The position numbers and the translations under genes were made by a program. This document shows, in pieces, positions 1 through 64,000 of a stretch of DNA of 64,000 bases. Every line of letters starts with the position of its first letter. The first letter of the stretch is position 1. Source of the stretch: an uncultured Poribacteria bacterium (GTDB lineage Bacteria > Poribacteria > WGA-4E > WGA-3G); the NCBI GenBank assembly GCA_951813565.1, contig OX638351.1, forward strand, positions 288,001-352,000, written 5' to 3'. The notes beneath the pieces are model-generated. The model did not search any database, had not been told where the DNA came from, and saw nothing but the letters and a program-made list of their open reading frames with translations.

Positions 1-2
1 TG

Positions 3-2645
3 GCTTTTCTCATATTACTACTCAACAGTGCATATTTATTCAGTTTTGGTGAACCCACTCTTTTCTACATTTTAAACATCCTTTTCCATATTGGACTCGG
101 AATTCTTCTCATAATTCCGTTCACTGTCTATCTCTATCAAAAATCAAAAAACATCTCATACATTGGACGTATTGGCATTTTCGGGTTAATTGTTGGTATC
201 ATTAGCGGCGGTTATCTGATGGTCGTCGGTGCGACTACGTCGTATCGCTGGCTTCTCATTTCACACATTATCAGTATAAGCATTGGAAGTCTCCTTTTTT
301 GCATTCACTTGTTGAAGGACAGTACTAATCTTTCACCAATGTTCAAAAAAGTAATTGTTGGCGTATTAGTTGGGGTTGTGTTCTTCCCGATTGGCGCAAA
401 ACTTTCGCAACGCTATTTCCCAAATGCGGAGTATCTCGTTAAAAATCCTGCACTTCCACCAACAAGTATGTACGAGGAAGGTGGCGGAACAACCGGGCAC
501 TTTTTCCCAGCATCCGTTGAAACTGAAACGGGGAACCTGATTCCGACAGATTTCTTTCTCACATCCGAGACTTGTGCCACAAAGGGGTGTCATCCCGATA
601 TTTTTCGGCAGTGGAACGAATCTGCTCACCATTTTTCTTCTTTCAATAACCAGTGGTACCGAAAGTCAATCGTCTACATGCAGGAAGTGAACGGCATTGA
701 ACCTTCTAAATGGTGCGGAGGATGCCATGATCCAGCGATTTTACTCAACGGTATGATGGATAGACCGATTGAGGAAAATCTGCATACGCCTGCTGCGCAA
801 GCTGGGTTAGCCTGTACCGCATGCCACTCTATTGAAAGCGTAAAAGATACAATGGGAAACAGTGGATATGTGATTAAATATCCACCTTTGCATGACATAG
901 CCTCAAGCGACAATCGTATCATCCGAAGTTTACACAATTATCTCATTCGTCTTGACCCTGAACCACACAAAAAGAGTTTTCTTAAACCTTTCCACCGCGA
1001 CAATACAGCAGAATTTTGTTCAACTTGCCATAAGGTGCATCTGGATTTTCCTGTCAATAATTTCAAATGGGTACGTGGTTTTAACGATTATGATCAGTGG
1101 CAAAAAAGTGGTATTTCCCAGCAAGGTGCACTCTCATTTTACTATCCCGAAAAAGCTAAGAAATGTGCTGATTGCCACATGCCGCTCGTAGATTCTACAG
1201 ATGCAGGAAATATCAACGGTAAAATTCATAGCCACCGTTTTCCTGCTGCGAACACTGCACTCCCCTTTGTAAATAAACATGAAGAACAGCTCCAAACCGT
1301 AATAGACTTTTTGCAGAATGATGTAATAACGTTAGATATGTTTGCGAATGGTATGCCGATTCCAAAAAACGGAATTGAAGTGACGCGAGGTGAAGACCCT
1401 CTCATTGAGGTTGTGGTGCGAACGCGAGGTGTCGGTCATCAATTCCCTGCTGGAACAATTGATGCATTTGATATTTGGCTTGAGGTGAAAGCCACCGACG
1501 AAAACGGAAAAATTGTATTCTGGAACGGCAGGATCGATGCGCCTGATGGAAACGGACCTGTCGATCCGAGCGCGCATTTTTATCGTGCTTATATGTTGGA
1601 TGCACACGGCAACCTAATCAATAAACGAAATGCGTGGGCAATGCGGACTGTGCTGTATTCACGTACTATCCCACCTGGTGCTGCCGATACTGTTAGGTAT
1701 CGCCTGGAAATTCCATCCGATTGTGGAGACACTCTCTTCGTAGAAGCGAAACTGAATTATCGTAAATTTAACTGGTGGCATACGCAGTGGGCTTATGCTG
1801 GTGTTCGTGACCCCGAAGATACAGATTTTCAAGTGGATAAAGGCTACGACGATGGTAAGTGGGTTTGGACAGGCGATACATCCGATGTTGCTGGTAAAAT
1901 CAAAGCTATTCCGAATCTACCAATTACTATGATGGCAGAGGCAAAAGCAACGCTTCATGTGATGACATCATCACAAAATATGCCGAAACAAAAAAGAGAA
2001 GTGGCAAATGCGCGTGAACGTTGGAACGATTACGGCATCGGACTTCTCCTACAAGGTGATCTTAGAGCAGCGCAGGGAGCTTTTAGGAAAGTAACCAAAA
2101 TTGACCCTGACTACATGGATGGGTGGGTGAATATCGCACGATGTAACATCAAAGAAGGGGATATGCGCGGTGCCGAAACTATGCTTGACAAGGCGTTTGA
2201 GATTCAGAAAACATTGCCTTCAGAAAGCCTACATCGCGCAAAGGTTAACTATTTTTATGCCCTCGTTCAAGAGTCTTATGGAAACTATGACATAGCAATT
2301 CAGCATCTCCAACTTGCTGTCTCGCAATTCCCCCGTGATACCCGTGTTCGTAACGAATTGGGACGCATGTACTTTCTAAAACGTGAGTATGAATCTGCTT
2401 TAGGACATTTCCAGAAGACGCTTGAGGTTGATCCGGAAGATGTGGATGCACATTACAATATGATGCGGTGCTATCGCGCACTCAAGAATCCTTCTATGGC
2501 TGAGAAATCACAAAAGCTATACCTACGATTTAAGGCGGATGAGTCCGTTGATGCAATTACTGGCATTGCTCGTCGCGCTGACCCTGATGCCAATAGAGAA
2601 CGGCAGCCAATCCATGAACACGTAAATAGTTATTTCACTGATTAG
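3..2645 (+). CDS. Membrane-anchored multiheme c-type cytochrome with C-terminal TPR repeats (5' partial)
   Basis: Frame is open from position 3 (AFLILLLNSAYLFSF...), so the gene starts before the window. Hydrophobic N-terminus; CGGCH, CTACH, CSTCH, CADCH plus CATKGCH; TPR-like helical repeats at the C-terminus. Confidence 0.8.
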   Translation, partial: AFLILLLNSAYLFSFGEPTLFYILNILFHIGLGILLIIPFTVYLYQKSKNISYIGRIGIFGLIVGIISGGYLMVVGATTSYRWLLISHIISISIGSLLFCIHLLKDSTNLSPMFKKVIVGVLVGVVFFPIGAKLSQRYFPNAEYLVKNPALPPTSMYEEGGGTTGHFFPASVETETGNLIPTDFFLTSETCATKGCHPDIFRQWNESAHHFSSFNNQWYRKSIVYMQEVNGIEPSKWCGGCHDPAILLNGMMDRPIEENLHTPAAQAGLACTACHSIESVKDTMGNSGYVIKYPPLHDIASSDNRIIRSLHNYLIRLDPEPHKKSFLKPFHRDNTAEFCSTCHKVHLDFPVNNFKWVRGFNDYDQWQKSGISQQGALSFYYPEKAKKCADCHMPLVDSTDAGNINGKIHSHRFPAANTALPFVNKHEEQLQTVIDFLQNDVITLDMFANGMPIPKNGIEVTRGEDPLIEVVVRTRGVGHQFPAGTIDAFDIWLEVKATDENGKIVFWNGRIDAPDGNGPVDPSAHFYRAYMLDAHGNLINKRNAWAMRTVLYSRTIPPGAADTVRYRLEIPSDCGDTLFVEAKLNYRKFNWWHTQWAYAGVRDPEDTDFQVDKGYDDGKWVWTGDTSDVAGKIKAIPNLPITMMAEAKATLHVMTSSQNMPKQKREVANARERWNDYGIGLLLQGDLRAAQGAFRKVTKIDPDYMDGWVNIARCNIKEGDMRGAETMLDKAFEIQKTLPSESLHRAKVNYFYALVQESYGNYDIAIQHLQLAVSQFPRDTRVRNELGRMYFLKREYESALGHFQKTLEVDPEDVDAHYNMMRCYRALKNPSMAEKSQKLYLRFKADESVDAITGIARRADPDANRERQPIHEHVNSYFTD

Positions 2646-2766
2646 GAATTGATTGAACCACGAAGTGAAATAACGGTGCTGGGATTATTCTTGTCAAAAT
2701 TATAAGAGTATGTTAGTATCTCTGCATAGTTGATTGCCTTTCATACATTAAAATAAGGAGACGGAT

Positions 2767-3189
2767 ATGGCAGTATTTCTACATACACGGGTTCGCGTCA
2801 GCGACCTTGATAACTCTATTCAATGGTATTGCGACCATTTGGGGTTCAAAGTTTTGAGTCGGAGCGATAAATCCCCGGCAGGTAACCAAATTGTGCATCT
2901 TGAACTTCCGGGCAATGCACACACATTGGAGTTAACCTATTCACCCGATTTTGATCTTCAGGTACAGGAAGACCTGATGCATTTTGCTATCGGTGTTCCA
3001 GATATTGTCGAATTTTGTGACGGTTTGGAGAAAGCTGGATTAGAGATTTGGCCGGACGAGTGGCGCAAACAGTTTACTTCCGGTGGCATGAAGATGGCGT
3101 TTATTACCGATCCCGATGGATATGAGGTTGAGTTGTTGGAACGGAAAGATACTTCGGGCGACCCGCTTGATGTTCTTGAAGAATCCTAA
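2767..3189 (+). CDS. VOC/glyoxalase family protein (lactoylglutathione lyase-like)
   Basis: HTRVRVSDLD..., LELTY, HFAIGV, FITDPDGYEVEL motifs; AAGGAG RBS upstream. Confidence 0.85.
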   Translation: MAVFLHTRVRVSDLDNSIQWYCDHLGFKVLSRSDKSPAGNQIVHLELPGNAHTLELTYSPDFDLQVQEDLMHFAIGVPDIVEFCDGLEKAGLEIWPDEWRKQFTSGGMKMAFITDPDGYEVELLERKDTSGDPLDVLEES

Positions 3190-3231
3190 TCTATCTTTAA
3201 ATATAGAGATCCGTTTGTAAGCGCGCCGATT

Positions 3232-3507
3232 TATAGTAAACCTATAATTAATGGGACACTTCTGTAGCGCAAACTTTATGAAGATTAAAAAATAAATTCG
3301 GTATTTTCCTTAGTCCCGTAGGGACGATATGTTTATAGAAAACGTTGCGGACACGCTCTTTAGTCCCGACATATTCAGAATATACCTAACAAGAAATTAC
3401 CGAATTAAAAAATTAATCTTCATAAAATTTGTGCTACAACTTCTGTTGTCCGTTATGTTTCCAAAATAAGTTTATCAAGCGTCCCAATAATTTCAAAGTT
3501 CACTATA
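3232..3507. mobile_element. Composite (nested) MITE/REP structure
   Basis: Outer imperfect TIRs TATAGTAAAC..TGGGAC / GTCCCA..TTCACTATA; inner about 33-bp IR pair 3276-3308 / 3393-3425; REP-like GTCCCGTAGGGAC core. Confidence 0.65.
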
Positions 3508-3517
3508 AAATGAAGTT

Positions 3518-4333
3518 TTAGGCATAAGGCCAGAACTGATTCCACGCTGTCATCCAATCTTTTGCGCGGCTCTCAGCTGTGACGGGACCCGTTATTTCAA
3601 CGCCTGGTCTCCCTTTGAAGTCAGCAAGTTTATCTACACTGGAAACTTCAATTTTGATTGTAGTGGGTTGAGCAGGCACATAAGGACGAACCCTTGTTAA
3701 ATCTGAGAGAGCATCTTTGGTTGCGTCTTCTATCATTTGACGGGCACGAACTGGTGGGATTTGTCTTGCGCTGTACCGGCTGAGTCCTTTTTTAACGGCA
3801 ACAGTTGGCAGCGTGTCCCCGAGCAGTTCTTTAGCTTCCCTACACACTGCAGTATCACCTGTGACAAGCACAATCGGAACGCCAAAATGCCCGTTAAGCG
3901 CTGCATTTACACCGGTTTCCCCTACAAGATCATCGTTGAACCAAAGATTCCGATATTGGACGGTAGAAATAGTATGGCACAGCACACCATCGGGAGTACC
4001 ACTTCGGGCATGCATCCCGATGAGCAAACAAGCATCGCACCCATCTTTCCACATGTCGTCAAACCGTCCCCATCCGTGGTGTGCCACCCATTCACAATCC
4101 GGATGTATTTTGTCTGGGATAAGCGAATTAAATGTCCAGCCTCGCCCGGCACCATGGCAATCAACAACGACGATCTCCGTAGCACCAGCAGCTTTAGCAC
4201 CGCGCACCGCAGCGTTAATCTCTTCAGTGTAGAGAAGTCTGCCCTCTTCAAACATCGCAGCGCCGCCATCAACTTGATCCCATACAACGATGCCGCTTAC
4301 GCCCTCCATATCAGACATAATCAAAACTCGCAC
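3518..4333 (-). CDS. M55 family D-aminopeptidase (DppA-like)
   Basis: SDMEGVSG, DCHG, IGMHA, LCHT and ETGVNA motifs of peptidase M55. Confidence 0.88.
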   Translation of the reverse strand: MRVLIMSDMEGVSGIVVWDQVDGGAAMFEEGRLLYTEEINAAVRGAKAAGATEIVVVDCHGAGRGWTFNSLIPDKIHPDCEWVAHHGWGRFDDMWKDGCDACLLIGMHARSGTPDGVLCHTISTVQYRNLWFNDDLVGETGVNAALNGHFGVPIVLVTGDTAVCREAKELLGDTLPTVAVKKGLSRYSARQIPPVRARQMIEDATKDALSDLTRVRPYVPAQPTTIKIEVSSVDKLADFKGRPGVEITGPVTAESRAKDWMTAWNQFWPYA

Positions 4334-4486
4334 AGTTCTATTTCCTTCTTTGTATTAAGTTAGTGTGTTTTAGTTTGAGTATAAATCAGTTGCTGTTAAA
4401 TTGCAAGCGCAAATTGGATCAGTAAAGTTAGGATACGGTAGGGATGGCAAAAGAATTGTTTATACAGCAGAGCAGTAAGGATATGA

Positions 4487-5875
4487 ATGAATAAAACACG
4501 GGGTGATTTGACTCAAGGTAGCCTGCTACGCCATCTGTTACAGCTTGCAGTGCCGATAACGTTCGGTTATATTCTCCAAGACACATTCAATATTGTTGAT
4601 ATGATTTTTGTTGGCAGATTAGGGCCAGCTGCAATCGCAGCCGTTGGGGTAAGCGGTAATTTGTTAAGGTTAATTGCTGTTTTTTCGCTCGGTATCTCAA
4701 CCGGTGCGGGGATTATGGTGGCACAATACTTGGGAGCAAGGAATCACGCGCAAGCCGGACACGTGGCAATGCAGGCAATTCTATTAGCATTTTTCTTTGC
4801 CATCGGTATCGGTATTGTCGGCTACCCATTAGCAGAATTTGGTTTACGGGCTGTCCGAACAACTGATCTGGAGGTGATACAACTCGGCACAACTTACATG
4901 CATATTATTCTTGTTGGTATCAGCACGATGTTTTTGTCAATGACACTTGGCTCAATATTCCGTGCTGGTGGTGATGCTATTACCCCGATGGTAGTGTTAA
5001 TTTTATCCACGTTGATTAACATTGTACTTGATCCGCTGTTAATTTTTGGACTATGGAAATTCCCGAAACTGGGTGTAGCAGGTTCAGCTTACGCAACGCT
5101 CATTGGCAGAGGCATCGGTGTCATTATTCTACTTTTTCTATGTTTCAGCGGACGCGCCCCAATATCCTTACGAAACGTACAATTTCGCTCTGATCTCGTA
5201 GAAATGCTTGACATTTTACGATTAGGCATTTATAGTTCTATGCAAGGTTTCTGGCGACATTTATCTCGCCTCGGTTTCCTGTGGGTTATAGGTCCCTACG
5301 GCAAATATGCAGTTGCTGCCTATACCATCTGCATGCGTCTCCGAATACTGGTAATGAACCCAGGTTTTGGAATTGCGAATGCTGTTGCCCCTGTAGTCGG
5401 ACAGAATTTAGGTGCAAATCAGATAGAACGCGCAGAAAAATCGGCTAAAGTGGGAAATATGTTAGGGACAACGGTTATGGCAGGTATTGGTGCGCTTTTC
5501 CTCATTTTTCCGGAGATGTTTATTCAGATTTTTACCAATGACTTAGAAGTTATAAAAATTGGATCTGTTTACCTTCAGTTTCTATCGCTCACATTTGGAT
5601 TTATAGCATTTTCCTTAGTATTGGGCAAAGCACTTAACGGTGCAGGCGATACCCTTTCACCAATGATTATTACCCTCGCTGCTCAGATGGGAGTCGGTTT
5701 AGGGCTTGTTATTTTATTGTCACATTATATCGGGCTGAAAGGCGTTTGGATCGGAATTGCACTTTCAAATGTAGTACAAGGTGCAGCTATGTGGCTTTGG
5801 TATCGAACCGGAAATTGGAAAACAATAAAGATTGTCAAAAATGGTAGAGGAAATGCTACCAGAAAGGTGGTTTGA
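4487..5875 (+). CDS. MATE family efflux transporter
   Basis: LTQGS, D.IFVGRLG, G.GDA.TPM, NIVLDPLLIFG, GQNLGA; about 12 TM segments. Confidence 0.92.
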   Translation: MNKTRGDLTQGSLLRHLLQLAVPITFGYILQDTFNIVDMIFVGRLGPAAIAAVGVSGNLLRLIAVFSLGISTGAGIMVAQYLGARNHAQAGHVAMQAILLAFFFAIGIGIVGYPLAEFGLRAVRTTDLEVIQLGTTYMHIILVGISTMFLSMTLGSIFRAGGDAITPMVVLILSTLINIVLDPLLIFGLWKFPKLGVAGSAYATLIGRGIGVIILLFLCFSGRAPISLRNVQFRSDLVEMLDILRLGIYSSMQGFWRHLSRLGFLWVIGPYGKYAVAAYTICMRLRILVMNPGFGIANAVAPVVGQNLGANQIERAEKSAKVGNMLGTTVMAGIGALFLIFPEMFIQIFTNDLEVIKIGSVYLQFLSLTFGFIAFSLVLGKALNGAGDTLSPMIITLAAQMGVGLGLVILLSHYIGLKGVWIGIALSNVVQGAAMWLWYRTGNWKTIKIVKNGRGNATRKVV

Positions 5876-5877
5876 AA

Positions 5878-6714
5878 ATGGCGTACAAAGGTTATGAAAA
5901 CCCTCAACTCGTAATTTCAGTTGAGGAATTGAAAAGCAATCTTGACGATGCAACGTTTTGTATCGTTGATACACGTCCGACGCATGAATATCAACGCGGA
6001 CATATCCCAGGCGCGCTTCATCTTGATCTGTTTGGGTTGAGCCTCATCAATACCCGCAAAGAGACATTTGATACTTTTATGTGGATGATTGCTTACCTGT
6101 TTCAACAACGAGGTCTTGACCACGCTAAAACAATTATATGGTATGAAAACATTTCAGGAACACGTGCCTCACGCGGATTATGGTTTTGTGAGTATTTGGG
6201 TCATTCTGATGTCCGTTTACTTGATGGCGGTTTCAAAGCATGGGTAGCCGCAGACGGTCCGGTCAGCACTGAAGGCGTTGAACCGCCTGAAGTGCCACAA
6301 TTTCCGATAGAAGCAAAACGTAGTATACACATGGATGCGGATGTAATTCGTGCATCACTAAACCAAGAAGATTTCATTTCCTTGGATACCCGTACAGATG
6401 ATGAACACTACGGGAGGGTTGCTCGCGCTGAACGCGCAGGTGCAATTCCCAGTTCTATCCATATAGAGTGGCTCAAAAACCTTGATGAAAACGGCGCATT
6501 TAAATCCGCAGATGAACTCAAGCAAATGTATGAATCAGTTGGGATCACGCCTGAAAAACAGGTAATGTGTTACTGACAGGGTGGTTACCGCTCTTCCCAA
6601 ACCTATTTGGCGTTGCGGCTTATCGGTTATCCGAAAGTAAGCAACTACATTGGGTCTTGGAAAGAGTGGGGAGACCGGCTGGATTTGCCGGTTGAAATAC
6701 CTAAGGAAAAGTGA
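5878..6714 (+). CDS. Tandem-domain rhodanese/sulfurtransferase with in-frame TGA (6574-6576) at the catalytic Cys position; probable selenoprotein
   Basis: GHIPGA and LDGG motifs in domain 1, GAIP in domain 2. After ...VMCY-TGA the same frame continues [40 protein letters not shown], the rhodanese C-terminal signature, to a stop at 6712-6714. ATG 5878 follows the AGAAAGGTGG RBS. Confidence 0.82.
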
Positions 6715-6748
6715 GTTTATAGTAAAATCAAAATATGTGTACATTCTT

Positions 6749-6837
6749 GGTAGGTTCGGTGAATCAACGCCAAATACGCCAAATGCCATACGCGCATTTG
6801 GCGTATTTGGCGTATTTGGCGGGAAACCGAACCTACC
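6749..6837. repeat. REP hairpin (GGTAGGTTCGG...CCGAACCTACC) interrupted by a 60-bp palindromic insert
   Basis: Related uninterrupted hairpins at 43059-43086 and 61757-61781; the insert contains 9-nt CGCCAAATA/TATTTGGCG iterations. Confidence 0.7.
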
Positions 6838-6856
6838 GCCCCAGCTAATAGAGCGA

Positions 6857-7594
6857 TTAGGAAAATGTCTCCACAAAATTAGTGCAAATTTCAGCCACTT
6901 TTGCTGGACATTCGTGCGGCAAATAGTGCCCCGCATTAGGCACCCATATCAACTGAATATTTGGATTAGTTGGAATTCTCAACTTCTGCTCAGTTGATTC
7001 ATTTTTACCCATACCACCAAATACCTCATAGATAGGAATGCATGTTTTTTCAAGGTAACTGTAAGCATCATAATTTTTGACAGATGTCCAAAAACTTCCC
7101 CAGACATTTGGTGTAAAACGGTTTCGCGTCTTTTCAGCTTTCCGTTGAATGTTTTTAATCTCTGTATCGGACAATGAACCGTAAAACCTTCCTGTGTCAA
7201 AAGCACTTCCTGCAGATGAGAGACTCGTCCACCCCTCAAGTAAAACGAGTCCTGCGATACAAGATGAACGCTTTGCAGCTTCCATTGCAACCATGCCACC
7301 AAGACTATGCCCAACAAGAATCAATTTTTGAATTCCAATTGAATTTACAAGGTGTAGGACATCATCAGCAAGGTTAGCTAATGTAAACAGTTGGGTGGGT
7401 ACACTACTCTGTCCATGTCCACGGAAATCAAGTGTTATATGACGTTGCTGGTGGGGTAATTGTTCAATAACCGATTTCCAATCCGATGAATTACATCCTG
7501 TTCCATGCAAGAAAAGCAGGGGATTACCTGAAACGCCAGTATCCAAGTAAGCCATCTTTCCCCAATATGCAATGCGTGTTGTTACGCTTGCCAT
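6857..7594 (-). CDS. Alpha/beta fold hydrolase
   Basis: LHG, DFRGHG, GHSLGG nucleophile elbow, AGHY catalytic His. Confidence 0.9.
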   Translation of the reverse strand: MASVTTRIAYWGKMAYLDTGVSGNPLLFLHGTGCNSSDWKSVIEQLPHQQRHITLDFRGHGQSSVPTQLFTLANLADDVLHLVNSIGIQKLILVGHSLGGMVAMEAAKRSSCIAGLVLLEGWTSLSSAGSAFDTGRFYGSLSDTEIKNIQRKAEKTRNRFTPNVWGSFWTSVKNYDAYSYLEKTCIPIYEVFGGMGKNESTEQKLRIPTNPNIQLIWVPNAGHYLPHECPAKVAEICTNFVETFS

Positions 7595-7605
7595 AACGGT
7601 ATTAT

Positions 7606-8808
7606 TTAGTGCAAAAATTGCGCATCTACGGTCTCGCCTGCATGTAAAGTCACGCCAGATGGAATGGTTATCAATCCGTTTGCTAACACAAGAGAATGGA
7701 GGATACCAGAGCCTTGCGGTCCCGTTGTTTTAGCAGTGTATTGCCCATTCTCTTCTGTAAGAATCGCACGCATATAATTTACGCGTCCATCTTTGTTCGT
7801 AATGTCTGCTGCTAAGGTAGCTTTGAAAGTAGGACGTAGTAGATCGGTGTGACCTGCCATTTTCAGAAGGGCAGGACGTACGAAAAGTTCAAAGACAACG
7901 AGTGAAGACACAGGATTACCCGGTAATCCAAAAATCGGTTTTCCATCTATAATACCGTAAGCCTGTGGTTTGCCCGGTTTCATTGCAACACGCCAAAAAT
8001 TCATCTTACCCAATTTCATCAGGACGTTTTTTACTATATCATGCTCTCCCACCGAAACACCGCCACTTGTAATCAAAGCATCTGCTTGCGAAAGAGATTC
8101 ACGGAAGATACGCTCTGTTTCTGATTCATCATCGGGCGCAATACCCATATCAATTGGGATGCCGCCAGCATTCTGAACTTGTGCGGACATACCGTATCGA
8201 TTGCTATCCCGAATTTTGCCGGGCATCAACGGTTCACCGAGTGGCGTAAGTTCATCACCTGTGGAGACAACGGCTACCATCGGTTTTCGATGCGCCCTCA
8301 CTTCTGCACAATTAAGTGAAGCAAGCATGGAAACTTCAGGTGGACGAAGCACTTTTCCGGGAGACATTACACAGTCTCCCTGTTTCACACTTTCACCAGC
8401 GAAGCGAACATTTTCGTTTTTCTCAACGTTTTCAAAGATTTTGACCTTATCCCCAATAAGTTCAGTTACCTCTTGCATCACCACAGCATCTGCTCCATCA
8501 GGCATCATTGCACCGGTCATAATTCGCGCAGCTTGTCCACTTGAAACATGTTTTTCTGGGGCATACCCTGCAGCGATAGTTTCAACAACTGAAAGCACAG
8601 CAGGATTCTTTTTAGATGCGTCCTTTACGTCTGTTGAACGGACAGCAAAACCATCCATCGCAGAATTGTCAAACGGTGGAATATTTTCAGTGGCATGTAG
8701 TGCTTCGGCGAGAACATAACCCGCACAAGCGAGAATCTCCCGCTTTTCTGCTGGCAAAACAGGGATAGTGTCTAACATTTGTTGACGTGCTTCTTCAACA
8801 CTTAGCAT
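7606..8808 (-). CDS. moeA: Molybdopterin molybdotransferase MoeA
   Basis: PPFDNSAMDGFA, IMTGA, STGDEL, TSGGVSVG, MKPGKP, LPGNPVS. Confidence 0.96.
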   Translation of the reverse strand: MLSVEEARQQMLDTIPVLPAEKREILACAGYVLAEALHATENIPPFDNSAMDGFAVRSTDVKDASKKNPAVLSVVETIAAGYAPEKHVSSGQAARIMTGAMMPDGADAVVMQEVTELIGDKVKIFENVEKNENVRFAGESVKQGDCVMSPGKVLRPPEVSMLASLNCAEVRAHRKPMVAVVSTGDELTPLGEPLMPGKIRDSNRYGMSAQVQNAGGIPIDMGIAPDDESETERIFRESLSQADALITSGGVSVGEHDIVKNVLMKLGKMNFWRVAMKPGKPQAYGIIDGKPIFGLPGNPVSSLVVFELFVRPALLKMAGHTDLLRPTFKATLAADITNKDGRVNYMRAILTEENGQYTAKTTGPQGSGILHSLVLANGLITIPSGVTLHAGETVDAQFLH

Positions 8809-8869
8809 TTAATTCGCTCCAGTCGAGTTTTATTTGATACATTCACAAGTAATTTAACTGATCCTCTCT

Positions 8870-9364
8870 TTATTTCGCATGTCCTATGAGGAGCACCGCA
8901 GCAGGCAAAGAAGTTTCCGCAGACTTACGATAAGCCCATTCAATACTAAATAGATCGTCATCAGATTCTAAAAAATAATACGGTAAATTCCATGCTTTGA
9001 GCGTCGGTTCGAGAAAGGCAGCTACAGAATCAACCCATTTTCCATCAGCATCACGATTATGATACCCACGATAGCCGATGAGGACGACAACAGGCACTTG
9101 CATATTTATAACAGTGCCACGGATTGCATCACCAGATTCTAAGAAGCCTGTATTTTGTATGATAATAACAGGTTTTTTGCCACCCACATACAATCCTGCT
9201 GCGATAGCGAATGCCTCTCCTTCGCGGGTTACCGTAATAACCTCAATTTCCTGATCTGCCCGTAATAGTTCGTAAATTCGCGCACTGCCGTTGTCTGGTA
9301 CGCCAACGGCATGGGTGATATTATGTTTTTTCAACGCATCTACAATTTTTTGTGCTGATGCCAC
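8870..9364 (-). CDS. TPP-dependent decarboxylase alpha (PYR) subunit, sulfopyruvate/phosphonopyruvate decarboxylase-like
   Basis: GVPD, TREGEAFAIAAG, IIQNTG, GYRG motifs; 164 aa. Confidence 0.7.
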   Translation of the reverse strand: MASAQKIVDALKKHNITHAVGVPDNGSARIYELLRADQEIEVITVTREGEAFAIAAGLYVGGKKPVIIIQNTGFLESGDAIRGTVINMQVPVVVLIGYRGYHNRDADGKWVDSVAAFLEPTLKAWNLPYYFLESDDDLFSIEWAYRKSAETSLPAAVLLIGHAK

Positions 9365-9429
9365 AAGTGTTCCTCACTCATGCAATTGGGCAGGCACACG
9401 TACCTGCCCTTATGAAATTAACTCACATT

Positions 9430-9609
9430 TATAGCAGATTTTACAATTAATGATACACTGTTGTTTGGTGCTTTTACAAGCGTTCCACAGTTTTAACCAT
9501 AAAGTCGCGAGCTGGAGCTCGCTCCTACAGGAAGAGACGTAAAAAATTACGCAACTACAAACGCTTCAACTTAAAAGAAAATGTCTACTTATTTTCCTAA
9601 TTCACTATA
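9430..9609. repeat. TATAG-ended MITE-like element with internal REPs
   Basis: Left end TATAGCAGATTTTACAATTAA resembles the 24689/48586 element end; right end ...ATTCACTATA; internal GCGAGCTGGAGCTCGCTCCTACA hairpin. Confidence 0.5.
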
Positions 9610-9625
9610 AACAATACATTCAACT

Positions 9626-11569
9626 TTACTGTCTGCCTTCCACCAACGCGTCAACCACTGTCGGATCAGCAAGGGTAGAGGTATCACCGAGATTAGAAAT
9701 ATCACCTTCTGCTATTTTACGGAGAATACGTCGCATAATTTTACCCGAACGGGTCTTTGGTAATGCAGGCGTAAACTGAATCTTATCTGGTGTAGCAATG
9801 GGACCAATATGTTGCCGCACTGCCTGTTTGATGCCTGTTGCCACTTCATCTGATGCAGATTCACCCGTCATAAGCGTGACATACGCATAGATACCTTGTC
9901 CCTTGATGTCATGCGGGTATCCGACAACAGCAGCTTCTGCAACAGCATCATGTTGCCCGATAGCACCTTCAACCTCAGCTGTGCCTAACCTGTGTCCAGA
10001 AACATTCAGCACATCGTCTACACGACCAGTAATCCAGTAATAACCATCTTCATCACGCAACGCACCATCGCCTGTCATGTAATAGCCAGGGAACCTACTA
10101 AAATAGACATCAATAAAACGTTCGTGGTCCCCATATACTGTACGCATGATGCCGGGCCAAGCCGTTTTAATACAGAGATAACCGGTCGCAGGATTGCCTT
10201 CCACTTCATTTTCTTCTTCATCTAAGATCACAGGTTCTATGCCGAAAAATGGGAACGTTGCAGAACCGGGTTTCAGCGGAGTCGCCGCGGGTAAGGGTGT
10301 AATCAGAATTCCACCCGTTTCTGTCTGCCACCATGTATCAACTATCGGACACCGTTTATCACCAACAATATTATAATACCACAACCACTCGGGTTCTTTA
10401 ATCGGTTCACCGACTGTGCCAAGCAATCGGAGCGTAGACCTATCGTATTTTTCTACCCATGAATCTCCCTCTTTCATCAAGGCGCGCAGGGCTGTGGGGG
10501 CAGTGTAGAAAAGATTAATTTTATGTTTCTGGACGACTTGCCAAAATCTTCCAAAATCAGGGTAATTCGGGACACCTTCAAACATGACGCTAATTGCACG
10601 ATTAGCCAGCGGACCGTAGATAATGTAAGAATGTCCGGTAATCCAGCCTATATCTGCTGTGCACCAATATACATCACCTTCATGGTAGTCAAAAACCTGC
10701 TGATGCGAATATGAGGTATACACCAGATAGCCGCCTGTGGTATGCAAAACACCTTTCGGTTTTCCTGTTGACCCAGATGTATAAAGAATAAAAAGCGGGT
10801 CTTCAGCATTCATCACTTCAGGTTCACATTCGGCATCTGCTGTTTCCATTGCTTCGTGCCACCAAACATCGCGCGATGCGTCAAAATCAACCGCATCCCC
10901 TGTACGTTTCACGACAACAACTTTTTCAATAGACGGGCAATTTGCAACTGCGGCATCGGCGTTTGCCTTCATCGGGATGTCGCTTCGAGCACCGCGCAAT
11001 GCTGTATCCTGCGTAATCAAAAGTTTACAAGCAGAATCGTTAATGCGATCTCTCAGTGATTCTGCTGAAAACGCACCAAAAACGATGGAATGAACCGCAC
11101 CAATCCTTGCACATGCCAACATCGCAATAGCCAACTCTGGCACCATTTGCAAGTAGATACAGACACGATCACCTTTTTCAACACCTTGTGATTTCAACAC
11201 ATTGGCAAACTTTTTGACCTCTGCAAGCAATTCACTAAAACTAAATGTCTTATCTTCGGAAGGGTCATTTCCTTCCCAAATAATAGCTGTCTCATCCCCG
11301 TGTCCTGCTTCCACGTGCCGATCAACACAGTTATAGCAAGCATTCAACGTGCCGCCTTCAAACCATTTTATCTGTGCTTTAACAAAGTCGTAATCTCGAA
11401 CGGTATCCCATTTTTGATACCACGTCAACCGCTCAGCAATTGTTGCCCAAAAACCTTCCGGGTCTTGAATTGATTCAGCATATTGTGCCTGATACGCTTC
11501 CAAACTGTTGACGTGAGCGTCACTGATTGGATAGGCAGTCTCCATCGGTGGAAAAATATTGTTAGCCAT
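9626..11569 (-). CDS. acs: Acetyl-coenzyme A synthetase
   Basis: [37 protein letters not shown]. Confidence 0.97.
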
Positions 11570-12008
11570 TTTATATTTTCATCTCCTCTAAAAATCAATC
11601 TACAGTTCTCAACACGCCTTTACAAGTTGTATAGGACATATTTTATTGGAAAACGGTAATCATGTCAACTGCAATTTGAGGATATTTTTATGAGAACGTG
11701 AGCTTGGTCAAAGATAGGCGGGTGTGTAAAATTCTTGACACGCAATTATGTGAAGTCCTCCCTTATAGCATAAACTGTTAGTTTGTGCCTCGTCCTTTCA
11801 CAAACCTAAAAGGTCTCCTTCTGAAAACTCGCTGCGAAAATATTTACACACCCAAAGTGCCATTTTATGTCTTATCAATCTGGATTGGCATTTGCTTTAC
11901 CGGATATGATATAATTGCACTGAGAGTGAAACTTGTCGAATCATTTGTGATTTCTCATAAATTTTCATTCAACTAACATTGGGACGGATTGAAATAGGGA
12001 GGTAAGCA

Positions 12009-14366
12009 ATGGATTTTGAAGTAGCAACAGAAATCCTCAAATCTGGAGTCGTAACAGACATCTTTAAAAAGGTCTGTGAGTTAACTGGGGAGGAATATAA
12101 CAAGTTAGAGGTGAAAATCGCCAATGCTTGTCACCAGTACGATAAAAATTACAGAGGTCGTCACGGCCAACTCAAAGTCTTCTGTGTCGGAATGCGGCAA
12201 CCTATACCGCTTGATGATGTTTATGTTGGGGTTCAGTTTTTAGATGAGCACAATGCATCACGGTATAAGTCACGCGAAGCGGTTGAAAAAGCGTTCCGAG
12301 AAAGGAGTGGGTGGGATTTCGATTTAATTTTGTATGAACGCAAGGATGGCACACAAGTTGCCAATGACAAACAGTATCTGATGGTGCTCGGGGGTCCTGG
12401 TGTTGGAAAATCAACTTTTCTCCGAAAAGTCGGACTTGAAGCCTTAAAAGGAAAGGATGGGAACTTTGCACACGAATGCATCCCGGTCTTCCTTGAACTA
12501 AAGAGATTCACAGAAGGGCAAATCGATATTGAAGTCCTGATTACCCAGGAGTTTGAGACATGTGGTTACCCTTATCCGGAGCAGATGACAAACGCTGCGT
12601 TGAAATCCGGTAAACTCTTAATACTCTTTGATGGGCTTGACGAGGTGCCAACGGCGAATGTTGACAATGTTATTCGTAAAATTGGAGATTTCGTCGATCA
12701 GTATAGCCAAAACCGCTTTATTGCTTCATGCCGTACAGCAGTATATAGAGGAGGGTTCACAAGGTTTACAGAGGTAGAGATGGCAGACTTTGATGATTCA
12801 CAGATTGAGTCGTATATCAAAAATTGGTTTGATTCAACGCCTCACCAATATCGGTATCAACTTGACAAGGAAATGAAAACTGCTGAACAGTGCTGGATGG
12901 CATTGAACACAATAGGACATCACGCAACAAAAGAGTTGGCACGTAATCCGTTATTGCTCACGCTACTGTGCATGGTTTACGACAACTCACAAAACTTCCC
13001 GCAAAATCGGGCGGATCTCTATGAAAAGGCACTCAGCATATTTCTCGAGGAATGGGCGGCTGAAAAGCGAATCCGTCGAGAAGAGTCAATCAGTCAGTAT
13101 CTGGACATTGCGGATGAGAAGCGGATGCTCTCTGAAATTGCGGCGAAGAATTTTGAGGAAAACCGTCTTTTTTTTAGTGAAGACGAAATCCTTGCACAGA
13201 TTCGAGAATTCGGTAAAGGGAATGCCAATACACCCCCAACGTTTAATGCTCCCAAAATTTTAGAAACAATCCTTATAGATCAGGGGCTTTTCGTTGAACA
13301 AGTTAGAGGTTCCTACTCCTTCTCTCATCTAACGTTTCAGGAGTATTTAACGGCGAATTATTTTGTGAGGGATACACAATCTATTAGACGATTGGTAAAG
13401 AAGCATTTACATAATGAACAGTGGAGAGAAGTCTTTTTACTGACATCCGGACTGATGCACACAGCGGACGATTTGCTTGAAGCAATGAAAGCGGAAGCCG
13501 CTAAGTTGATTAATACCGATGGACTCAGAGCCCTCTTCCAATGGACAGAACGGATTACAGACACCTCAAATGATCAGTACAACGGAATTGCTAAACGATC
13601 ATTTGCCCTGTACCAATATTTTTCTCTGTATGTGCTCAATAAAATTTGTAAGATAGTTGAGAATTTCGTTGAGCTTAAGCGATACCAAGAGTTCGACCGA
13701 GACCTCTACCAAGAGTTCGACCGAGACCTCTACCGAGACCTCTACCAAGAGCTCTACCAAGAGCTCTACCGAGACCTCTACCCAGAGATCGATCGAGAGC
13801 TCTACCGAGACCTCTACCTCGACCTCTACCCAGAGCTCGACCGAGACCTCTACCGAGAGCTCTACCGATACCTCTACCGATACCTCGTCCGATACGTCCA
13901 CCGAGACCTCTTCTACCGAGACCTCTACCGAGAGCTCTACCGATACCTCTACCAAGATCCTTACCGATATATGGATGCTAATTTCTATCCACTTGTGCCC
14001 GATGAGCTCCGGGATCGATTTGATAAGGAATTGCAGGAACGCATAGCACTTGTTGAACGTATAGAACAGATGAAAATCTTCAAAGGTGTGGATTTACAGC
14101 AAATGGGCACGCGGTTCAATGAACAGCGGAAATTTATCCAGGCGGCAGCGGCGAGAAAAGATGTTGAACCCCCGGCGAAGTCTATTCACGATACCTGGCT
14201 CTCTGTTTTAGATATCACTGACGAGATGCTCCATATTTCACCCGAAGAATTAGATGCCTATCTTCAGTATCTTCGCGCAGTAGATCTCATCGTTGCGTGT
14301 AAAAAAGCAGCTGGACGTGTTTCGCCTAAAGTATGGCAGAAAATTGAGGAGAAGCTGCTGACTTAA
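12009..14366 (+). CDS. NACHT/STAND NTPase with low-complexity repeat and C-terminal helical domain
   Basis: Walker A GGPGVGKS, Walker B LFDGLDE, SCR, NPLLL, FSHLTFQEYLTA, WREV. Confidence 0.9.
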   Translation: MDFEVATEILKSGVVTDIFKKVCELTGEEYNKLEVKIANACHQYDKNYRGRHGQLKVFCVGMRQPIPLDDVYVGVQFLDEHNASRYKSREAVEKAFRERSGWDFDLILYERKDGTQVANDKQYLMVLGGPGVGKSTFLRKVGLEALKGKDGNFAHECIPVFLELKRFTEGQIDIEVLITQEFETCGYPYPEQMTNAALKSGKLLILFDGLDEVPTANVDNVIRKIGDFVDQYSQNRFIASCRTAVYRGGFTRFTEVEMADFDDSQIESYIKNWFDSTPHQYRYQLDKEMKTAEQCWMALNTIGHHATKELARNPLLLTLLCMVYDNSQNFPQNRADLYEKALSIFLEEWAAEKRIRREESISQYLDIADEKRMLSEIAAKNFEENRLFFSEDEILAQIREFGKGNANTPPTFNAPKILETILIDQGLFVEQVRGSYSFSHLTFQEYLTANYFVRDTQSIRRLVKKHLHNEQWREVFLLTSGLMHTADDLLEAMKAEAAKLINTDGLRALFQWTERITDTSNDQYNGIAKRSFALYQYFSLYVLNKICKIVENFVELKRYQEFDRDLYQEFDRDLYRDLYQELYQELYRDLYPEIDRELYRDLYLDLYPELDRDLYRELYRYLYRYLVRYVHRDLFYRDLYRELYRYLYQDPYRYMDANFYPLVPDELRDRFDKELQERIALVERIEQMKIFKGVDLQQMGTRFNEQRKFIQAAAARKDVEPPAKSIHDTWLSVLDITDEMLHISPEELDAYLQYLRAVDLIVACKKAAGRVSPKVWQKIEEKLLT
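13681..13970 (+). repeat. Intragenic 12-nt-unit tandem repeat (CTCTACCGAGAC/G) encoding (R/Q)(D/E)LY iterations
   Basis: Directly visible array of about 20 degenerate units inside the NACHT gene. Confidence 0.9.
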
Positions 14367-14457
14367 AGTACAGAAGAACACGTGAAGTTCTTATATCCGA
14401 TATACCAAGGGTCTATGAAACAGATTCCAACCAATCAATAGCAGTTTTTCGTTCTTT

Positions 14458-15377
14458 TCAATGGCGATTTCGACGGACAGAAACACTCTCTGTGCCGACG
14501 TTCTCTTTTTTCAAAGCAGTTAACGAATCCTGCGCGAAACCTAACCAATACATCTCCAATTGGTGGGTTCTCGGATAGTCAACAGCATTCACATACGGCG
14601 GAGAGGTTACCGCGAGATGAAAATAATCTTGCTCATACGTGATATTCCTTGCATCCATATTCTCTGGAAAATGAACAGTAATGTCGGATGGATAATTTTC
14701 GGAAAACGCAACCATTTTTGGCACTTTGGTGAGAACTGTTTTTGCGAATCGGTTCAAAGCATCGGAGGGTTTTACTAATTTGTTCAATTTCTTTCAAATT
14801 ACTGTCCGGGTACAATTGTCATCGGCATTAGAAACAGAACGAATAATAGATGAAAGACAAACTTTGAAAAAGTCTTTGATCTTACCGTTAGCATCAAGTT
14901 GTTGAATATGTTTTCTTAAATAGGTTAATTCATAAAGAATTTCTATGTTAAACCAGTTGTCTCTATAAGGGAAATTGGGCAAGTCAGATTCGGTAACCTG
15001 TGAGGAATCGTAATTAAGGATAGCCTCCAAAAACGACTTTTGCGCGGACTTGAGTTCTGTTTCTGGCAAAGGGGTAACTTTTACTTTTGAAATGAAGCGG
15101 GAAAATGGGTCAACATCAATTCCAACAGAGTTTCGCTTTGAAAGGAGTGCCTCAACATTTGTTGTGCCGCTTCCAGCAAATGGATCTAGGATTTGGTCGT
15201 GTTCTTGAGAATATCTTTTGATGAGCCAACGTGGTAATTCGGGGAAAAACTCTGGTCGTGGCTGATAAACAGAAATCTGTCGCCATCCTTTGCATGCAAA
15301 TCAAACGGAATATCACCATCTACTTGAACGATACTTTCACCAAAGTCATTGATGATTTGTGTAACGTTATCCTTCAT
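14458..15377 (-). pseudogene. Decayed N4-cytosine-type DNA methyltransferase
   Basis: After a frameshift near 15250 the frame reads FFPELPRW...ILDPFAGSGTT (motif I). In-frame TGA at 14794-14796, then TSPPY (motif IV); truncated 3' end. Confidence 0.8.
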
Positions 15378-15472
15378 TATTCTTCAACCTGTCCACTTTA
15401 TCATATATTTCAAATTATAACACAATTACTACACCAATGCAATAACTCATCGAAAGTACTACGAGATTAAAT

Positions 15473-15528
15473 TTGACTTTTTTGGTAGGGTATATTATAA
15501 TATAATATAGTCACCTAAATTGGTTAGG
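15473..15528 (+). promoter_or_regulatory. Sigma70-type promoter TTGACT-N17-TATAAT with downstream CCTAA-N5-TTAGG candidate operator
   Basis: -35 at 15473-15478, -10 at 15496-15501, inverted repeat at 15514-15528, upstream of the Rrf2 gene. Confidence 0.65.
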
Positions 15529-15551
15529 ATTTAATAGGGGGAGGAACACAG

Positions 15552-15989
15552 ATGCAATTATCCGCCAAATTAAAATATGTAGTTTGTGCTATGTTGGAAC
15601 TCGGTCTGCAGTATCGTAAAGAGTTCGTTTCGGTCACGGTGTTGGCTGAAAAACGCCGTATTCCAGGTCCGTTTTTGGAAAAACTTCTTTTACAACTCAA
15701 AGGTGCTGGGTTAACTACAAGCCGCCGTGGTCCTGACGGTGGGTATAGTTTAGCGCTACCTCCAGATAAAATACGGATAGGTGATATCTTTGCTGCTGTA
15801 GAGGGTCCCGTTGATTTCACAAAAGGTTTTGAAACACAACAATCGTCTGAAATTGGGACTTTTTTCGCTGAAATTGAGGAAGAGGTCCGCGATGTATTAA
15901 ACACAAAAACCCTACATGAACTCTGTTGTCACGCGCGTAAATTTAAACAGTTGTCGCAACCGACACATTCACATCTGTTCTTTATATGA
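15552..15989 (+). CDS. Rrf2 family regulator, CymR-like
   Basis: LEKLL..LK.AGL..SRRGPDGGY.LA; lacks the IscR three-Cys cluster motif; overlaps the cysK start (ATGA). Confidence 0.85.
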   Translation: MQLSAKLKYVVCAMLELGLQYRKEFVSVTVLAEKRRIPGPFLEKLLLQLKGAGLTTSRRGPDGGYSLALPPDKIRIGDIFAAVEGPVDFTKGFETQQSSEIGTFFAEIEEEVRDVLNTKTLHELCCHARKFKQLSQPTHSHLFFI

Positions 15990-16936
15990 GAATCGCTACA
16001 AACCTGACAAAACTTATCGGGAATACGCCGATGGTTCGCCTGAATGCGTTGCCAGAGAAAGAGGATGCCACTATCTTTGCAAAGTTAGAATCCTACAACC
16101 CCGGTGGTAGCATTAAGGACCGTATTAGTTATGCAATGGTCATTGACGCTGAGGAACGTGGCATCCTAAAACCGGGTGATACTATTGTTGAACCAACAGC
16201 TGGCAACACAGGCATCGGTCTTTCTATTGTTGGGGTAGCACGTGGTTATCAAGTAATTTTGACAATGCCAGAGAACGTTAGTAGCGAAAAATATGCGCTC
16301 CTGTCTGCGTTTGGTGCTAATATTGTGCTTACACCGGAACATGGTGGTATGGCAAGTGCAATCTGGGAAGCCGAGGAAATCCTTCGACGAAATTCACGAC
16401 ACTATATGCCGAACCAGTTTACGAATCCCGCGAACCCACGGATCCATCGTGAGACGACTGCTGTTGAAATTTTGGATTCTGTAGGAAGTAATATTGATTT
16501 TGTTGTTGTTGGGGTAGGAACAGGAGGAACGTTAACAGGTATTGGCGAAGTCCTTAAAGCACAAAATCCGAAGACAAAAGTCGTTGCTGTAGAACCTTTG
16601 GTGTCATCTGTACTTTCAGGAGGAATGCCTGGACCGACACGGATTGATGGGCTTGGCGCAGGTATGGTGCCTGAGGTCTTAAATGTAGACATCGTTGATG
16701 ATGTCATTGCGGTTTCTGAAGAAGTAGCGTATCAAACCATGAAAGATATTTCAAGAAAAGAAGGTTTGTTGGTGGGTATGTCGTCTGGCGCAAATGTACA
16801 TGCAGCATTGCAGGTAGCTAAAGCACAGGGACCTGATAAAACTGTCGTCACCATTCTCCCAGATACGGGTGAACGTTACTTCAGTTTAAGCCGCTATTTT
16901 GAACTTGAAACCGATATAATGGAGACACTACCATAA
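15986..16936 (+). CDS. cysK: Cysteine synthase A
   Basis: KLESYNPGGSIKDR (PLP Lys), EPTAGNTG, GVGTGGT, PDTGERY. Confidence 0.92.
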   Translation: MRIATNLTKLIGNTPMVRLNALPEKEDATIFAKLESYNPGGSIKDRISYAMVIDAEERGILKPGDTIVEPTAGNTGIGLSIVGVARGYQVILTMPENVSSEKYALLSAFGANIVLTPEHGGMASAIWEAEEILRRNSRHYMPNQFTNPANPRIHRETTAVEILDSVGSNIDFVVVGVGTGGTLTGIGEVLKAQNPKTKVVAVEPLVSSVLSGGMPGPTRIDGLGAGMVPEVLNVDIVDDVIAVSEEVAYQTMKDISRKEGLLVGMSSGANVHAALQVAKAQGPDKTVVTILPDTGERYFSLSRYFELETDIMETLP

Positions 16937-16962
16937 AAGGAGTCTAAACAGGAAAAAACGGA

Positions 16963-17721
16963 ATGGCATTTCAAATTGAAACTGCTTCAGTGATGAAATT
17001 GAAACAGCAAATTAGCTTAAAAGAGGACCCGCAAGAAATCCTTTTCTGCCTCTTTAAGCAGTTTAATGATCGCGCAGCTATTGTGACAAGTGGTCAGTTG
17101 TCGGGCATGGTTCAGATACATCTCGCCGCTGAAAGTAAATTACCTTTTAGGGTGTGTACGATAGACACACATCGTCTCTTTCCTGAAACCTATGCCTTCT
17201 TTGATCAAGTTGAAGAACGTTACGGTATTGAGATTGAACGCATCCAACCAGACACTACTGAAGTAGAAAAAATGGTTGACGAACATGGTGAATACCTCTT
17301 TTTTGACAGCAAGGCAAAACAGAAGTATTGCTGTGACATTAGAAAAATTAGGCCGATGCAACGACTTTTAGAGACGTTAGATGTTTGGATTACTGGAACA
17401 CGGAGAGATCAATCCGAAACCCGTCAAAATTTTCAGAAGACAGAAATCATTTCATCTAATACGCATCCTATCCTTAAAGTAAGTCCACTGATACATTGGA
17501 CAACTGAAGATGTGTGGAATTTTGTGCGTGAAAATGATGTACCTGTGAATCCACTCTTTAAACCGGATGCTAATGGGCACTATTATGATTCACTCGGATG
17601 TATGATCTGTTCGACGCGAATCCGACCGGGTGAATCTAAACGTGCAGGTCGATGGCGTTGGCAAAACGCAACAGACACTGAGGAAAACGACAAAGAGTGT
17701 GGGTTACACTACGCTATTTAA
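16963..17721 (+). CDS. cysH: APS/PAPS reductase (Fe-S, APS-type)
   Basis: CCDIRK and CMIC cluster ligands, WITGTRRDQS, RAGRW, C-terminal ECGLH. Confidence 0.88.
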   Translation: MAFQIETASVMKLKQQISLKEDPQEILFCLFKQFNDRAAIVTSGQLSGMVQIHLAAESKLPFRVCTIDTHRLFPETYAFFDQVEERYGIEIERIQPDTTEVEKMVDEHGEYLFFDSKAKQKYCCDIRKIRPMQRLLETLDVWITGTRRDQSETRQNFQKTEIISSNTHPILKVSPLIHWTTEDVWNFVRENDVPVNPLFKPDANGHYYDSLGCMICSTRIRPGESKRAGRWRWQNATDTEENDKECGLHYAI

Positions 17722-17815
17722 CACTAAACAAAACGGTGGATTTCTTAACCACCATTACACTATATTTCCACAAGCAGCACGACGTCAGAACTCTGACCCG
17801 ATAAAGGAGAAAAAA

Positions 17816-18103
17816 ATGGCTGTAATAGTTCGTATTCCAACCCCGCTGAGACGGTTAACACAGAATCTCGCGGAGGTTGAAACTGAAGGCACAAATATTG
17901 AAACCATCATCGAAAATTTGGAATCAGACTATCCTGGGATGAAAGAACGTCTTTGCGATGAGGGCGGGAACATCCGTCGGTTTGTAAATATCTATCTCAA
18001 TGACGAAGATATTCGTTTTCTTGATGGAAAAGCAACACCTGTCACTGATGGTGCTGAAATATCAATTATTCCCGCTATTGCTGGCGGCACACTATTTTCC
18101 TAA
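17816..18103 (+). CDS. MoaD/ThiS/CysO-like ubiquitin-fold sulfur carrier with C-terminal extension (AGG-TLFS)
   Basis: ATG 17816 after AAGGAG; VRIPTPLR, RRFVNIYLNDEDIRFL, IIPAIAGG. Confidence 0.9.
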   Translation: MAVIVRIPTPLRRLTQNLAEVETEGTNIETIIENLESDYPGMKERLCDEGGNIRRFVNIYLNDEDIRFLDGKATPVTDGAEISIIPAIAGGTLFS

Positions 18104-18176
18104 AATGGCATTTCGTGTAGGGCGGATATCCCATCCGCCCGCATACGATTCGCATATTTAATTCTTAATAAATGAT

Positions 18177-18890
18177 ATGGTAACGCTACTACCGAAAACC
18201 TTCAATGAGATATGTGCACATGCAAAGGCACAATTTCCTGAGGAATGTTGTGGTGTAATTTTGCAGGCAGATACACAAGAGTTTGTGAGACCGTGCCGAA
18301 ATATCCAAAACGAAATGCATAGGGATGACCCTACCGCATATCCGCGTGATGCACGCACAGCTTACATAATGCATCCTGATGACCTAATTTCTGTGCATAA
18401 AGAGGTAGAAACACAGCATCGTCCGATTAAAGCGTTTTATCATTCGCATCCGAACCATGAGGCATACTTCTCTGAAAAAGACAAATCGGACGCGATGGTA
18501 TGGGGTGAACCTGCATATCCAGGAGTGGTATATCTCGTCATCTCAATATACGAAGACACAATCCGCATTGTCAAGGCTTATGCTTGGGATGAAGTTAAAT
18601 CTGATTTTATTGAAGTTGTGGTTCAAAAGACTCCATCAGGAGCGATGCAAACAGCCTCTTTAAAGGTACGTCTAACCTTTCCACCTGAAAAAATCACTGA
18701 ACCTATAATTTATTACATTGGACAACAATTCCGTGTGGTCACCAATATCCGCCGCGCTAACGTAACTGAAGAATCGGGTTGGGTCATGTTAGAAATGAGA
18801 GGTGCTTCAGATGAAATTGAACGCGCTATTGATTACCTAAAAAACATCAAAGTCCAAGTTGAACCTGTTGAAGGTGATGTTGTCCAATAA
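18177..18890 (+). CDS. JAMM/Mov34 (M67, Mec-like) metallopeptidase fused to a C-terminal NIL domain
   Basis: PEECCG...YHSHP......SEKD JAMM motif; C-terminal RLTFP...EPII...VVTNIRRANV...GWVMLE.RG....I..AI.YL. Confidence 0.85.
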   Translation: MVTLLPKTFNEICAHAKAQFPEECCGVILQADTQEFVRPCRNIQNEMHRDDPTAYPRDARTAYIMHPDDLISVHKEVETQHRPIKAFYHSHPNHEAYFSEKDKSDAMVWGEPAYPGVVYLVISIYEDTIRIVKAYAWDEVKSDFIEVVVQKTPSGAMQTASLKVRLTFPPEKITEPIIYYIGQQFRVVTNIRRANVTEESGWVMLEMRGASDEIERAIDYLKNIKVQVEPVEGDVVQ

Positions 18891-19008
18891 ATCATCATAC
18901 CTAATTTTCCAAGTTCTGTTATAATCAGCCAAAATTCACAGGGTTATTTAGTTTTCGATTTTTCGGCTATATTTTTCACATTTTAATATAGACTAATACG
19001 TATGCAAA

Positions 19009-19081
19009 GTAATAGGCACACGCCGTGGGTTTCCGTCCACCCAAAATGTAAAGCGGACGGCACGCGGCGCGTGCCTACTAC
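19009..19081. repeat. Inverted REP pair of the GGACGGCACGCGGAGCGTGCCTACTAC class
   Basis: Same unit at 30227-30255 and 32832-32860. Confidence 0.75.
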
Positions 19082-19292
19082 CATGTCTAAATCAACGTCA
19101 AGTGCGCTTTTTGGCATTTGTCGCGTTTCGCAAACTCTACCCGACGGACGATATAAACTATCAGTAACACGCATTAACTGATAATTCTTAAAACTAAATA
19201 ACCCTGCAAAATTCACTTTTTTCTTGAATTTAATATGGAAATAAGCCATAATTAAGGTTGAATCAAAAACACTACCATTATGGGAGCGGATA

Positions 19293-19913
19293 TTGAAAAA
19301 TAGGTTGAGTGTAATCCAATTTTTATTGTGTACTATCATAATCAGCAGTTTCATTGGGTGTGATTCTCCAAACGCCAAGAAGCAACCTTACGAAACACTC
19401 GTTTTTGATGTTGATGAAACCCTGCTTGAGCCTGTATTAATGGATACTTTACTCAAGATCAAGATAGCCTCACCTAAAAATTGGAAAAAGATTGACAATT
19501 CAATGTTTGCACAAGTCATCAACAAATTGGATACCCGACTCACGGAGGACATAAAGCTGGTGCCGCAATTGATATTTTTGAATGAAGGTTCGCGGGCACT
19601 GTGTGTCGTGTCAAAGTTAGATGGTGTAGATATTGCGCCAAACGAAACTTTATTAAAAACGCTAACAACTGCTTACCGAGAGCGTTTTCCAAACGCTACA
19701 GTTGAGCAAACTATTTTTATGAAAGATGCTTTTCGCATCCACCAAGTGATGGTCGTTGCTGCCGATTTTGTACTTATCAAACTGATATGCGATGCACCCG
19801 AAACACTTGTTTTTGAGGTTGACTACCGTATTCCCAGAGATGTTTACCAAATTGAACTGAAAGCGATTGAATCATCAATTGGATCTATCAATCTGATCAA
19901 TAACAGTCGGTAG
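19293..19913 (+). CDS. Hypothetical lipoprotein
   Basis: Signal peptide ending FIGC; 206-aa open frame. Confidence 0.6.
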   Translation: MKNRLSVIQFLLCTIIISSFIGCDSPNAKKQPYETLVFDVDETLLEPVLMDTLLKIKIASPKNWKKIDNSMFAQVINKLDTRLTEDIKLVPQLIFLNEGSRALCVVSKLDGVDIAPNETLLKTLTTAYRERFPNATVEQTIFMKDAFRIHQVMVVAADFVLIKLICDAPETLVFEVDYRIPRDVYQIELKAIESSIGSINLINNSR

Positions 19914-19950
19914 ATGTGCTTTGGAAGTCCGTCACCGAAAGGAGATATTT

Positions 19951-20244
19951 ATGTTCACAAAAGTTTCTGCTGTCCTACTTATCGTAGGAATCTTATTTGT
20001 TATTGGCTGTGCCGCACATGTCCACCAAGTTGGGAACGGTGCACAAGGCAATCAAACTATGGAAGCGCGCCAATGGTATGTCTTGTGGGGTTTAGTACCT
20101 ATCAACGATGTCGACACAAATATGATGGCGGGCCAAACAACCGATTATGAAATCACGACTTCAATCACGCCAATTGATTTCATCATTAGTGCAATTGTAG
20201 GTTCTATATCAGTCAATTGTCGAACGGTAACCGTTCGGAAATAA
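19951..20244 (+). CDS. Small lipoprotein, Bor/Iss-like
   Basis: ATG after AAGGAG; lipobox VIGC; QWYVLWGLVP motif. Confidence 0.6.
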   Translation: MFTKVSAVLLIVGILFVIGCAAHVHQVGNGAQGNQTMEARQWYVLWGLVPINDVDTNMMAGQTTDYEITTSITPIDFIISAIVGSISVNCRTVTVRK

Positions 20245-20266
20245 CCGATAACAGCTTTTAAAATGT

Positions 20267-22660
20267 TTGGGCAAATCAAATATCACTTTCATTTTGATGT
20301 TTGCTTTGCCCTTTGTTATAGCTATCTACTCACAAGAGAAATTGATGTCCATCTTGCAAACAGGACGTTTCCGCTCCCTCCAAAGATTACTACCAGACTT
20401 TAACGTAAGTTACAGTATTCATCTCCGTCCTTACGTGTGCCTTATTGTGATTTCAGCATTCTCGCTCGCAATTGGATTAGGCATAGCACTTCAGAACTAT
20501 CTCGTATTTGAATTTCATGACAATTCGGGTGTAGTTGGTCGGATAAGTGTTGATCAATACCCCAAACAACAAGAATTTTTCTACTACCTACTTGCACTTG
20601 TAGGAATCCCCGCCACTATTTGGCTTTATTGGTTCGGGTGGCTTACTTACTCACAATGGGCAGCCCAAGCAACTAATCAATCGATACACCGCGTGCTGAA
20701 ACTGAACGCGCTTGCTTCAGTGCCTTTGTGGTTGAGTTGGCTACAGATTTATAATTTTGATCAAGCTGGATTTTTGGGATTAACACTTCCAATCGGTTTA
20801 ACATTCCTATTTAAGTTAGTTCTATTCAGTCTCAGGTTTCAACCTATTGAAGGGAAAGAGGATACTATTTCATCAGAACCCCTTACTTTTCAAAGTGGTA
20901 AGATCTTTACAATGCCAAGAAGTGTGCATGTTTTGTTCCGTGGGTGTGAATATATTCTCCTGCCGTTATTTATTTACTTGCTTATATATAATGGCAATAT
21001 CAATGGTGGCATTGATATGTTCCATGAAGGTGAACGGTTAGCACCACTGAATGAGATGCGCCATGGTGGCGTAGTATTCCGTGATATTTATGTGCAACAT
21101 GGTCTCTTTCAGAATGCGTATTTAGCATGGTTCGGCAGTAAAATCTTTGAACCGACACTGATGGGGGTACGCGCTATGGAACGTGTCTTGGGACCACTCG
21201 GTTACATAGCACTATATCTGCTCGGTTTGCAAGTATTTCGAGGACGCTTTTTAACAGCCTTCTTATGTTTCCTAATTGCTTCTGGGAACAACTTTTCTGT
21301 TTCCCCAAGACACAGCCTTGGTTTACTCAGTTTTGCTTGTATTGCAAATTATCTAACATACAATCACGAGAAAGGATTTTTTGTGCCTTGGCAACGCAAT
21401 TTGTCTGAAAGACCTACATGGATATTTTTCCTCCTTAGGTTCGGTTGGAAACTTATTCTGGCAGGATTTTTTACCAGTTTAGCGTTCTGGTATAGTACTG
21501 AAGTTGGCTTGTATACACTCGGTGCAATCGGTCTTTTTCTGACAATTTACAGCGGACAACGGAGAATTCAACTACACCTACGACCTTTACCGTTGGGCGC
21601 TTATTGTTGTGGACTTCTGTTGGGCTTTCTTCCAGTGGCTATCTATTTTCTGTCTCACGGTGCGCTGGACGATGCAATCTGGAATTCGTATATTCAGTGT
21701 AAATATCAGCTTGCCACGTGGGGACTAAAATTTCCATCCTTATCTGGGACGCTTGCTATTTTATCAGAACAAGGATGGCAGGCGTTTTTCCTCAGCACAG
21801 GATTTCGATGGTATCTTCCGATCTGTGTCTTTGTGGTTACAGCGGCATATCTTACCTACCAACGGTTATGCAGAACTAATGTTTCCGTAGAAGACGCGTT
21901 GAAACTTCTGCTGCTGTTACTTGGCGGAATTGCATTTTTCCGAACTGCACTCGGTAGATCGGATGGTGGACATCTGAATTTCGGTGCTACCTTCTTATGG
22001 CTTCTCTGCCTGTTTCCAATAGACAGAGGTATATCTGGATTGTTAAACAACCTTTTTGGAGGAGAATCTGGCGAAAATCTCCGCTCCCGTCTCTCTTTAC
22101 TGAAAGATAGGGCACGCTGGCAATCTGTACTGAAAGCGGCATGGATACTTATTCCAATAGCGATGTTTGTTTGGTATGTTGGCGAAGTGCACCAACCTCT
22201 TACAAATTTTTCAGGTAAATGGGAGCGATTGCGTCAGAATCCGTTTAAGCGTAATCTTGCCGCTGCGGAGTTAGAGCGGGCAGGACAGATGGACATCCCA
22301 GATGATCAGGTTGAGCAGATCCAAAAAGTTGTGGCTTATATACAAGAAAATACTGCCCCGAATGAAAAGATTTTTGATTTTACAAGTCAAGGAGCATATT
22401 TTTTCTTTGCAAATCGGCCGAGTGTCACCCGATTTCATATGGTGTCGTATGCCTCAACACCTGGGATGCAGCAGGAGGTTGTCTCTGCGCTTGAACGCGA
22501 TCAGACGCGTTTGGTTATTTTCAAAACAGGGGGTTGGTTTGATAATGTTGACGGTATCCCTGTGGAGGAACGCCATCCGCTTATTTCAGAATACTTGGAA
22601 AAGCACTACGAACTCGCGATTAACATAAATGCTACAGAAATTTTATTGCGAAAAATGTAG
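20267..22660 (+). CDS. Large polytopic membrane protein (possibly GT-C fold glycosyltransferase-like)
   Basis: Many TM segments, DMFHEGE...FRDIYVQHG loop, soluble C-terminal domain; start codon uncertain. Confidence 0.5.
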   Translation: MGKSNITFILMFALPFVIAIYSQEKLMSILQTGRFRSLQRLLPDFNVSYSIHLRPYVCLIVISAFSLAIGLGIALQNYLVFEFHDNSGVVGRISVDQYPKQQEFFYYLLALVGIPATIWLYWFGWLTYSQWAAQATNQSIHRVLKLNALASVPLWLSWLQIYNFDQAGFLGLTLPIGLTFLFKLVLFSLRFQPIEGKEDTISSEPLTFQSGKIFTMPRSVHVLFRGCEYILLPLFIYLLIYNGNINGGIDMFHEGERLAPLNEMRHGGVVFRDIYVQHGLFQNAYLAWFGSKIFEPTLMGVRAMERVLGPLGYIALYLLGLQVFRGRFLTAFLCFLIASGNNFSVSPRHSLGLLSFACIANYLTYNHEKGFFVPWQRNLSERPTWIFFLLRFGWKLILAGFFTSLAFWYSTEVGLYTLGAIGLFLTIYSGQRRIQLHLRPLPLGAYCCGLLLGFLPVAIYFLSHGALDDAIWNSYIQCKYQLATWGLKFPSLSGTLAILSEQGWQAFFLSTGFRWYLPICVFVVTAAYLTYQRLCRTNVSVEDALKLLLLLLGGIAFFRTALGRSDGGHLNFGATFLWLLCLFPIDRGISGLLNNLFGGESGENLRSRLSLLKDRARWQSVLKAAWILIPIAMFVWYVGEVHQPLTNFSGKWERLRQNPFKRNLAAAELERAGQMDIPDDQVEQIQKVVAYIQENTAPNEKIFDFTSQGAYFFFANRPSVTRFHMVSYASTPGMQQEVVSALERDQTRLVIFKTGGWFDNVDGIPVEERHPLISEYLEKHYELAININATEILLRKM

Positions 22661-22987
22661 GCGGACTAAGTTTTATAAATTCGAGTTTGTTAACAAGTCT
22701 ACAAGTCACTGATCAGCATAGACGGCTATATCAGGAGCACTTTACAACTCCGAAGACCCAATCCTACAGGTTTTCGACTCTTTTTTTGTCCAAATTCTTC
22801 AAATTCACGAATTTCCATATTTTTGAATTTATACTTGATTTTTTTTTGCAATATTGTATCATTATTGCAAATAGTAGATAAATGGACACAGTGGTCCCAT
22901 TTTTCGCGCGATTTAGATTATCAATCCTCTATCTTTTTCAACAGACACACCATGCCAGTTTGTGTCATAAACAAAAGGAGGTATAAG

Positions 22988-23734
22988 GTGTTCAACAAAT
23001 GGATTTTTGGCGGCATTTGCTTCCTGATAGTGTTCGTTGTTGCGTGCGTGTTGTGGTATCAGTGGACCACTGCTCCCTATAGACAGGAAGCAGCCGATGC
23101 TGAAAAGCTGCTACGCCAATGGGAACTTTCTCAAGAAACCGATACAGGCAGCGAGGTGGAACAGGTAACCGATACCCCTGCGGAAAGCAGCGCGCAATCC
23201 GTAGAGAAACCTATAACCAAAACACCTACCGTAGTTTTAGAATCGGATGCAAACATAGGTGAGACAGCATACCTTGTTTCCGATTCCATGCAGAAAGTGA
23301 AAGTCGTTGAGAAGAGGCGTGTTTCTCCTCACGGCTTCGGTCCTTATCCTGAAGTGCCATCCAGTTTTGTTGAAGCTCTTGGTATACCTATTTGGCAGCA
23401 GGATGAGGAAAAATATTTCAAATCTACTATGAAAAGTCGACGTAACTTTGAACTTATGCATCGAGTTCTCATCAAACTATGGAACGAAGGAGATCAAGAT
23501 GTTTTAGGTGCTACTTTTGAGAACGGTAAGGTTTATCCTACCTATAGAGATGTCATATATTTAACGGAAAAAATAGAAACAGGGCCGGATGGCATTATCC
23601 GGGTGCATAGATCCGGACTTTCGGGGCAACCTGTTCAACTTTTTCCCGTAAAAGTCATTCCTGAAGGAATGCGTATCATAGACAGAGAAACTGGAGGGAT
23701 TGATCCCTATCAGTTTCTAAATCTGAACCAATGA
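22988..23734 (+). CDS. Hypothetical membrane-anchored protein
   Basis: GTG 22988 after AAGGAGG; one N-terminal TM; VSPHGFGPYPEVP and GGIDPYQFL segments. Confidence 0.65.
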   Translation: MFNKWIFGGICFLIVFVVACVLWYQWTTAPYRQEAADAEKLLRQWELSQETDTGSEVEQVTDTPAESSAQSVEKPITKTPTVVLESDANIGETAYLVSDSMQKVKVVEKRRVSPHGFGPYPEVPSSFVEALGIPIWQQDEEKYFKSTMKSRRNFELMHRVLIKLWNEGDQDVLGATFENGKVYPTYRDVIYLTEKIETGPDGIIRVHRSGLSGQPVQLFPVKVIPEGMRIIDRETGGIDPYQFLNLNQ

Positions 23735-23744
23735 GGAGCATACA

Positions 23745-23861
23745 ATGCAAAAGAAAGTTGTTTTTTTACTCGCTTCTATTTTCGTAGTTTTTTTTACAAT
23801 AGGGGTTGCATATAAGGTGCATTCACATCATGTTGTCACTGCAATAACGGATGCTCATTGA
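23745..23861 (+). pseudogene. 5' remnant of a secreted protein truncated at an IS fragment
   Basis: RBS GAGGAG then MQKKVVFLLASIFVVFFTIGVAYKVHSH..., running into transposase sequence. Confidence 0.45.
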
Positions 23862-24068
23862 GTCGGTGAATAAAGAACTCAAAACTCAGACAGAAATACA
23901 ACACACACGGCATAGAAGTCCTGTTAACTTTCAAGTGAACACAGTTGCTGCCTTGATCGCTTATACCTGTCTGACGAAGAAACCTTCACTCAAACACAAA
24001 GAACTCCAGGAAAATGACTATCAGTTGCCAATGATATGTAACTTCTAATTATTTATCAAACTCACGTT
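23851..24068 (+). mobile_element. IS982-family transposase 3' fragment with right end
   Basis: IESVN.ELK....I.HTRHRSPVNF.VN.VAALIAY is typical of the IS982 C-terminus; ends in ...AAACTCACGTT. Confidence 0.7.
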
Positions 24069-24096
24069 GTCCATAGCAACTTTAGTTAAAATACCA

Positions 24097-24579
24097 TCAT
24101 GTTAACGGCTCATCATCAATATCCATGCCTAATTGTTTAGCAAGTGCTTTCTGAATTTGGTTGAGTTGCGCACCAATTCTACGTTCAATTCCATCAACCC
24201 GTTCTTCAATTCTATCAACTCTTTCGTTGAAAACACTAACATCTTTCTGTAGCAAACCGAATTTCGCGTTCATCTCACTGAGTTGTGTTTCGAATTTCGC
24301 GTTCATTTCACTGAGTTGCGTTTTAATTTGAAGGGTTAAAACGAAGATAGAGATAAAGGACGCTGCGAGCAAACCAACAACCCACATAATGAGCGTATCC
24401 AAACGACCGTCTATCCTACTCACATTGCTTTCTATTCTGCTAATGCGTTGGTCCATCTGCTCCAAAGTTACTTCAATGCGTGTAAGGCGCGTTTCCTGAT
24501 TATCAGCATCTTTTTGCGTCATCCCGACTGGTGACAGAATCAAAAAAAGAAACAAGCATAGCAATAATTTACGTTTCAT
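24097..24579 (-). CDS. Hypothetical exported coiled-coil protein with one TM and an 11-aa tandem duplication
   Basis: MKRKLLL signal peptide after GGAGG; TQLSEMNAKF present twice. Confidence 0.65.
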   Translation of the reverse strand: MKRKLLLCLFLFLILSPVGMTQKDADNQETRLTRIEVTLEQMDQRISRIESNVSRIDGRLDTLIMWVVGLLAASFISIFVLTLQIKTQLSEMNAKFETQLSEMNAKFGLLQKDVSVFNERVDRIEERVDGIERRIGAQLNQIQKALAKQLGMDIDDEPLT

Positions 24580-24688
24580 GATAGGAACGCCTCCAAAGTG
24601 CATCTCACTGTAATTTTCCTGAACAAGATTAAGTATATCTACTGCAAAGTCAAAATGCAAGATTTTTTACAACTACGACAAGTTTATT

Positions 24689-24823
24689 TTTAGCGGATTC
24701 TACAATTAACTGGACATCTGAGCTGTCCGAGGGAACTCCGATTCCCGACTAACAGTGGTTTCATCGCGATTCGGAGATCGCTCCTACAGAATATATGTGA
24801 ACTTATTTACATAATTTACTATA
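24689..24823. mobile_element. 135-bp MITE-like element, copy 1
   Basis: Near-identical inverted copy at 48452-48586; TATAG-type ends; internal REP doublet. Confidence 0.8.
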
Positions 24824-25888
24824 ATCCTCTTGTTGTGCAACGAAGACGCGATAGATGTCTTCAAACAATCTTACATCCGTTAGCGTATCTTCAGCAGAAG
24901 AGCGGAACGGCTCAGGATTACGAAGGTTTTTAACAAAATATTCCGCTTCTCTGTGATATGCCCATGTCCAAGAAGGTCTCGGAATAGGTCGTGTTATCTC
25001 CTGCTCTTCGCCGGCGCGGTATATTTCAACCTCTGCAGGTGTGTTCTTCAGCAATAGTGGCGGTGCCCATGTGTGAATCCAGCCGTGTTGAAAATAAATC
25101 TGTGAATGCTCATCCCAACGGTAATGGGAAACATGTCCTGTTTCCAGCGTTACTCGTGTGCCAGCCATATCAAAAATTACAACACCTGTATACCCGTTTT
25201 CATTCAAATCAACTGCTTTAACGGTAACGTTATCACCAGCATCAAGAAACCACCGCATTAGATTGATATTGTGTGTATACTGCTGAAGGTATCCGATGTA
25301 TCCACCCCACCATTTTTCCGGAAGCCAATCAGGGAATTTCTGCGGTGCGCTCGGTTTCGGTTCGTCTGTACTGTCCATAGGAGTATCAAGATTACACACC
25401 CAGTCACCACCAAAACCGTGATTGCGGGCATAAGTCAACCGTCCAAGTTCATCCGTTTCACGAAATTGCATTATCTTCGCCTTGACAATTTCGTTGCCAG
25501 CATCGTAGCGTTTCATGTAGCCTACCATCAATTTCTTGCCAGATTCCTTTGAAGCATCTACTATCGCTTGTGCTTGTTCAACTGATACAGCCATCGGTTT
25601 TTCCATGAAGACGTGCTTTCCTGCATGCAGAAGGTCTATCGCAATCTCACCCTGTAAAGCAAAATCGGCGGATACTGCGACCGCTTCAATATCGGTATTT
25701 TGGGCAAGTTCAGTGTGGTCTCTATAGAGATGCGGAATGCCGAATCGTTGTTGGACTTTTTTTCCAAGTTCAGTACGCACCTCTGCGAGTCCGACGATCT
25801 CACATTCTGGAATACTTGCAAAATTCGGAATATGCACCTTCTGTGCCATGAACCCGCAACCGATATAACCGATTTTAACTTTTTCCAT
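24803..25888 (-). CDS. Gfo/Idh/MocA family oxidoreductase
   Basis: IGCGFMA Rossmann motif, GKHVFMEKPMA, VGYMKRYD. Confidence 0.9.
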   Translation of the reverse strand: MEKVKIGYIGCGFMAQKVHIPNFASIPECEIVGLAEVRTELGKKVQQRFGIPHLYRDHTELAQNTDIEAVAVSADFALQGEIAIDLLHAGKHVFMEKPMAVSVEQAQAIVDASKESGKKLMVGYMKRYDAGNEIVKAKIMQFRETDELGRLTYARNHGFGGDWVCNLDTPMDSTDEPKPSAPQKFPDWLPEKWWGGYIGYLQQYTHNINLMRWFLDAGDNVTVKAVDLNENGYTGVVIFDMAGTRVTLETGHVSHYRWDEHSQIYFQHGWIHTWAPPLLLKNTPAEVEIYRAGEEQEITRPIPRPSWTWAYHREAEYFVKNLRNPEPFRSSAEDTLTDVRLFEDIYRVFVAQQEDYSKLCK

Positions 25889-26332
25889 CTATCGGTCCCC
25901 TTTATTTGCAAGCGATTCTATCTGTTCTACTGCTGTTTGTGCACCCTCCCGCACGAGTGCAGAGGAATCATTTTGTGCCAGTTGTTTGAGTTTGTTTAGG
26001 CAAAGTTTTGCCTCCAATTTGCCAAGTGCTACTGCTACGAAATAACGGACATCCGCGTCCTCATCATCAAGTGCTTCCAGCAATGTTTCCGTATCCGAAG
26101 GGGTGGCGAGGTGCCGTTCCACATCACCGATATTGATCAATGATTGTGCTGCAATGCGTCGAGAGTGGATATCACCATGACGTAAGGACGCAAGTAATTC
26201 GTCATTGCCGGTGCCAATCGTCTTAAGAGTATCCCAATCACAATCCAAGCAGAACCATGAATTCGCATCTAACTGCTGGACGTTCCTTTTACCGCACTTA
26301 GGGCATTCCCCATACCCTTGTTGTTGATTCAT
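25889..26332 (-). CDS. HEAT-repeat protein with N-terminal Zn ribbon
   Basis: CPKCG...CLDCD; ALDDEDADVRYFVAVALGKL, DSSALVREGA; ATGA overlap with the upstream gene. Confidence 0.75.
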   Translation of the reverse strand: MNQQQGYGECPKCGKRNVQQLDANSWFCLDCDWDTLKTIGTGNDELLASLRHGDIHSRRIAAQSLINIGDVERHLATPSDTETLLEALDDEDADVRYFVAVALGKLEAKLCLNKLKQLAQNDSSALVREGAQTAVEQIESLANKGDR

Positions 26333-26703
26333 GATGGACCTATTGCCTCCATTTCTGGTAAATCTCGCCATATCTCTGGACCTTCTGGCTTGAAATTAAT
26401 TGTCGCAATGAACTGCATACCATGATAAAAGTTGATTTTAAACTTTCCGCCGCCAAAATTTTGTTTGAGATAATCTAAAGGTGCATCAATCAATGGACCC
26501 ATTTCGTCAGCATAGTAGAAAGCAAGTGGTTTGAACCTCACGGTGTTTCCTACAGGCTCCTGCACTAACAGTTGGGCGGAAGTAGCAGGAAAGAGCATTT
26601 GAAAAGCATCCCACAGGTCAGCGACAGTAGGATTCGGATTTCCGATTCGCTTTTTGAAATCATTCTCAAGATATTCAGAAAATGTATTAAAAACCCAGTC
26701 CAT
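26329..26703 (-). CDS. Hypothetical protein
   Basis: Co-oriented open frame translationally coupled to the HEAT gene; no family recognised. Confidence 0.65.
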   Translation of the reverse strand: MDWVFNTFSEYLENDFKKRIGNPNPTVADLWDAFQMLFPATSAQLLVQEPVGNTVRFKPLAFYYADEMGPLIDAPLDYLKQNFGGGKFKINFYHGMQFIATINFKPEGPEIWRDLPEMEAIGPS

Positions 26704-26744
26704 GATTAGTGTCCTGTTCAAGTTACCGATGGAATTTCAAAGTG

Positions 26745-27317
26745 TCAATCCAAATTAACGCGTGTGTAGATGTCGCTCAGAGATAGTTTGCATCCGGTGG
26801 AAGGAAGTGATAGCGTGTCTTGAAGTTCGTGAAACGTTTTCAACTTCCACTCCGTATCTTGAAGCTGGTAATGTTCTACATGAACTTTGTCTTGTGATAC
26901 AAGGATATATTCTTTTAAGGATGCTATTTGTTTATAGTATTCAAATTTCTCACCTCTGTCGTAAGCCTCAGTTGAAGGTGAAAGCACCTCTATGATAAGA
27001 ACTGGGTTGAGAAGTGTGTCAAGGGTATCATCCTCAAATTCTGGTTCGCCGCAAAAAACGACTACATCTGGATAGAAATAGGAAATGATCGGAGTAGTCT
27101 TTACACGCATATCGTTGGTAACTACTTCACACTCCTGTCCTCTCAATTGAATGTTAAGTTCAGTGGCTATATCCAATGTGATGCGTGTATGCGATAGACT
27201 TGCTCCGGACATCGCGAGTATCTCTCCGCTGAGGTATTCGCTTTTGAGTGTCGCCTTGCGTTCCAAAGAGATATATTCCTCTGGTGTATAGAGTGTTTGT
27301 GCGCTAAGAGAAGACAT
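26745..27317 (-). CDS. Uma2 family (PD-(D/E)XK) endonuclease
   Basis: EYLSGEILAMSGAS..H, YFYPDVVV, IIEVLSPSTEAYDRGEK, EYILVSQD. Confidence 0.92.
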   Translation of the reverse strand: MSSLSAQTLYTPEEYISLERKATLKSEYLSGEILAMSGASLSHTRITLDIATELNIQLRGQECEVVTNDMRVKTTPIISYFYPDVVVFCGEPEFEDDTLDTLLNPVLIIEVLSPSTEAYDRGEKFEYYKQIASLKEYILVSQDKVHVEHYQLQDTEWKLKTFHELQDTLSLPSTGCKLSLSDIYTRVNLD

Positions 27318-27399
27318 GCGTATCTCCTTGAATGTGGTTGTAGAAGAGTTTACAGTTATTAGACCATTTTATCCCACGTTGCTATTCAAACACTGTTCA

Positions 27400-27437
27400 A
27401 AATGTAAGAGGCGCAATAAATTGCGCGACTACAAACG
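27400..27437. repeat. REP-like unit AAATGTAAGAGGCGCAATAAATTGCGCGACTACAAACG
   Basis: Identical 38-bp copy at 37560-37597; degenerate copy near 9532-9563. Confidence 0.8.
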
Positions 27438-27518
27438 CATCTATTATAACCCAGGAGCCTTCAAGAAGTCCTTCCAATCAAAATTTGGCAGAGGGAACTC
27501 CTCTGTGGCTTTACATTG

Positions 27519-27932
27519 TCAGAACGTGGCAGCATTTTCAAAGAACTCAATATCCACACGTTCAATTTGTGCGGAACGCGCATTCTCTGCCACACGTTGC
27601 ACAACCATCTCCCGCACAAATGGAATGGGAATGCGTTTTACGCGATGCACTACTTCTTCCGTACAAGGCACATTGGTATTGTCAAGAAAAGGACCGTCCT
27701 GTGCCGCTGCTTCTGCGGGATGATCGCAGGTCTCAGGTACAAGTTGCTGTAAACGCATTGAGACGTAATCGGTCACCCACTGTTGAAACTTTTCGGTGTT
27801 TTCAGATTCTGCAACATTGGATTGTGGTGTCTGTTCCAACTTTTCATTGATGCTGGTAAGCAGGTTTTCCAAACGTGCCAAACGGTCTTCAACACTCGTC
27901 AATCGTTCTTGAACGTTAGTTTGCTCGCTCAT
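27519..27932 (-). CDS. Coiled-coil protein with C-terminal PCP_red-like domain
   Basis: CTEEVVHRVKRIPIPFVREMVVQRVAENARSAQIERVDIEFF. Confidence 0.7.
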   Translation of the reverse strand: MSEQTNVQERLTSVEDRLARLENLLTSINEKLEQTPQSNVAESENTEKFQQWVTDYVSMRLQQLVPETCDHPAEAAAQDGPFLDNTNVPCTEEVVHRVKRIPIPFVREMVVQRVAENARSAQIERVDIEFFENAATF

Positions 27933-27941
27933 GTTTCCTCC

Positions 27942-28661
27942 TTAAATTACCCAGTATTTCCATAGGTCTTCCGGAATTTCGTATCTAATTTCTTCACGCT
28001 GTTTATGATGATAGCGTGCAAATATGCCGACGCGTGGAATATCTCTGATATTGCCAGAACCCGTATGGCACAGATATGCGTGCCATAGCACAACATCCCC
28101 TGCCGCGCCTATAAACTCTCGTGGTCCTTCTGGTGATGAATCTGAAAAAACATTCCAACCCCACCCTTCAATATCCCTAAAACTACCATCAACCTGTTCA
28201 GGATATTTGAGGAAGTATTCATGTGTTGTGTGATGGCTCTTGGGCCAAAAGACGAAAGCCCCACCGCCAGGTTCTACATCGTATAGATAGGTTGTTGCCC
28301 CCATCATAAACGGACTCCAACCGCCAGGGCCGTAGGCATCAATGTGTCCACTACCCGGCATAGACCATTCTGCATCCGGATTAGGCCATTTCACAAGTGG
28401 GGCACCGCCTCCACCTGCAAACTCACCGCCACCGAGTTGATTAATAATCGCTTGCATAGCAGGCAATTGTCCAAAGTTTGGAGAAAAACCGAAGTTTTCT
28501 ACCACGTAATTGTCAGGCCATGTCTCTGGAGTCTCCAAACTGGAATTGAAATGCTTCCAAATTTGTTCCCGCCACCCATCAATTACATCTGGATCGATCG
28601 AGTTTTCAAGGATAAGGTATCCGTTTTCTTGAAAAGATTCCACCTGTTTTGTTGTTAGCAT
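27942..28661 (-). CDS. Phytanoyl-CoA dioxygenase (PhyH) family Fe/2OG oxygenase
   Basis: LT..QVE.F.ENGYL, HID, GG....PKSH, AGDVVLWH..L.H. Confidence 0.85.
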   Translation of the reverse strand: MLTTKQVESFQENGYLILENSIDPDVIDGWREQIWKHFNSSLETPETWPDNYVVENFGFSPNFGQLPAMQAIINQLGGGEFAGGGGAPLVKWPNPDAEWSMPGSGHIDAYGPGGWSPFMMGATTYLYDVEPGGGAFVFWPKSHHTTHEYFLKYPEQVDGSFRDIEGWGWNVFSDSSPEGPREFIGAAGDVVLWHAYLCHTGSGNIRDIPRVGIFARYHHKQREEIRYEIPEDLWKYWVI

Positions 28662-28732
28662 ACAAGTTGCCTCTATTGTTAAATGTAGAAATCGGGATTA
28701 CAAATCCCTCCTACAGAAGAAGATACAAAAGT

Positions 28733-30037
28733 CTAACGCCGCGGTCGAAAAGAGGGAATGCCAGTTTTGTCAAACCTCTCTTTGACTGCTTTCATAAGTT
28801 CAGGCGTTATTTCGCGATAACCGTGTTCACGAGCGTATTTTTCAACACTCTTGACAACCATGCCACGTGCAAATGACGGAACGCGCTTTAATCTCGCTTC
28901 CGCCGCCTCATTCCACTGCAAATCGTAATCGGGTTCTGACGCGAAAGCAGTTCGTTTCTCAAGTTGAACAGGTTGTTGTCCTTGCTGCCTTGGTTGATAT
29001 TCACAAGACTCATCTGCGGCAAGGTAGTTGCCGGTAGTGGCATAAGCACGTGCTCTACATCCACCACACACCTCTCTAAATTCGCACGCACCACATTTAC
29101 CCTCAAGCATATCCCGATTTCGCAAGTCATGGAAAGTTTCCGATTCATTCCACAGTTTGACAAAACTCTGATCTTTGAGATTACCAACACTGACAGGTAG
29201 ATACGGACACGGCGTCAGTTCACCTTCGGGACTGATGCGACAATAATAGATACCGCAAGGACACGTACCACTCGGATAACCTTGCAGGAACGCTGAATCA
29301 GACTGCTGTTCATAGATAACGCGTTTGTAGTGTGGCGCGCATTTCGCAGCGATGAGCATCTTCCCGCTGTATTCTGCTTGTAGTTGGAACATTGTCTCAA
29401 GCATCTTTTCATATTGCGTTGGGGTAATGTCCATTACTGTTTTGCCTCTCCCAGTACGCACGAGAAAATAGAGGTTTAACACCTTCGCTCCCAACTGATA
29501 GGCAAATTCCACAATCTCAGGGATTTCATCGTAATTCCACTGCGTTACAGAGGTTTGGACGAGAAAATCAAGTTGTGCGCGCTTGAGTGCTTCAACACCG
29601 TTCATTGTCGCTTTCCACGCGCCTTCCATCCCACGAAATTTGTCGTGATCTGATGGTTGGATAGAGTCAATGCTTAACCCTGCCCCCGTAACACCGTTCT
29701 GTTGCATCTTCTCAACCACTTCGTCATTGAGTAAAACACCGTTTGTTCCCATCACAACAAGAAATCCTGTGTCTGAAGCGTATTTTGAAATCTCCAGAAT
29801 ATCGGGACGCAACAGCGGTTCACCACCCGTGAGTATCAGCAGAATATGTGGATTGATTTCGGCTATCTCATCAATGACACGGAAACACTCTGATTGGCTT
29901 AACTCTGTATCTCTATGATAACCTTGCGGGAACTCGTCTGTGTCAACAAATCCTGCAGGAAGATAGCAGTGCGTACATTTCAGATTGCACAATCGGGTGA
30001 TATTCCATGAGACTGCCTGAACTTTGGTTTTTTCCAT
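28733..30037 (-). CDS. Radical SAM/SPASM protein (NirJ/AhbC/AhbD-like) with C-terminal PCP_red domain
   Basis: WNITRLCNLKCTHCY, TGGEPLLR, KCAPHY, CPCG...PCPYL...KCGACEFREVCGGCRARA; tail WNEAAEARLKRVPSFARGM. Confidence 0.88.
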   Translation of the reverse strand: MEKTKVQAVSWNITRLCNLKCTHCYLPAGFVDTDEFPQGYHRDTELSQSECFRVIDEIAEINPHILLILTGGEPLLRPDILEISKYASDTGFLVVMGTNGVLLNDEVVEKMQQNGVTGAGLSIDSIQPSDHDKFRGMEGAWKATMNGVEALKRAQLDFLVQTSVTQWNYDEIPEIVEFAYQLGAKVLNLYFLVRTGRGKTVMDITPTQYEKMLETMFQLQAEYSGKMLIAAKCAPHYKRVIYEQQSDSAFLQGYPSGTCPCGIYYCRISPEGELTPCPYLPVSVGNLKDQSFVKLWNESETFHDLRNRDMLEGKCGACEFREVCGGCRARAYATTGNYLAADESCEYQPRQQGQQPVQLEKRTAFASEPDYDLQWNEAAEARLKRVPSFARGMVVKSVEKYAREHGYREITPELMKAVKERFDKTGIPSFRPRR

Positions 30038-30306
30038 TTATTGTCAAACCTATAATTACGAATCTGATTGCCTCGGTTTTCAGATATTTACATTCCGCCC
30101 CTACGGGGCTAAAGACGTGAGACTACACCGTTCTATAAACATATTGTCCCTACGGGACTTTAAGGTATCTTACAATTGCCAATATACTGACGATCCCCGC
30201 CTTACAAACACTAAATCAAGCAATGCGCGGACGGCACGCGGAGCGTGCCTGCTACCATGTGTATACTTATTTTGGACGCCACCATAATTCTCAATAGCAA
30301 CGCGAA

Positions 30307-30765
30307 TTAATTTCTCAATAACAACGCAAACGCGAACACAATTAATCCTGAAAAAAGCGTTAAATGTCCAAAAACATTGATATGACGAGGAACGATAACT
30401 CTGCTATCTGGTTGTGCTGTCTCAAGGTACCGCCTATAGAATGAACTGTATAGTCCCCAAAAGAGTGCCATCAATCCGAATGCTGCTAACTTTGCAGCTG
30501 AATATATCATATACTCCGATTTTAATTCCATATTACTATTCCATGCAACGATAAAAATTACAATCCCGCCTGTTAATAAAAGCATGTTAATCATCAATCG
30601 TATCCAGTGGCGAAATCGATTGTGAATCTCTAATAGGTCTTGCGCTGGTAGATTTTGCCGAACAATTGGCATTGCAATCAAGGTTGAAAAAACAACACCT
30701 CCAAACCAGACTATCGCTGCAATAAGATGGAGACTTCGGAGGAAAAGTTCTACAAACGTTCGCAT
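30307..30765 (-). CDS. Four-TM membrane protein, CopD/DUF4149-like
   Basis: RSLHLIAAIVWFGG N-terminal motif; four hydrophobic helices. Confidence 0.6.
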   Translation of the reverse strand: MRTFVELFLRSLHLIAAIVWFGGVVFSTLIAMPIVRQNLPAQDLLEIHNRFRHWIRLMINMLLLTGGIVIFIVAWNSNMELKSEYMIYSAAKLAAFGLMALFWGLYSSFYRRYLETAQPDSRVIVPRHINVFGHLTLFSGLIVFAFALLLRN

Positions 30766-30807
30766 AGTTTGTTTTTTGCTGGATTTGCCTTACAATTAGG
30801 TATGGGA

Positions 30808-31297
30808 TTATACACCCCCACATTTCTCATAAAAGTTCACCCCAACACGTTCAATTTGCGCAACCATATCAGGATTTCCTATCTTGCTGAAAACGGATAG
30901 ATCAATCGTATAAGGTAAAAGCAGATCATCAAGATCAGTGTCAATTTTAGTGAATAAGTACGCTGTGCGTTAATCCCTCACCACAGACGGTTAGGTCAAT
31001 GTCGGATCCGTTTCTATAGGTGCTTGTAGCGCGTGAGCCGTCCAAAATCGCCTTTTCTACTTGTGGATACTGCTTGAAAACACCGTGTATTTTTTCAATA
31101 GTCTTGTCTGATAAGCCGTATTTCATAGCGACTCTTCTTGTTTTATGTGTTCTATTTTTGTCAATAACGTCTCAAAGTGCTTCTAAATCTGAAAGTTTTC
31201 GTTGTTTTGCGAGTTCCACTGCTTCTTTTAGTCGGGAAAACGCTTTTCGAAAACTATCAGCCTTCTGTGTCCAACGGATGTTTGGATGATTCATCAT
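30808..31297 (-). pseudogene. Decayed HEPN (HI0074-like) + minimal nucleotidyltransferase pair
   Basis: 31297: MMNHPNIRWTQK...RLKEAVELAKQRKLSDLE, then an apparent internal deletion. 31126: MKYGLSDKTIEKI...GSRA..TYRNGSDIDL, then a frameshift to DLDDLLLPYTIDL...IERVG. Confidence 0.75.
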
Positions 31298-31342
31298 GAG
31301 CGATCTTTTTATTGGTCCCAAAAAATTGTGTTGAATAGGCTA

Positions 31343-32104
31343 TTACGAGCGTGCTTGCAAGTGCTCAAGTTGTTCTCGGAGTTGTGCGACTTCCGCTTCT
31401 GCTTTCTCTCGTGCTGCGGCTTCCTGTGCTGCGCGTGCTTCAGCGGTTTCCGCACGTGTTGTTTCCTTCTGTCGTTCAGTGGCTTCTTGTTCTGCACGTG
31501 CTTCAGCGGTTTCCGCCCGTGTTTTTACCCACTCACTCGCAACCGGATCATAGATACCTATTTCCTGATCCCTTATGCGGAAATCTAAGCCCAGAGACGA
31601 TGAACGAACACCACCATTTTCATCTGGTTGAACTTCTACATAGACACCATTAACTAACTCAAAACCTATCAGTTGTGATGGCAAATACAGCCCCTCCGCA
31701 TCATACAAGAAATAGTTCTGTATCTCAAGAGAGGCATAAATTTCCATCTTGTCTGTTAAGTCGTTTTGATATGTGTTTTTGCTGCTGAACTCCATCACAA
31801 ATTCTGGCACTTTCCCCTCTTCCCAGACCAAGTATGTCCGCCTTGCCTTCATTCCTATTCCGAAAGAGACAAGAACATCTGGAGATATAGACTTATTAGG
31901 TGAACCTTCTACATAATACATCAGAATATCACCAGAGATATAGACAGATGGGTTATGTGAGAAATGTGCCCCAAGTGCTTCTAATGTCCAAAACAACTGA
32001 TGCCTGTGAAGATCGCTTGCTGCCATCGGTTTTCCATCCTCTTCAGGATACAGTACATCTGTGGGGACATAAGAGACATGGTCCTTTTTTGTGTCGGTTG
32101 CCAT
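31343..32104 (-). CDS. Uma2 family endonuclease with repetitive coiled-coil tail
   Basis: YPEEDGKPMA, SPDVLV, PEFVMEFSS, NYFLYD; TRAETAEARA twice (63-bp period). Confidence 0.88.
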   Translation of the reverse strand: MATDTKKDHVSYVPTDVLYPEEDGKPMAASDLHRHQLFWTLEALGAHFSHNPSVYISGDILMYYVEGSPNKSISPDVLVSFGIGMKARRTYLVWEEGKVPEFVMEFSSKNTYQNDLTDKMEIYASLEIQNYFLYDAEGLYLPSQLIGFELVNGVYVEVQPDENGGVRSSSLGLDFRIRDQEIGIYDPVASEWVKTRAETAEARAEQEATERQKETTRAETAEARAAQEAAAREKAEAEVAQLREQLEHLQARS

Positions 32105-32217
32105 AATGTTTCTCCTTTACCAAAAGATGCGTGAAAACAGAGGTTAAGGTTTTTAGTTCTATCTATAGTGTGCCTTAATTATAGCCGAAAACAAGGAGGG
32201 TATCAAGCATTTATGGT

Positions 32218-32742
32218 TTAGAACTGTGCGGGGAAGTTCCCGCGCGCAGCATCCATCACTTCGCCAGTAATCTCGGTATGTCCATTATCTTTGGCAAAAC
32301 TTTCAATACCCATCTTTGCCATCGGACGGACAAAACTTGGGATACGTTCTAAACGTTCTAACGCCTCAGGTGTCCATGTGAGACCATCAGGCTCAGATTC
32401 TGGTTTTTCTTCAAATGCGTCCGAGATGACAGACGTAAACGGACATTTTCCGCCCTCAGCCGTTTCTCCTGATCCCATTTCTGACGCGATGTTTGGCATT
32501 GAATCCTGCTTTGCAGTCTCTAACTGTGAACGGACCATCTGCATCGGTTGTGCCGCTTCACTGTTACCGCCGAGTTTCAGGTCCAAGGATTTTAACATCT
32601 GTGTTTCCGATGGATTGAGGTACATCGCTATCTCAGTAAAGCAGTCTGGACATTCAAATACAGCAGTAACAGACCCCTGTTCAGGACGGGTTACGTCTTT
32701 AAATTTCATTGCTGTGTCGCAGTCTATACATAAGAATTTCAT
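32218..32742 (-). CDS. Zn-ribbon (CxxC...CxxC) protein with C-terminal PCP_red domain
   Basis: MKFLCIDCD...FECPDC; KCPF; WTPEALERLERIPSFVRPMAKMGIESFAKDNGHTEIT. Confidence 0.78.
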   Translation of the reverse strand: MKFLCIDCDTAMKFKDVTRPEQGSVTAVFECPDCFTEIAMYLNPSETQMLKSLDLKLGGNSEAAQPMQMVRSQLETAKQDSMPNIASEMGSGETAEGGKCPFTSVISDAFEEKPESEPDGLTWTPEALERLERIPSFVRPMAKMGIESFAKDNGHTEITGEVMDAARGNFPAQF

Positions 32743-32880
32743 CGTTTAATCTCCAAATTTTTCGAAACCGAATAGTAACTTTCTATGTATTCCTTCATTT
32801 GTAGTAGCGTAATTTATCACACCTTGAACTTGTGGACGGCACGCGGAGCGTGCCTACTACTTTTAAGAGTACCTCATCAG

Positions 32881-33762
32881 TTATGTCTTGAAGAAATCTT
32901 GAATCTTATGTGCCACCTCTATAATCGCTTTGCTTGCGGGAGTTTCAGGGTGCTCATGAACATAAGGCGTACCGCTGTCGCTACAATGTGATAATTTTGG
33001 ATCGAAAGGGATTTTGCCGAGCGTAGTTAACTGAAACACATTATCAGGTGTCCCTTCAGCAGAAAAGAGCGGTTCGTGTTCACCACAATGTTTACACACA
33101 TAGAACGCCATATTTTCTACAATGCCGATAACCGGCACCTTGAGGATGTCTCTCGCCATCGTTATAGATTTTTTGACAATCAGGTGTGAGACTTCGGAGG
33201 GAATTGTTACGACAACCACGCCACCGAGATTTGGGATGAGTTCAGCCACATTCGGCAAACGATCAGAACCTGGTGGCAGGTCAAGCAGAAGATAATCCAA
33301 TTCTCCCCATTCAGTGTCGCCGATGAACTCCCGCAGTGCACCAACCTCCATTGTGGAACGCCATGTGAAAGCATCCTTTTGTGTGTGTGCATTCCACAGC
33401 ACTGGGGCATCATCTTCAGATAAGAGCAGATCCATTGAAATGATTTTTGTGCCGCGGGAACTAATTGCCGGTTTGACACCTGTAGATGCGTACTCAAGCG
33501 TTGTGTTGCGTACTCCCATCATTTTGGCAATCGTTGGGCCGTTGATGTCCGCATCTACAATACCGACAGCACACCCCGACAGCGTCAGCGCGGTAGCGAG
33601 GTTAGCGGTGATAGCACTCTTGCCGACACCGCCTTTTCCACTCATAATAGCGACAGTATTTTTCACCGAAGCGAGACGTTTACTAAGGCGGTTCGCTTGT
33701 GCAGTTACTTGCCCGATAATGTTGGAACCGGCATCATCCGGGAGTTCCTTGAAACTTTTCAC
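32881..33762 (-). CDS. Mrp/NBP35 (ApbC) Fe-S cluster carrier ATPase
   Basis: SGKGGVGKS, DADINGP, WGELDYLLLDLPPG, ENM...CKHC. Confidence 0.92.
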   Translation of the reverse strand: MKSFKELPDDAGSNIIGQVTAQANRLSKRLASVKNTVAIMSGKGGVGKSAITANLATALTLSGCAVGIVDADINGPTIAKMMGVRNTTLEYASTGVKPAISSRGTKIISMDLLLSEDDAPVLWNAHTQKDAFTWRSTMEVGALREFIGDTEWGELDYLLLDLPPGSDRLPNVAELIPNLGGVVVVTIPSEVSHLIVKKSITMARDILKVPVIGIVENMAFYVCKHCGEHEPLFSAEGTPDNVFQLTTLGKIPFDPKLSHCSDSGTPYVHEHPETPASKAIIEVAHKIQDFFKT

Positions 33763-35033
33763 TTTTTCTGGCCGATGGCATACAAGGCGTCATAACTACG
33801 CAAGTAGAGAACTCCATCCGCAATTACAGGCGATGCAGCGACGGTTTCATCAATTGAATTGGTGGCCAGGATTTCAAATTCTCGTCCCGCCTTAACAACA
33901 TTGACAACACCATTTCGAGATGTTAGATAGATATAACCGTTTGCATAAACGGGAGAAGAACGGTGTAGCTGACGGTTTATTCGCATTTCATAGAGTTCTT
34001 CCCCTGTTTTCGCGTCAAGGCAGATAAGGATACCTTTTTCCCGGCACAGATAGACTAAACCGTCATGGATAAGCGGAGATGGCACGTCCGGTGTGCCTTC
34101 TTGAAGTTTCCAGATTTGCCATTTGGTGTCTGTTATATTACCTGTTCCCGATGGGTCTAAACCTAAGACAGGTCCGTTTTTGGCTGAAGGGACGACAATA
34201 AGACCTTCTGTTACTACAGGAGAAGCCACAAGTCGAAACGAAGGATTATACCATTCTGGTGGATTCAAGCCACCACATCGCCAAATTTCGCTGCCATCTT
34301 CAAGATTATGTGCCGTGACATAGTCAGCACCATGCACAACAAGGAATTCACGTTCCGCATCACGATAAAGAATTGGGGATGTATAGGCGTGTTCACATTC
34401 TTTCCTCGCATCACTTTTGCGGTCATGTTTCCAAATCTCTTCACCTGTCATCTTGTTAAGTGCAAGAACTAACCATGCGTTGCTATGAATAAGTTGAAGG
34501 TATAACCTATCTTTGTCCAGCACTGGTGACATAGACATCAGGAAGCCGAGTCTAAACTTGCCGTAACGTTCCTCCAAATTTGTTTGCCATACGGGATTCC
34601 CCTCAATGTCGTAGCAAGCCAGGTCACCTGTTCCGAGAAACGCCCAAACATGTTTACCATCAGTAGTAGGAGAGGGGGCAGCAAGATTTACTTCATCGCC
34701 GCGTTTAGAACGGTTACCTTGTGCCAACGTGCGTTTCCATAGTTCCTCACCTTCGGTACTGACACACATCAGAACAAGTTCGCTTCCATCAGCGGATGTC
34801 AGGAAAATCTTATCTCCCCAGACAACGGGAGTGGAAGCCGCTTGACCGGGCAGCGGTAAACGCCAACGGACGTTCTCAGTCTGGCTCCACTGGATGGGCA
34901 CATCAGTTTCATTACTGATTCCGTCGTTGTTTGGGCCTCGCCATTGGTGCCAGTTTTCGGCGAAACCGTTGTTGATTAGAATTAGAGACGCAAATAGGAA
35001 AATTAATAGGTTGCTGACAATATGTTTTTGCAT
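33759..35033 (-). CDS. Secreted PQQ-like beta-propeller protein (BamB-like repeats)
   Basis: NWHQWRGP, STPVVWGDKIFLT, repeated SP..DG..Y blades. Confidence 0.85.
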   Translation of the reverse strand: MQKHIVSNLLIFLFASLILINNGFAENWHQWRGPNNDGISNETDVPIQWSQTENVRWRLPLPGQAASTPVVWGDKIFLTSADGSELVLMCVSTEGEELWKRTLAQGNRSKRGDEVNLAAPSPTTDGKHVWAFLGTGDLACYDIEGNPVWQTNLEERYGKFRLGFLMSMSPVLDKDRLYLQLIHSNAWLVLALNKMTGEEIWKHDRKSDARKECEHAYTSPILYRDAEREFLVVHGADYVTAHNLEDGSEIWRCGGLNPPEWYNPSFRLVASPVVTEGLIVVPSAKNGPVLGLDPSGTGNITDTKWQIWKLQEGTPDVPSPLIHDGLVYLCREKGILICLDAKTGEELYEMRINRQLHRSSPVYANGYIYLTSRNGVVNVVKAGREFEILATNSIDETVAASPVIADGVLYLRSYDALYAIGQKK

Positions 35034-35133
35034 GATTAATCTCCATTTTCAGCGAACCTTGTTGAGGTCCGTTGTAGTATAGTGTGACGCTGTGTTTCTT
35101 GAATAGCGATCAATTATTTACGCTATTACAAGG

Positions 35134-35562
35134 TTAACGATTCTCATCCGTCCATAAGCCTCTATCTTGACCGTTCCACTGGTAAGGAACTATTTTTGAT
35201 AGATCTCCAACGTTGTACTCAGGGAACTTATTCCCTGCCTCTATAACATAACCTTCGTTTGTAAAAATAGGGAATTTAAGTTTGGTGAGGGTGTCAACAG
35301 GTTCGATTTCCAACCACACGTCAAGATCACCTACCACTGTTTTAAAAAATAAGTCAGCAGAATGGCTTTCATGTTTCAGAATCATGATGACACCAGATTG
35401 CTTAACTTCTCCATTTGACGAACGTACTTTCAAACCTACAACGAGATCTTCTGATGGCGGCGGATATGATTTTAACTTAAACCACAAGCCTTGACTTGAT
35501 CCCTCTGCTGCGCCTTCATTCGGACCAAGTATCTGAAAAGTAATTGTCGGAATATCCACCAT
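35134..35562 (-). CDS. Hypothetical protein
   Basis: Co-oriented 142-aa frame with AAGGTG RBS; no family recognised. Confidence 0.5.
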   Translation of the reverse strand: MVDIPTITFQILGPNEGAAEGSSQGLWFKLKSYPPPSEDLVVGLKVRSSNGEVKQSGVIMILKHESHSADLFFKTVVGDLDVWLEIEPVDTLTKLKFPIFTNEGYVIEAGNKFPEYNVGDLSKIVPYQWNGQDRGLWTDENR

Positions 35563-35575
35563 ACTTCACCTTGTT

Positions 35576-37492
35576 TTAGCTGTCTTGATTATTCTCATTG
35601 TTTGATTGTTGGTAATACTCACCGAGTACTTCATTGGCAAGGCTTCTACCATCTTCAATAACGCGAGCAGCAAAATCGAGCGTAACTTGCGTAATACCTG
35701 CCTCTTGCGCGCGCTGTTCAATCCGTGTTTGGGTGATATTTTGCATAAAACCAACAGGGACTAAATTCAACCGGTCTACTGCATCTTCTGTCCATTCAAG
35801 GATACTTTCAATATTTACTGTTGTCTCAGTGCCTTGAGATTCAGTTTGCGCTTGCATGGCTCTAAGTTCAGGAGCATCTTCACGAACAGCTGCTGCTTCA
35901 CCCATGCTGTCATCAATGATCTGCGTGGCAAAATCATTTGTAATTGTGGCAATCTTTTGAGATCGTGCGGATTTTTCGATCCGTGCTTTCACATTGCGCC
36001 GCATATAGCCGCGTGGCACGGTACGCAGTGCTTTCTTCGCTTGCTCAGACCATTGCAAACGGACACCATCAAAAGTTTCCTCTTCTGCAGTGCCTCCTTC
36101 GTCAACAGCGATGTGTTCAATGGAATTTTTATCGACCATCTGGAAACGTTCTGGCGGTGAACTACAAACAGGACACTTAACCGGTTGTTGATCATGTGCG
36201 GCATAGCCACATTCACCACAGATATAGGTTTGCACGTCACCTGCTTCTAATACCTTCTGTTCAGCGATCTCTTTTGCGACGCGTGTTAGTTTTTCGGAGG
36301 CGCGTTGTGGCATAATCGCTTCCATCGCTTTGTCAATAACGCTTTCGGTAATAACAGAATGCCCGCGTTCAATAGCAAAGCGGTGCACTGCAGTTTTCGC
36401 AATGCCACGCACCAATGGAGGTGCTTTCTCCATGCGATCCATTGCTTCCTGCGTCCACACAAGGGTTTCTTCTGCTTTTACATCAATTTGGGGAAAATAA
36501 CGTTGGCTTGACAGCAGCACGTTGCATGGCGCAAGGCGTAAGAGGTTTTCGGCTGTGCTGCCAATGTCCGAGTCTTGTTCATTATGGACGCCAATTCTGC
36601 CTAAAACGAGGAGCCATGGATTAGTTTTTCGGGTGTATTGAAGTATTTTTTCATAAGCCTTCCCATCAAGGAGGGTGATTTTTAGTTGATAGTCGTGATC
36701 TTCTTTAGCAATAGAACGGGCAACTTCAAGGTGTGATTGATATATTTTAGCAAGACCGGTATCTATTACTTCTTCGTGCAGCTGCTCTTGTTCTTTAAAT
36801 CTAAATGTTCTCGCGGCTCGTTCTGTTAGGACATTTACAACGGAATTAAAAACGATGTAGTGCAGATATGGATCATATACGCCTACTGCTTCAACCTGTT
36901 TATTGAACATTTGTCCAAGACGGATAGCGGTTTTTAGTCCAGAAAAAGATTCTGGACTCCCGTCAATACCGACGAGGATGTTCCCAGATTGTTCGTCAAT
37001 AGGGTCAAGGTTTCGGACGATAAGCGTATCTGTGGTAATACGCCGCACAACGCGTTCACAGACGCCACCGATTAGGCTATCCTTGACAGCACCCATACCG
37101 AGTGCGCCCATAATAACCAGATCGTAATCGCTTTCCTGAATATCCTCAACCAGTTTGATGTAGTGCTTGCCTTCAGGCATCTTCGGTTCAAAAGGAATCT
37201 CAAGCTTTTCACACTTCTTTTTCATTACCTCAAGATAGGAATCCGAAATGAGTTGGAGTCCCATGGTAATGAGCGTGTCGTGGATACGGCGCTGCTTTTC
37301 GAGTTCTACTTCGTCCTGATACTCCTCTGGCAGCGTATATTCCATCTGCTTGAAGCGTACATCGTGCATTTTTGCCGCGTAGACGTGTGATCCTACTAAC
37401 TGCGAACCGAATTTCTTAGCGAATTCAACCGCTAAACTAATACTGGCATCTGAGTAGTCTGAATTATCTACTGGCACGTAAATCTTTTTCAT
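35576..37492 (-). CDS. Tandem universal stress protein fused to PCP_red, rubredoxin-like and two more PCP_red domains
   Basis: KIYVPVDNS...DLVIMGALG...GGVCERVVR; ILVGIDGS...IGSTAENLLR; CGECG...CPVC; three W(T/S)xxAxxR...IT repeats. Confidence 0.85.
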   Translation of the reverse strand: MKKIYVPVDNSDYSDASISLAVEFAKKFGSQLVGSHVYAAKMHDVRFKQMEYTLPEEYQDEVELEKQRRIHDTLITMGLQLISDSYLEVMKKKCEKLEIPFEPKMPEGKHYIKLVEDIQESDYDLVIMGALGMGAVKDSLIGGVCERVVRRITTDTLIVRNLDPIDEQSGNILVGIDGSPESFSGLKTAIRLGQMFNKQVEAVGVYDPYLHYIVFNSVVNVLTERAARTFRFKEQEQLHEEVIDTGLAKIYQSHLEVARSIAKEDHDYQLKITLLDGKAYEKILQYTRKTNPWLLVLGRIGVHNEQDSDIGSTAENLLRLAPCNVLLSSQRYFPQIDVKAEETLVWTQEAMDRMEKAPPLVRGIAKTAVHRFAIERGHSVITESVIDKAMEAIMPQRASEKLTRVAKEIAEQKVLEAGDVQTYICGECGYAAHDQQPVKCPVCSSPPERFQMVDKNSIEHIAVDEGGTAEEETFDGVRLQWSEQAKKALRTVPRGYMRRNVKARIEKSARSQKIATITNDFATQIIDDSMGEAAAVREDAPELRAMQAQTESQGTETTVNIESILEWTEDAVDRLNLVPVGFMQNITQTRIEQRAQEAGITQVTLDFAARVIEDGRSLANEVLGEYYQQSNNENNQDS

Positions 37493-37611
37493 AATGTTTT
37501 CTCACATCTCATTATAGTAGAGTCTATAATTGTTGTAGTGATTTCAAAACTACTGGTGTAAATGTAAGAGGCGCAATAAATTGCGCGACTACAAACGTCA
37601 AGAATTCAAAT

Positions 37612-37884
37612 TCACTCTGTTTCTACATTATCACAAGGCTTGTGGCGAGAACCGATAAAACCTCCGAGGATATGCGCCAACAGTGTTGCTGGCCATAAGT
37701 ACACTATTGCTGTTTGCCATTCCCAATGGAGGATGAAACGCCGAACAACGATATTAAGCACAATCGGTATATATAAGCATCTACTCCAAGGTCGACTGAA
37801 CTTTTTATATCGTACGCGAAAAAATCCGAAAGGGAAATGAACCAAAAACGCTGCAATGGATATTAAAAAGTGTACATCCTTCAT
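37612..37884 (-). CDS. Small membrane protein
   Basis: HFPFGFFR..YKKFS.PW..C.YIPI; coupled to the SCO gene stop. Confidence 0.6.
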   Translation of the reverse strand: MKDVHFLISIAAFLVHFPFGFFRVRYKKFSRPWSRCLYIPIVLNIVVRRFILHWEWQTAIVYLWPATLLAHILGGFIGSRHKPCDNVETE

Positions 37885-38516
37885 TTTTTAAGGAGTGCTT
37901 TGACATCCGTGCGTAGCTGCTTCATATCGGGTTTGCTTCGACTGTCATAGTAGTCGTGAATGTTTCCATCTGTTGTCACAAGGACAAACTTTGTGCTATG
38001 GGGAAATCCGCCCCCGTGCTTTGCAGCGGCTAATTTAAAACCTTCATTCGCTAATTGGTAAATCTGATCCTTTTCACCTGTTAGAAAATGCCATCTTTTT
38101 TCGTCAACGCCATATTGCATCGCATAACGTGAGAGAACTTCTGATGTATCTCGCTCCGGATCCACTGTGAAAGAAACAAAATAGACAGGTTCTGTGTCGA
38201 ATTCCGATTGTAGGTTTACCATTTCCTGCGTCATAACAGGACAAATTGTTGGACAGTGAGTAAAAATAAAATCCGCAACCCAAATTTTGCCCTCTAAATC
38301 GGATAATCCCAACGGTTGTCCTTGCTGGTTGATTAAACTAAAATCGGGAACGTTAGCAGAAACGACTTCAGATGTTGTTTCCGAGTTCGTTTGGAATGTT
38401 GACCACAAAGTATAACCAGCAATACCGACAATAATGACTCCTAATACTACCCAAGGCAGTGTGCTCTTTTCAAGTTTGCGTTCATCTTGATGAAGGTTGT
38501 CAGTCGGATTTTCCAT
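37881..38516 (-). CDS. SCO1/SenC copper chaperone
   Basis: FIFTHCPTICP, VDPERDT, PHS. Confidence 0.92.
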   Translation of the reverse strand: MENPTDNLHQDERKLEKSTLPWVVLGVIIVGIAGYTLWSTFQTNSETTSEVVSANVPDFSLINQQGQPLGLSDLEGKIWVADFIFTHCPTICPVMTQEMVNLQSEFDTEPVYFVSFTVDPERDTSEVLSRYAMQYGVDEKRWHFLTGEKDQIYQLANEGFKLAAAKHGGGFPHSTKFVLVTTDGNIHDYYDSRSKPDMKQLRTDVKALLKK

Positions 38517-38560
38517 AATTGCTGTGCCTTCAGTGAACAGAATAAACAACTACCTGAACC

Positions 38561-38899
38561 TTACTGAGAGTTCGTATCTACGACTTCTGCTGCCGGTTTC
38601 TCAATACCTTCGTGCCGTTTATCCGATGTCAGATCAGGCATCAGCATAATGACAAGGAAAACACAGATAAAAAAAGGTATAATTACGATAACTGCTAAAG
38701 TGCGTTTTTCAAGCTTAAGATGCATGAAATAGGCAGCAACCAAGATAGCCTTAGCACATGCCAACCCAATAAGTAATATGATGGTAAGTGCTTTAGGTAA
38801 GTCAGGAATAACTATGCCTACCTCAATAGCTGTCAAGACAGCAAGCCATAAGAAAATATACATGTATTTCGGATGTTCTTTGTGTCCGTTCTCTGCCAT
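38561..38899 (-). CDS. Cytochrome c oxidase subunit IV family
   Basis: LAVLTAIEV, KAILVAAYFMHLK. Confidence 0.88.
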   Translation of the reverse strand: MAENGHKEHPKYMYIFLWLAVLTAIEVGIVIPDLPKALTIILLIGLACAKAILVAAYFMHLKLEKRTLAVIVIIPFFICVFLVIMLMPDLTSDKRHEGIEKPAAEVVDTNSQ

Positions 38900-38911
38900 T
38901 TTAAGGTACTC

Positions 38912-39562
38912 CTATATTAGATAGATGAAGGTGAAAACCATAATCCAAATCAGGTCAACGAAGTGCCAATATAGCCCAACAATTTCCACCTCATGGTTAT
39001 ACTCGGCAGTGTATCTGCCCCGCAATCCATGTATCAGTATCACAATGAGGTAAACAACGCCACCGGTTACATGTAACCCGTGGAAACCAGTTATGGCATA
39101 GAACATAGGACCAAAGAGGGTAGAACCGCTAATTGCATCACCAGAAAGACTATGGTCGGGGATTCCTGTCAGTGTCAATCCATGTTTAATCAAATGTGTC
39201 CATTCATACGCTTGTAAGCCTAAAAAAATGACACCACCTAAGATCGTTAAGCCGAGAAATGTGCACATACGAGAAACGTTGCCCTTTTGAATTGACTCTA
39301 AGGCTTTAACCATTGTGACACTACTGCAGATCAACAGAAACGTCATAACTGCGGTCAGGTTAATACCGAGTATCTCGCTTGGTGGAACCCATCCGATTAC
39401 ACCTGCGCCAATCCGTATTGCTGCATAAGCCGCGAGCAATGCGCCAAACGACATCGTATCGCCTATAAGGAATATCCACATGCCGAGTTTACCGAGGCTA
39501 TCAGGTGTAAGCGACGGTTCGTATACGTCTTCAGTATGTTCTAAAGTGGTAGCTTGTTCCAC
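38912..39562 (-). CDS. Cytochrome c oxidase subunit III family (copy 2)
   Basis: GMWIFL, TGFHGLHV, GLYWHFVDLIW. Confidence 0.92.
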   Translation of the reverse strand: MEQATTLEHTEDVYEPSLTPDSLGKLGMWIFLIGDTMSFGALLAAYAAIRIGAGVIGWVPPSEILGINLTAVMTFLLICSSVTMVKALESIQKGNVSRMCTFLGLTILGGVIFLGLQAYEWTHLIKHGLTLTGIPDHSLSGDAISGSTLFGPMFYAITGFHGLHVTGGVVYLIVILIHGLRGRYTAEYNHEVEIVGLYWHFVDLIWIMVFTFIYLI

Positions 39563-39594
39563 TATACTAAACTCCTTTTCTGTTTATGGTGGAG

Positions 39595-40008
39595 TATAGA
39601 AATAATTCTACATTTCCTCTGTGAATCAACGCTGAATGCGCGTATGGCATTCAGCGGGAGCGATCTCCGAATCGCGACCGAACTGTTAGGAACAGTCGGG
39701 AATCGGAGTTCCCTCCCGACAAATGCCTTATGTGCATTCAGCGTTGATTCACAGTTCAGGAGTGTAGCGTTAATTCTAATCTTTACCATATTGTCCAAAT
39801 TTATTGAAAACTATAGTTAATTTAACGCTTTGACAGTAAGCTTACAAAGCGCGCCTCCTGCGTTTTCCATCTTATGGTAGATATAAGATATAATTCTACA
39901 TTACGGGTTTGTAGTCGGGAACTCCGATTCCCGGCTACCAAAGCGTTTAGTCGCGATTCGGAGATCGCTCCCGCCGAATACCTTATGCGTATTCGGCGTT
40001 GATTCACA
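39595..40008. repeat. REP cluster with three 33-bp hairpin insertions
   Basis: GGAGCGATCTCCGAATCGCGA / GGGAATCGGAGTTCCC REP doublets, with AATCAACGC...GCG inserts at 39624-39656, 39717-39749 and 39972-40004. Confidence 0.75.
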
Positions 40009-40068
40009 AGTAAAGTGTATAATTATTTCAATATTTCACCGTAATGTGAAGCCATGTATGAGAGCGTT

Positions 40069-40296
40069 TTATGCATTCAAGTTCCTGTTGGCACGGCGGT
40101 AGCAATAGAAGACACTGCCTCCAATTATTCCAAAAACCGTGAACGGCATTGCCATCATAAAAAGCACACTCCAATTAAAACCTCGTGCGATCGGTTCGTC
40201 AAGATTTTTACAAGCGGGACATGCCTCAAGTGTAATCGGAATAATTAAGCCCACAATTCCAATAAGTAGAATCCATAAGAGAATTTGGCGAATCAT
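40069..40296 (-). CDS. Small exported/membrane CxxC protein
   Basis: ATG 40296 after GGAG; signal-like segment, then ACPACK and one TM. Confidence 0.65.
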   Translation of the reverse strand: MIRQILLWILLIGIVGLIIPITLEACPACKNLDEPIARGFNWSVLFMMAMPFTVFGIIGGSVFYCYRRANRNLNA

Positions 40297-40306
40297 AACA
40301 TCTCCA

Positions 40307-40900
40307 TTAAACAAGATATACCAAAACATAAAGAATCGGCCACAATGCGACCACATAAATCCAATAAATTGCACACGTTTCAACGCCAGTATGACGGACA
40401 GCTGAAAACTTGCCTGCTACTGCCTTACCAACAACAATCGCCAACCAAATGACTGCTCCTAACACGTGAACTGCATGGCATCCGATAAGTACATAAAAGA
40501 TACCGCCATATATGCCAGACTGAAGAGTCAATCCTTTATGAACAAGTTGTATCCATTCGCTTCCTTGGATTATCAGAAACAGTAGTCCTAATGCACCTGT
40601 GAACATCAACCAATTGCGGAGTTGATTTATACGATCTTGCTGAACTGCCCGTAGTGCCAGAAACATCGTATAACCGCTTATAATCAGGAGCAAGGTATTA
40701 AAACCCGTTACCAAGCGAGGTAGTTGAATGTCAGCGTGCGACAACGGCGGCCAGATGGTACTTCCCATCCGAAACACCAAAAATGCACCAATCAGACCGA
40801 CGAATAACATCGTCTCAGCACCGAGTAGGATTAAAACTCCCAATTTAGCGTTGCTCAAAGGGTGATTATCGGTAATTTCCAACTCATTATGTGCCATCAT
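40307..40900 (-). CDS. Cytochrome c oxidase subunit III family (copy 1)
   Basis: AETMLF.GL, NTLLLIISG, CHAVHV, YWIYVVALW. Confidence 0.88.
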   Translation of the reverse strand: MMAHNELEITDNHPLSNAKLGVLILLGAETMLFVGLIGAFLVFRMGSTIWPPLSHADIQLPRLVTGFNTLLLIISGYTMFLALRAVQQDRINQLRNWLMFTGALGLLFLIIQGSEWIQLVHKGLTLQSGIYGGIFYVLIGCHAVHVLGAVIWLAIVVGKAVAGKFSAVRHTGVETCAIYWIYVVALWPILYVLVYLV

Positions 40901-41148
40901 TCACGCACTCTACGGATTCTTCTCTTTACAATCTTAATAATAAATTCAACAATTGGCGCGCCTATCAGAAAGCCCCCAATGATACCGGCAATTATTGTCG
41001 TGCTCCAGTAAACTACTTTTTTAATAGGTGCGGATGCTTCAAACCCTAAAACAAGACCTAACGTTGTGATAGTGAATATGCCAACAAACACAAGACACAA
41101 TATAATGCCAACCTTGCGGTTTCGCTTTCGATTTTCCTGCTCTTCCAT
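40897..41148 (-). CDS. Small two-TM membrane protein
   Basis: 83 aa, two hydrophobic helices, AGGAG RBS, ATGA overlap downstream. Confidence 0.6.
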   Translation of the reverse strand: MEEQENRKRNRKVGIILCLVFVGIFTITTLGLVLGFEASAPIKKVVYWSTTIIAGIIGGFLIGAPIVEFIIKIVKRRIRRVRE

Positions 41149-41168
41149 TTGGGACTCCTATGATAGCA

Positions 41169-42095
41169 CTATATTTTGTCAATTGCCATTGTGATAAAGA
41201 TCAAAGGTAAATACAGTAGGGATGCGTACAGCACATATCGTGCTGCTTTTACAGAATGTGTTTTTTCTAAATAGATACCGCTTGCCAGAAACATCCCACC
41301 TGTTAGCAGCGCGCCTAAAAAATAGATTCCGCCTGCAATATTGAACAGCGTAGGAAGAAGTCCGATGCCGAATAGTGCGACACAGTTGGTTACAATCTGA
41401 CGGCGCGTACTTGCCCCGTCTGGATGGATGACGGGCAACAATTTCAACCCCGCATTTGCATAGTCTTCACGATAGATATAGGCTATTGCGAGCGAATGCG
41501 GAAGTTGCCATAGAAAGAGAATGGCAAATAATACCCATGCTGCTCCCGAAAGTGAACCTTGCGCTGCAACCCATCCAACGACAGGTGGGAGTGCCCCCGG
41601 AACTGCACCGATTAGAGTACATAATGAAGTTTTTTGCTTAAGCGGTGTATATACAAAGAGATAACTCACCACAATTAATGAAATAACAAATCCGCTTAGC
41701 GGATTTACAAGAAACGTCAGGTAAAGCATCCCGCTTCCTGTCAGGAATGCACAGAAAATCAGTGCTTCCATGGGATGTAACCTTCCTGCAGGAAGTGGTC
41801 TTTCCTGTGTCCGCGCCATCTGTGAATCTATGTCGCGTTCCAAATATTGATTTAGTCCTAAAACCCCTGCAGCTGTCAAACCAGCACCGACAAGTGTATG
41901 TAGGAAAAGCACCCAGTTGACAGCACCCTGCGTACCGAGATAAAAACCTGCAGCAGTCGTAATCAATATCATCAGGACCAATCGCGGTTTTGTGAGTTGA
42001 ATATAGTCCTCCACTCGCCTGACGAAAACTAAGGCTTTTGACGGTGGATTTGTTGCTTCTGTTTTATCTGGTAATGTTGCTATTGTTGAACGCAT
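41169..42095 (-). CDS. ctaB: Protoheme IX farnesyltransferase (heme O synthase)
   Basis: LTKPR, ERDID..MART..RPLP, YTPLK, WQLPH. Confidence 0.95.
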   Translation of the reverse strand: MRSTIATLPDKTEATNPPSKALVFVRRVEDYIQLTKPRLVLMILITTAAGFYLGTQGAVNWVLFLHTLVGAGLTAAGVLGLNQYLERDIDSQMARTQERPLPAGRLHPMEALIFCAFLTGSGMLYLTFLVNPLSGFVISLIVVSYLFVYTPLKQKTSLCTLIGAVPGALPPVVGWVAAQGSLSGAAWVLFAILFLWQLPHSLAIAYIYREDYANAGLKLLPVIHPDGASTRRQIVTNCVALFGIGLLPTLFNIAGGIYFLGALLTGGMFLASGIYLEKTHSVKAARYVLYASLLYLPLIFITMAIDKI

Positions 42096-42104
42096 TATGT
42101 TATC

Positions 42105-43046
42105 TCATTCTGTAACCAGTGAACTTGTTACAGGTGTATCTATAGAAATTGAAGTCCCTGTGAATCGGTAAATTTTCAATGTAATCACAAAACTACTCAC
42201 TAACATGAGAGCACCGACTGCTACGTGAGCAGTCGTAACAATATCTGTGAGTAGTGCTGACGCTGTCGCGCCAACGGCAGTTAATTTCGTAATATAAGCA
42301 CCGAGACCGAGCATCAACTGCACTGCAAGCAAGCCGAGCAATAGTAATGGCAATGTCTGACCAATACTTTGGGTTTCCCCACCTATACTAAAGAAACGTC
42401 TTGCCAGCAGAAAAATGTGAAGCGTTACCAAGAATGCCAAAAGAAGATGTGCGTCAAGTCTATTCCCTGTATGTCGTAAAATTGCTCCGAAGATGAGTTG
42501 AACGTATATCAAACAAGTTGTAATTAGACTCAACCTGCGCAATTTCTTTGCTGAAACGGTATCAACAGTGCTTTCAGACTGATTTTCAAACCAGTCACGG
42601 GAAGTAAACCAACATATTCCACAGAGTAATGCAAAGAACGCTTGTGCAAGGCACGCATGAACTATTGCTAAGTTAAGATTTAGCTCAGTAACCCGAAGCC
42701 CTCCGAGAAGACCCTGTACACTGACACCGATGAGGGCCGCTACCCCAAGCCATTTTATCCATCTGCGCGAATCTTTGACCATCAGCATCACAAGAAGTCC
42801 AATCGTTAACAGACCGACTAACGAACCCATCAAGCGATGGCTATGCTCATATAGGATTCCGCCTACCATTTCGGATAACGGATATAGAAACATATTGTAC
42901 CCGAAGGTTGTTGGCCAATCTGGTACTGCCAATCCCGATTCAGTGCTTGTTACAATCCCTCCAATAACAATCAACAGAAACGTTGCACCTGCGGTGAGCA
43001 ATGCTATCCGATGTAGCCACGGACTATAGCTAAGTTGTTTCTTCAT
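42105..43046 (-). CDS. ctaA: Heme A synthase (COX15/CtaA)
   Basis: SGLAVPDWP, EHSHR, HACLAQ, RH, H ligands. Confidence 0.9.
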   Translation of the reverse strand: MKKQLSYSPWLHRIALLTAGATFLLIVIGGIVTSTESGLAVPDWPTTFGYNMFLYPLSEMVGGILYEHSHRLMGSLVGLLTIGLLVMLMVKDSRRWIKWLGVAALIGVSVQGLLGGLRVTELNLNLAIVHACLAQAFFALLCGICWFTSRDWFENQSESTVDTVSAKKLRRLSLITTCLIYVQLIFGAILRHTGNRLDAHLLLAFLVTLHIFLLARRFFSIGGETQSIGQTLPLLLLGLLAVQLMLGLGAYITKLTAVGATASALLTDIVTTAHVAVGALMLVSSFVITLKIYRFTGTSISIDTPVTSSLVTE

Positions 43047-43106
43047 GTTAAGTCTTCATAGGTGCGGTTAGAAACCGCACCTACCGGTAGAAACTGCTTA
43101 TACTAA

Positions 43107-45074
43107 CTAATCTCCAGCACTTGCTGGTGCATGTTCAGGTTGTGCTTGCGGAATAAAATCAGATTCTTCGCCGGGGACGCTGTATTCATAAGGACCACGA
43201 TAAACAGTTGGAATCTGAGCAAAATTGCCGTGTGGCACTGGCGTCGGTGCCTCCCATTCCAACGTATTGACATTCCACGGGTTCTTTTCAGCGACCTTAC
43301 CACGATATATGCTCCAGACAAAATTGAAGACAAGTATCAATTGCACAAAACCGAGCGTAAACGCACTCATCGTGATAAAGAGGTTCATTCCTTCAAAGGT
43401 TTGCAGGTACTCATACTGCATCGGGTTAGAAATGCGCCGCATGTGTCCACCTACACCCAGAATGTGCATTGGGAAGAAAGTACAGTTAAAGGCTATGAAG
43501 GTCAACCAAAAATGAATTTTGGACAACATATCGTTCATATAACGCCCATACATCTTCGGGAACCAGAAGATAATACCGCCAAAAATAGCAAACAGGCTTC
43601 CCCCAAAAACGACATAGTGAATATGCGCTACAATGTAATAAGTATCGTGTATGTATATATCAACTGGCGTATTTGCCATGTAGATGCCGCTTAGCCCACC
43701 GATTACGAACATAGATACAAAGGCGATAGCATGAAGCATCGGTGTTGTAAATCGGATTGAACCGCGGAACATCGTACCAAGCCAGTTAAAGGTCTTAATG
43801 GCAGAAGGCACTGCAATTAGCATTGTTGTTGTCATGAAGAATGCCCCCATGCCGGGACGCATTCCACTTTGGAACATATGATGCCCCCAAACAACCCATC
43901 CCAAAAATGCAATCGCAATCATAGCGTATACCATAGAGCGGTAACCAAAAATCGGTTTTCGTGAAAAAACTGCTACCAATTCGGAAGCAATTCCCATTCC
44001 CGGTAAAATAAGGATGTACACTTCGGGGTGCCCAAAGAACCAGAACAGGTGTTGCCACAGAAGCGGGTCCCCACCGCCTTCAACTGTTGAAGTGAAGAAC
44101 GTCGTTCCCGCAAGTCTATCAAAGATGAGAAGAGCCAAAGCGGAAGAGAATACGGGAAAAGCGAGGAGCAACAAGATTGCAACGATAAATAGGGACCAGA
44201 TAACCAACGGTAGTCGTAACCACGTCATTCCTGGTGCACGCATGTTTATAACGGTGGTAATATAATTAATTGAACCGACTAAAGAGGAGAATCCCTGAAT
44301 CAACAAACTGATTGCCCATAGGTTGAGGCCCCAGTTGACACCGGTCCACTGTGGGTCAGTTGATAGCGGTGCATATCCTGTCCAGCCTGCTGCAGCGTGT
44401 CCACCCGGAACGAAAAACCCGGCTGCCATTATAACTGCTGCAAGCACGGCAAGCCAAAAAGAGAGCATGTTGAGGACAGGAAATGCCATATCCCGCGTGC
44501 CAATCATCAGAGGGATCAAAAAATTTCCGAACGCACCCACCAGAATTGGAACAACGACGAAGAAGACCATGATAGTAGCATGCATCGTAAACAGCATGTT
44601 GTAGAAATGCGGTTCAATAAAACCACTCGGCATGTTTACTTCAAGCCCTTCCTCTTTCTCTGAGTCGTAAATCCGCTCCCACATTTTATCAGCACCGGTA
44701 ACAACCTCTCCATCATCAATATACTTTTGAGAAGCACCAATGATAGGTAAAGGTTTTGCGGCCTTCGCGGGTTTCCCGCCTTCCAGTTCAGGTGTTTCGG
44801 GGTAAGCAAGTTGCCATCTAAAAAGCAGGGCAAGCCCGCCTCCAACAAATAGCATGATCAGTCCATAGATTAGGAACTGCTTTCCGATCATCTTATGATC
44901 AAGCGAAAAGATATATTTGCGAATAAAACTCTCTTCATGATGTGCATGTGCGTGGTGTTCGTCATCGTCATGCTCATGTGTGTGTTCTATAGTATCGTTA
45001 TCGTCATGTGCATGTGCATGATCGTGATGTTCGTCATCGTCATGTTCATGTGATATATTTTCGTTTTCTTGCAT
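43107..45074 (-). CDS. ctaD: Heme-copper oxidase subunit I, A1 type, with His/Asp-rich N-terminus
   Basis: DHK.IG, TMHA, WFFGHPEVY, WGHHMF, HDTYYIVAHIHYV, MRR; ATG 45074 after AAAGGAG. Confidence 0.95.
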   Translation of the reverse strand: MQENENISHEHDDDEHHDHAHAHDDNDTIEHTHEHDDDEHHAHAHHEESFIRKYIFSLDHKMIGKQFLIYGLIMLFVGGGLALLFRWQLAYPETPELEGGKPAKAAKPLPIIGASQKYIDDGEVVTGADKMWERIYDSEKEEGLEVNMPSGFIEPHFYNMLFTMHATIMVFFVVVPILVGAFGNFLIPLMIGTRDMAFPVLNMLSFWLAVLAAVIMAAGFFVPGGHAAAGWTGYAPLSTDPQWTGVNWGLNLWAISLLIQGFSSLVGSINYITTVINMRAPGMTWLRLPLVIWSLFIVAILLLLAFPVFSSALALLIFDRLAGTTFFTSTVEGGGDPLLWQHLFWFFGHPEVYILILPGMGIASELVAVFSRKPIFGYRSMVYAMIAIAFLGWVVWGHHMFQSGMRPGMGAFFMTTTMLIAVPSAIKTFNWLGTMFRGSIRFTTPMLHAIAFVSMFVIGGLSGIYMANTPVDIYIHDTYYIVAHIHYVVFGGSLFAIFGGIIFWFPKMYGRYMNDMLSKIHFWLTFIAFNCTFFPMHILGVGGHMRRISNPMQYEYLQTFEGMNLFITMSAFTLGFVQLILVFNFVWSIYRGKVAEKNPWNVNTLEWEAPTPVPHGNFAQIPTVYRGPYEYSVPGEESDFIPQAQPEHAPASAGD

Positions 45075-45143
45075 CTTTATTTTTTCTCCTTTCACGACCC
45101 TGCAATTAGGAATTGCGATTTCTTCAGGCCGCTCTGATGTTGC

Positions 45144-45806
45144 TTACTCAGGCCACTGTTCCGCGACCCATGCATCATATTCTTCTTGTGTTTGCACAAT
45201 GAGATATCCGAGCATGCCTGAGTGTCCAAATCCACAGAGTTCGGCACATGGAATTTCATAACGACCCGTCTTTATTGCCTGAAACTTTAAAGTGTCAATA
45301 GGAGGCCGATTTGGTAAAGCGTCCTGTTTCTGGCGCAAATTAGGTATAAAAAAACTGTGAATTACATCTTTAGACGTTAGCAGGATTTGCACAACCTTGT
45401 TTACTGGCACATACAATTCATTTTCTAATTCCAGATCGTCTTCTGTTCCTAATTCATTGTCTGGACCGGGGTAGATCATATACCAGTTAAACTGTTCACC
45501 TCGTACCTGAACAACATAATCAGGATTTTCAGCAGGTGATTTAAGGTTGTTCCACTCTGGGAAGCTGAGCATTGCCAATCCAAACACAATCACTGTAGTT
45601 ACAGCTGTCCAGATGATTTCAAGTTTCGTACTTCCTTCAATGTATTCAGCGCGGTGTCCTGCTCGATGACGGTACTTAATCAAAAACATGATTAGAGTCC
45701 CGATCACAAGGACAAACACCACCACAGTAATCCAATAGATGAGTGCAAAGAGGGTATCAACACCTTGTGCGAACGTTGATATGTTCTCTGGTAGCCATCC
45801 AAGCAT
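45144..45806 (-). CDS. ctaC: Cytochrome c oxidase subunit II (CuA)
   Basis: LEIIWT, DVIHSF, CAELCGFGHSGM; no fused cytochrome c. Confidence 0.95.
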   Translation of the reverse strand: MLGWLPENISTFAQGVDTLFALIYWITVVVFVLVIGTLIMFLIKYRHRAGHRAEYIEGSTKLEIIWTAVTTVIVFGLAMLSFPEWNNLKSPAENPDYVVQVRGEQFNWYMIYPGPDNELGTEDDLELENELYVPVNKVVQILLTSKDVIHSFFIPNLRQKQDALPNRPPIDTLKFQAIKTGRYEIPCAELCGFGHSGMLGYLIVQTQEEYDAWVAEQWPE

Positions 45807-45844
45807 TCATTTCTCCTTTTTCAAAATCGTTGATAGGATATTCG

Positions 45845-46639
45845 TTAGGCGTACTTTTTCTTTGTTTCTGCAAAAGCAGTAAGTGTAGCACCCAAGTAAG
45901 TCAATAAACAAAATAGCGATGTAATCAATAGAGAAAGTGTCCACGTCGGCATGTTGCCGATTGTTGTTTCAGTATCAAAGTAGAGACTTCGCCGAAAAGC
46001 AGCGACTCCATAGGTTAAAGGATTTAGTTTCATTATCCACGCTAACCAACCGGGTGCCCCATTACTTGGGAAAAAAGCGCCAGACAGCAGCCAAATCGGT
46101 ATGAGTATTAGGTTCATAATCGCATGAAAGCCTTGCGTAGAGTCCATCCGCCATGCGATAAGCAGACCGAGATTCGTCAAGCCAAACGCCAATAGCGTCA
46201 TTACGCCTAACGTGAGAATTAAGGAGACAATCCCGAATTGTATACCAATGAAGGGTGCGAAGAATAGTAATAACACACCCTGCAAAAGTGCTAAGGTCGT
46301 TCCACCTAATGCTTGTCCAAGGACAATACTCCATCTTGCCACAGGTGCTACAAGCACACCCTGCAGGAAACCTTCGCGCCGTTCATTCACAACAGAGATT
46401 GTAGCGAAAATAGCAGTAAAAAGCAAGACTAAAACGACAATTCCAGGATAAAAGTATTCAATATATCCGGGTTTCTCTGCTATTTCAGAAGGTTGAAATG
46501 AAGCACTCAAACCACTTCCGATTAGAACCCAAAATACCAAGGGCTGTGCGATTGCACTAAAGAGGCGACTCCGTTGTCTATAAAACCTGATGATTTCACG
46601 CCACCAAATTGTTGTAACTGGTAGCAGAACGCTAATCAA
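45845..46639 (-). CDS. ABC-2 type transporter permease
   Basis: ERREGFL..VLVAPV.R, LSGAFFP, NPLTY. Confidence 0.9.
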   Translation of the reverse strand: MISVLLPVTTIWWREIIRFYRQRSRLFSAIAQPLVFWVLIGSGLSASFQPSEIAEKPGYIEYFYPGIVVLVLLFTAIFATISVVNERREGFLQGVLVAPVARWSIVLGQALGGTTLALLQGVLLLFFAPFIGIQFGIVSLILTLGVMTLLAFGLTNLGLLIAWRMDSTQGFHAIMNLILIPIWLLSGAFFPSNGAPGWLAWIMKLNPLTYGVAAFRRSLYFDTETTIGNMPTWTLSLLITSLFCLLTYLGATLTAFAETKKKYA

Positions 46640-46715
46640 ACCGTTCTTCCTCTACACCATAAGTGAGTGCTGTATTCACATCGATCGGGGTTACAAACTC
46701 CTCCCACAAGAGTGC

Positions 46716-47636
46716 TTACACAAACGGGTTTCCTGTTAGCTTAATGAAAACGTCCTCTAATGTCGGTTTTCCGAACCGCACAGTCTGAATCTCATCTGGA
46801 AAAGCGGCTACCACATCCCGAACAAACTCATGCCCACGTTCACATTCTATATGTAAGTAATTATCAGTTAAAATCGGGAAAACCTCAAATTGGTCAGCTA
46901 TTGCGCTACAGAGTTCTTCACCTTTTTCAGTCTCAATCAACACAACATCACCACCAATTTGCGCCTTAAGTTCGTCAGGAGTTCCAAGCGCAACCAATCT
47001 CCCTGAATCCAAAATACCGACCCGGTTACATGACTCTGCCTCATCCATTAGATGCGTTGTTAGCAGAACAAGGATATTTTCTGTCTCTACAAGTGAACTC
47101 AGATAGTCACTGAGTTGTCGACGAACACCTACATCCAACCCGCTGCTTGGTTCATCAAGCAGCAAAACCTGTGGTGAATGAAGCATTGCTTTGGCAATTT
47201 CTACCCGCCTTTGTAAACCCCCAGATAATTCTTCTACCACGTCATGTGATCTATCACTGATTCCAAATCGTTCTATTAGTTCAGAAATTCTGAGTTTCAG
47301 GCTTTTGCCTTTGAGTCCATAGAGATGTCCGTGATGTCGTAAATTCTCTGTAACAGTGAGTTTGGCATCTAATCCTGGACGTTGAAAAACAACCCCTAAT
47401 AATTTTCGAATCGCTTTCGCGTCAACGCCTAAGTTGTGTCCGAGAATGTTAACACTCCCCGACGTTGACGGCATGAGTGTAGACAGAATCTTAAAAAGGG
47501 TTGTTTTTCCACTACCGTTTGGACCGAGTAGGCAAAAAATCTCGCCTTGCGATACGGTGAAACTAACATTATCTAAAGCACACCGAGTGCCGTAGTTGTG
47601 CGTCAGTTTTCCGACCGTAACCCCATTTTTACTCAC
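46716..47636 (-). CDS. ABC transporter ATP-binding protein (DrrA-like)
   Basis: GPNGSGKT, LSGG, LLDEP, TTH, PTLEDVF. Confidence 0.93.
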   Translation of the reverse strand: MSKNGVTVGKLTHNYGTRCALDNVSFTVSQGEIFCLLGPNGSGKTTLFKILSTLMPSTSGSVNILGHNLGVDAKAIRKLLGVVFQRPGLDAKLTVTENLRHHGHLYGLKGKSLKLRISELIERFGISDRSHDVVEELSGGLQRRVEIAKAMLHSPQVLLLDEPSSGLDVGVRRQLSDYLSSLVETENILVLLTTHLMDEAESCNRVGILDSGRLVALGTPDELKAQIGGDVVLIETEKGEELCSAIADQFEVFPILTDNYLHIECERGHEFVRDVVAAFPDEIQTVRFGKPTLEDVFIKLTGNPFV

Positions 47637-48429
47637 TGGACTCTTTGAGTTTTAATGTGAAATCTTGTTTGACTTCCCCACCCGCAGCGACGGTGACTTT
47701 AACAGGCTCTTTGTTATTAGTACCACATGCTTCGTGCCAATATCCTAATTTATAGTCTCCCGGGGGAACATCTTCAAGCGTGAATTCACCCTTTTCGTTT
47801 GTCACAGCAAAATAGGGATGCGGTACATAAGCAACCCATGCCCTCATCCATCCATGGATATCACATTTGACTTCAACCGGACCTTCCGCACCCTTAGCAC
47901 CAGTGAGGCGCATTCTTTTCCGGTTCTTTGTTTGCTGTTTGTTTACTGAGGTGTTATTCTTTGATGTCCCGAAGATATGCACATTGTGCGTTGCCTTGTC
48001 GTTGTTCAATACCGTCAGGCTTTGACCAACAGGAATGACCTGCACATGCGGGTTGAATCGGCAATTCTTCTGATCAATTTCCGGTTTCGCTTCCTTGTCG
48101 AAATCTTTACCTTGTGAAATGTCCATCAGATAAACAATTGTATTTTTCAATACGTTACCTTCACCGACGACAAGCGTTTCATCAAACTTATCAGTAACAC
48201 CACAAACTGCTTGGTCTTTTGTGATTTCCAGTTTTTTCATTTCGGGCACTTCGCCTTCAAACTTTACGACACCACTAATTTTACCACCGTCTTTAACAGC
48301 CATGGTTTTATATGCTTTAGGAAAAACAAGTTTGTTCATTTCCTCTTCTTCATGATTGTCTGCAAATACAAACAGACCGAAACCACATGCAAGAAGAAGG
48401 ATGAGACATGTCAACATTTTCGTTTTCAT
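47629..48429 (-). CDS. Secreted cupredoxin-like / carboxypeptidase-regulatory-like domain protein (paralog B)
   Basis: Signal peptide; DQKNC.F.PHV, HNVH, CDIHGWM, HPYFAVT, VPPG.Y....WHE. Confidence 0.75.
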   Translation of the reverse strand: MKTKMLTCLILLLACGFGLFVFADNHEEEEMNKLVFPKAYKTMAVKDGGKISGVVKFEGEVPEMKKLEITKDQAVCGVTDKFDETLVVGEGNVLKNTIVYLMDISQGKDFDKEAKPEIDQKNCRFNPHVQVIPVGQSLTVLNNDKATHNVHIFGTSKNNTSVNKQQTKNRKRMRLTGAKGAEGPVEVKCDIHGWMRAWVAYVPHPYFAVTNEKGEFTLEDVPPGDYKLGYWHEACGTNNKEPVKVTVAAGGEVKQDFTLKLKESSE

Positions 48430-48451
48430 TTTTTTATCTCCTTATATAATT

Positions 48452-48586
48452 TATAGTAAATTATGTAAATAAGTTCACATATATTCTGTAGGAGCGATCT
48501 CCGAATCGCGACGAAACCACTAATAGTCGGGAATCGGAGTTCCCTCGGACAGCTCATATGTCCAGTTAATTGTAGAATCCACTATA
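48452..48586. mobile_element. 135-bp MITE-like element, copy 2
   Basis: TATAGT...ACTATA termini; inverted near-identical copy of 24689-24823. Confidence 0.8.
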
Positions 48587-48631
48587 AAGGTTTATGAGGC
48601 AACGCTGCCTCACTATTTTGCTTCTATAGAA

Positions 48632-50347
48632 TTACGCATTTCTTTGGCGTACAAACTGTCGTAATCCGACCAACAGACCGAACGAGAGAAGTGCCACTAA
48701 CGGGGGATAAATAAATCTTCTTGATGAGGGTACAGGTTCTAATACAAAACTGTACCAACTTGAGATAACTCGTTTCGTATCAACGTCCCCATTTGCACCA
48801 TCCCATGCTGAAAAAGCAATAGGAACAAATACATCAGATTCAAGCTGCAGATCTTTCTTATCATCCGTTTTTAACGCACGTTTGACCCATAATCTGTACT
48901 GTCCATCAGTGTATTCGCTTTCTGCTTCAATGTTACCTTGGACTTCCTGAACTTCAGCTTTGTTGATGCCTTTCGCTGTGAGTTCTGTAACCTTCTCGGC
49001 ATCAGATGCTTTCCAGTGCCATAGATAGACAGGTAGTTTTCCACCCCAAAGGAAATAAGGCTTTGGTGCAGTGGGGCCCTTCGGCACTTTCACAGGAAAT
49101 TGGATTGCAATTGCGTCCTCAAACGTTGTTCCAGTATCTTCGTCCTCTTCAACTTCGGTATTATGTGTTCGGTCATCCCATGTGAAGAGGAAGGCGACCT
49201 CTGTGTCATTGTAAAATGATTTGACATTAACTGAGTCAATCGTAGGATTAAACTGCCGAGGTTCAACAATTATTTGTCCGACAAGAGGAAAGTAACTTGA
49301 TTCAAGTGTTTCCCAAGCTGCATCAGCCATCTGAGGCAACTCGCCTACTACATATTGTGACCGAAGGACGTTTTTGCCAATCGCTGGCTCCGGTCTTTTT
49401 TCAGGAGAAAGGGATTTAACATAGTTCGCCAGATGCCAACTTTTACTGTAAAACGCCTTCATGGCTGTCGCATAGGCTTGTTTCTGTTGTTCATCTGCGC
49501 TGCCTTCTGCCATAAGGTCTAAGATTTCAAAAGCATTACCCATTTTTTCATCAAGTTGATTATATTCTTCTTCCTCAGCCTCTGTCATTTCGACTTTATT
49601 GTCCAATTCGTTATAACGTTTGGATTCTTCTATAGTTAAGCCGAAAGCAGGGTCTTCAAACATGGGCATGGCGGAGCCTGCAATTCCACCGATAAACCGC
49701 TTGTAAATGTCGTCGATATCGCTACCGCCTCTGTAGTTCCAACTTTGTGTAAGATTTGCTGGCCAACTCTTGAAACCCCACTCATCTTCCAAGGTTGGTG
49801 CGGATGTGCCATCGCCACGACCTAAATTACCATGGCATTCAAAACAGGCGAATTGCGTGTAAAGCACCTTCCCAATTTCTACACTCTCTTCAGCGTAAGG
49901 AATTTTACCTTCTAAACTGATTTGGCGCGGTGGTGTTTCACTTTCTTTGAAGCCATCATAGAAGGTTTTTATGTATGCCACCACTTCCCAACGGTCATTG
50001 GCACTGAGTGCAGTTTCCCACTCTGGCATTGACGAACCGGGCATACCTATGGTAATAATATCAAATAGGTCCTGATCCGTTGGAAGTTCTCCGCTTTCTG
50101 TAGACCGAATCTTATACAACCCACGAGTGAAATCTCTTGGTTGCGGTAAAAGATTTTCTGCTGCACTACCATCCCCGCGTCCTTCCGTACCGTGGCAGTG
50201 TGCGCAACTTTCTTCATAGACCTCTTTTCCTGCAGCAACTTTTTTTGCTTCCTCGGAATCGTCTGGTGTGTCCTGCGCAAAAGTTAGGGATAAAAAAGAG
50301 AGTAGACCTAAAATAAGGATTAAGAGGACAATATTTCTGCTTCTCAT
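48632..50347 (-). CDS. Diheme cytochrome c fused to an ethylbenzene-dehydrogenase-gamma (EB_dh/DOMON-like) domain, C-terminal TM
   Basis: CAHCH and CFECH; PRDFTRG.YK.RST; F.WDD.T, DAIAIQFP, PYF, W.WK, FSAWDG. Confidence 0.8.
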   Translation of the reverse strand: MRSRNIVLLILILGLLSFLSLTFAQDTPDDSEEAKKVAAGKEVYEESCAHCHGTEGRGDGSAAENLLPQPRDFTRGLYKIRSTESGELPTDQDLFDIITIGMPGSSMPEWETALSANDRWEVVAYIKTFYDGFKESETPPRQISLEGKIPYAEESVEIGKVLYTQFACFECHGNLGRGDGTSAPTLEDEWGFKSWPANLTQSWNYRGGSDIDDIYKRFIGGIAGSAMPMFEDPAFGLTIEESKRYNELDNKVEMTEAEEEEYNQLDEKMGNAFEILDLMAEGSADEQQKQAYATAMKAFYSKSWHLANYVKSLSPEKRPEPAIGKNVLRSQYVVGELPQMADAAWETLESSYFPLVGQIIVEPRQFNPTIDSVNVKSFYNDTEVAFLFTWDDRTHNTEVEEDEDTGTTFEDAIAIQFPVKVPKGPTAPKPYFLWGGKLPVYLWHWKASDAEKVTELTAKGINKAEVQEVQGNIEAESEYTDGQYRLWVKRALKTDDKKDLQLESDVFVPIAFSAWDGANGDVDTKRVISSWYSFVLEPVPSSRRFIYPPLVALLSFGLLVGLRQFVRQRNA

Positions 50348-50348
50348 T

Positions 50349-51125
50349 TTAATGTCCCTCCCCAAAAGTGCGTGGTGGATAACCGGTGTAATCAGATAAA
50401 AAGATAATTACGTCCCAAATTTCGTCTTCTGTTAAGTGATCTTCCCAGATTGGCATTGCTGAATTCCATGGCGTGCCAGCTGCAGGTAATCCGGGTCCAC
50501 CTTTACTAATCCTCCAAAAAAAGAAAGATTCTTGGAAATTTGGAATAACACCTGGGTCTTGGAAATTCGCTGGTAACGGATTCAGCGCGTCGGCAAAATG
50601 TCCCTTTCCATCCAGATGATCTCCGTGACAATAAAAACAGTTCTGATAGTAGACGCGCCTACCATTTTCCACGTGTGCTTTGAACGCCTCAGGATCATCC
50701 TTCTCCAAGTGACGATAAGGGTTTTCAACATCTTGCATTGAACCGATAACCTTATCCTTATATGTTAATTCAAGGGGCGGAGATGGATGTGCATCGCGCG
50801 GATCTCCTGGTGGATTGGCTTTTTGAGCAATATTAGTGTAGGTATATCCGAGTAGAAGGAGCGGTATCAACCCTGCCAACACGATACGCCGAACCCGTCG
50901 ATTCTCATCAACAAGCGTCTCGTGTATAGGACGAAGGAATTCCCGAAATCTTGTGTCTTCAACAGAGACATGCACCAAAATGGCGATGAGGACCAACCCC
51001 ATATACATCGAAATCACGCTACCTGGTATTGGCACAGAGATAACGCCGCCAACGACAAATTCCAAGAATACCCAACATGCAATAAAAATTACAAAACATA
51101 TTGTGAAAAGCGATATTCTTTTCAT
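50349..51125 (-). CDS. Membrane-bound monoheme cytochrome c
   Basis: Three N-terminal TM; YYQNCFYCHGD; SAMP distal Met. Confidence 0.85.
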   Translation of the reverse strand: MKRISLFTICFVIFIACWVFLEFVVGGVISVPIPGSVISMYMGLVLIAILVHVSVEDTRFREFLRPIHETLVDENRRVRRIVLAGLIPLLLLGYTYTNIAQKANPPGDPRDAHPSPPLELTYKDKVIGSMQDVENPYRHLEKDDPEAFKAHVENGRRVYYQNCFYCHGDHLDGKGHFADALNPLPANFQDPGVIPNFQESFFFWRISKGGPGLPAAGTPWNSAMPIWEDHLTEDEIWDVIIFLSDYTGYPPRTFGEGH

Positions 51126-51150
51126 GGGTTGTCTCCTTAGCGTTTCTTGG

Positions 51151-52665
51151 TTATTCCGTGACTTCTTCGACTGTATCAGTCGGTGCTGTTTCTTCTTCTG
51201 CTGTTTCGCCAGTCAACGTGCTTAAGAAAGCAAGTAAATCCGCCATATCCACTACCGTTAAGAGAATTGGAAAGTTATCTGGCATCGGTGATTTTACAAG
51301 TAACCTTTTACCATAGGCGAGTGCAATAATTACTTCCTCAATATCAAATGGATCAAAACTCTCTTCACCACCATCAACGATTATGACGATTTCATCGTCA
51401 TCTATTGTGCCTGACACGTGTTCTCCGACAGTCTGTTCTCCATCAAAGTCTATAAGCGTCATCTGCTTTTTGACATCTGTTTTTGACACTGTCTGCGTCT
51501 CGTCTCCAACTTTGAGTGTTACTGTGTCTTCGGTTTCCTCAACGATCTCACCACTCACGGGTGCGTCAGAATCAATGGGTGTTATTGTTAATGTGAAATA
51601 TCCATTAGCCAATAGATTCGATAGGTCCTCAATCGGTTCTTCATCAATGTCACTCAAAAGGATCGTGTATTCTTCTTCTGTACCGTCAGCTGCTTTTGTA
51701 CGGACAATAATCTTTTCGTCATCCTGCGAGACAAGTGTTCCTTCGTAGGTTATCCCTTTTGCATTTATCTTTACTGTGCCGTAACCACTCACAATTTGTG
51801 CATGTGGTTTTAGGATTGATTCCTCAATATATCGCAATTCGTTAAAGGCAGCAATTTCTGAGAGTTCTGGAGCAGTGACGACTTCAAAGTCTTCATTTGC
51901 CTCTCCTGCTTTAGGATTTTCTAATCCTTTTATCTCATGACAAGAAATGCATGCTGCCTCTATAAACACCTTTTTGCCTTCTTCAGGATCACCAGAAAGC
52001 AAGGGAGGCAGTGCTTCCGCTGTTGTTCCTATATCTGCCCTATCAATTGGTTCAATAAACGGCGTTGGGTCAATTTCGCTACCTTGGCTTTGTAGAAACG
52101 CTATGACTGCTTCAATCTCTAACTTTGTGAGTGCAATTGGATTTTTCCATATCTCCGGCATAATCTTACCGTACCCCGGCACCAAATATTTACCCGGATC
52201 ATACAAAGATTCAATTAGATAGGTCTTTGCATCCATGCCCGGCACGCGGTTTGCAGCGTTTATACCGATATCTGTCAAATCAGGACATCTGCCTGGCGGA
52301 GCCGAGGTGTCTAATGTATGACACGCATTACACTGTCCTTTACTGTTAAAAATGGCTGCACCTATTTCTGCTACAGCATCCGGATCGGTCCAATCTAATG
52401 TTGTTACAGTTCCCGATGCAGTTGATGTGTCCGGTACAAGTCCTGCTATAAAAGCGTAACACCATATTATACCAAGAGAAAACGACACCAATTTCATGAC
52501 TGGGAACCATACGACCATATTCACGATTACTGAAATTGTGAACCATACGGACCAAGGGAGTAAGTTCTCAGAAGCAATCGGAAAGGCTGGCGCCTTCGCC
52601 ACAAAGGCGACGAAACTCACTACCATTAAGATTAGTCCTATAATTTTAACGAGCGTGTTTTTCAT
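51151..52665 (-). CDS. Membrane-bound diheme cytochrome c with acidic beta-rich insert
   Basis: ATG 52665; N-terminal TMs; CNACH...IMP and CISCH...PMP. Confidence 0.82.
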   Translation of the reverse strand: MKNTLVKIIGLILMVVSFVAFVAKAPAFPIASENLLPWSVWFTISVIVNMVVWFPVMKLVSFSLGIIWCYAFIAGLVPDTSTASGTVTTLDWTDPDAVAEIGAAIFNSKGQCNACHTLDTSAPPGRCPDLTDIGINAANRVPGMDAKTYLIESLYDPGKYLVPGYGKIMPEIWKNPIALTKLEIEAVIAFLQSQGSEIDPTPFIEPIDRADIGTTAEALPPLLSGDPEEGKKVFIEAACISCHEIKGLENPKAGEANEDFEVVTAPELSEIAAFNELRYIEESILKPHAQIVSGYGTVKINAKGITYEGTLVSQDDEKIIVRTKAADGTEEEYTILLSDIDEEPIEDLSNLLANGYFTLTITPIDSDAPVSGEIVEETEDTVTLKVGDETQTVSKTDVKKQMTLIDFDGEQTVGEHVSGTIDDDEIVIIVDGGEESFDPFDIEEVIIALAYGKRLLVKSPMPDNFPILLTVVDMADLLAFLSTLTGETAEEETAPTDTVEEVTE

Positions 52666-52681
52666 CGTTTTTATTCTCCGT

Positions 52682-54616
52682 TTAATCATCACTCTCTGCA
52701 GGCACATCCGCTTCAATTGGCACTGCTGGCTGTTTTTTCTTATCACCCCACAGACTGAGCCAGAAGATAAACCCAACAAGTGCGAAGAAGATTACCATAA
52801 TGATCGCAACCATGTTCACAGCATCACCCAGAGCGGGCGTAAATGCGTCAACTGAGGTATCTTTCTGAACACCAAAGATATGCCACCCTTCACGAAGACC
52901 TGAACGCGCATACCCCATCAAACCCATCAGAGAAGTAAAAGTAATCGCAAGCAGAATCAAAACGTATTGAGACCGTTCCGTCATCTCTCCCCATTTGATA
53001 GTGCCTGACATGGTGGCTTTTCGATACATGAAAATATCAAGTATTGTTACGACAACCATAACACCGAGTGCAGCCATCACCTGCCAAGGTGTCAATACAT
53101 TAACACGCGTATCCGTGGGAACTGCAAACCCAACAATACCGATGACGACAATTGAAACCACACCCAAAAAGAATATAGCCGAAATAGTGATATTGCCCAT
53201 GCCCTTCCAACCTACAATAGGTGTTTTACCGGAACGTCTATAAAAGAGAAAACTGAGGAAGGTCGTCAAAATGACAATATTTACCGCAGTATTTTTGGCT
53301 GTCATTAATCCGAAAAATCCAAGATGTGGGTGGTTTGAACCTCCCATTGCGCTCAGTTCAGAGGCAGAGGATATTTTGGAAAGCGTACGCGGTGTCATCC
53401 AGATAGCAACGCATATAACAATAATAGCAATCATATAAGGACGATAGCGCGCGTAGATCTCTGCACCTTGTATGCGTCCCATTCCTGACCAGAGATAGTA
53501 ATTCGCACCGATAAACAGTACTCCAATCATCACCGCCTGAATGATAAACAGCCAAGAGAAAAGACTACCCATCATATTGATGCCCATTGTGTTGTTGAAC
53601 ATGTAGATTTCTCTACCCAACCAATAACCGGCGAAAGGCAGTGGAATCAGTCCGCACAAAGCAATGAAGTTTCCGTTGTATCCCATCCAGTCATAGTGCG
53701 CTTTATCTTCTTTGGTTTTGGCAACGAGGAAACGGAATGCTGCGTATGCAGCTACAATGGAACCCCCAAAAGCGATGTTTCCGATGAGTCTATGGATATT
53801 GATCGGCATCCATGTAAAATTGCTGACCGCGTCCCATACTGTGCCTAAGAATTCACCTGTGGTTTCGTCGTGAAGTGAGACTACAGTAGAATCAATCTGT
53901 TTTAGTGCTGCGGCCTCGGTTAACTCAGGATCCTTTGCTAACAATTCTGCTACCAATTCTTCCTTATTAAAATCAGTTAAATTTCCCTTGGCGGTATCAG
54001 ATAATTTTCCGTATTGTGTAGCAGGACTTGTCTGATAGGTGAGCCACGTATTTGATACAAACATGATCGCTGTGCCCCATACGTTTAATAGAACACCAAG
54101 GACCAGATGTACCCATTTAAAACGTCCCCGCATCCTATCCCAACCGTAGGAATAGAGGTAAAGTGTAAAAGTTTCCGCGAAGAACAGTCCCACATAAAAA
54201 ATCATCGTCGGACCGAAGATCCCGCTCAACTTGTTCATTACCTTCGGATAACACCATATCAATATAAAGACAAGAACGCCACCGAGTAACGCTGTTGTTG
54301 AAAATGCACCCATACAGAGTTTGATAAACTCTTTTGCCATTCGGTCGTACCGTTCTTCCTTTGTCCTCCATCCGATAAACTCAATAATAACGGCAAACAT
54401 TGGTACACCAAGGATAAAAGAACCGAACAACAGATGTAGCTGCGCGGCAATCCAAGCCGCGTTTCGGCTACCGATCATCGGGAACGGACGATATTCTGCA
54501 TCAGTCGTATCCTGTGCGAATGCTGGCACAACTGCTAACAACACAAAACCGAGCAGCATAAAACCGAGTATGAAATAGATTCTCTTTTTAGTTATAAGAG
54601 AAGAACAACAACGCAT
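52682..54616 (-). CDS. Cytochrome bd oxidase subunit I-like protein (divergent CydA, no CydB adjacent)
   Basis: QLHLLFGSFILG, STTALLG, FFAETF.LYLY..GW, NIHR.IGN, LMGYARSGLR..W; many TM; start codon uncertain (54616 or 54631). Confidence 0.8.
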   Translation of the reverse strand: MRCCSSLITKKRIYFILGFMLLGFVLLAVVPAFAQDTTDAEYRPFPMIGSRNAAWIAAQLHLLFGSFILGVPMFAVIIEFIGWRTKEERYDRMAKEFIKLCMGAFSTTALLGGVLVFILIWCYPKVMNKLSGIFGPTMIFYVGLFFAETFTLYLYSYGWDRMRGRFKWVHLVLGVLLNVWGTAIMFVSNTWLTYQTSPATQYGKLSDTAKGNLTDFNKEELVAELLAKDPELTEAAALKQIDSTVVSLHDETTGEFLGTVWDAVSNFTWMPINIHRLIGNIAFGGSIVAAYAAFRFLVAKTKEDKAHYDWMGYNGNFIALCGLIPLPFAGYWLGREIYMFNNTMGINMMGSLFSWLFIIQAVMIGVLFIGANYYLWSGMGRIQGAEIYARYRPYMIAIIVICVAIWMTPRTLSKISSASELSAMGGSNHPHLGFFGLMTAKNTAVNIVILTTFLSFLFYRRSGKTPIVGWKGMGNITISAIFFLGVVSIVVIGIVGFAVPTDTRVNVLTPWQVMAALGVMVVVTILDIFMYRKATMSGTIKWGEMTERSQYVLILLAITFTSLMGLMGYARSGLREGWHIFGVQKDTSVDAFTPALGDAVNMVAIIMVIFFALVGFIFWLSLWGDKKKQPAVPIEADVPAESDD

Positions 54617-54692
54617 TTTCGTTTCTCTCAATTGTTAGAAAATACCCTCAAAGGACGAAATTTGCTATCCTTTGAATAAGAAAGGTGAACGT

Positions 54693-55463
54693 CTATTTTT
54701 TCTTAGGCGGTTTAAATTCAGAAGCTTTGAAATCCACCTTTAAATCACCGCTCTCAGGAACTTCAACGGTTTTATTTGCTGAACCGAGTTTTTCATGCCA
54801 CACAACTACGCGCGCTCTACCTGCCGGAACATCTTTTATGGTATATTTACCGGTGTCATCTGATTTTTCATAATCATCTGGATGAATCCAGTTATCCTTA
54901 TCATCTTTCTGTCCGGTTACCGTATAATAGTTGCTATTAACAGCGACAATATAACCGCTCATCCAAGCATGAATATCACAGGTCAACTTGATTTCTTCTG
55001 CTTTCGTAATTTCGTATGGGATGATTATCCCTTTTTTTGGTATCTGGAAGTTTTTTGCTTCGTTCTTGGTCGCATGAGAGTGAACATTGTGCGCAACGGG
55101 GTCGTTAGAAGTAACATCTACGGTAACCCCAACAGGGACCGCGATGACATGCGGTAAATAACGGCAATCCTTCTGGTCAACTGTAGGATTTTTTTCGGGC
55201 ATTTTGAGTTCCCCGCCTCCACGAACGCGCGCGTAAATCACAACATTTTGAATGCCTTTTCCTTTTGATACAACAAGTTCCTCAGATTTTGCACCTTTTG
55301 TAGCATCAATACAGTGTTTTTCCTGTGTGTTGATTGCCAGTGCTTTGCGTGTAGTCGGATCGCTTTTATCATAGGTTACTGTTCCAGTGATATTAGCTGC
55401 AAAAGCAATACTCGTCATTGTGCCACAAATAAGTAGCGCGATGATGGATTTAAGATTTTTCAT
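54693..55463 (-). CDS. Secreted cupredoxin-like / carboxypeptidase-regulatory-like domain protein (paralog A)
   Basis: Signal peptide; DQKDC.Y.PHV, HNVH, CDIHAWM, VPAG.....WHE. Confidence 0.75.
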   Translation of the reverse strand: MKNLKSIIALLICGTMTSIAFAANITGTVTYDKSDPTTRKALAINTQEKHCIDATKGAKSEELVVSKGKGIQNVVIYARVRGGGELKMPEKNPTVDQKDCRYLPHVIAVPVGVTVDVTSNDPVAHNVHSHATKNEAKNFQIPKKGIIIPYEITKAEEIKLTCDIHAWMSGYIVAVNSNYYTVTGQKDDKDNWIHPDDYEKSDDTGKYTIKDVPAGRARVVVWHEKLGSANKTVEVPESGDLKVDFKASEFKPPKKK

Positions 55464-55540
55464 CGTTTTTTCTCCTTATATTATTCTTGTTTATTATATT
55501 AACACCTTAAGATTTATAAAGGCAAACCCTTAAAAACAAA

Positions 55541-55557
55541 CATCACGGATATCCGTG
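55541..55557. promoter_or_regulatory. Candidate operator CATCACGGATATCCGTG, copy 1
   Basis: Perfect 14-bp palindrome; identical 17-mer at 61554-61570. Confidence 0.6.
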
Positions 55558-55561
55558 CGTT

Positions 55562-55918
55562 TTAAGGGCGAAAGGTTACTTTTATGTATTCAAGAAGTTC
55601 TTGTTGTTCTTCTTTGCTGAGATAGTAGTGGAAGGCAGGCATATCATTTTTTCCATCACGGATGCTTTCAAGGAGCTGCGCATCGTCGTGCATTGCCCAC
55701 AAATTGCTATCTGTTAGATCGGCGGGGTCTAATTTTTTGAAACGACCAATTCTCCCGTTGCCCTCACCGCTGTTTCCGTGACAACCCGCGCAGTATCTTG
55801 CATATTTGTATTCTACTTCTGTCCGATACTTTGTGCTGGGATCAACCTGTTTCCCTAACCAGACGAACCCGTTAAGCCACACAAGGATCATGACGATTAC
55901 AATCAGTAGATGTTTCAT
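55562..55918 (-). CDS. Small monoheme class I cytochrome c
   Basis: CAGCHG..G.G.G, MPAF; N-terminal hydrophobic anchor. Confidence 0.85.
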   Translation of the reverse strand: MKHLLIVIVMILVWLNGFVWLGKQVDPSTKYRTEVEYKYARYCAGCHGNSGEGNGRIGRFKKLDPADLTDSNLWAMHDDAQLLESIRDGKNDMPAFHYYLSKEEQQELLEYIKVTFRP

Positions 55919-55963
55919 AGGACGGAACTCCCTTAGTAGGGACGAATTCAATCCGTTCCTACA

Positions 55964-58900
55964 CTAACGACTTAACGATATTAGATAATCCCGCACCAAC
56001 TGAATCTGTTTTTCAGCATCACTCCCAGCATAATCTTCGTATGGCAGATGTTGTCCGCCGACAATAGGCCATGCTTGTGGCATCGCAGTTCCGGGTTGGA
56101 ATCTTTGCGGATCCTTCAACCAGTCAATAAGCCAATCCGCTTTCAGTCGTTCTTTCGCTAATGAGAGGTCAGGTCTTCCTGCCTTATCGCTACCATCAGG
56201 AATAACTTCGCCTTGTGAAGGATGACATGAATCACATTTCAGTTCGTCAAAAATTTGTTTGCCGATGCGCAATTCCGCAAGTGTAGACATGGGCGGTTCA
56301 AGTGTCTCGTAGGGGAAAGGTTCATCATCTAATGCAGCGAAGTATTTGACAAGGGTTGTCGCTTCTTCGTCTGACATGTCAAATGTGGGCATACGCACCT
56401 TGAGACCGTAGCGTATGTCGGAAGGGTTTTTGAGGAATTCAAACAACCAATCAGGATAAACTCTTGCACCTTCGGCTTGTAAGGTAGGTGGTGCAAGTTG
56501 CTTCGCAGTGATTTGATCTAATCCTTCGTGCGCGATGATTACATCACGATAATCTCCGCCTTCACCTTCAATCTCGTGGCATCCTGTACAGTTGTATTTC
56601 TTAACTACGCGTCTACCAGCATCAATCTGCTTCTGTTTCTCAACACGATGCGGTTCAACTGCATGATCAAAGATATAATTCAGCGGATATTTCTCTGGTT
56701 GGAAACTTTTCAATAGCACGGCGATTGCCTTTGCGTCCTCATCGTTGTCTTCATCGTTGAGTTTCTGGAAAACAGGCATACGTGAAACGATGCGGCGCGT
56801 TTGGTAACGTCGTGGATTGGTAATCTTACCAATTGTCCAATCGTGCCAACTATGCTTGATATCCGTGGTATCCCCGAAGTCAAGTTCTTCGGCAAGTTTT
56901 GCACCGAATTCGCCAAGATCAGCACCAACTTTCGACTCATTTTCAAACCCTGAGATTTCGTGACAACCGAAACATCCATAAGTCCTAACAAGTTTTTCAC
57001 CTTCGTCAACAAGTGCTTCGCCTATTGAAGTAGAAACTACGGTGGGGGATGATTTCTGTAGATTCATTAGATACGCGACAACGTTGTCAATTTCCCGTTT
57101 GCTCAAACGCAAACTCGGCATAGCAGTATCTGGATCATAAGATTTTGGATTATCAATCCATTGTCGGAGGTAGGTTGGTGTAACTTTTGTCCCAACGCTG
57201 TCCAGCGCGGGAGCGAAATCGCTACCTAAATCATCAACTTTATGACATGTTAGACATCCGACAGTTTTTACAGTCTCTTCACCTGCCTTAATCGCGCTTT
57301 CAGATTTAGAATATGTGCTTTGTGAAGCATCCAAGGTTTGATCGTTCATCTCTGCGAGATAGACGGCTATAGATTTTACCTCGTCAACTATACGCAAGAC
57401 AGCATCTTTAGCGTAACGATGCTCTGTGCCATCATCTGCCTTAATAATATAACCAGTTTCAGTTTCAGTGACGACACCGTTGCGCTGTCCGCCATTCTTA
57501 AAGTAAACGAGTTGACTCATGCCTTCCGCCGGGAAAAAGTTCGGCATGGTAGTATTCGGGAGATACGCTTCGGGTTTTTTTATCCAATTCTCAAGCCACG
57601 CAATATCTTGTACTTTACTTCCGACCTTTTCCAGTGAGGGACCGACTTTTTGAATTTTATCAAGCGCGCTATATCCTTCTACTGCGTGACAGCCATGGCA
57701 TCCGAGGTCTTCAAAGAGTGCCATCCCCTTTGTAAGATTTTCTGCGTAGTCTTTTGGTGCGTTTGTTTCAGGATCCACACCGAAGTCTAACTTCATAACA
57801 CCATCGTGGCAACGCCGACAATTAGACTCCATGTATCCCTTTTTCTCTTTGGATTTTCTTTCCGTGACTTTGCCTTTTTCGTCTTCGACTCTTTCCATCC
57901 CAAGCACAGGTGTGAGCCAGTATTCAGCATGTGTTAAAGCATGGGCGGATTTCGCAGTCAACCCATGTCCCTGCCCGCCGTGGCAAGGTGTACAACCGAA
58001 TCTTTCAAGCGGATGTTTGGCAAGCAGGACATCTCTATACGGATGCGTTTGGAGTACTCCACGGTAGTCTGTTTCATAAGAAATTTCAACTTCTCCAAAA
58101 ACATCAGGGTCATTGAAAGTCAGGAGACCGTTTTCTGACAATTCGTATTCATCTGTTTCAGCATCAAAACCATCAATAACAATTGTCTCACTACCGGATT
58201 TGACTTTTGGATGTTTGAGTTGATATTTAACGGGATTTTCACCGTCGCCCTCTACTTCAAAAGTCTCTTGCGCTTCAGTTTCATAGCCGCTCTTATCAAC
58301 AGCGAAATGGCAAGTTGCGCACCTATCCGCGGTATAATCAAACTCTTCAAGATAGTATTGAACGATTGTCCGTGTCTCTCTAAAGGGGTTTTCTAACAAA
58401 CTTCCAAGGAAATTCCGCTTAATACCGCCAACATCCGCTAACTTTTCCTCAAGACGTGCGACTGAATCAAATTGGGCTTTATCGGCCTCAAGAGAGGCAG
58501 CTGCTTCTTGTGCAGCAATAATTCCGTTAGCGATTTCAGTGTCTTCGGGTTTGTATTTTTGTGCGATTAGGTAGGTGCTAAGTGCATTTGTTGGATCGCC
58601 ACTGTTTTGATAAAAATCGGCAAGTGCTTTATTAACGTCAGCGAATTCAGCTTCAGCTTTTAGGACAGCAGAAGTCAGTTCACCTTCAATCCGTTTTTCA
58701 TACTCATCTAATTTCTCTTTCCATTTTTTGACTGTTTCAGTGTGTTCGCCGTGCGCCTCGTGTAGACTATGTTGATACTTGTAGTTTATTGCATCAGATT
58801 TGCTTTGCTCAAACTTGCGTTCTTGCAATGCTTCGTCTAATTCAACCTGCTTTGTATTAACTTCTTTTTCCAAGTTTCTCAACTGTTTCTCATCAACTTG

Positions 58901-59128
58901 AAGTGCGGTAGGTTTTTCAGGCAAGTTTTGCTTGGCATTTTCCAATTCTGCATTTGTTTTTTCGTACTCGTATTGATAGAAGTGTTGTTGAATTTCCTTC
59001 CATGGACGACGTGTAATCATCTCATCCCAGAAACCCCATATTGTCACCAATCCTAACAGTCCGGACAAAATAAAGAACAAAACAGAATATGATTTATTTT
59101 CAGCGGGAATCTCTTTTTTGCTCCTCAC
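55964..59128 (-). CDS. Membrane-anchored octaheme cytochrome c associated with the Rieske/b complex
   Basis: Eight CxxCH (CATCH, CTPCH, CRRCH, CHGCH, CLTCH, CFGCH, CTGCH, CDSCH); several MP distal-Met motifs; N-terminal TM and coiled coil; GTG 59128 after GGAGG (TTG 59146 is an alternative). Confidence 0.88.
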   Translation of the reverse strand: MRSKKEIPAENKSYSVLFFILSGLLGLVTIWGFWDEMITRRPWKEIQQHFYQYEYEKTNAELENAKQNLPEKPTALQVDEKQLRNLEKEVNTKQVELDEALQERKFEQSKSDAINYKYQHSLHEAHGEHTETVKKWKEKLDEYEKRIEGELTSAVLKAEAEFADVNKALADFYQNSGDPTNALSTYLIAQKYKPEDTEIANGIIAAQEAAASLEADKAQFDSVARLEEKLADVGGIKRNFLGSLLENPFRETRTIVQYYLEEFDYTADRCATCHFAVDKSGYETEAQETFEVEGDGENPVKYQLKHPKVKSGSETIVIDGFDAETDEYELSENGLLTFNDPDVFGEVEISYETDYRGVLQTHPYRDVLLAKHPLERFGCTPCHGGQGHGLTAKSAHALTHAEYWLTPVLGMERVEDEKGKVTERKSKEKKGYMESNCRRCHDGVMKLDFGVDPETNAPKDYAENLTKGMALFEDLGCHGCHAVEGYSALDKIQKVGPSLEKVGSKVQDIAWLENWIKKPEAYLPNTTMPNFFPAEGMSQLVYFKNGGQRNGVVTETETGYIIKADDGTEHRYAKDAVLRIVDEVKSIAVYLAEMNDQTLDASQSTYSKSESAIKAGEETVKTVGCLTCHKVDDLGSDFAPALDSVGTKVTPTYLRQWIDNPKSYDPDTAMPSLRLSKREIDNVVAYLMNLQKSSPTVVSTSIGEALVDEGEKLVRTYGCFGCHEISGFENESKVGADLGEFGAKLAEELDFGDTTDIKHSWHDWTIGKITNPRRYQTRRIVSRMPVFQKLNDEDNDEDAKAIAVLLKSFQPEKYPLNYIFDHAVEPHRVEKQKQIDAGRRVVKKYNCTGCHEIEGEGGDYRDVIIAHEGLDQITAKQLAPPTLQAEGARVYPDWLFEFLKNPSDIRYGLKVRMPTFDMSDEEATTLVKYFAALDDEPFPYETLEPPMSTLAELRIGKQIFDELKCDSCHPSQGEVIPDGSDKAGRPDLSLAKERLKADWLIDWLKDPQRFQPGTAMPQAWPIVGGQHLPYEDYAGSDAEKQIQLVRDYLISLSR

Positions 59129-59210
59129 GAAATGTATAACCTCCAAGTCAGTCGATATTTATAAACACGTTGAGAACAAGACGTTAATTCCTAATCTTTA
59201 CCATAGAAAA

Positions 59211-60077
59211 TTAGATGTTAAACCAGGGCGATACCCAAACATATTTCACATTCAATGCCAACCGAAGAATCATTTTTATCGGAAGTGCAATCATACTTAA
59301 AAACAGGAATGAAACGATGACATATCGAATAAGTCCAAGTTCTTGTAAAAAGCGGCTACTTTTGCTTTTCCAAAAATAGAAAATTGGTCCGAGTGCGAAA
59401 TAACCAGCGACGACAGCAAAACCGAAGAAATTCGCTGTTGTGTCATCTCTAATCCCAAAGAGATAGGATAGGTTAACATTGGTTAATGGTACGATCTTAT
59501 GCGGATCCCAATACTGCCACGGCATAAATATGTTCCATCCTGGCCCTCTTAAGAAAGTTCCGACTATCATCAAGACAATCCATAGAATAATAAATCCGAA
59601 GCAGAACACAGAAAGCGCAAACGGCCTTTCTTTGATCGTATAATACCCTTTTCCTTTAGGGTTTATGTCAATATAGGGGATAGCAATAAGACCTACAATA
59701 ATGAAACCAGGTAGAACAACACCTGCGATCCATGGGTCGAAGTAGACCAACATCTCTTGGAGCGCGAGAAAGTACCAGGGGGCTTTGGAGGGATTAGGTG
59801 TTTTCGCGGGATCACTTGGTTCTTCAAGCGGTGCATCAATCATAATTGACCAAACACCCAGCACTAACATCACTATAATTGCACAGATAAATTCGTTCCG
59901 ACACAGATATGGCCAGACGTAAACCTTGTCGTTAAGTGCAGCATCCGAAGGTACACCTGTGCGATCAGTCTGGCGCGCCTGTTTATATGCTAACCACATA
60001 AAATAGGGTATCAAAAAGAGTATTGCCAGAATCGGAACATTATCAGGTTTCTGTACCAGTGCTAAAAAATACTCCAT
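59211..60077 (-). CDS. Cytochrome b C-terminal / subunit IV-like protein
   Basis: VWPYL, APLEEPSDP..TPNPSKAPWYF (PEWY-equivalent), PYID. Confidence 0.85.
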   Translation of the reverse strand: MEYFLALVQKPDNVPILAILFLIPYFMWLAYKQARQTDRTGVPSDAALNDKVYVWPYLCRNEFICAIIVMLVLGVWSIMIDAPLEEPSDPAKTPNPSKAPWYFLALQEMLVYFDPWIAGVVLPGFIIVGLIAIPYIDINPKGKGYYTIKERPFALSVFCFGFIILWIVLMIVGTFLRGPGWNIFMPWQYWDPHKIVPLTNVNLSYLFGIRDDTTANFFGFAVVAGYFALGPIFYFWKSKSSRFLQELGLIRYVIVSFLFLSMIALPIKMILRLALNVKYVWVSPWFNI

Positions 60078-60135
60078 ATCTTAAATTTGGTCTCCTTCTA
60101 AAGGTGCGTAAAAACAAATTACCGCAATAGTCGAT

Positions 60136-60909
60136 TTATAGAGGTCCAGATATTCCGCCATCTTTACGGACACGCCAGAAATGCAACGCCATCAGTAGAC
60201 TTGCTACCAAAGGCACAGCAATACAGTGCAAAATATAGAATCTTAATAACGTTGATGGACCAACGATTGTCCCGCCAAGCAAAGCAAATCGGACATCGTT
60301 TGCTTGGGTAACAATGTCAGTTGGTGTGAATGGGCCTTCATGTCCTAAAACAGGGGTGGCACGTGCCATATTCGTTCCGACTGTAACTGCCCAATAAGCG
60401 AGTTGGTCCCACGGTAATAAGTAACCGGTGAAACTCAGAAAAAATGTAATAAGTAATAAGATAACGCCTACTGCCCAATTGAATTCACGCGGTTTTTTGT
60501 AGGAACCTGTCAAAAAGACTCGGAACATGTGCAGCATTACGGAAATAACCATACCGTGTGCTGCCCAGCGGTGCATGTTACGTAGGAGCATACCGAAAGG
60601 AATGTCAAATTCGAGAGCTTGTACATCACGGAAAGCATATTCGGCTACCGGGCGGTAGTAGAACATCAATAGCACGCCTGTGACAGCTGTTACAAGGAAC
60701 ATCAAAAAGGTGATGCCACCCATACACCATGTGAATCGGAAATTTAGTGCGTGGCGAGAAATACGAGGCGGATGTAAATGCAACCACACGTTTTGCAAAA
60801 CCTGCAACGTGTAACGGCGACCAGTGTTTTCATAACCGTGGCGAAAAATAGATTTCCAAATATCCGAATTTGTAATCTTTTCTTTTAGTCCTTTACGTTC
60901 TTCGTTCAT
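60136..60909 (-). CDS. Cytochrome b6-type (split cytochrome b N-terminal) subunit
   Basis: WCMGG, RNMHRWAAH, LHMFRVF, KPREFNW, GYLLPWDQ, RFYILHC, HFWRVRKDGGISGPL. Confidence 0.93.
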   Translation of the reverse strand: MNEERKGLKEKITNSDIWKSIFRHGYENTGRRYTLQVLQNVWLHLHPPRISRHALNFRFTWCMGGITFLMFLVTAVTGVLLMFYYRPVAEYAFRDVQALEFDIPFGMLLRNMHRWAAHGMVISVMLHMFRVFLTGSYKKPREFNWAVGVILLLITFFLSFTGYLLPWDQLAYWAVTVGTNMARATPVLGHEGPFTPTDIVTQANDVRFALLGGTIVGPSTLLRFYILHCIAVPLVASLLMALHFWRVRKDGGISGPL

Positions 60910-60970
60910 TATCTTCCTTTTTCAGTCTGATGATGCATAGCATCCCTCAGACACAATGAATTCCTCCCGA

Positions 60971-61459
60971 TTAAACTTTCAAAGATGCACCAGGGTCGCC
61001 CCACTGATCTTTTTCACCCAAAAATTTTACCGATTTATCAATTTGAAGTTGACCATCTTCAGCCAAGGTAATCTTCACCCGTTCAAGTGGACGTGGCGCG
61101 GGTCCCTCATAGTTTATGCCATCTCGGTCAAAACCGCTACCATGACAAGGACACTTGAATTTACTCTCGGAACTAAGCCATCGGGGTGTACAGCCCAAAT
61201 GCGTACAGGTTGTTAGTAATGCGTAAAATACACCATCCTCACGCCGAACAATCCAAACGCCAAAAGGCTCTTTTTTATATTTCTCGCTAACACTACCTGC
61301 TGGATATTCTGCAGGAAAACCAGCTTTAAAGATAGACGACGGTTCATACAAAACACGCGGATAGAGATACCGTACTAACCCTGGACCAAAACATAATCCG
61401 AGTGCCGATGTAAAACTTCCCCAACCGAGAAATGTGAAAAATTTACGTCGAGATGACAT
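60971..61459 (-). CDS. Rieske iron-sulfur subunit of a quinol:cytochrome c oxidoreductase
   Basis: Tat-like SRRKFF, CTHLGC and CPCHGS boxes, GPAPRPL. Confidence 0.95.
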   Translation of the reverse strand: MSSRRKFFTFLGWGSFTSALGLCFGPGLVRYLYPRVLYEPSSIFKAGFPAEYPAGSVSEKYKKEPFGVWIVRREDGVFYALLTTCTHLGCTPRWLSSESKFKCPCHGSGFDRDGINYEGPAPRPLERVKITLAEDGQLQIDKSVKFLGEKDQWGDPGASLKV

Positions 61460-61553
61460 TCTGATTTCCTACCTAACCAAAGATTTTCATTATGCAAAAG
61501 TATAACACAATATAGGATTCTCTTGCATAAATTTTGTCCTTTTAAAATTGCTG

Positions 61554-61571
61554 CATCACGGATATCCGTGA
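61554..61571. promoter_or_regulatory. Candidate operator TCACGGATATCCGTGA, copy 2
   Basis: Perfect 16-bp palindrome at 61556-61571 upstream of the Rieske gene. Confidence 0.6.
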
Positions 61572-62001
61572 ATTTCAGAGTGTTGAAAGTTGAGTGAAAT
61601 GACTGTGCCAAACCGTCTCATGCACAAAAAAATTGCATAGGCGTCAATTCAGTGATAGATATTCTTGTAGGAGGACTTTGTCCGCCCAATATAATCGCGG
61701 TTGAAAACCGCTCCCACAAAGAAACTTACCAATTACCACCACCTTGTATAAATCCGATGTGGTTAGGAAACCACATCTACCTGGGTGGAGTCCACTAAAT
61801 TGAAACCTATGAGTTTCGCCTCAATCCACTCAACCTTTGGTCAGCGGCTCATCATGCATCAGGTACAAAAAAAGGGACAGGCACAAGTACCTGTCCCTAC
61901 TATAGAATAAATCCAAACATTGACGACTACAAACATTCATTTGGTGAATTATCATAAACAATCTGACACGAGAAAGATCAACTTAACAACCAAAAATAAC
62001 T

Positions 62002-63999
62002 CTAACGAATAATCTTCACATTGATAATAGGACTATCCTGCTCAAAAGCCTTACCATTGATCACCGCTGTGGCACGGAATTTAACTTGGTAAGTTTTGGG
62101 TTCTAATGAACTGAGTGCCTCAAGATTAACCTCAACGTCACTTTCGTTAATAGGAATTGTTGCCTCAGGAACAGTTATGCCTTCAGGGACCGTTATCGGC
62201 TTGATAGTAACGAAATCAGTAAAACTCCCTCGCCGAACAACGCTCATTGTAAGTTTAGCGGATTTTTTTATCGGTTCACTTTTTTCCGTTGGCTCATCTG
62301 CTTGTTCAGTATTTTCTGTTGGACTTGGATTAGAGGCAGCGACAGTCTCACCTTCACCTGCAACCGCTATAGGAGGAGTTTCACCTGCTGTCTTTGGAAA
62401 AACAATACTAAACCTTAATGGCTCAATCGTAACAATAAATGGCGCTTCAAAAACTGTCAGAGGAATAGCAGGGGTTGATTCGGTGAAACTTTCCCGATTG
62501 ATATTTGCTGTTCCACTAACGGAAATATAGCTTGTACCGGGGGTAGGAACAACAGAAAATTGTTCACGCCGTTCTACAGTGCCAGCACGGAGCGAAATCA
62601 CTGCACTATTTTTTCCTGCTGGAATTGTGGCTTTTCCACCTGTAATACGCACTGGCATTCCCTGTACCGTAAGACCTATAGGTCCGTTAAAACCGTCTCT
62701 ACGATCAGCTATCACGTGAAAATTCGTGGATTTGTTGTGAACCACATTTAAGTCAACATCTGCAAATGAGAGTGTAAATGGTGGTGCTTCCATCACTGTC
62801 AGGAGAATTTCTTGTGGTGACGCAGTTGCTTCTATACGATTACCACCAATTGCACCAACGCCAACGATAGAAAATGGATGGAGCCCGAGTGCTGCATCCG
62901 TAGGTGCAGTTATCGTCAACAACGTTTGATTCTGACCAGCATAAAGGATTGTGGGACTCACCACGAATCCTTTGGGTAAATCCGGAGAGTAGAAGCGGAG
63001 CGCTCCATTAAATCCGTCAACCCGCGCGGCAGAAACCGTCAACATCAATGTACCGCCTCTGCTGATGCGAGGATTATCAGTACTGACGTTTAAGCGAAAA
63101 CTTGGATTAAGTGGGCGCACAGTGAGCCTGTAAGGATAATCCGCTCCACCTGCGTTATTCAAGTCGCGTACTGAAATACCATAATCGCCTGCTTCTGGGA
63201 ACGTAAATGCAACAATCGCATCTGTTCCGCTCGCATCATCATTGACACTTAGGACCTGTTCTTCAATGCTATCTTCCGCTTCTCCTTTTTTATGTGAATA
63301 TATGGTCAGCAGCGGATCCAACTGTGAACGAAATTCGCGCGCTTTAACTTCAAAAACGAAACGTGTCCCTTTTTCTACTTTGATGGAAAACCGATCGACG
63401 TCCTCGGCTTTCTCTATTTTACCATTTACTGTGATCGGTGTTCCGATTTTGTTTTCTTCTGCTAAAGCGTTATTCGGTTCTGTTTCATTTGTCTCGTTAA
63501 ATTCACCTATTGCAAATGGATAGGGATTCGTTTCTAAACCGTTTGGTGTACTGACTCGCAGCTCTTGAATTCCGAGCGTCGCATTTGGCGAAATATCAAG
63601 TTGGATTGTATTCACAGAACCTAAATTTGTTCCTGCAACATTAACATTGTTTGCAGCACCGCGTTTTCCACCCAGTGGGAAAACACTTTGCAGATATGGT
63701 AACTCGCCTATACTCAACCGATATAAGTAATTTCCACCACCTTGGTAGCGGATGTCGCGTAGGTAAAGTGTATATTCCCCTTCCTGTTCAGTTGTAAAAT
63801 CAATAAACGAATCCAATCCGTTTCCATCTCCGCTTTTCGCCACCTCAGTTCCATTTGGGTCAAATAGTTCAATATAGGAATCTAAAGGGGAACCCATGCG
63901 TTGTGCGTTTATATCACAAATAAGACGCGCGCCTTTTTTGAGTTTAAAACGGAACATATCAACATCATCAATTGATGCAACCACACCGTTTACAGTAAC
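62002..63999 (-). CDS. Large protein with pre-peptidase C-terminal (PPC)-like beta domains (5' partial)
   Basis: DVD.F.F motifs, AQRMGSPLD, YRLSIG, FPLGG..G, ETEPNN; frame is open to the window edge. Confidence 0.75.
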   Translation of the reverse strand, partial: VTVNGVVASIDDVDMFRFKLKKGARLICDINAQRMGSPLDSYIELFDPNGTEVAKSGDGNGLDSFIDFTTEQEGEYTLYLRDIRYQGGGNYLYRLSIGELPYLQSVFPLGGKRGAANNVNVAGTNLGSVNTIQLDISPNATLGIQELRVSTPNGLETNPYPFAIGEFNETNETEPNNALAEENKIGTPITVNGKIEKAEDVDRFSIKVEKGTRFVFEVKAREFRSQLDPLLTIYSHKKGEAEDSIEEQVLSVNDDASGTDAIVAFTFPEAGDYGISVRDLNNAGGADYPYRLTVRPLNPSFRLNVSTDNPRISRGGTLMLTVSAARVDGFNGALRFYSPDLPKGFVVSPTILYAGQNQTLLTITAPTDAALGLHPFSIVGVGAIGGNRIEATASPQEILLTVMEAPPFTLSFADVDLNVVHNKSTNFHVIADRRDGFNGPIGLTVQGMPVRITGGKATIPAGKNSAVISLRAGTVERREQFSVVPTPGTSYISVSGTANINRESFTESTPAIPLTVFEAPFIVTIEPLRFSIVFPKTAGETPPIAVAGEGETVAASNPSPTENTEQADEPTEKSEPIKKSAKLTMSVVRRGSFTDFVTIKPITVPEGITVPEATIPINESDVEVNLEALSSLEPKTYQVKFRATAVINGKAFEQDSPIINVKIIR

Positions 64000-64000
64000 A

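Follow-up and report, generated by a model that had tools for sequence, protein, structure and literature searches.

A small set of genes carrying PCP_red domains (PF08369) in an uncultured Poribacteria bacterium constitutes an accessory module that has been gained and lost together with the block encoding a CydA-like oxidase. The core of the module consists of a tandem universal stress protein (USP) and a radical SAM/SPASM enzyme, an Mrp-type ATPase is optional, and the radical SAM enzymes form a clade distinct from AhbD. The module may well make or tailor the haem of the oxidase and deliver it. Positions below refer to the window, the whole stretch of 64,000 nucleotides that was analysed; the coordinates of the four ORFs with PCP_red domains, all on the minus strand, had been predicted correctly.

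PCP_red domains on four unrelated proteins

The Pfam search found six copies of PCP_red on four proteins, five of them above the gathering cut-off of 32.5 bits. When the 5.43 Mb genome was searched in six frames with PF08369, exactly six matches were returned, all within positions 27531-36457, indicating that this clustering is not due to chance. The motif of about 45 residues that had been noticed six times on four proteins is PCP_red, and these are the only copies in the genome. As whole proteins, the USP fusion (100.1 bits over three stretches), the Zn-ribbon protein (63.1 bits) and the radical SAM enzyme (58.8 bits) exceeded the cut-off in the proposed HMMER check, whereas the coiled-coil protein (137 residues, 27519..27932, minus strand) stayed below it with 22.7 bits (E 1e-4). 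Its divergent segment at 27531-27659 is near-invariant in an alignment of 34 orthologues, which suggests that the weak sixth copy is genuine. Look-alike clusters of this protein in the Atlas came from Poribacteria and Rokuibacteriota; for a conserved 130-residue ORF, Atlas matches were below 0.9 and provide a lead only.

The copies in the USP fusion lie at 36326..36457 (47.5 bits), 35930..36052 (36.1 bits) and 35672..35794 (35.8 bits), those of the Zn-ribbon protein and the radical SAM enzyme at 32242..32376 (65.6 bits) and 28781..28915 (62.9 bits), all on the minus strand; among relatives, the number of copies per USP chain varies from 0 to 6. In a fold search with the USP fusion, the protein for which a model was made, the solved PCP_red structures 2KRU (Z 9.3, rmsd 4.0, 63 residues aligned) and 2L09 (Z 8.5, rmsd 1.8, 62 aligned) were matched. 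The domains belong to the same sequence family and have the same three-helix fold as the C-terminal PCP_red of BchB/ChlB and the stand-alone domains 2KRU and 2L09 (Asr4154). In contrast to DPOR, PCP_red is here appended to four unrelated proteins, with up to six copies per chain, and the genome contains no BchN/BchB catalytic subunits: DPOR/nitrogenase catalytic subunits (PF00148) were found in none of five genomes including this one, with control matches in 3 of 14. No BchL/NifH-type reductase was recognized in the module either, its ATPase matching PF10609 with 240.9 bits and reaching 16.6 of 25 bits for Fer4_NifH. The PCP_red domain is not described in the available parts of the DPOR literature and reviews searched; among the matches listed, 'PCP_red' led to unrelated software names and PF08369 to unrelated mentions. 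No description of the module was found in the literature searched.

Gain and loss with the CydA-like block

According to Pfam, the bd-like block (48632..55951, minus strand) encodes a cytochrome c, a cupredoxin-like protein, the CydA-like subunit, two cytochromes c and an EB_dh haem-b protein. The CydA-like subunit (52682..54631, minus strand) matched PF01654 with 71.6 bits in its N-terminal part (model positions 3-236 of 418) and has at least 11 hydrophobic segments. Judging from its CydA N-terminal helices, the lack of a haem c motif and the donors encoded in the operon, it is probably of the OR-N type. It shares with the OR-N family (Murali et al., bioRxiv 10.1101/2021.01.16.426971; PMC10839748) both the absence of CxxCH and an operon setting with c-type cytochromes and an EB_dh protein.

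In 174 Poribacteria genomes, scored for PCP_red and for the CydA-like oxidase upstream of the module, both were present in 149 and neither in 22, three had PCP_red only and none the oxidase only. As the genomes are related, this profile in effect reflects a single ancestral presence together with one loss and one gain. The three exceptions (G071, G106 and G150), which were retained in the counts, are fragmented assemblies; assembly gaps are indicated by the additional absence of the module Mrp and EB_dh genes from G071 and G150 and by the location of EB_dh on a short contig in G106.

The loss is seen in genome G139, from which the bd-like block is gone while the Rieske, cytochrome b, cox and ctaA/cyoE genes are intact. 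What is left of the module is a 43-residue USP match, 133 of the 293 residues of Mrp and a frameshifted radical SAM gene ending at residue 230 of 434; the idea that G139 holds a USP and a radical SAM enzyme merely without PCP_red was rejected because both are truncated remnants. Because G139 encodes a different AhbD-like enzyme (490 of 500 bits), the loss of the radical SAM enzyme could be due to redundancy, which does not plainly account for that of USP and Mrp. The gain is represented by G154, chosen solely as the only genome outside families f1-f3 with a CydA-like gene. On the same contig, 5 kb downstream of this gene, it encodes a divergent copy of the module, comprising a USP without PCP_red and a radical SAM enzyme with PCP_red. 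There is no Mrp at this locus, and the genome, which is 79% complete, contains no module-type Mrp but only a housekeeping-type match of 39%. Its congeners G104 and G155 have neither the CydA-like gene nor the module. The loss in G139 and the divergent copy in G154 identify USP and the radical SAM enzyme as the core and Mrp as optional. The USP gene stands immediately before CydA-like genes in loci L162-L164. A conserved unit tied to an atypical CydA-like oxidase, as had been predicted, is thus borne out within Poribacteria by the proposed phylogenetic profiling as well as by G139 and G154, and we infer that the CydA-like oxidase is the client of the module.

The module genes stand directly behind SCO and cox genes, and USP adjoins cox genes in L159 and L160, as would be expected if they served the adjacent aa3 oxidase or the bc complex, or were unrelated passengers of a respiratory island. 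This is very improbable, because the aa3 and bc genes are kept in G139 while the module decays, the G154 locus has the module without cox genes, and haem-copper COX1 occurs in 10 of the 15 PCP_red-negative genomes tested. Assignment to the aa3 oxidase, which lies closest, was rejected on the basis of G139 and G154.

Possible functions of the module proteins

The radical SAM/SPASM enzyme (434 residues, 28733..30037, minus strand) matched PF04055 and PF13186 (SPASM), and haem b synthase (TIGR04545) and NirJ2 (TIGR04055) were its best-scoring families. It has the CxxxCxxC motif, the SPASM cysteines and the CAPH segment of AhbD, NirJ2 and TIGR04053 enzymes, but differs from them in scoring below all equivalog cut-offs, in its C-terminal PCP_red tail, in its USP partner and in the lack of AhbC in the genome, where TIGR04546 matched nothing but the module enzyme (130 of 650 bits). 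In the tree, 15 module enzymes group together in a single clade (98/98), with AhbD-like and TIGR04053 enzymes as its neighbours. This neighbourhood would suit an oxygen-independent coprohaem decarboxylase, an AhbD/ChdS isozyme topping up haem b for a low-oxygen oxidase, with the other proteins as helpers and no new cofactor. This genome encodes no AhbD-like enzyme other than that of the module, a ChdC-family gene directly follows the cluster in G003 and G139, and the module enzyme was lost in G139, which has another one. An isozyme is nevertheless quite unlikely, since the enzyme reached 329.6 bits for TIGR04545 with an equivalog cut-off of 500, and module enzymes generally 300-330 bits compared to 430-490 for paralogues. 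In addition, G154 retains the enzyme despite an AhbC-like gene on a different contig from the module, and all other haem proteins of the G139 locus survived its loss. For bulk haem b there is another route, since genes for HemH and a ChdC-family protein are found elsewhere in the genome.

Many SPASM enzymes modify proteins, and the solved structures nearest to the module enzyme were PqqE, SkfB and anSME; no solved AhbD/NirJ structure turned up in the structure search. The module could accordingly mature or regulate the oxidase without haem synthesis, either by SPASM-dependent cross-linking or residue modification of the CydA-like subunit or of a partner protein, or by ATP or redox sensing through which USP gates activity. 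Nucleotide-motif glycines in both USP domains, rubredoxin-like and Zn-ribbon domains suited to redox sensing, and the ability of USP to adjoin CydA-like genes without the radical SAM enzyme are consistent with such a role. We regard it as decidedly unlikely because haem-type families score about three times as high as peptide-maturase families (330 versus at most 156 bits), no precursor peptide was seen, and the histidines and CP motifs described below would fit haem binding.

In the USP fusion (638 residues, 35576..37492, minus strand), a tandem USP is followed by one PCP_red, a rubredoxin-like domain and two further PCP_red copies, as derived from Pfam, alignment and the model. Pfam and the fold search recovered both Usp domains and the tandem fold, and the predicted structure (pLDDT 91.3, pTM 0.67) aligned to Rv2623 (3CIS) over 279 residues (Z 29.3, rmsd 3.1). 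Fold and nucleotide-motif glycines are shared with the tandem USPs Rv2623, TTHA0350 and UspE. Among 62 aligned sequences, G129, G132, G142, G301 and G311 are invariant and G298 is conserved in 58; residue 143 is Gly here and Ser/Thr in 57. We take the motif G-2x-G-9x-G-(S/T) to be present in both domains. The protein differs from other tandem USPs in that its helical inserts are longer and contain conserved histidines in pairs, and in its tail of PCP_red and rubredoxin-like domains. His43, His71, His211 and His239, conserved in 59, 59, 62 and 61 of the 62 sequences, sit in two pseudo-symmetric helical inserts; no haem-binding relative of these inserts emerged from the fold search. Conservation is also very high in comparison, with 76-97% identity across the best 80 Poribacteria loci (the best-80 locus sets contain redundancy and cover a narrow taxonomic range), and in many loci USP is more conserved than cox1. 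CP[FVY] occurred in 18 of 150 USP relatives, compared to a shuffle mean of 4.5 and maximum of 10. A plasmid collection contained generic USPs only and no module.

The Zn-ribbon protein (174 residues, 32218..32742, minus strand) combines two CxxC motifs, a linker and PCP_red. The linker contains a GGKCPF motif at residues 97-102 (32437..32454, minus strand), and CPF was present in 80 of 80 orthologue matches, making it a candidate transient haem site (for CP motifs, see PMC10377097). Together, the four USP histidines and the invariant CPF motif suggest haem binding, although metal binding and redox switching are possible alternative functions of conserved histidines and CP motifs.

The module-type Mrp/ApbC Fe-S carrier ATPase (293 residues, 32881..33762, minus strand) contains GKGGVGKS and CxxC, which we take to be the deviant Walker A and C-terminal CxxC motifs. 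Both motifs and PF10609 are shared with Mrp/ApbC/NBP35 carriers; in contrast to these, it is a dedicated paralogue: it has an N-terminal extension of its own, occurs beside a housekeeping copy elsewhere in the genome (37% identity) and in some cases forms fusions with PCP_red repeats or a split-barrel domain. It scored below the NCBIfam equivalog cut-offs (ApbC 181 of 348 bits, MrpORP 240 of 450). P0318, a candidate Mrp-Zn-ribbon fusion, was rejected as a frameshift read-through.

In the original prediction, PCP_red was a docking tag recruiting carriers to Mrp, in the manner presumed for BchB and BchL, within one Fe-S/tetrapyrrole-tailoring complex. That Mrp belongs to the module holds in Poribacteria, where it decayed together with the module in G139, and is supported by P0351, a fusion of four PCP_red repeats to a module-type Mrp. 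Furthermore, Mrp adjoins the Zn-ribbon PCP_red gene in 73 of 80 Poribacteria loci, where both genes are present, in L148, L159 and L161, and, judging from annotation and consecutive ids, in Nitrospira marina. The docking tag itself appears unlikely: at the G154 locus Mrp is missing and USP has no PCP_red (in a genome 79% complete), P0351 is a single-member cluster (six contigs), Mrp was included in the DNA examined for just 3 of 80 metagenome loci, and the Mrp family consists of Fe-S carriers weakly similar to NifH/BchL. The presumed DPOR contact is an analogy, and the available part of the DPOR cryo-EM paper reports that BchL touches BchB without naming the contacting domain.

A CopD/HemJ-like small membrane protein (152 residues, 30307..30765, minus strand; Pfam match below cut-off) had been missed in the original prediction; it is a regular companion of the core (50 of 56 metagenome loci with space downstream). 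The Uma2 gene (31343-32104, minus strand) and the nucleotidyltransferase/HEPN-type remnants (30950-31297, minus strand) are patchy among relatives and are, as suggested earlier, later insertions. The same does not apply to PhyH (27942..28661, minus strand), a family-level insertion that is not recent: of the 33 Poribacteria loci that extend to the radical SAM gene, 30 have it fixed between the radical SAM and coiled-coil genes, and it is absent from more distant Poribacteria. A PQQ-type beta-propeller and a 142-residue ORF (33759..35562, minus strand) are lineage passengers outside the core, missing from some Poribacteria and from all metagenome loci examined. Counts of promoter-like sites (39 versus 36.4 by chance) and terminators (21 versus 16.8) equalled chance; the best promoter-like site of the region lies at 32206-32178.

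The preferred reading, an accessory haem module for the CydA-like oxidase, assigns substrates, ligands and interactions from sequence. The radical SAM/SPASM enzyme would act on haem or coprohaem, the tandem USP would bind ATP and hold haem with its four conserved histidines, and the Zn-ribbon protein may bind haem transiently via CPF. Where present, the dedicated Mrp would supply Fe-S clusters to the radical SAM enzyme, and the CopD-like protein could link the module to the membrane. PCP_red would provide small protein-contact modules between these parts rather than a tag with one obligatory Mrp receptor.

Probable relatives in nitrite oxidisers, and OR-N oxidases

In a Nitrospira-like set of metagenome loci, the trio of USP, radical SAM and CopD-like genes adjoins CydA-like genes in few cases (3 of 80) and often stands behind mpqE and an slr0320-like enzyme of quinone synthesis, which argues against the accessory haem module, as do three loci with USP beside CydA-like genes and no radical SAM gene within the locus DNA examined. 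N. marina possesses a 699-residue USP, with 97-132 spectral counts, beside a 460-residue SPASM enzyme, and a 159-residue PCP_red protein two gene ids from a bd-like oxidase gene (PMC8115632 supplement file 4). From their length and a gene order matching L093, these proteins are probably counterparts of the module. At low oxygen, the USP showed a log2 fold change of -0.01 and four stress USPs were induced instead (PMC8115632 supplement file 4). These probable counterparts are thus abundant and not induced by low oxygen, as judged from a single stress and inferred orthology; this may set the USP further apart from other tandem USPs and also speaks against the coprohaem decarboxylase isozyme.

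OR-N bd-like oxidases are proposed as terminal oxidases of Nitrospinota and Nitrospira, and the family is described as uncharacterised (PMC10839748). The available parts of 10.1101/2021.01.16.426971 and PMC10839748 name no maturation factors, and 'universal stress' has no occurrence in the main texts of either. A more far-reaching version of the accessory haem module, which we consider rather doubtful, is that a haem variant exclusive to OR-N bd-like oxidases is produced by the radical SAM enzyme and then inserted by an ATP-binding USP haem chaperone and PCP_red-linked carriers; this would be the first dedicated maturation pathway for OR-N oxidases, common to Poribacteria, nitrite oxidisers and manganese oxidisers.

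If OR-N oxidases need the module, the genes missing for heterologous expression would be named, and a special or specially delivered haem would be predicted, making a standing question testable. The joint loss in G139 and joint gain in G154 give experimenters a minimum of two genes. If true, the accessory haem module would provide the first function for the non-photosynthetic branch of PF08369 and would show a 'universal stress protein' as a cofactor chaperone.

PCP_red domains and their locus in Poribacteria

The placement of four PCP_red-tagged ORFs on the minus strand was borne out, and the expectation in the original prediction that all four would match PF08369 held above the cut-off for three of them. 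Against a cut-off of 32.5, PF08369 scored 58.8 bits on the radical SAM enzyme, 63.1 on the Zn-ribbon protein and 100.1, spread over three stretches, on the USP fusion; the coiled-coil protein stayed below this threshold (22.7 bits, E 1e-4). A search of the whole genome returned exactly six PF08369 matches, all inside 9 kb. By sequence, the domain resembles the BchB/ChlB tails of dark-operative protochlorophyllide reductase (DPOR) and the NMR domains 2KRU and 2L09, whose fold it also shares, and no nitrogenase-like catalytic subunit was found in the window genome. Nearly every relative at 76–97% identity carries the label Ca. Poribacteria; the label of two is 'uncultured bacterium'.

Farthest upstream on the same strand lie genes for a Rieske protein, cytochrome b, subunit IV and a multihaem cytochrome c, followed by a bd-like block (small cytochrome c, cupredoxin-like protein, CydA-like protein, two cytochromes c and an EB_dh protein) and, still upstream of the module, an ABC transporter, cox2/cox1, ctaA, cyoE, two cox3, cox4 and SCO. 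A survey of 80 Poribacteria loci showed a conserved gene order of USP, beta-propeller, Mrp and Zn protein, with Mrp and the Zn protein each found in 73. The radical SAM gene is reached inside the 10 kb flank by 33 of these loci, in 30 of which PhyH is fixed; Uma2 genes are patchy across the 80. Both the radical SAM gene and the coiled-coil gene have been relocated in one genus, though neither was lost.

Directly 3' of the coiled-coil gene, a 130-aa ORF of no known family (window 26329-26721, minus strand) is 75–98% identical across Poribacteria loci, adjoins the USP gene in locus L148 as well (40%) and was not found at the locus of genome G139; it may be a further module member. A short palindrome of the GGCACGCTCCGCGTGCC type, probably a repeated extragenic element, is intergenic at 30230-30250 and again at 32838-32854. 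Elsewhere in the window, a NACHT-like NTPase gene with a low-complexity DLYRELY repeat region (12009-14366, plus strand) precedes DNA methylase fragments on the opposite strand, a possible defence-island remnant, and the translations reveal a sulphur-assimilation cluster at 15552-18890 (plus strand; Rrf2 regulator, cysteine synthase, PAPS reductase, MoaD-like and Mov34/NIL genes).

Association with the CydA-like oxidase

The PF01654 match of the CydA-like protein covers only its first half, CxxCH is absent and there are at least 11 hydrophobic segments, features that fit the OR-N family as outlined by Murali et al. (10.1101/2021.01.16.426971), a family termed uncharacterised in PMC10839748. 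We profiled all 174 Poribacteria genomes offered at a completeness of at least 70%. PCP_red was present in 136/151 and 16/23 genomes and the CydA-like orthologue in 149/174: 149 genomes held both, 22 neither, three, all fragmented assemblies, PCP_red only, and none the oxidase only. Haem-copper COX1 was present in 10 of 15 tested PCP_red-negative genomes. Since related genomes are not independent, the weight of the profile rests on two events, a loss in G139 and a gain in G154.

G139 (94% complete) belongs to a family that also holds positive genomes. Its bc and aa3 genes are intact, and only about 100 bases occupy the expected position of the bd-like block. Downstream lie remnants of the USP (a 43-residue match, 88% identity), Mrp (133/293 residues) and the radical SAM enzyme (frameshifted, stopping at residue 230). 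Zn-protein, coiled-coil, CopD-like and SCO genes were not found at this locus, nor was a whole USP or radical SAM orthologue elsewhere in the genome. The co-loss argument is, however, qualified by a separate AhbD-like enzyme in G139 (490/500 bits). A three-gene set resembling succinate dehydrogenase/fumarate reductase (L168:6977-10400) has been inserted between cox4 and the USP remnant.

G154 (79% complete), a class-level relative, is the sole genome outside families f1-f3 with a CydA-like gene. PCP_red was therefore predicted there, and one copy was found on the same contig, 5 kb downstream of this gene. The congeners G104 and G155 have neither, G155 showing just a weak, different PF01654 match. 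The G154 locus (L212:7161-19998, on contig G154:C25) encodes molybdoenzyme alpha/beta-like proteins, a chaperone, two EB_dh proteins, the CydA-like protein (42% identity), two cytochromes c, a tandem USP without PCP_red (44%), a radical SAM enzyme with PCP_red (40%) and a cupredoxin-like protein; Mrp, Zn, coiled-coil and cox genes are absent from it. The locus has a high GC content and has diverged from the cluster in the window, and its molybdoenzyme genes, on reading of the sequence, resemble periplasmic nitrite oxidoreductase/nitrate reductase. Taken together, the module is very probably tied to the CydA-like, bd-like oxidase.

Relatives beyond Poribacteria

At E <=1e-30 the USP family comprises 327 representatives (50%-identity clusters), among them members from Ca. 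Manganitrophus, Nitrospinota, Mariprofundaceae and Acidobacteriota, and PCP_red copies per USP relative range from 0 to 6 (31 of 150 scanned). From 586 metagenome loci we took the 80 best, a redundant set in which one Nitrospira-like group predominates. In the 56 with at least 1.5 kb downstream, radical SAM (48) and CopD-like (50) genes are frequent companions; Mrp, the Zn protein and the CydA-like gene each occur in 3 of these loci, drawn from the best 80 of 586. Physical linkage to the oxidase is therefore not general, a point that weighs against any argument from synteny alone. The trio of USP, radical SAM and CopD-like genes often lies, in Nitrospira-like loci (e.g. L096:7316-9832, L115:1247-2110), 3' of mpqE (37/80), which scores over the NCBIfam cut-off, and of an slr0320-like B12 radical SAM gene (45/80). 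This order ties the module to quinone-synthesis genes, as mpqE and slr0320-like genes are linked to methyl-plastoquinone synthesis in 10.1101/2024.07.27.605408. In L162 (9986-17541) and L164, a five-PCP_red USP gene lies immediately 5' of genes for a CydA-like protein, a Rieske protein, cytochrome b and a second CydA-like protein; no radical SAM gene was found within the fetched DNA of either locus.

In the N. marina proteome (PMC8115632), a 699-aa USP (97–132 counts) and an adjoining 460-aa SPASM enzyme (18–44 counts) are expressed, and low O2 does not induce them. Expression was also recorded for three proteins named 'proto-chlorophyllide reductase subunit' (328, 257 and 159 aa), the second adjoining a 306-aa Mrp-like ATPase and the third two ids away from a bd-like oxidase gene. 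Judged by these lengths and by gene order as in L093, whose USP has 47% identity to the window USP and an identical architecture, these proteins are probable module counterparts.

A candidate role in haem maturation

The USP model predicts a confident tandem USP fold, with a helical insert in each half bearing a His pair 28 residues apart. His43, His71, His211 and His239 are conserved in 59, 59, 62 and 61 of 62 sequences. The glycines of the nucleotide motif are likewise retained. In the Zn protein, GGKCPF lies within a linker that is variable elsewhere, and CPF occurs in 80/80 hits, 78 of which are Poribacteria-type and hence not independent. CPF-like motifs are also enriched in USP tails (18/150 against 4.5 by shuffling), and Cys-Pro motifs are described as transient haem sites of mammalian proteins (PMC10377097).

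The module Mrp is a dedicated paralogue besides a housekeeping copy, and in P0351 it is fused to four PCP_red repeats. The fused part occurs separately as a protein of about 330 aa in other lineages (L087:14193-15194, L088, L089, L148) and is missing from the window. Several USP relatives carry a pyridoxamine-phosphate-oxidase-like split-barrel domain (weak Pfam matches in two, others by eye), and one module-type Mrp is fused to PNPOx_N (P0135, P0143, P0172, P0192, P0207, P0350); the split-barrel fold includes haem- and flavin-binding proteins. Inteins (PF14890, PF14528) are present in many Mrp-family proteins of 700–730 aa (P0353-P0389).

The radical SAM enzyme scores highest against haem b synthase (329.6/500 bits) and NirJ2 (310.9/500). 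A 27-row tree unites the 15 module enzymes in a single group (98/98). Next to it stand AhbD-like and TIGR04053 paralogues, which are from Poribacteria only and labelled by HMM score; the G154 branch is long. The window genome encodes HemH and a ChdC-family gene, and a genome search found no AhbC. A ChdC-family gene directly follows the cluster in G003 (L201) and G139 (L180:1670-3099), and DUF420 genes recur near it in G139 and L148 (19753-20490) and, in N. marina, beside the 159-aa PCP_red gene.

We lean towards a haem role for the module. In the reading that we favour over the others, haem would be tailored or supplied by the module for the bd-like oxidase and then handed over; the odds for this full sequence of events appear to us even. 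PCP_red is a plausible contact module. The original prediction saw it as a shared docking tag that assembles an Fe-S/tetrapyrrole-tailoring complex. The lack of PCP_red on the G154 USP and of Mrp at the G154 locus argues against one obligatory Mrp receptor. For DPOR, the available section of the cryo-EM report (PMC12022308) states contact between the ATPase BchL and BchB and nothing finer.

Every domain of the module is already known. As a system, no description was found in the open-access literature searched; supplements of the bioRxiv papers might include the genes. The analysis contributes a profile across Poribacteria, one co-loss, one co-gain that had been predicted, conserved His and CPF motifs, and the linking of published proteomic counts to probable counterparts. 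We conclude that this is a real, undescribed accessory module of the oxidase cofactor maturation kind.
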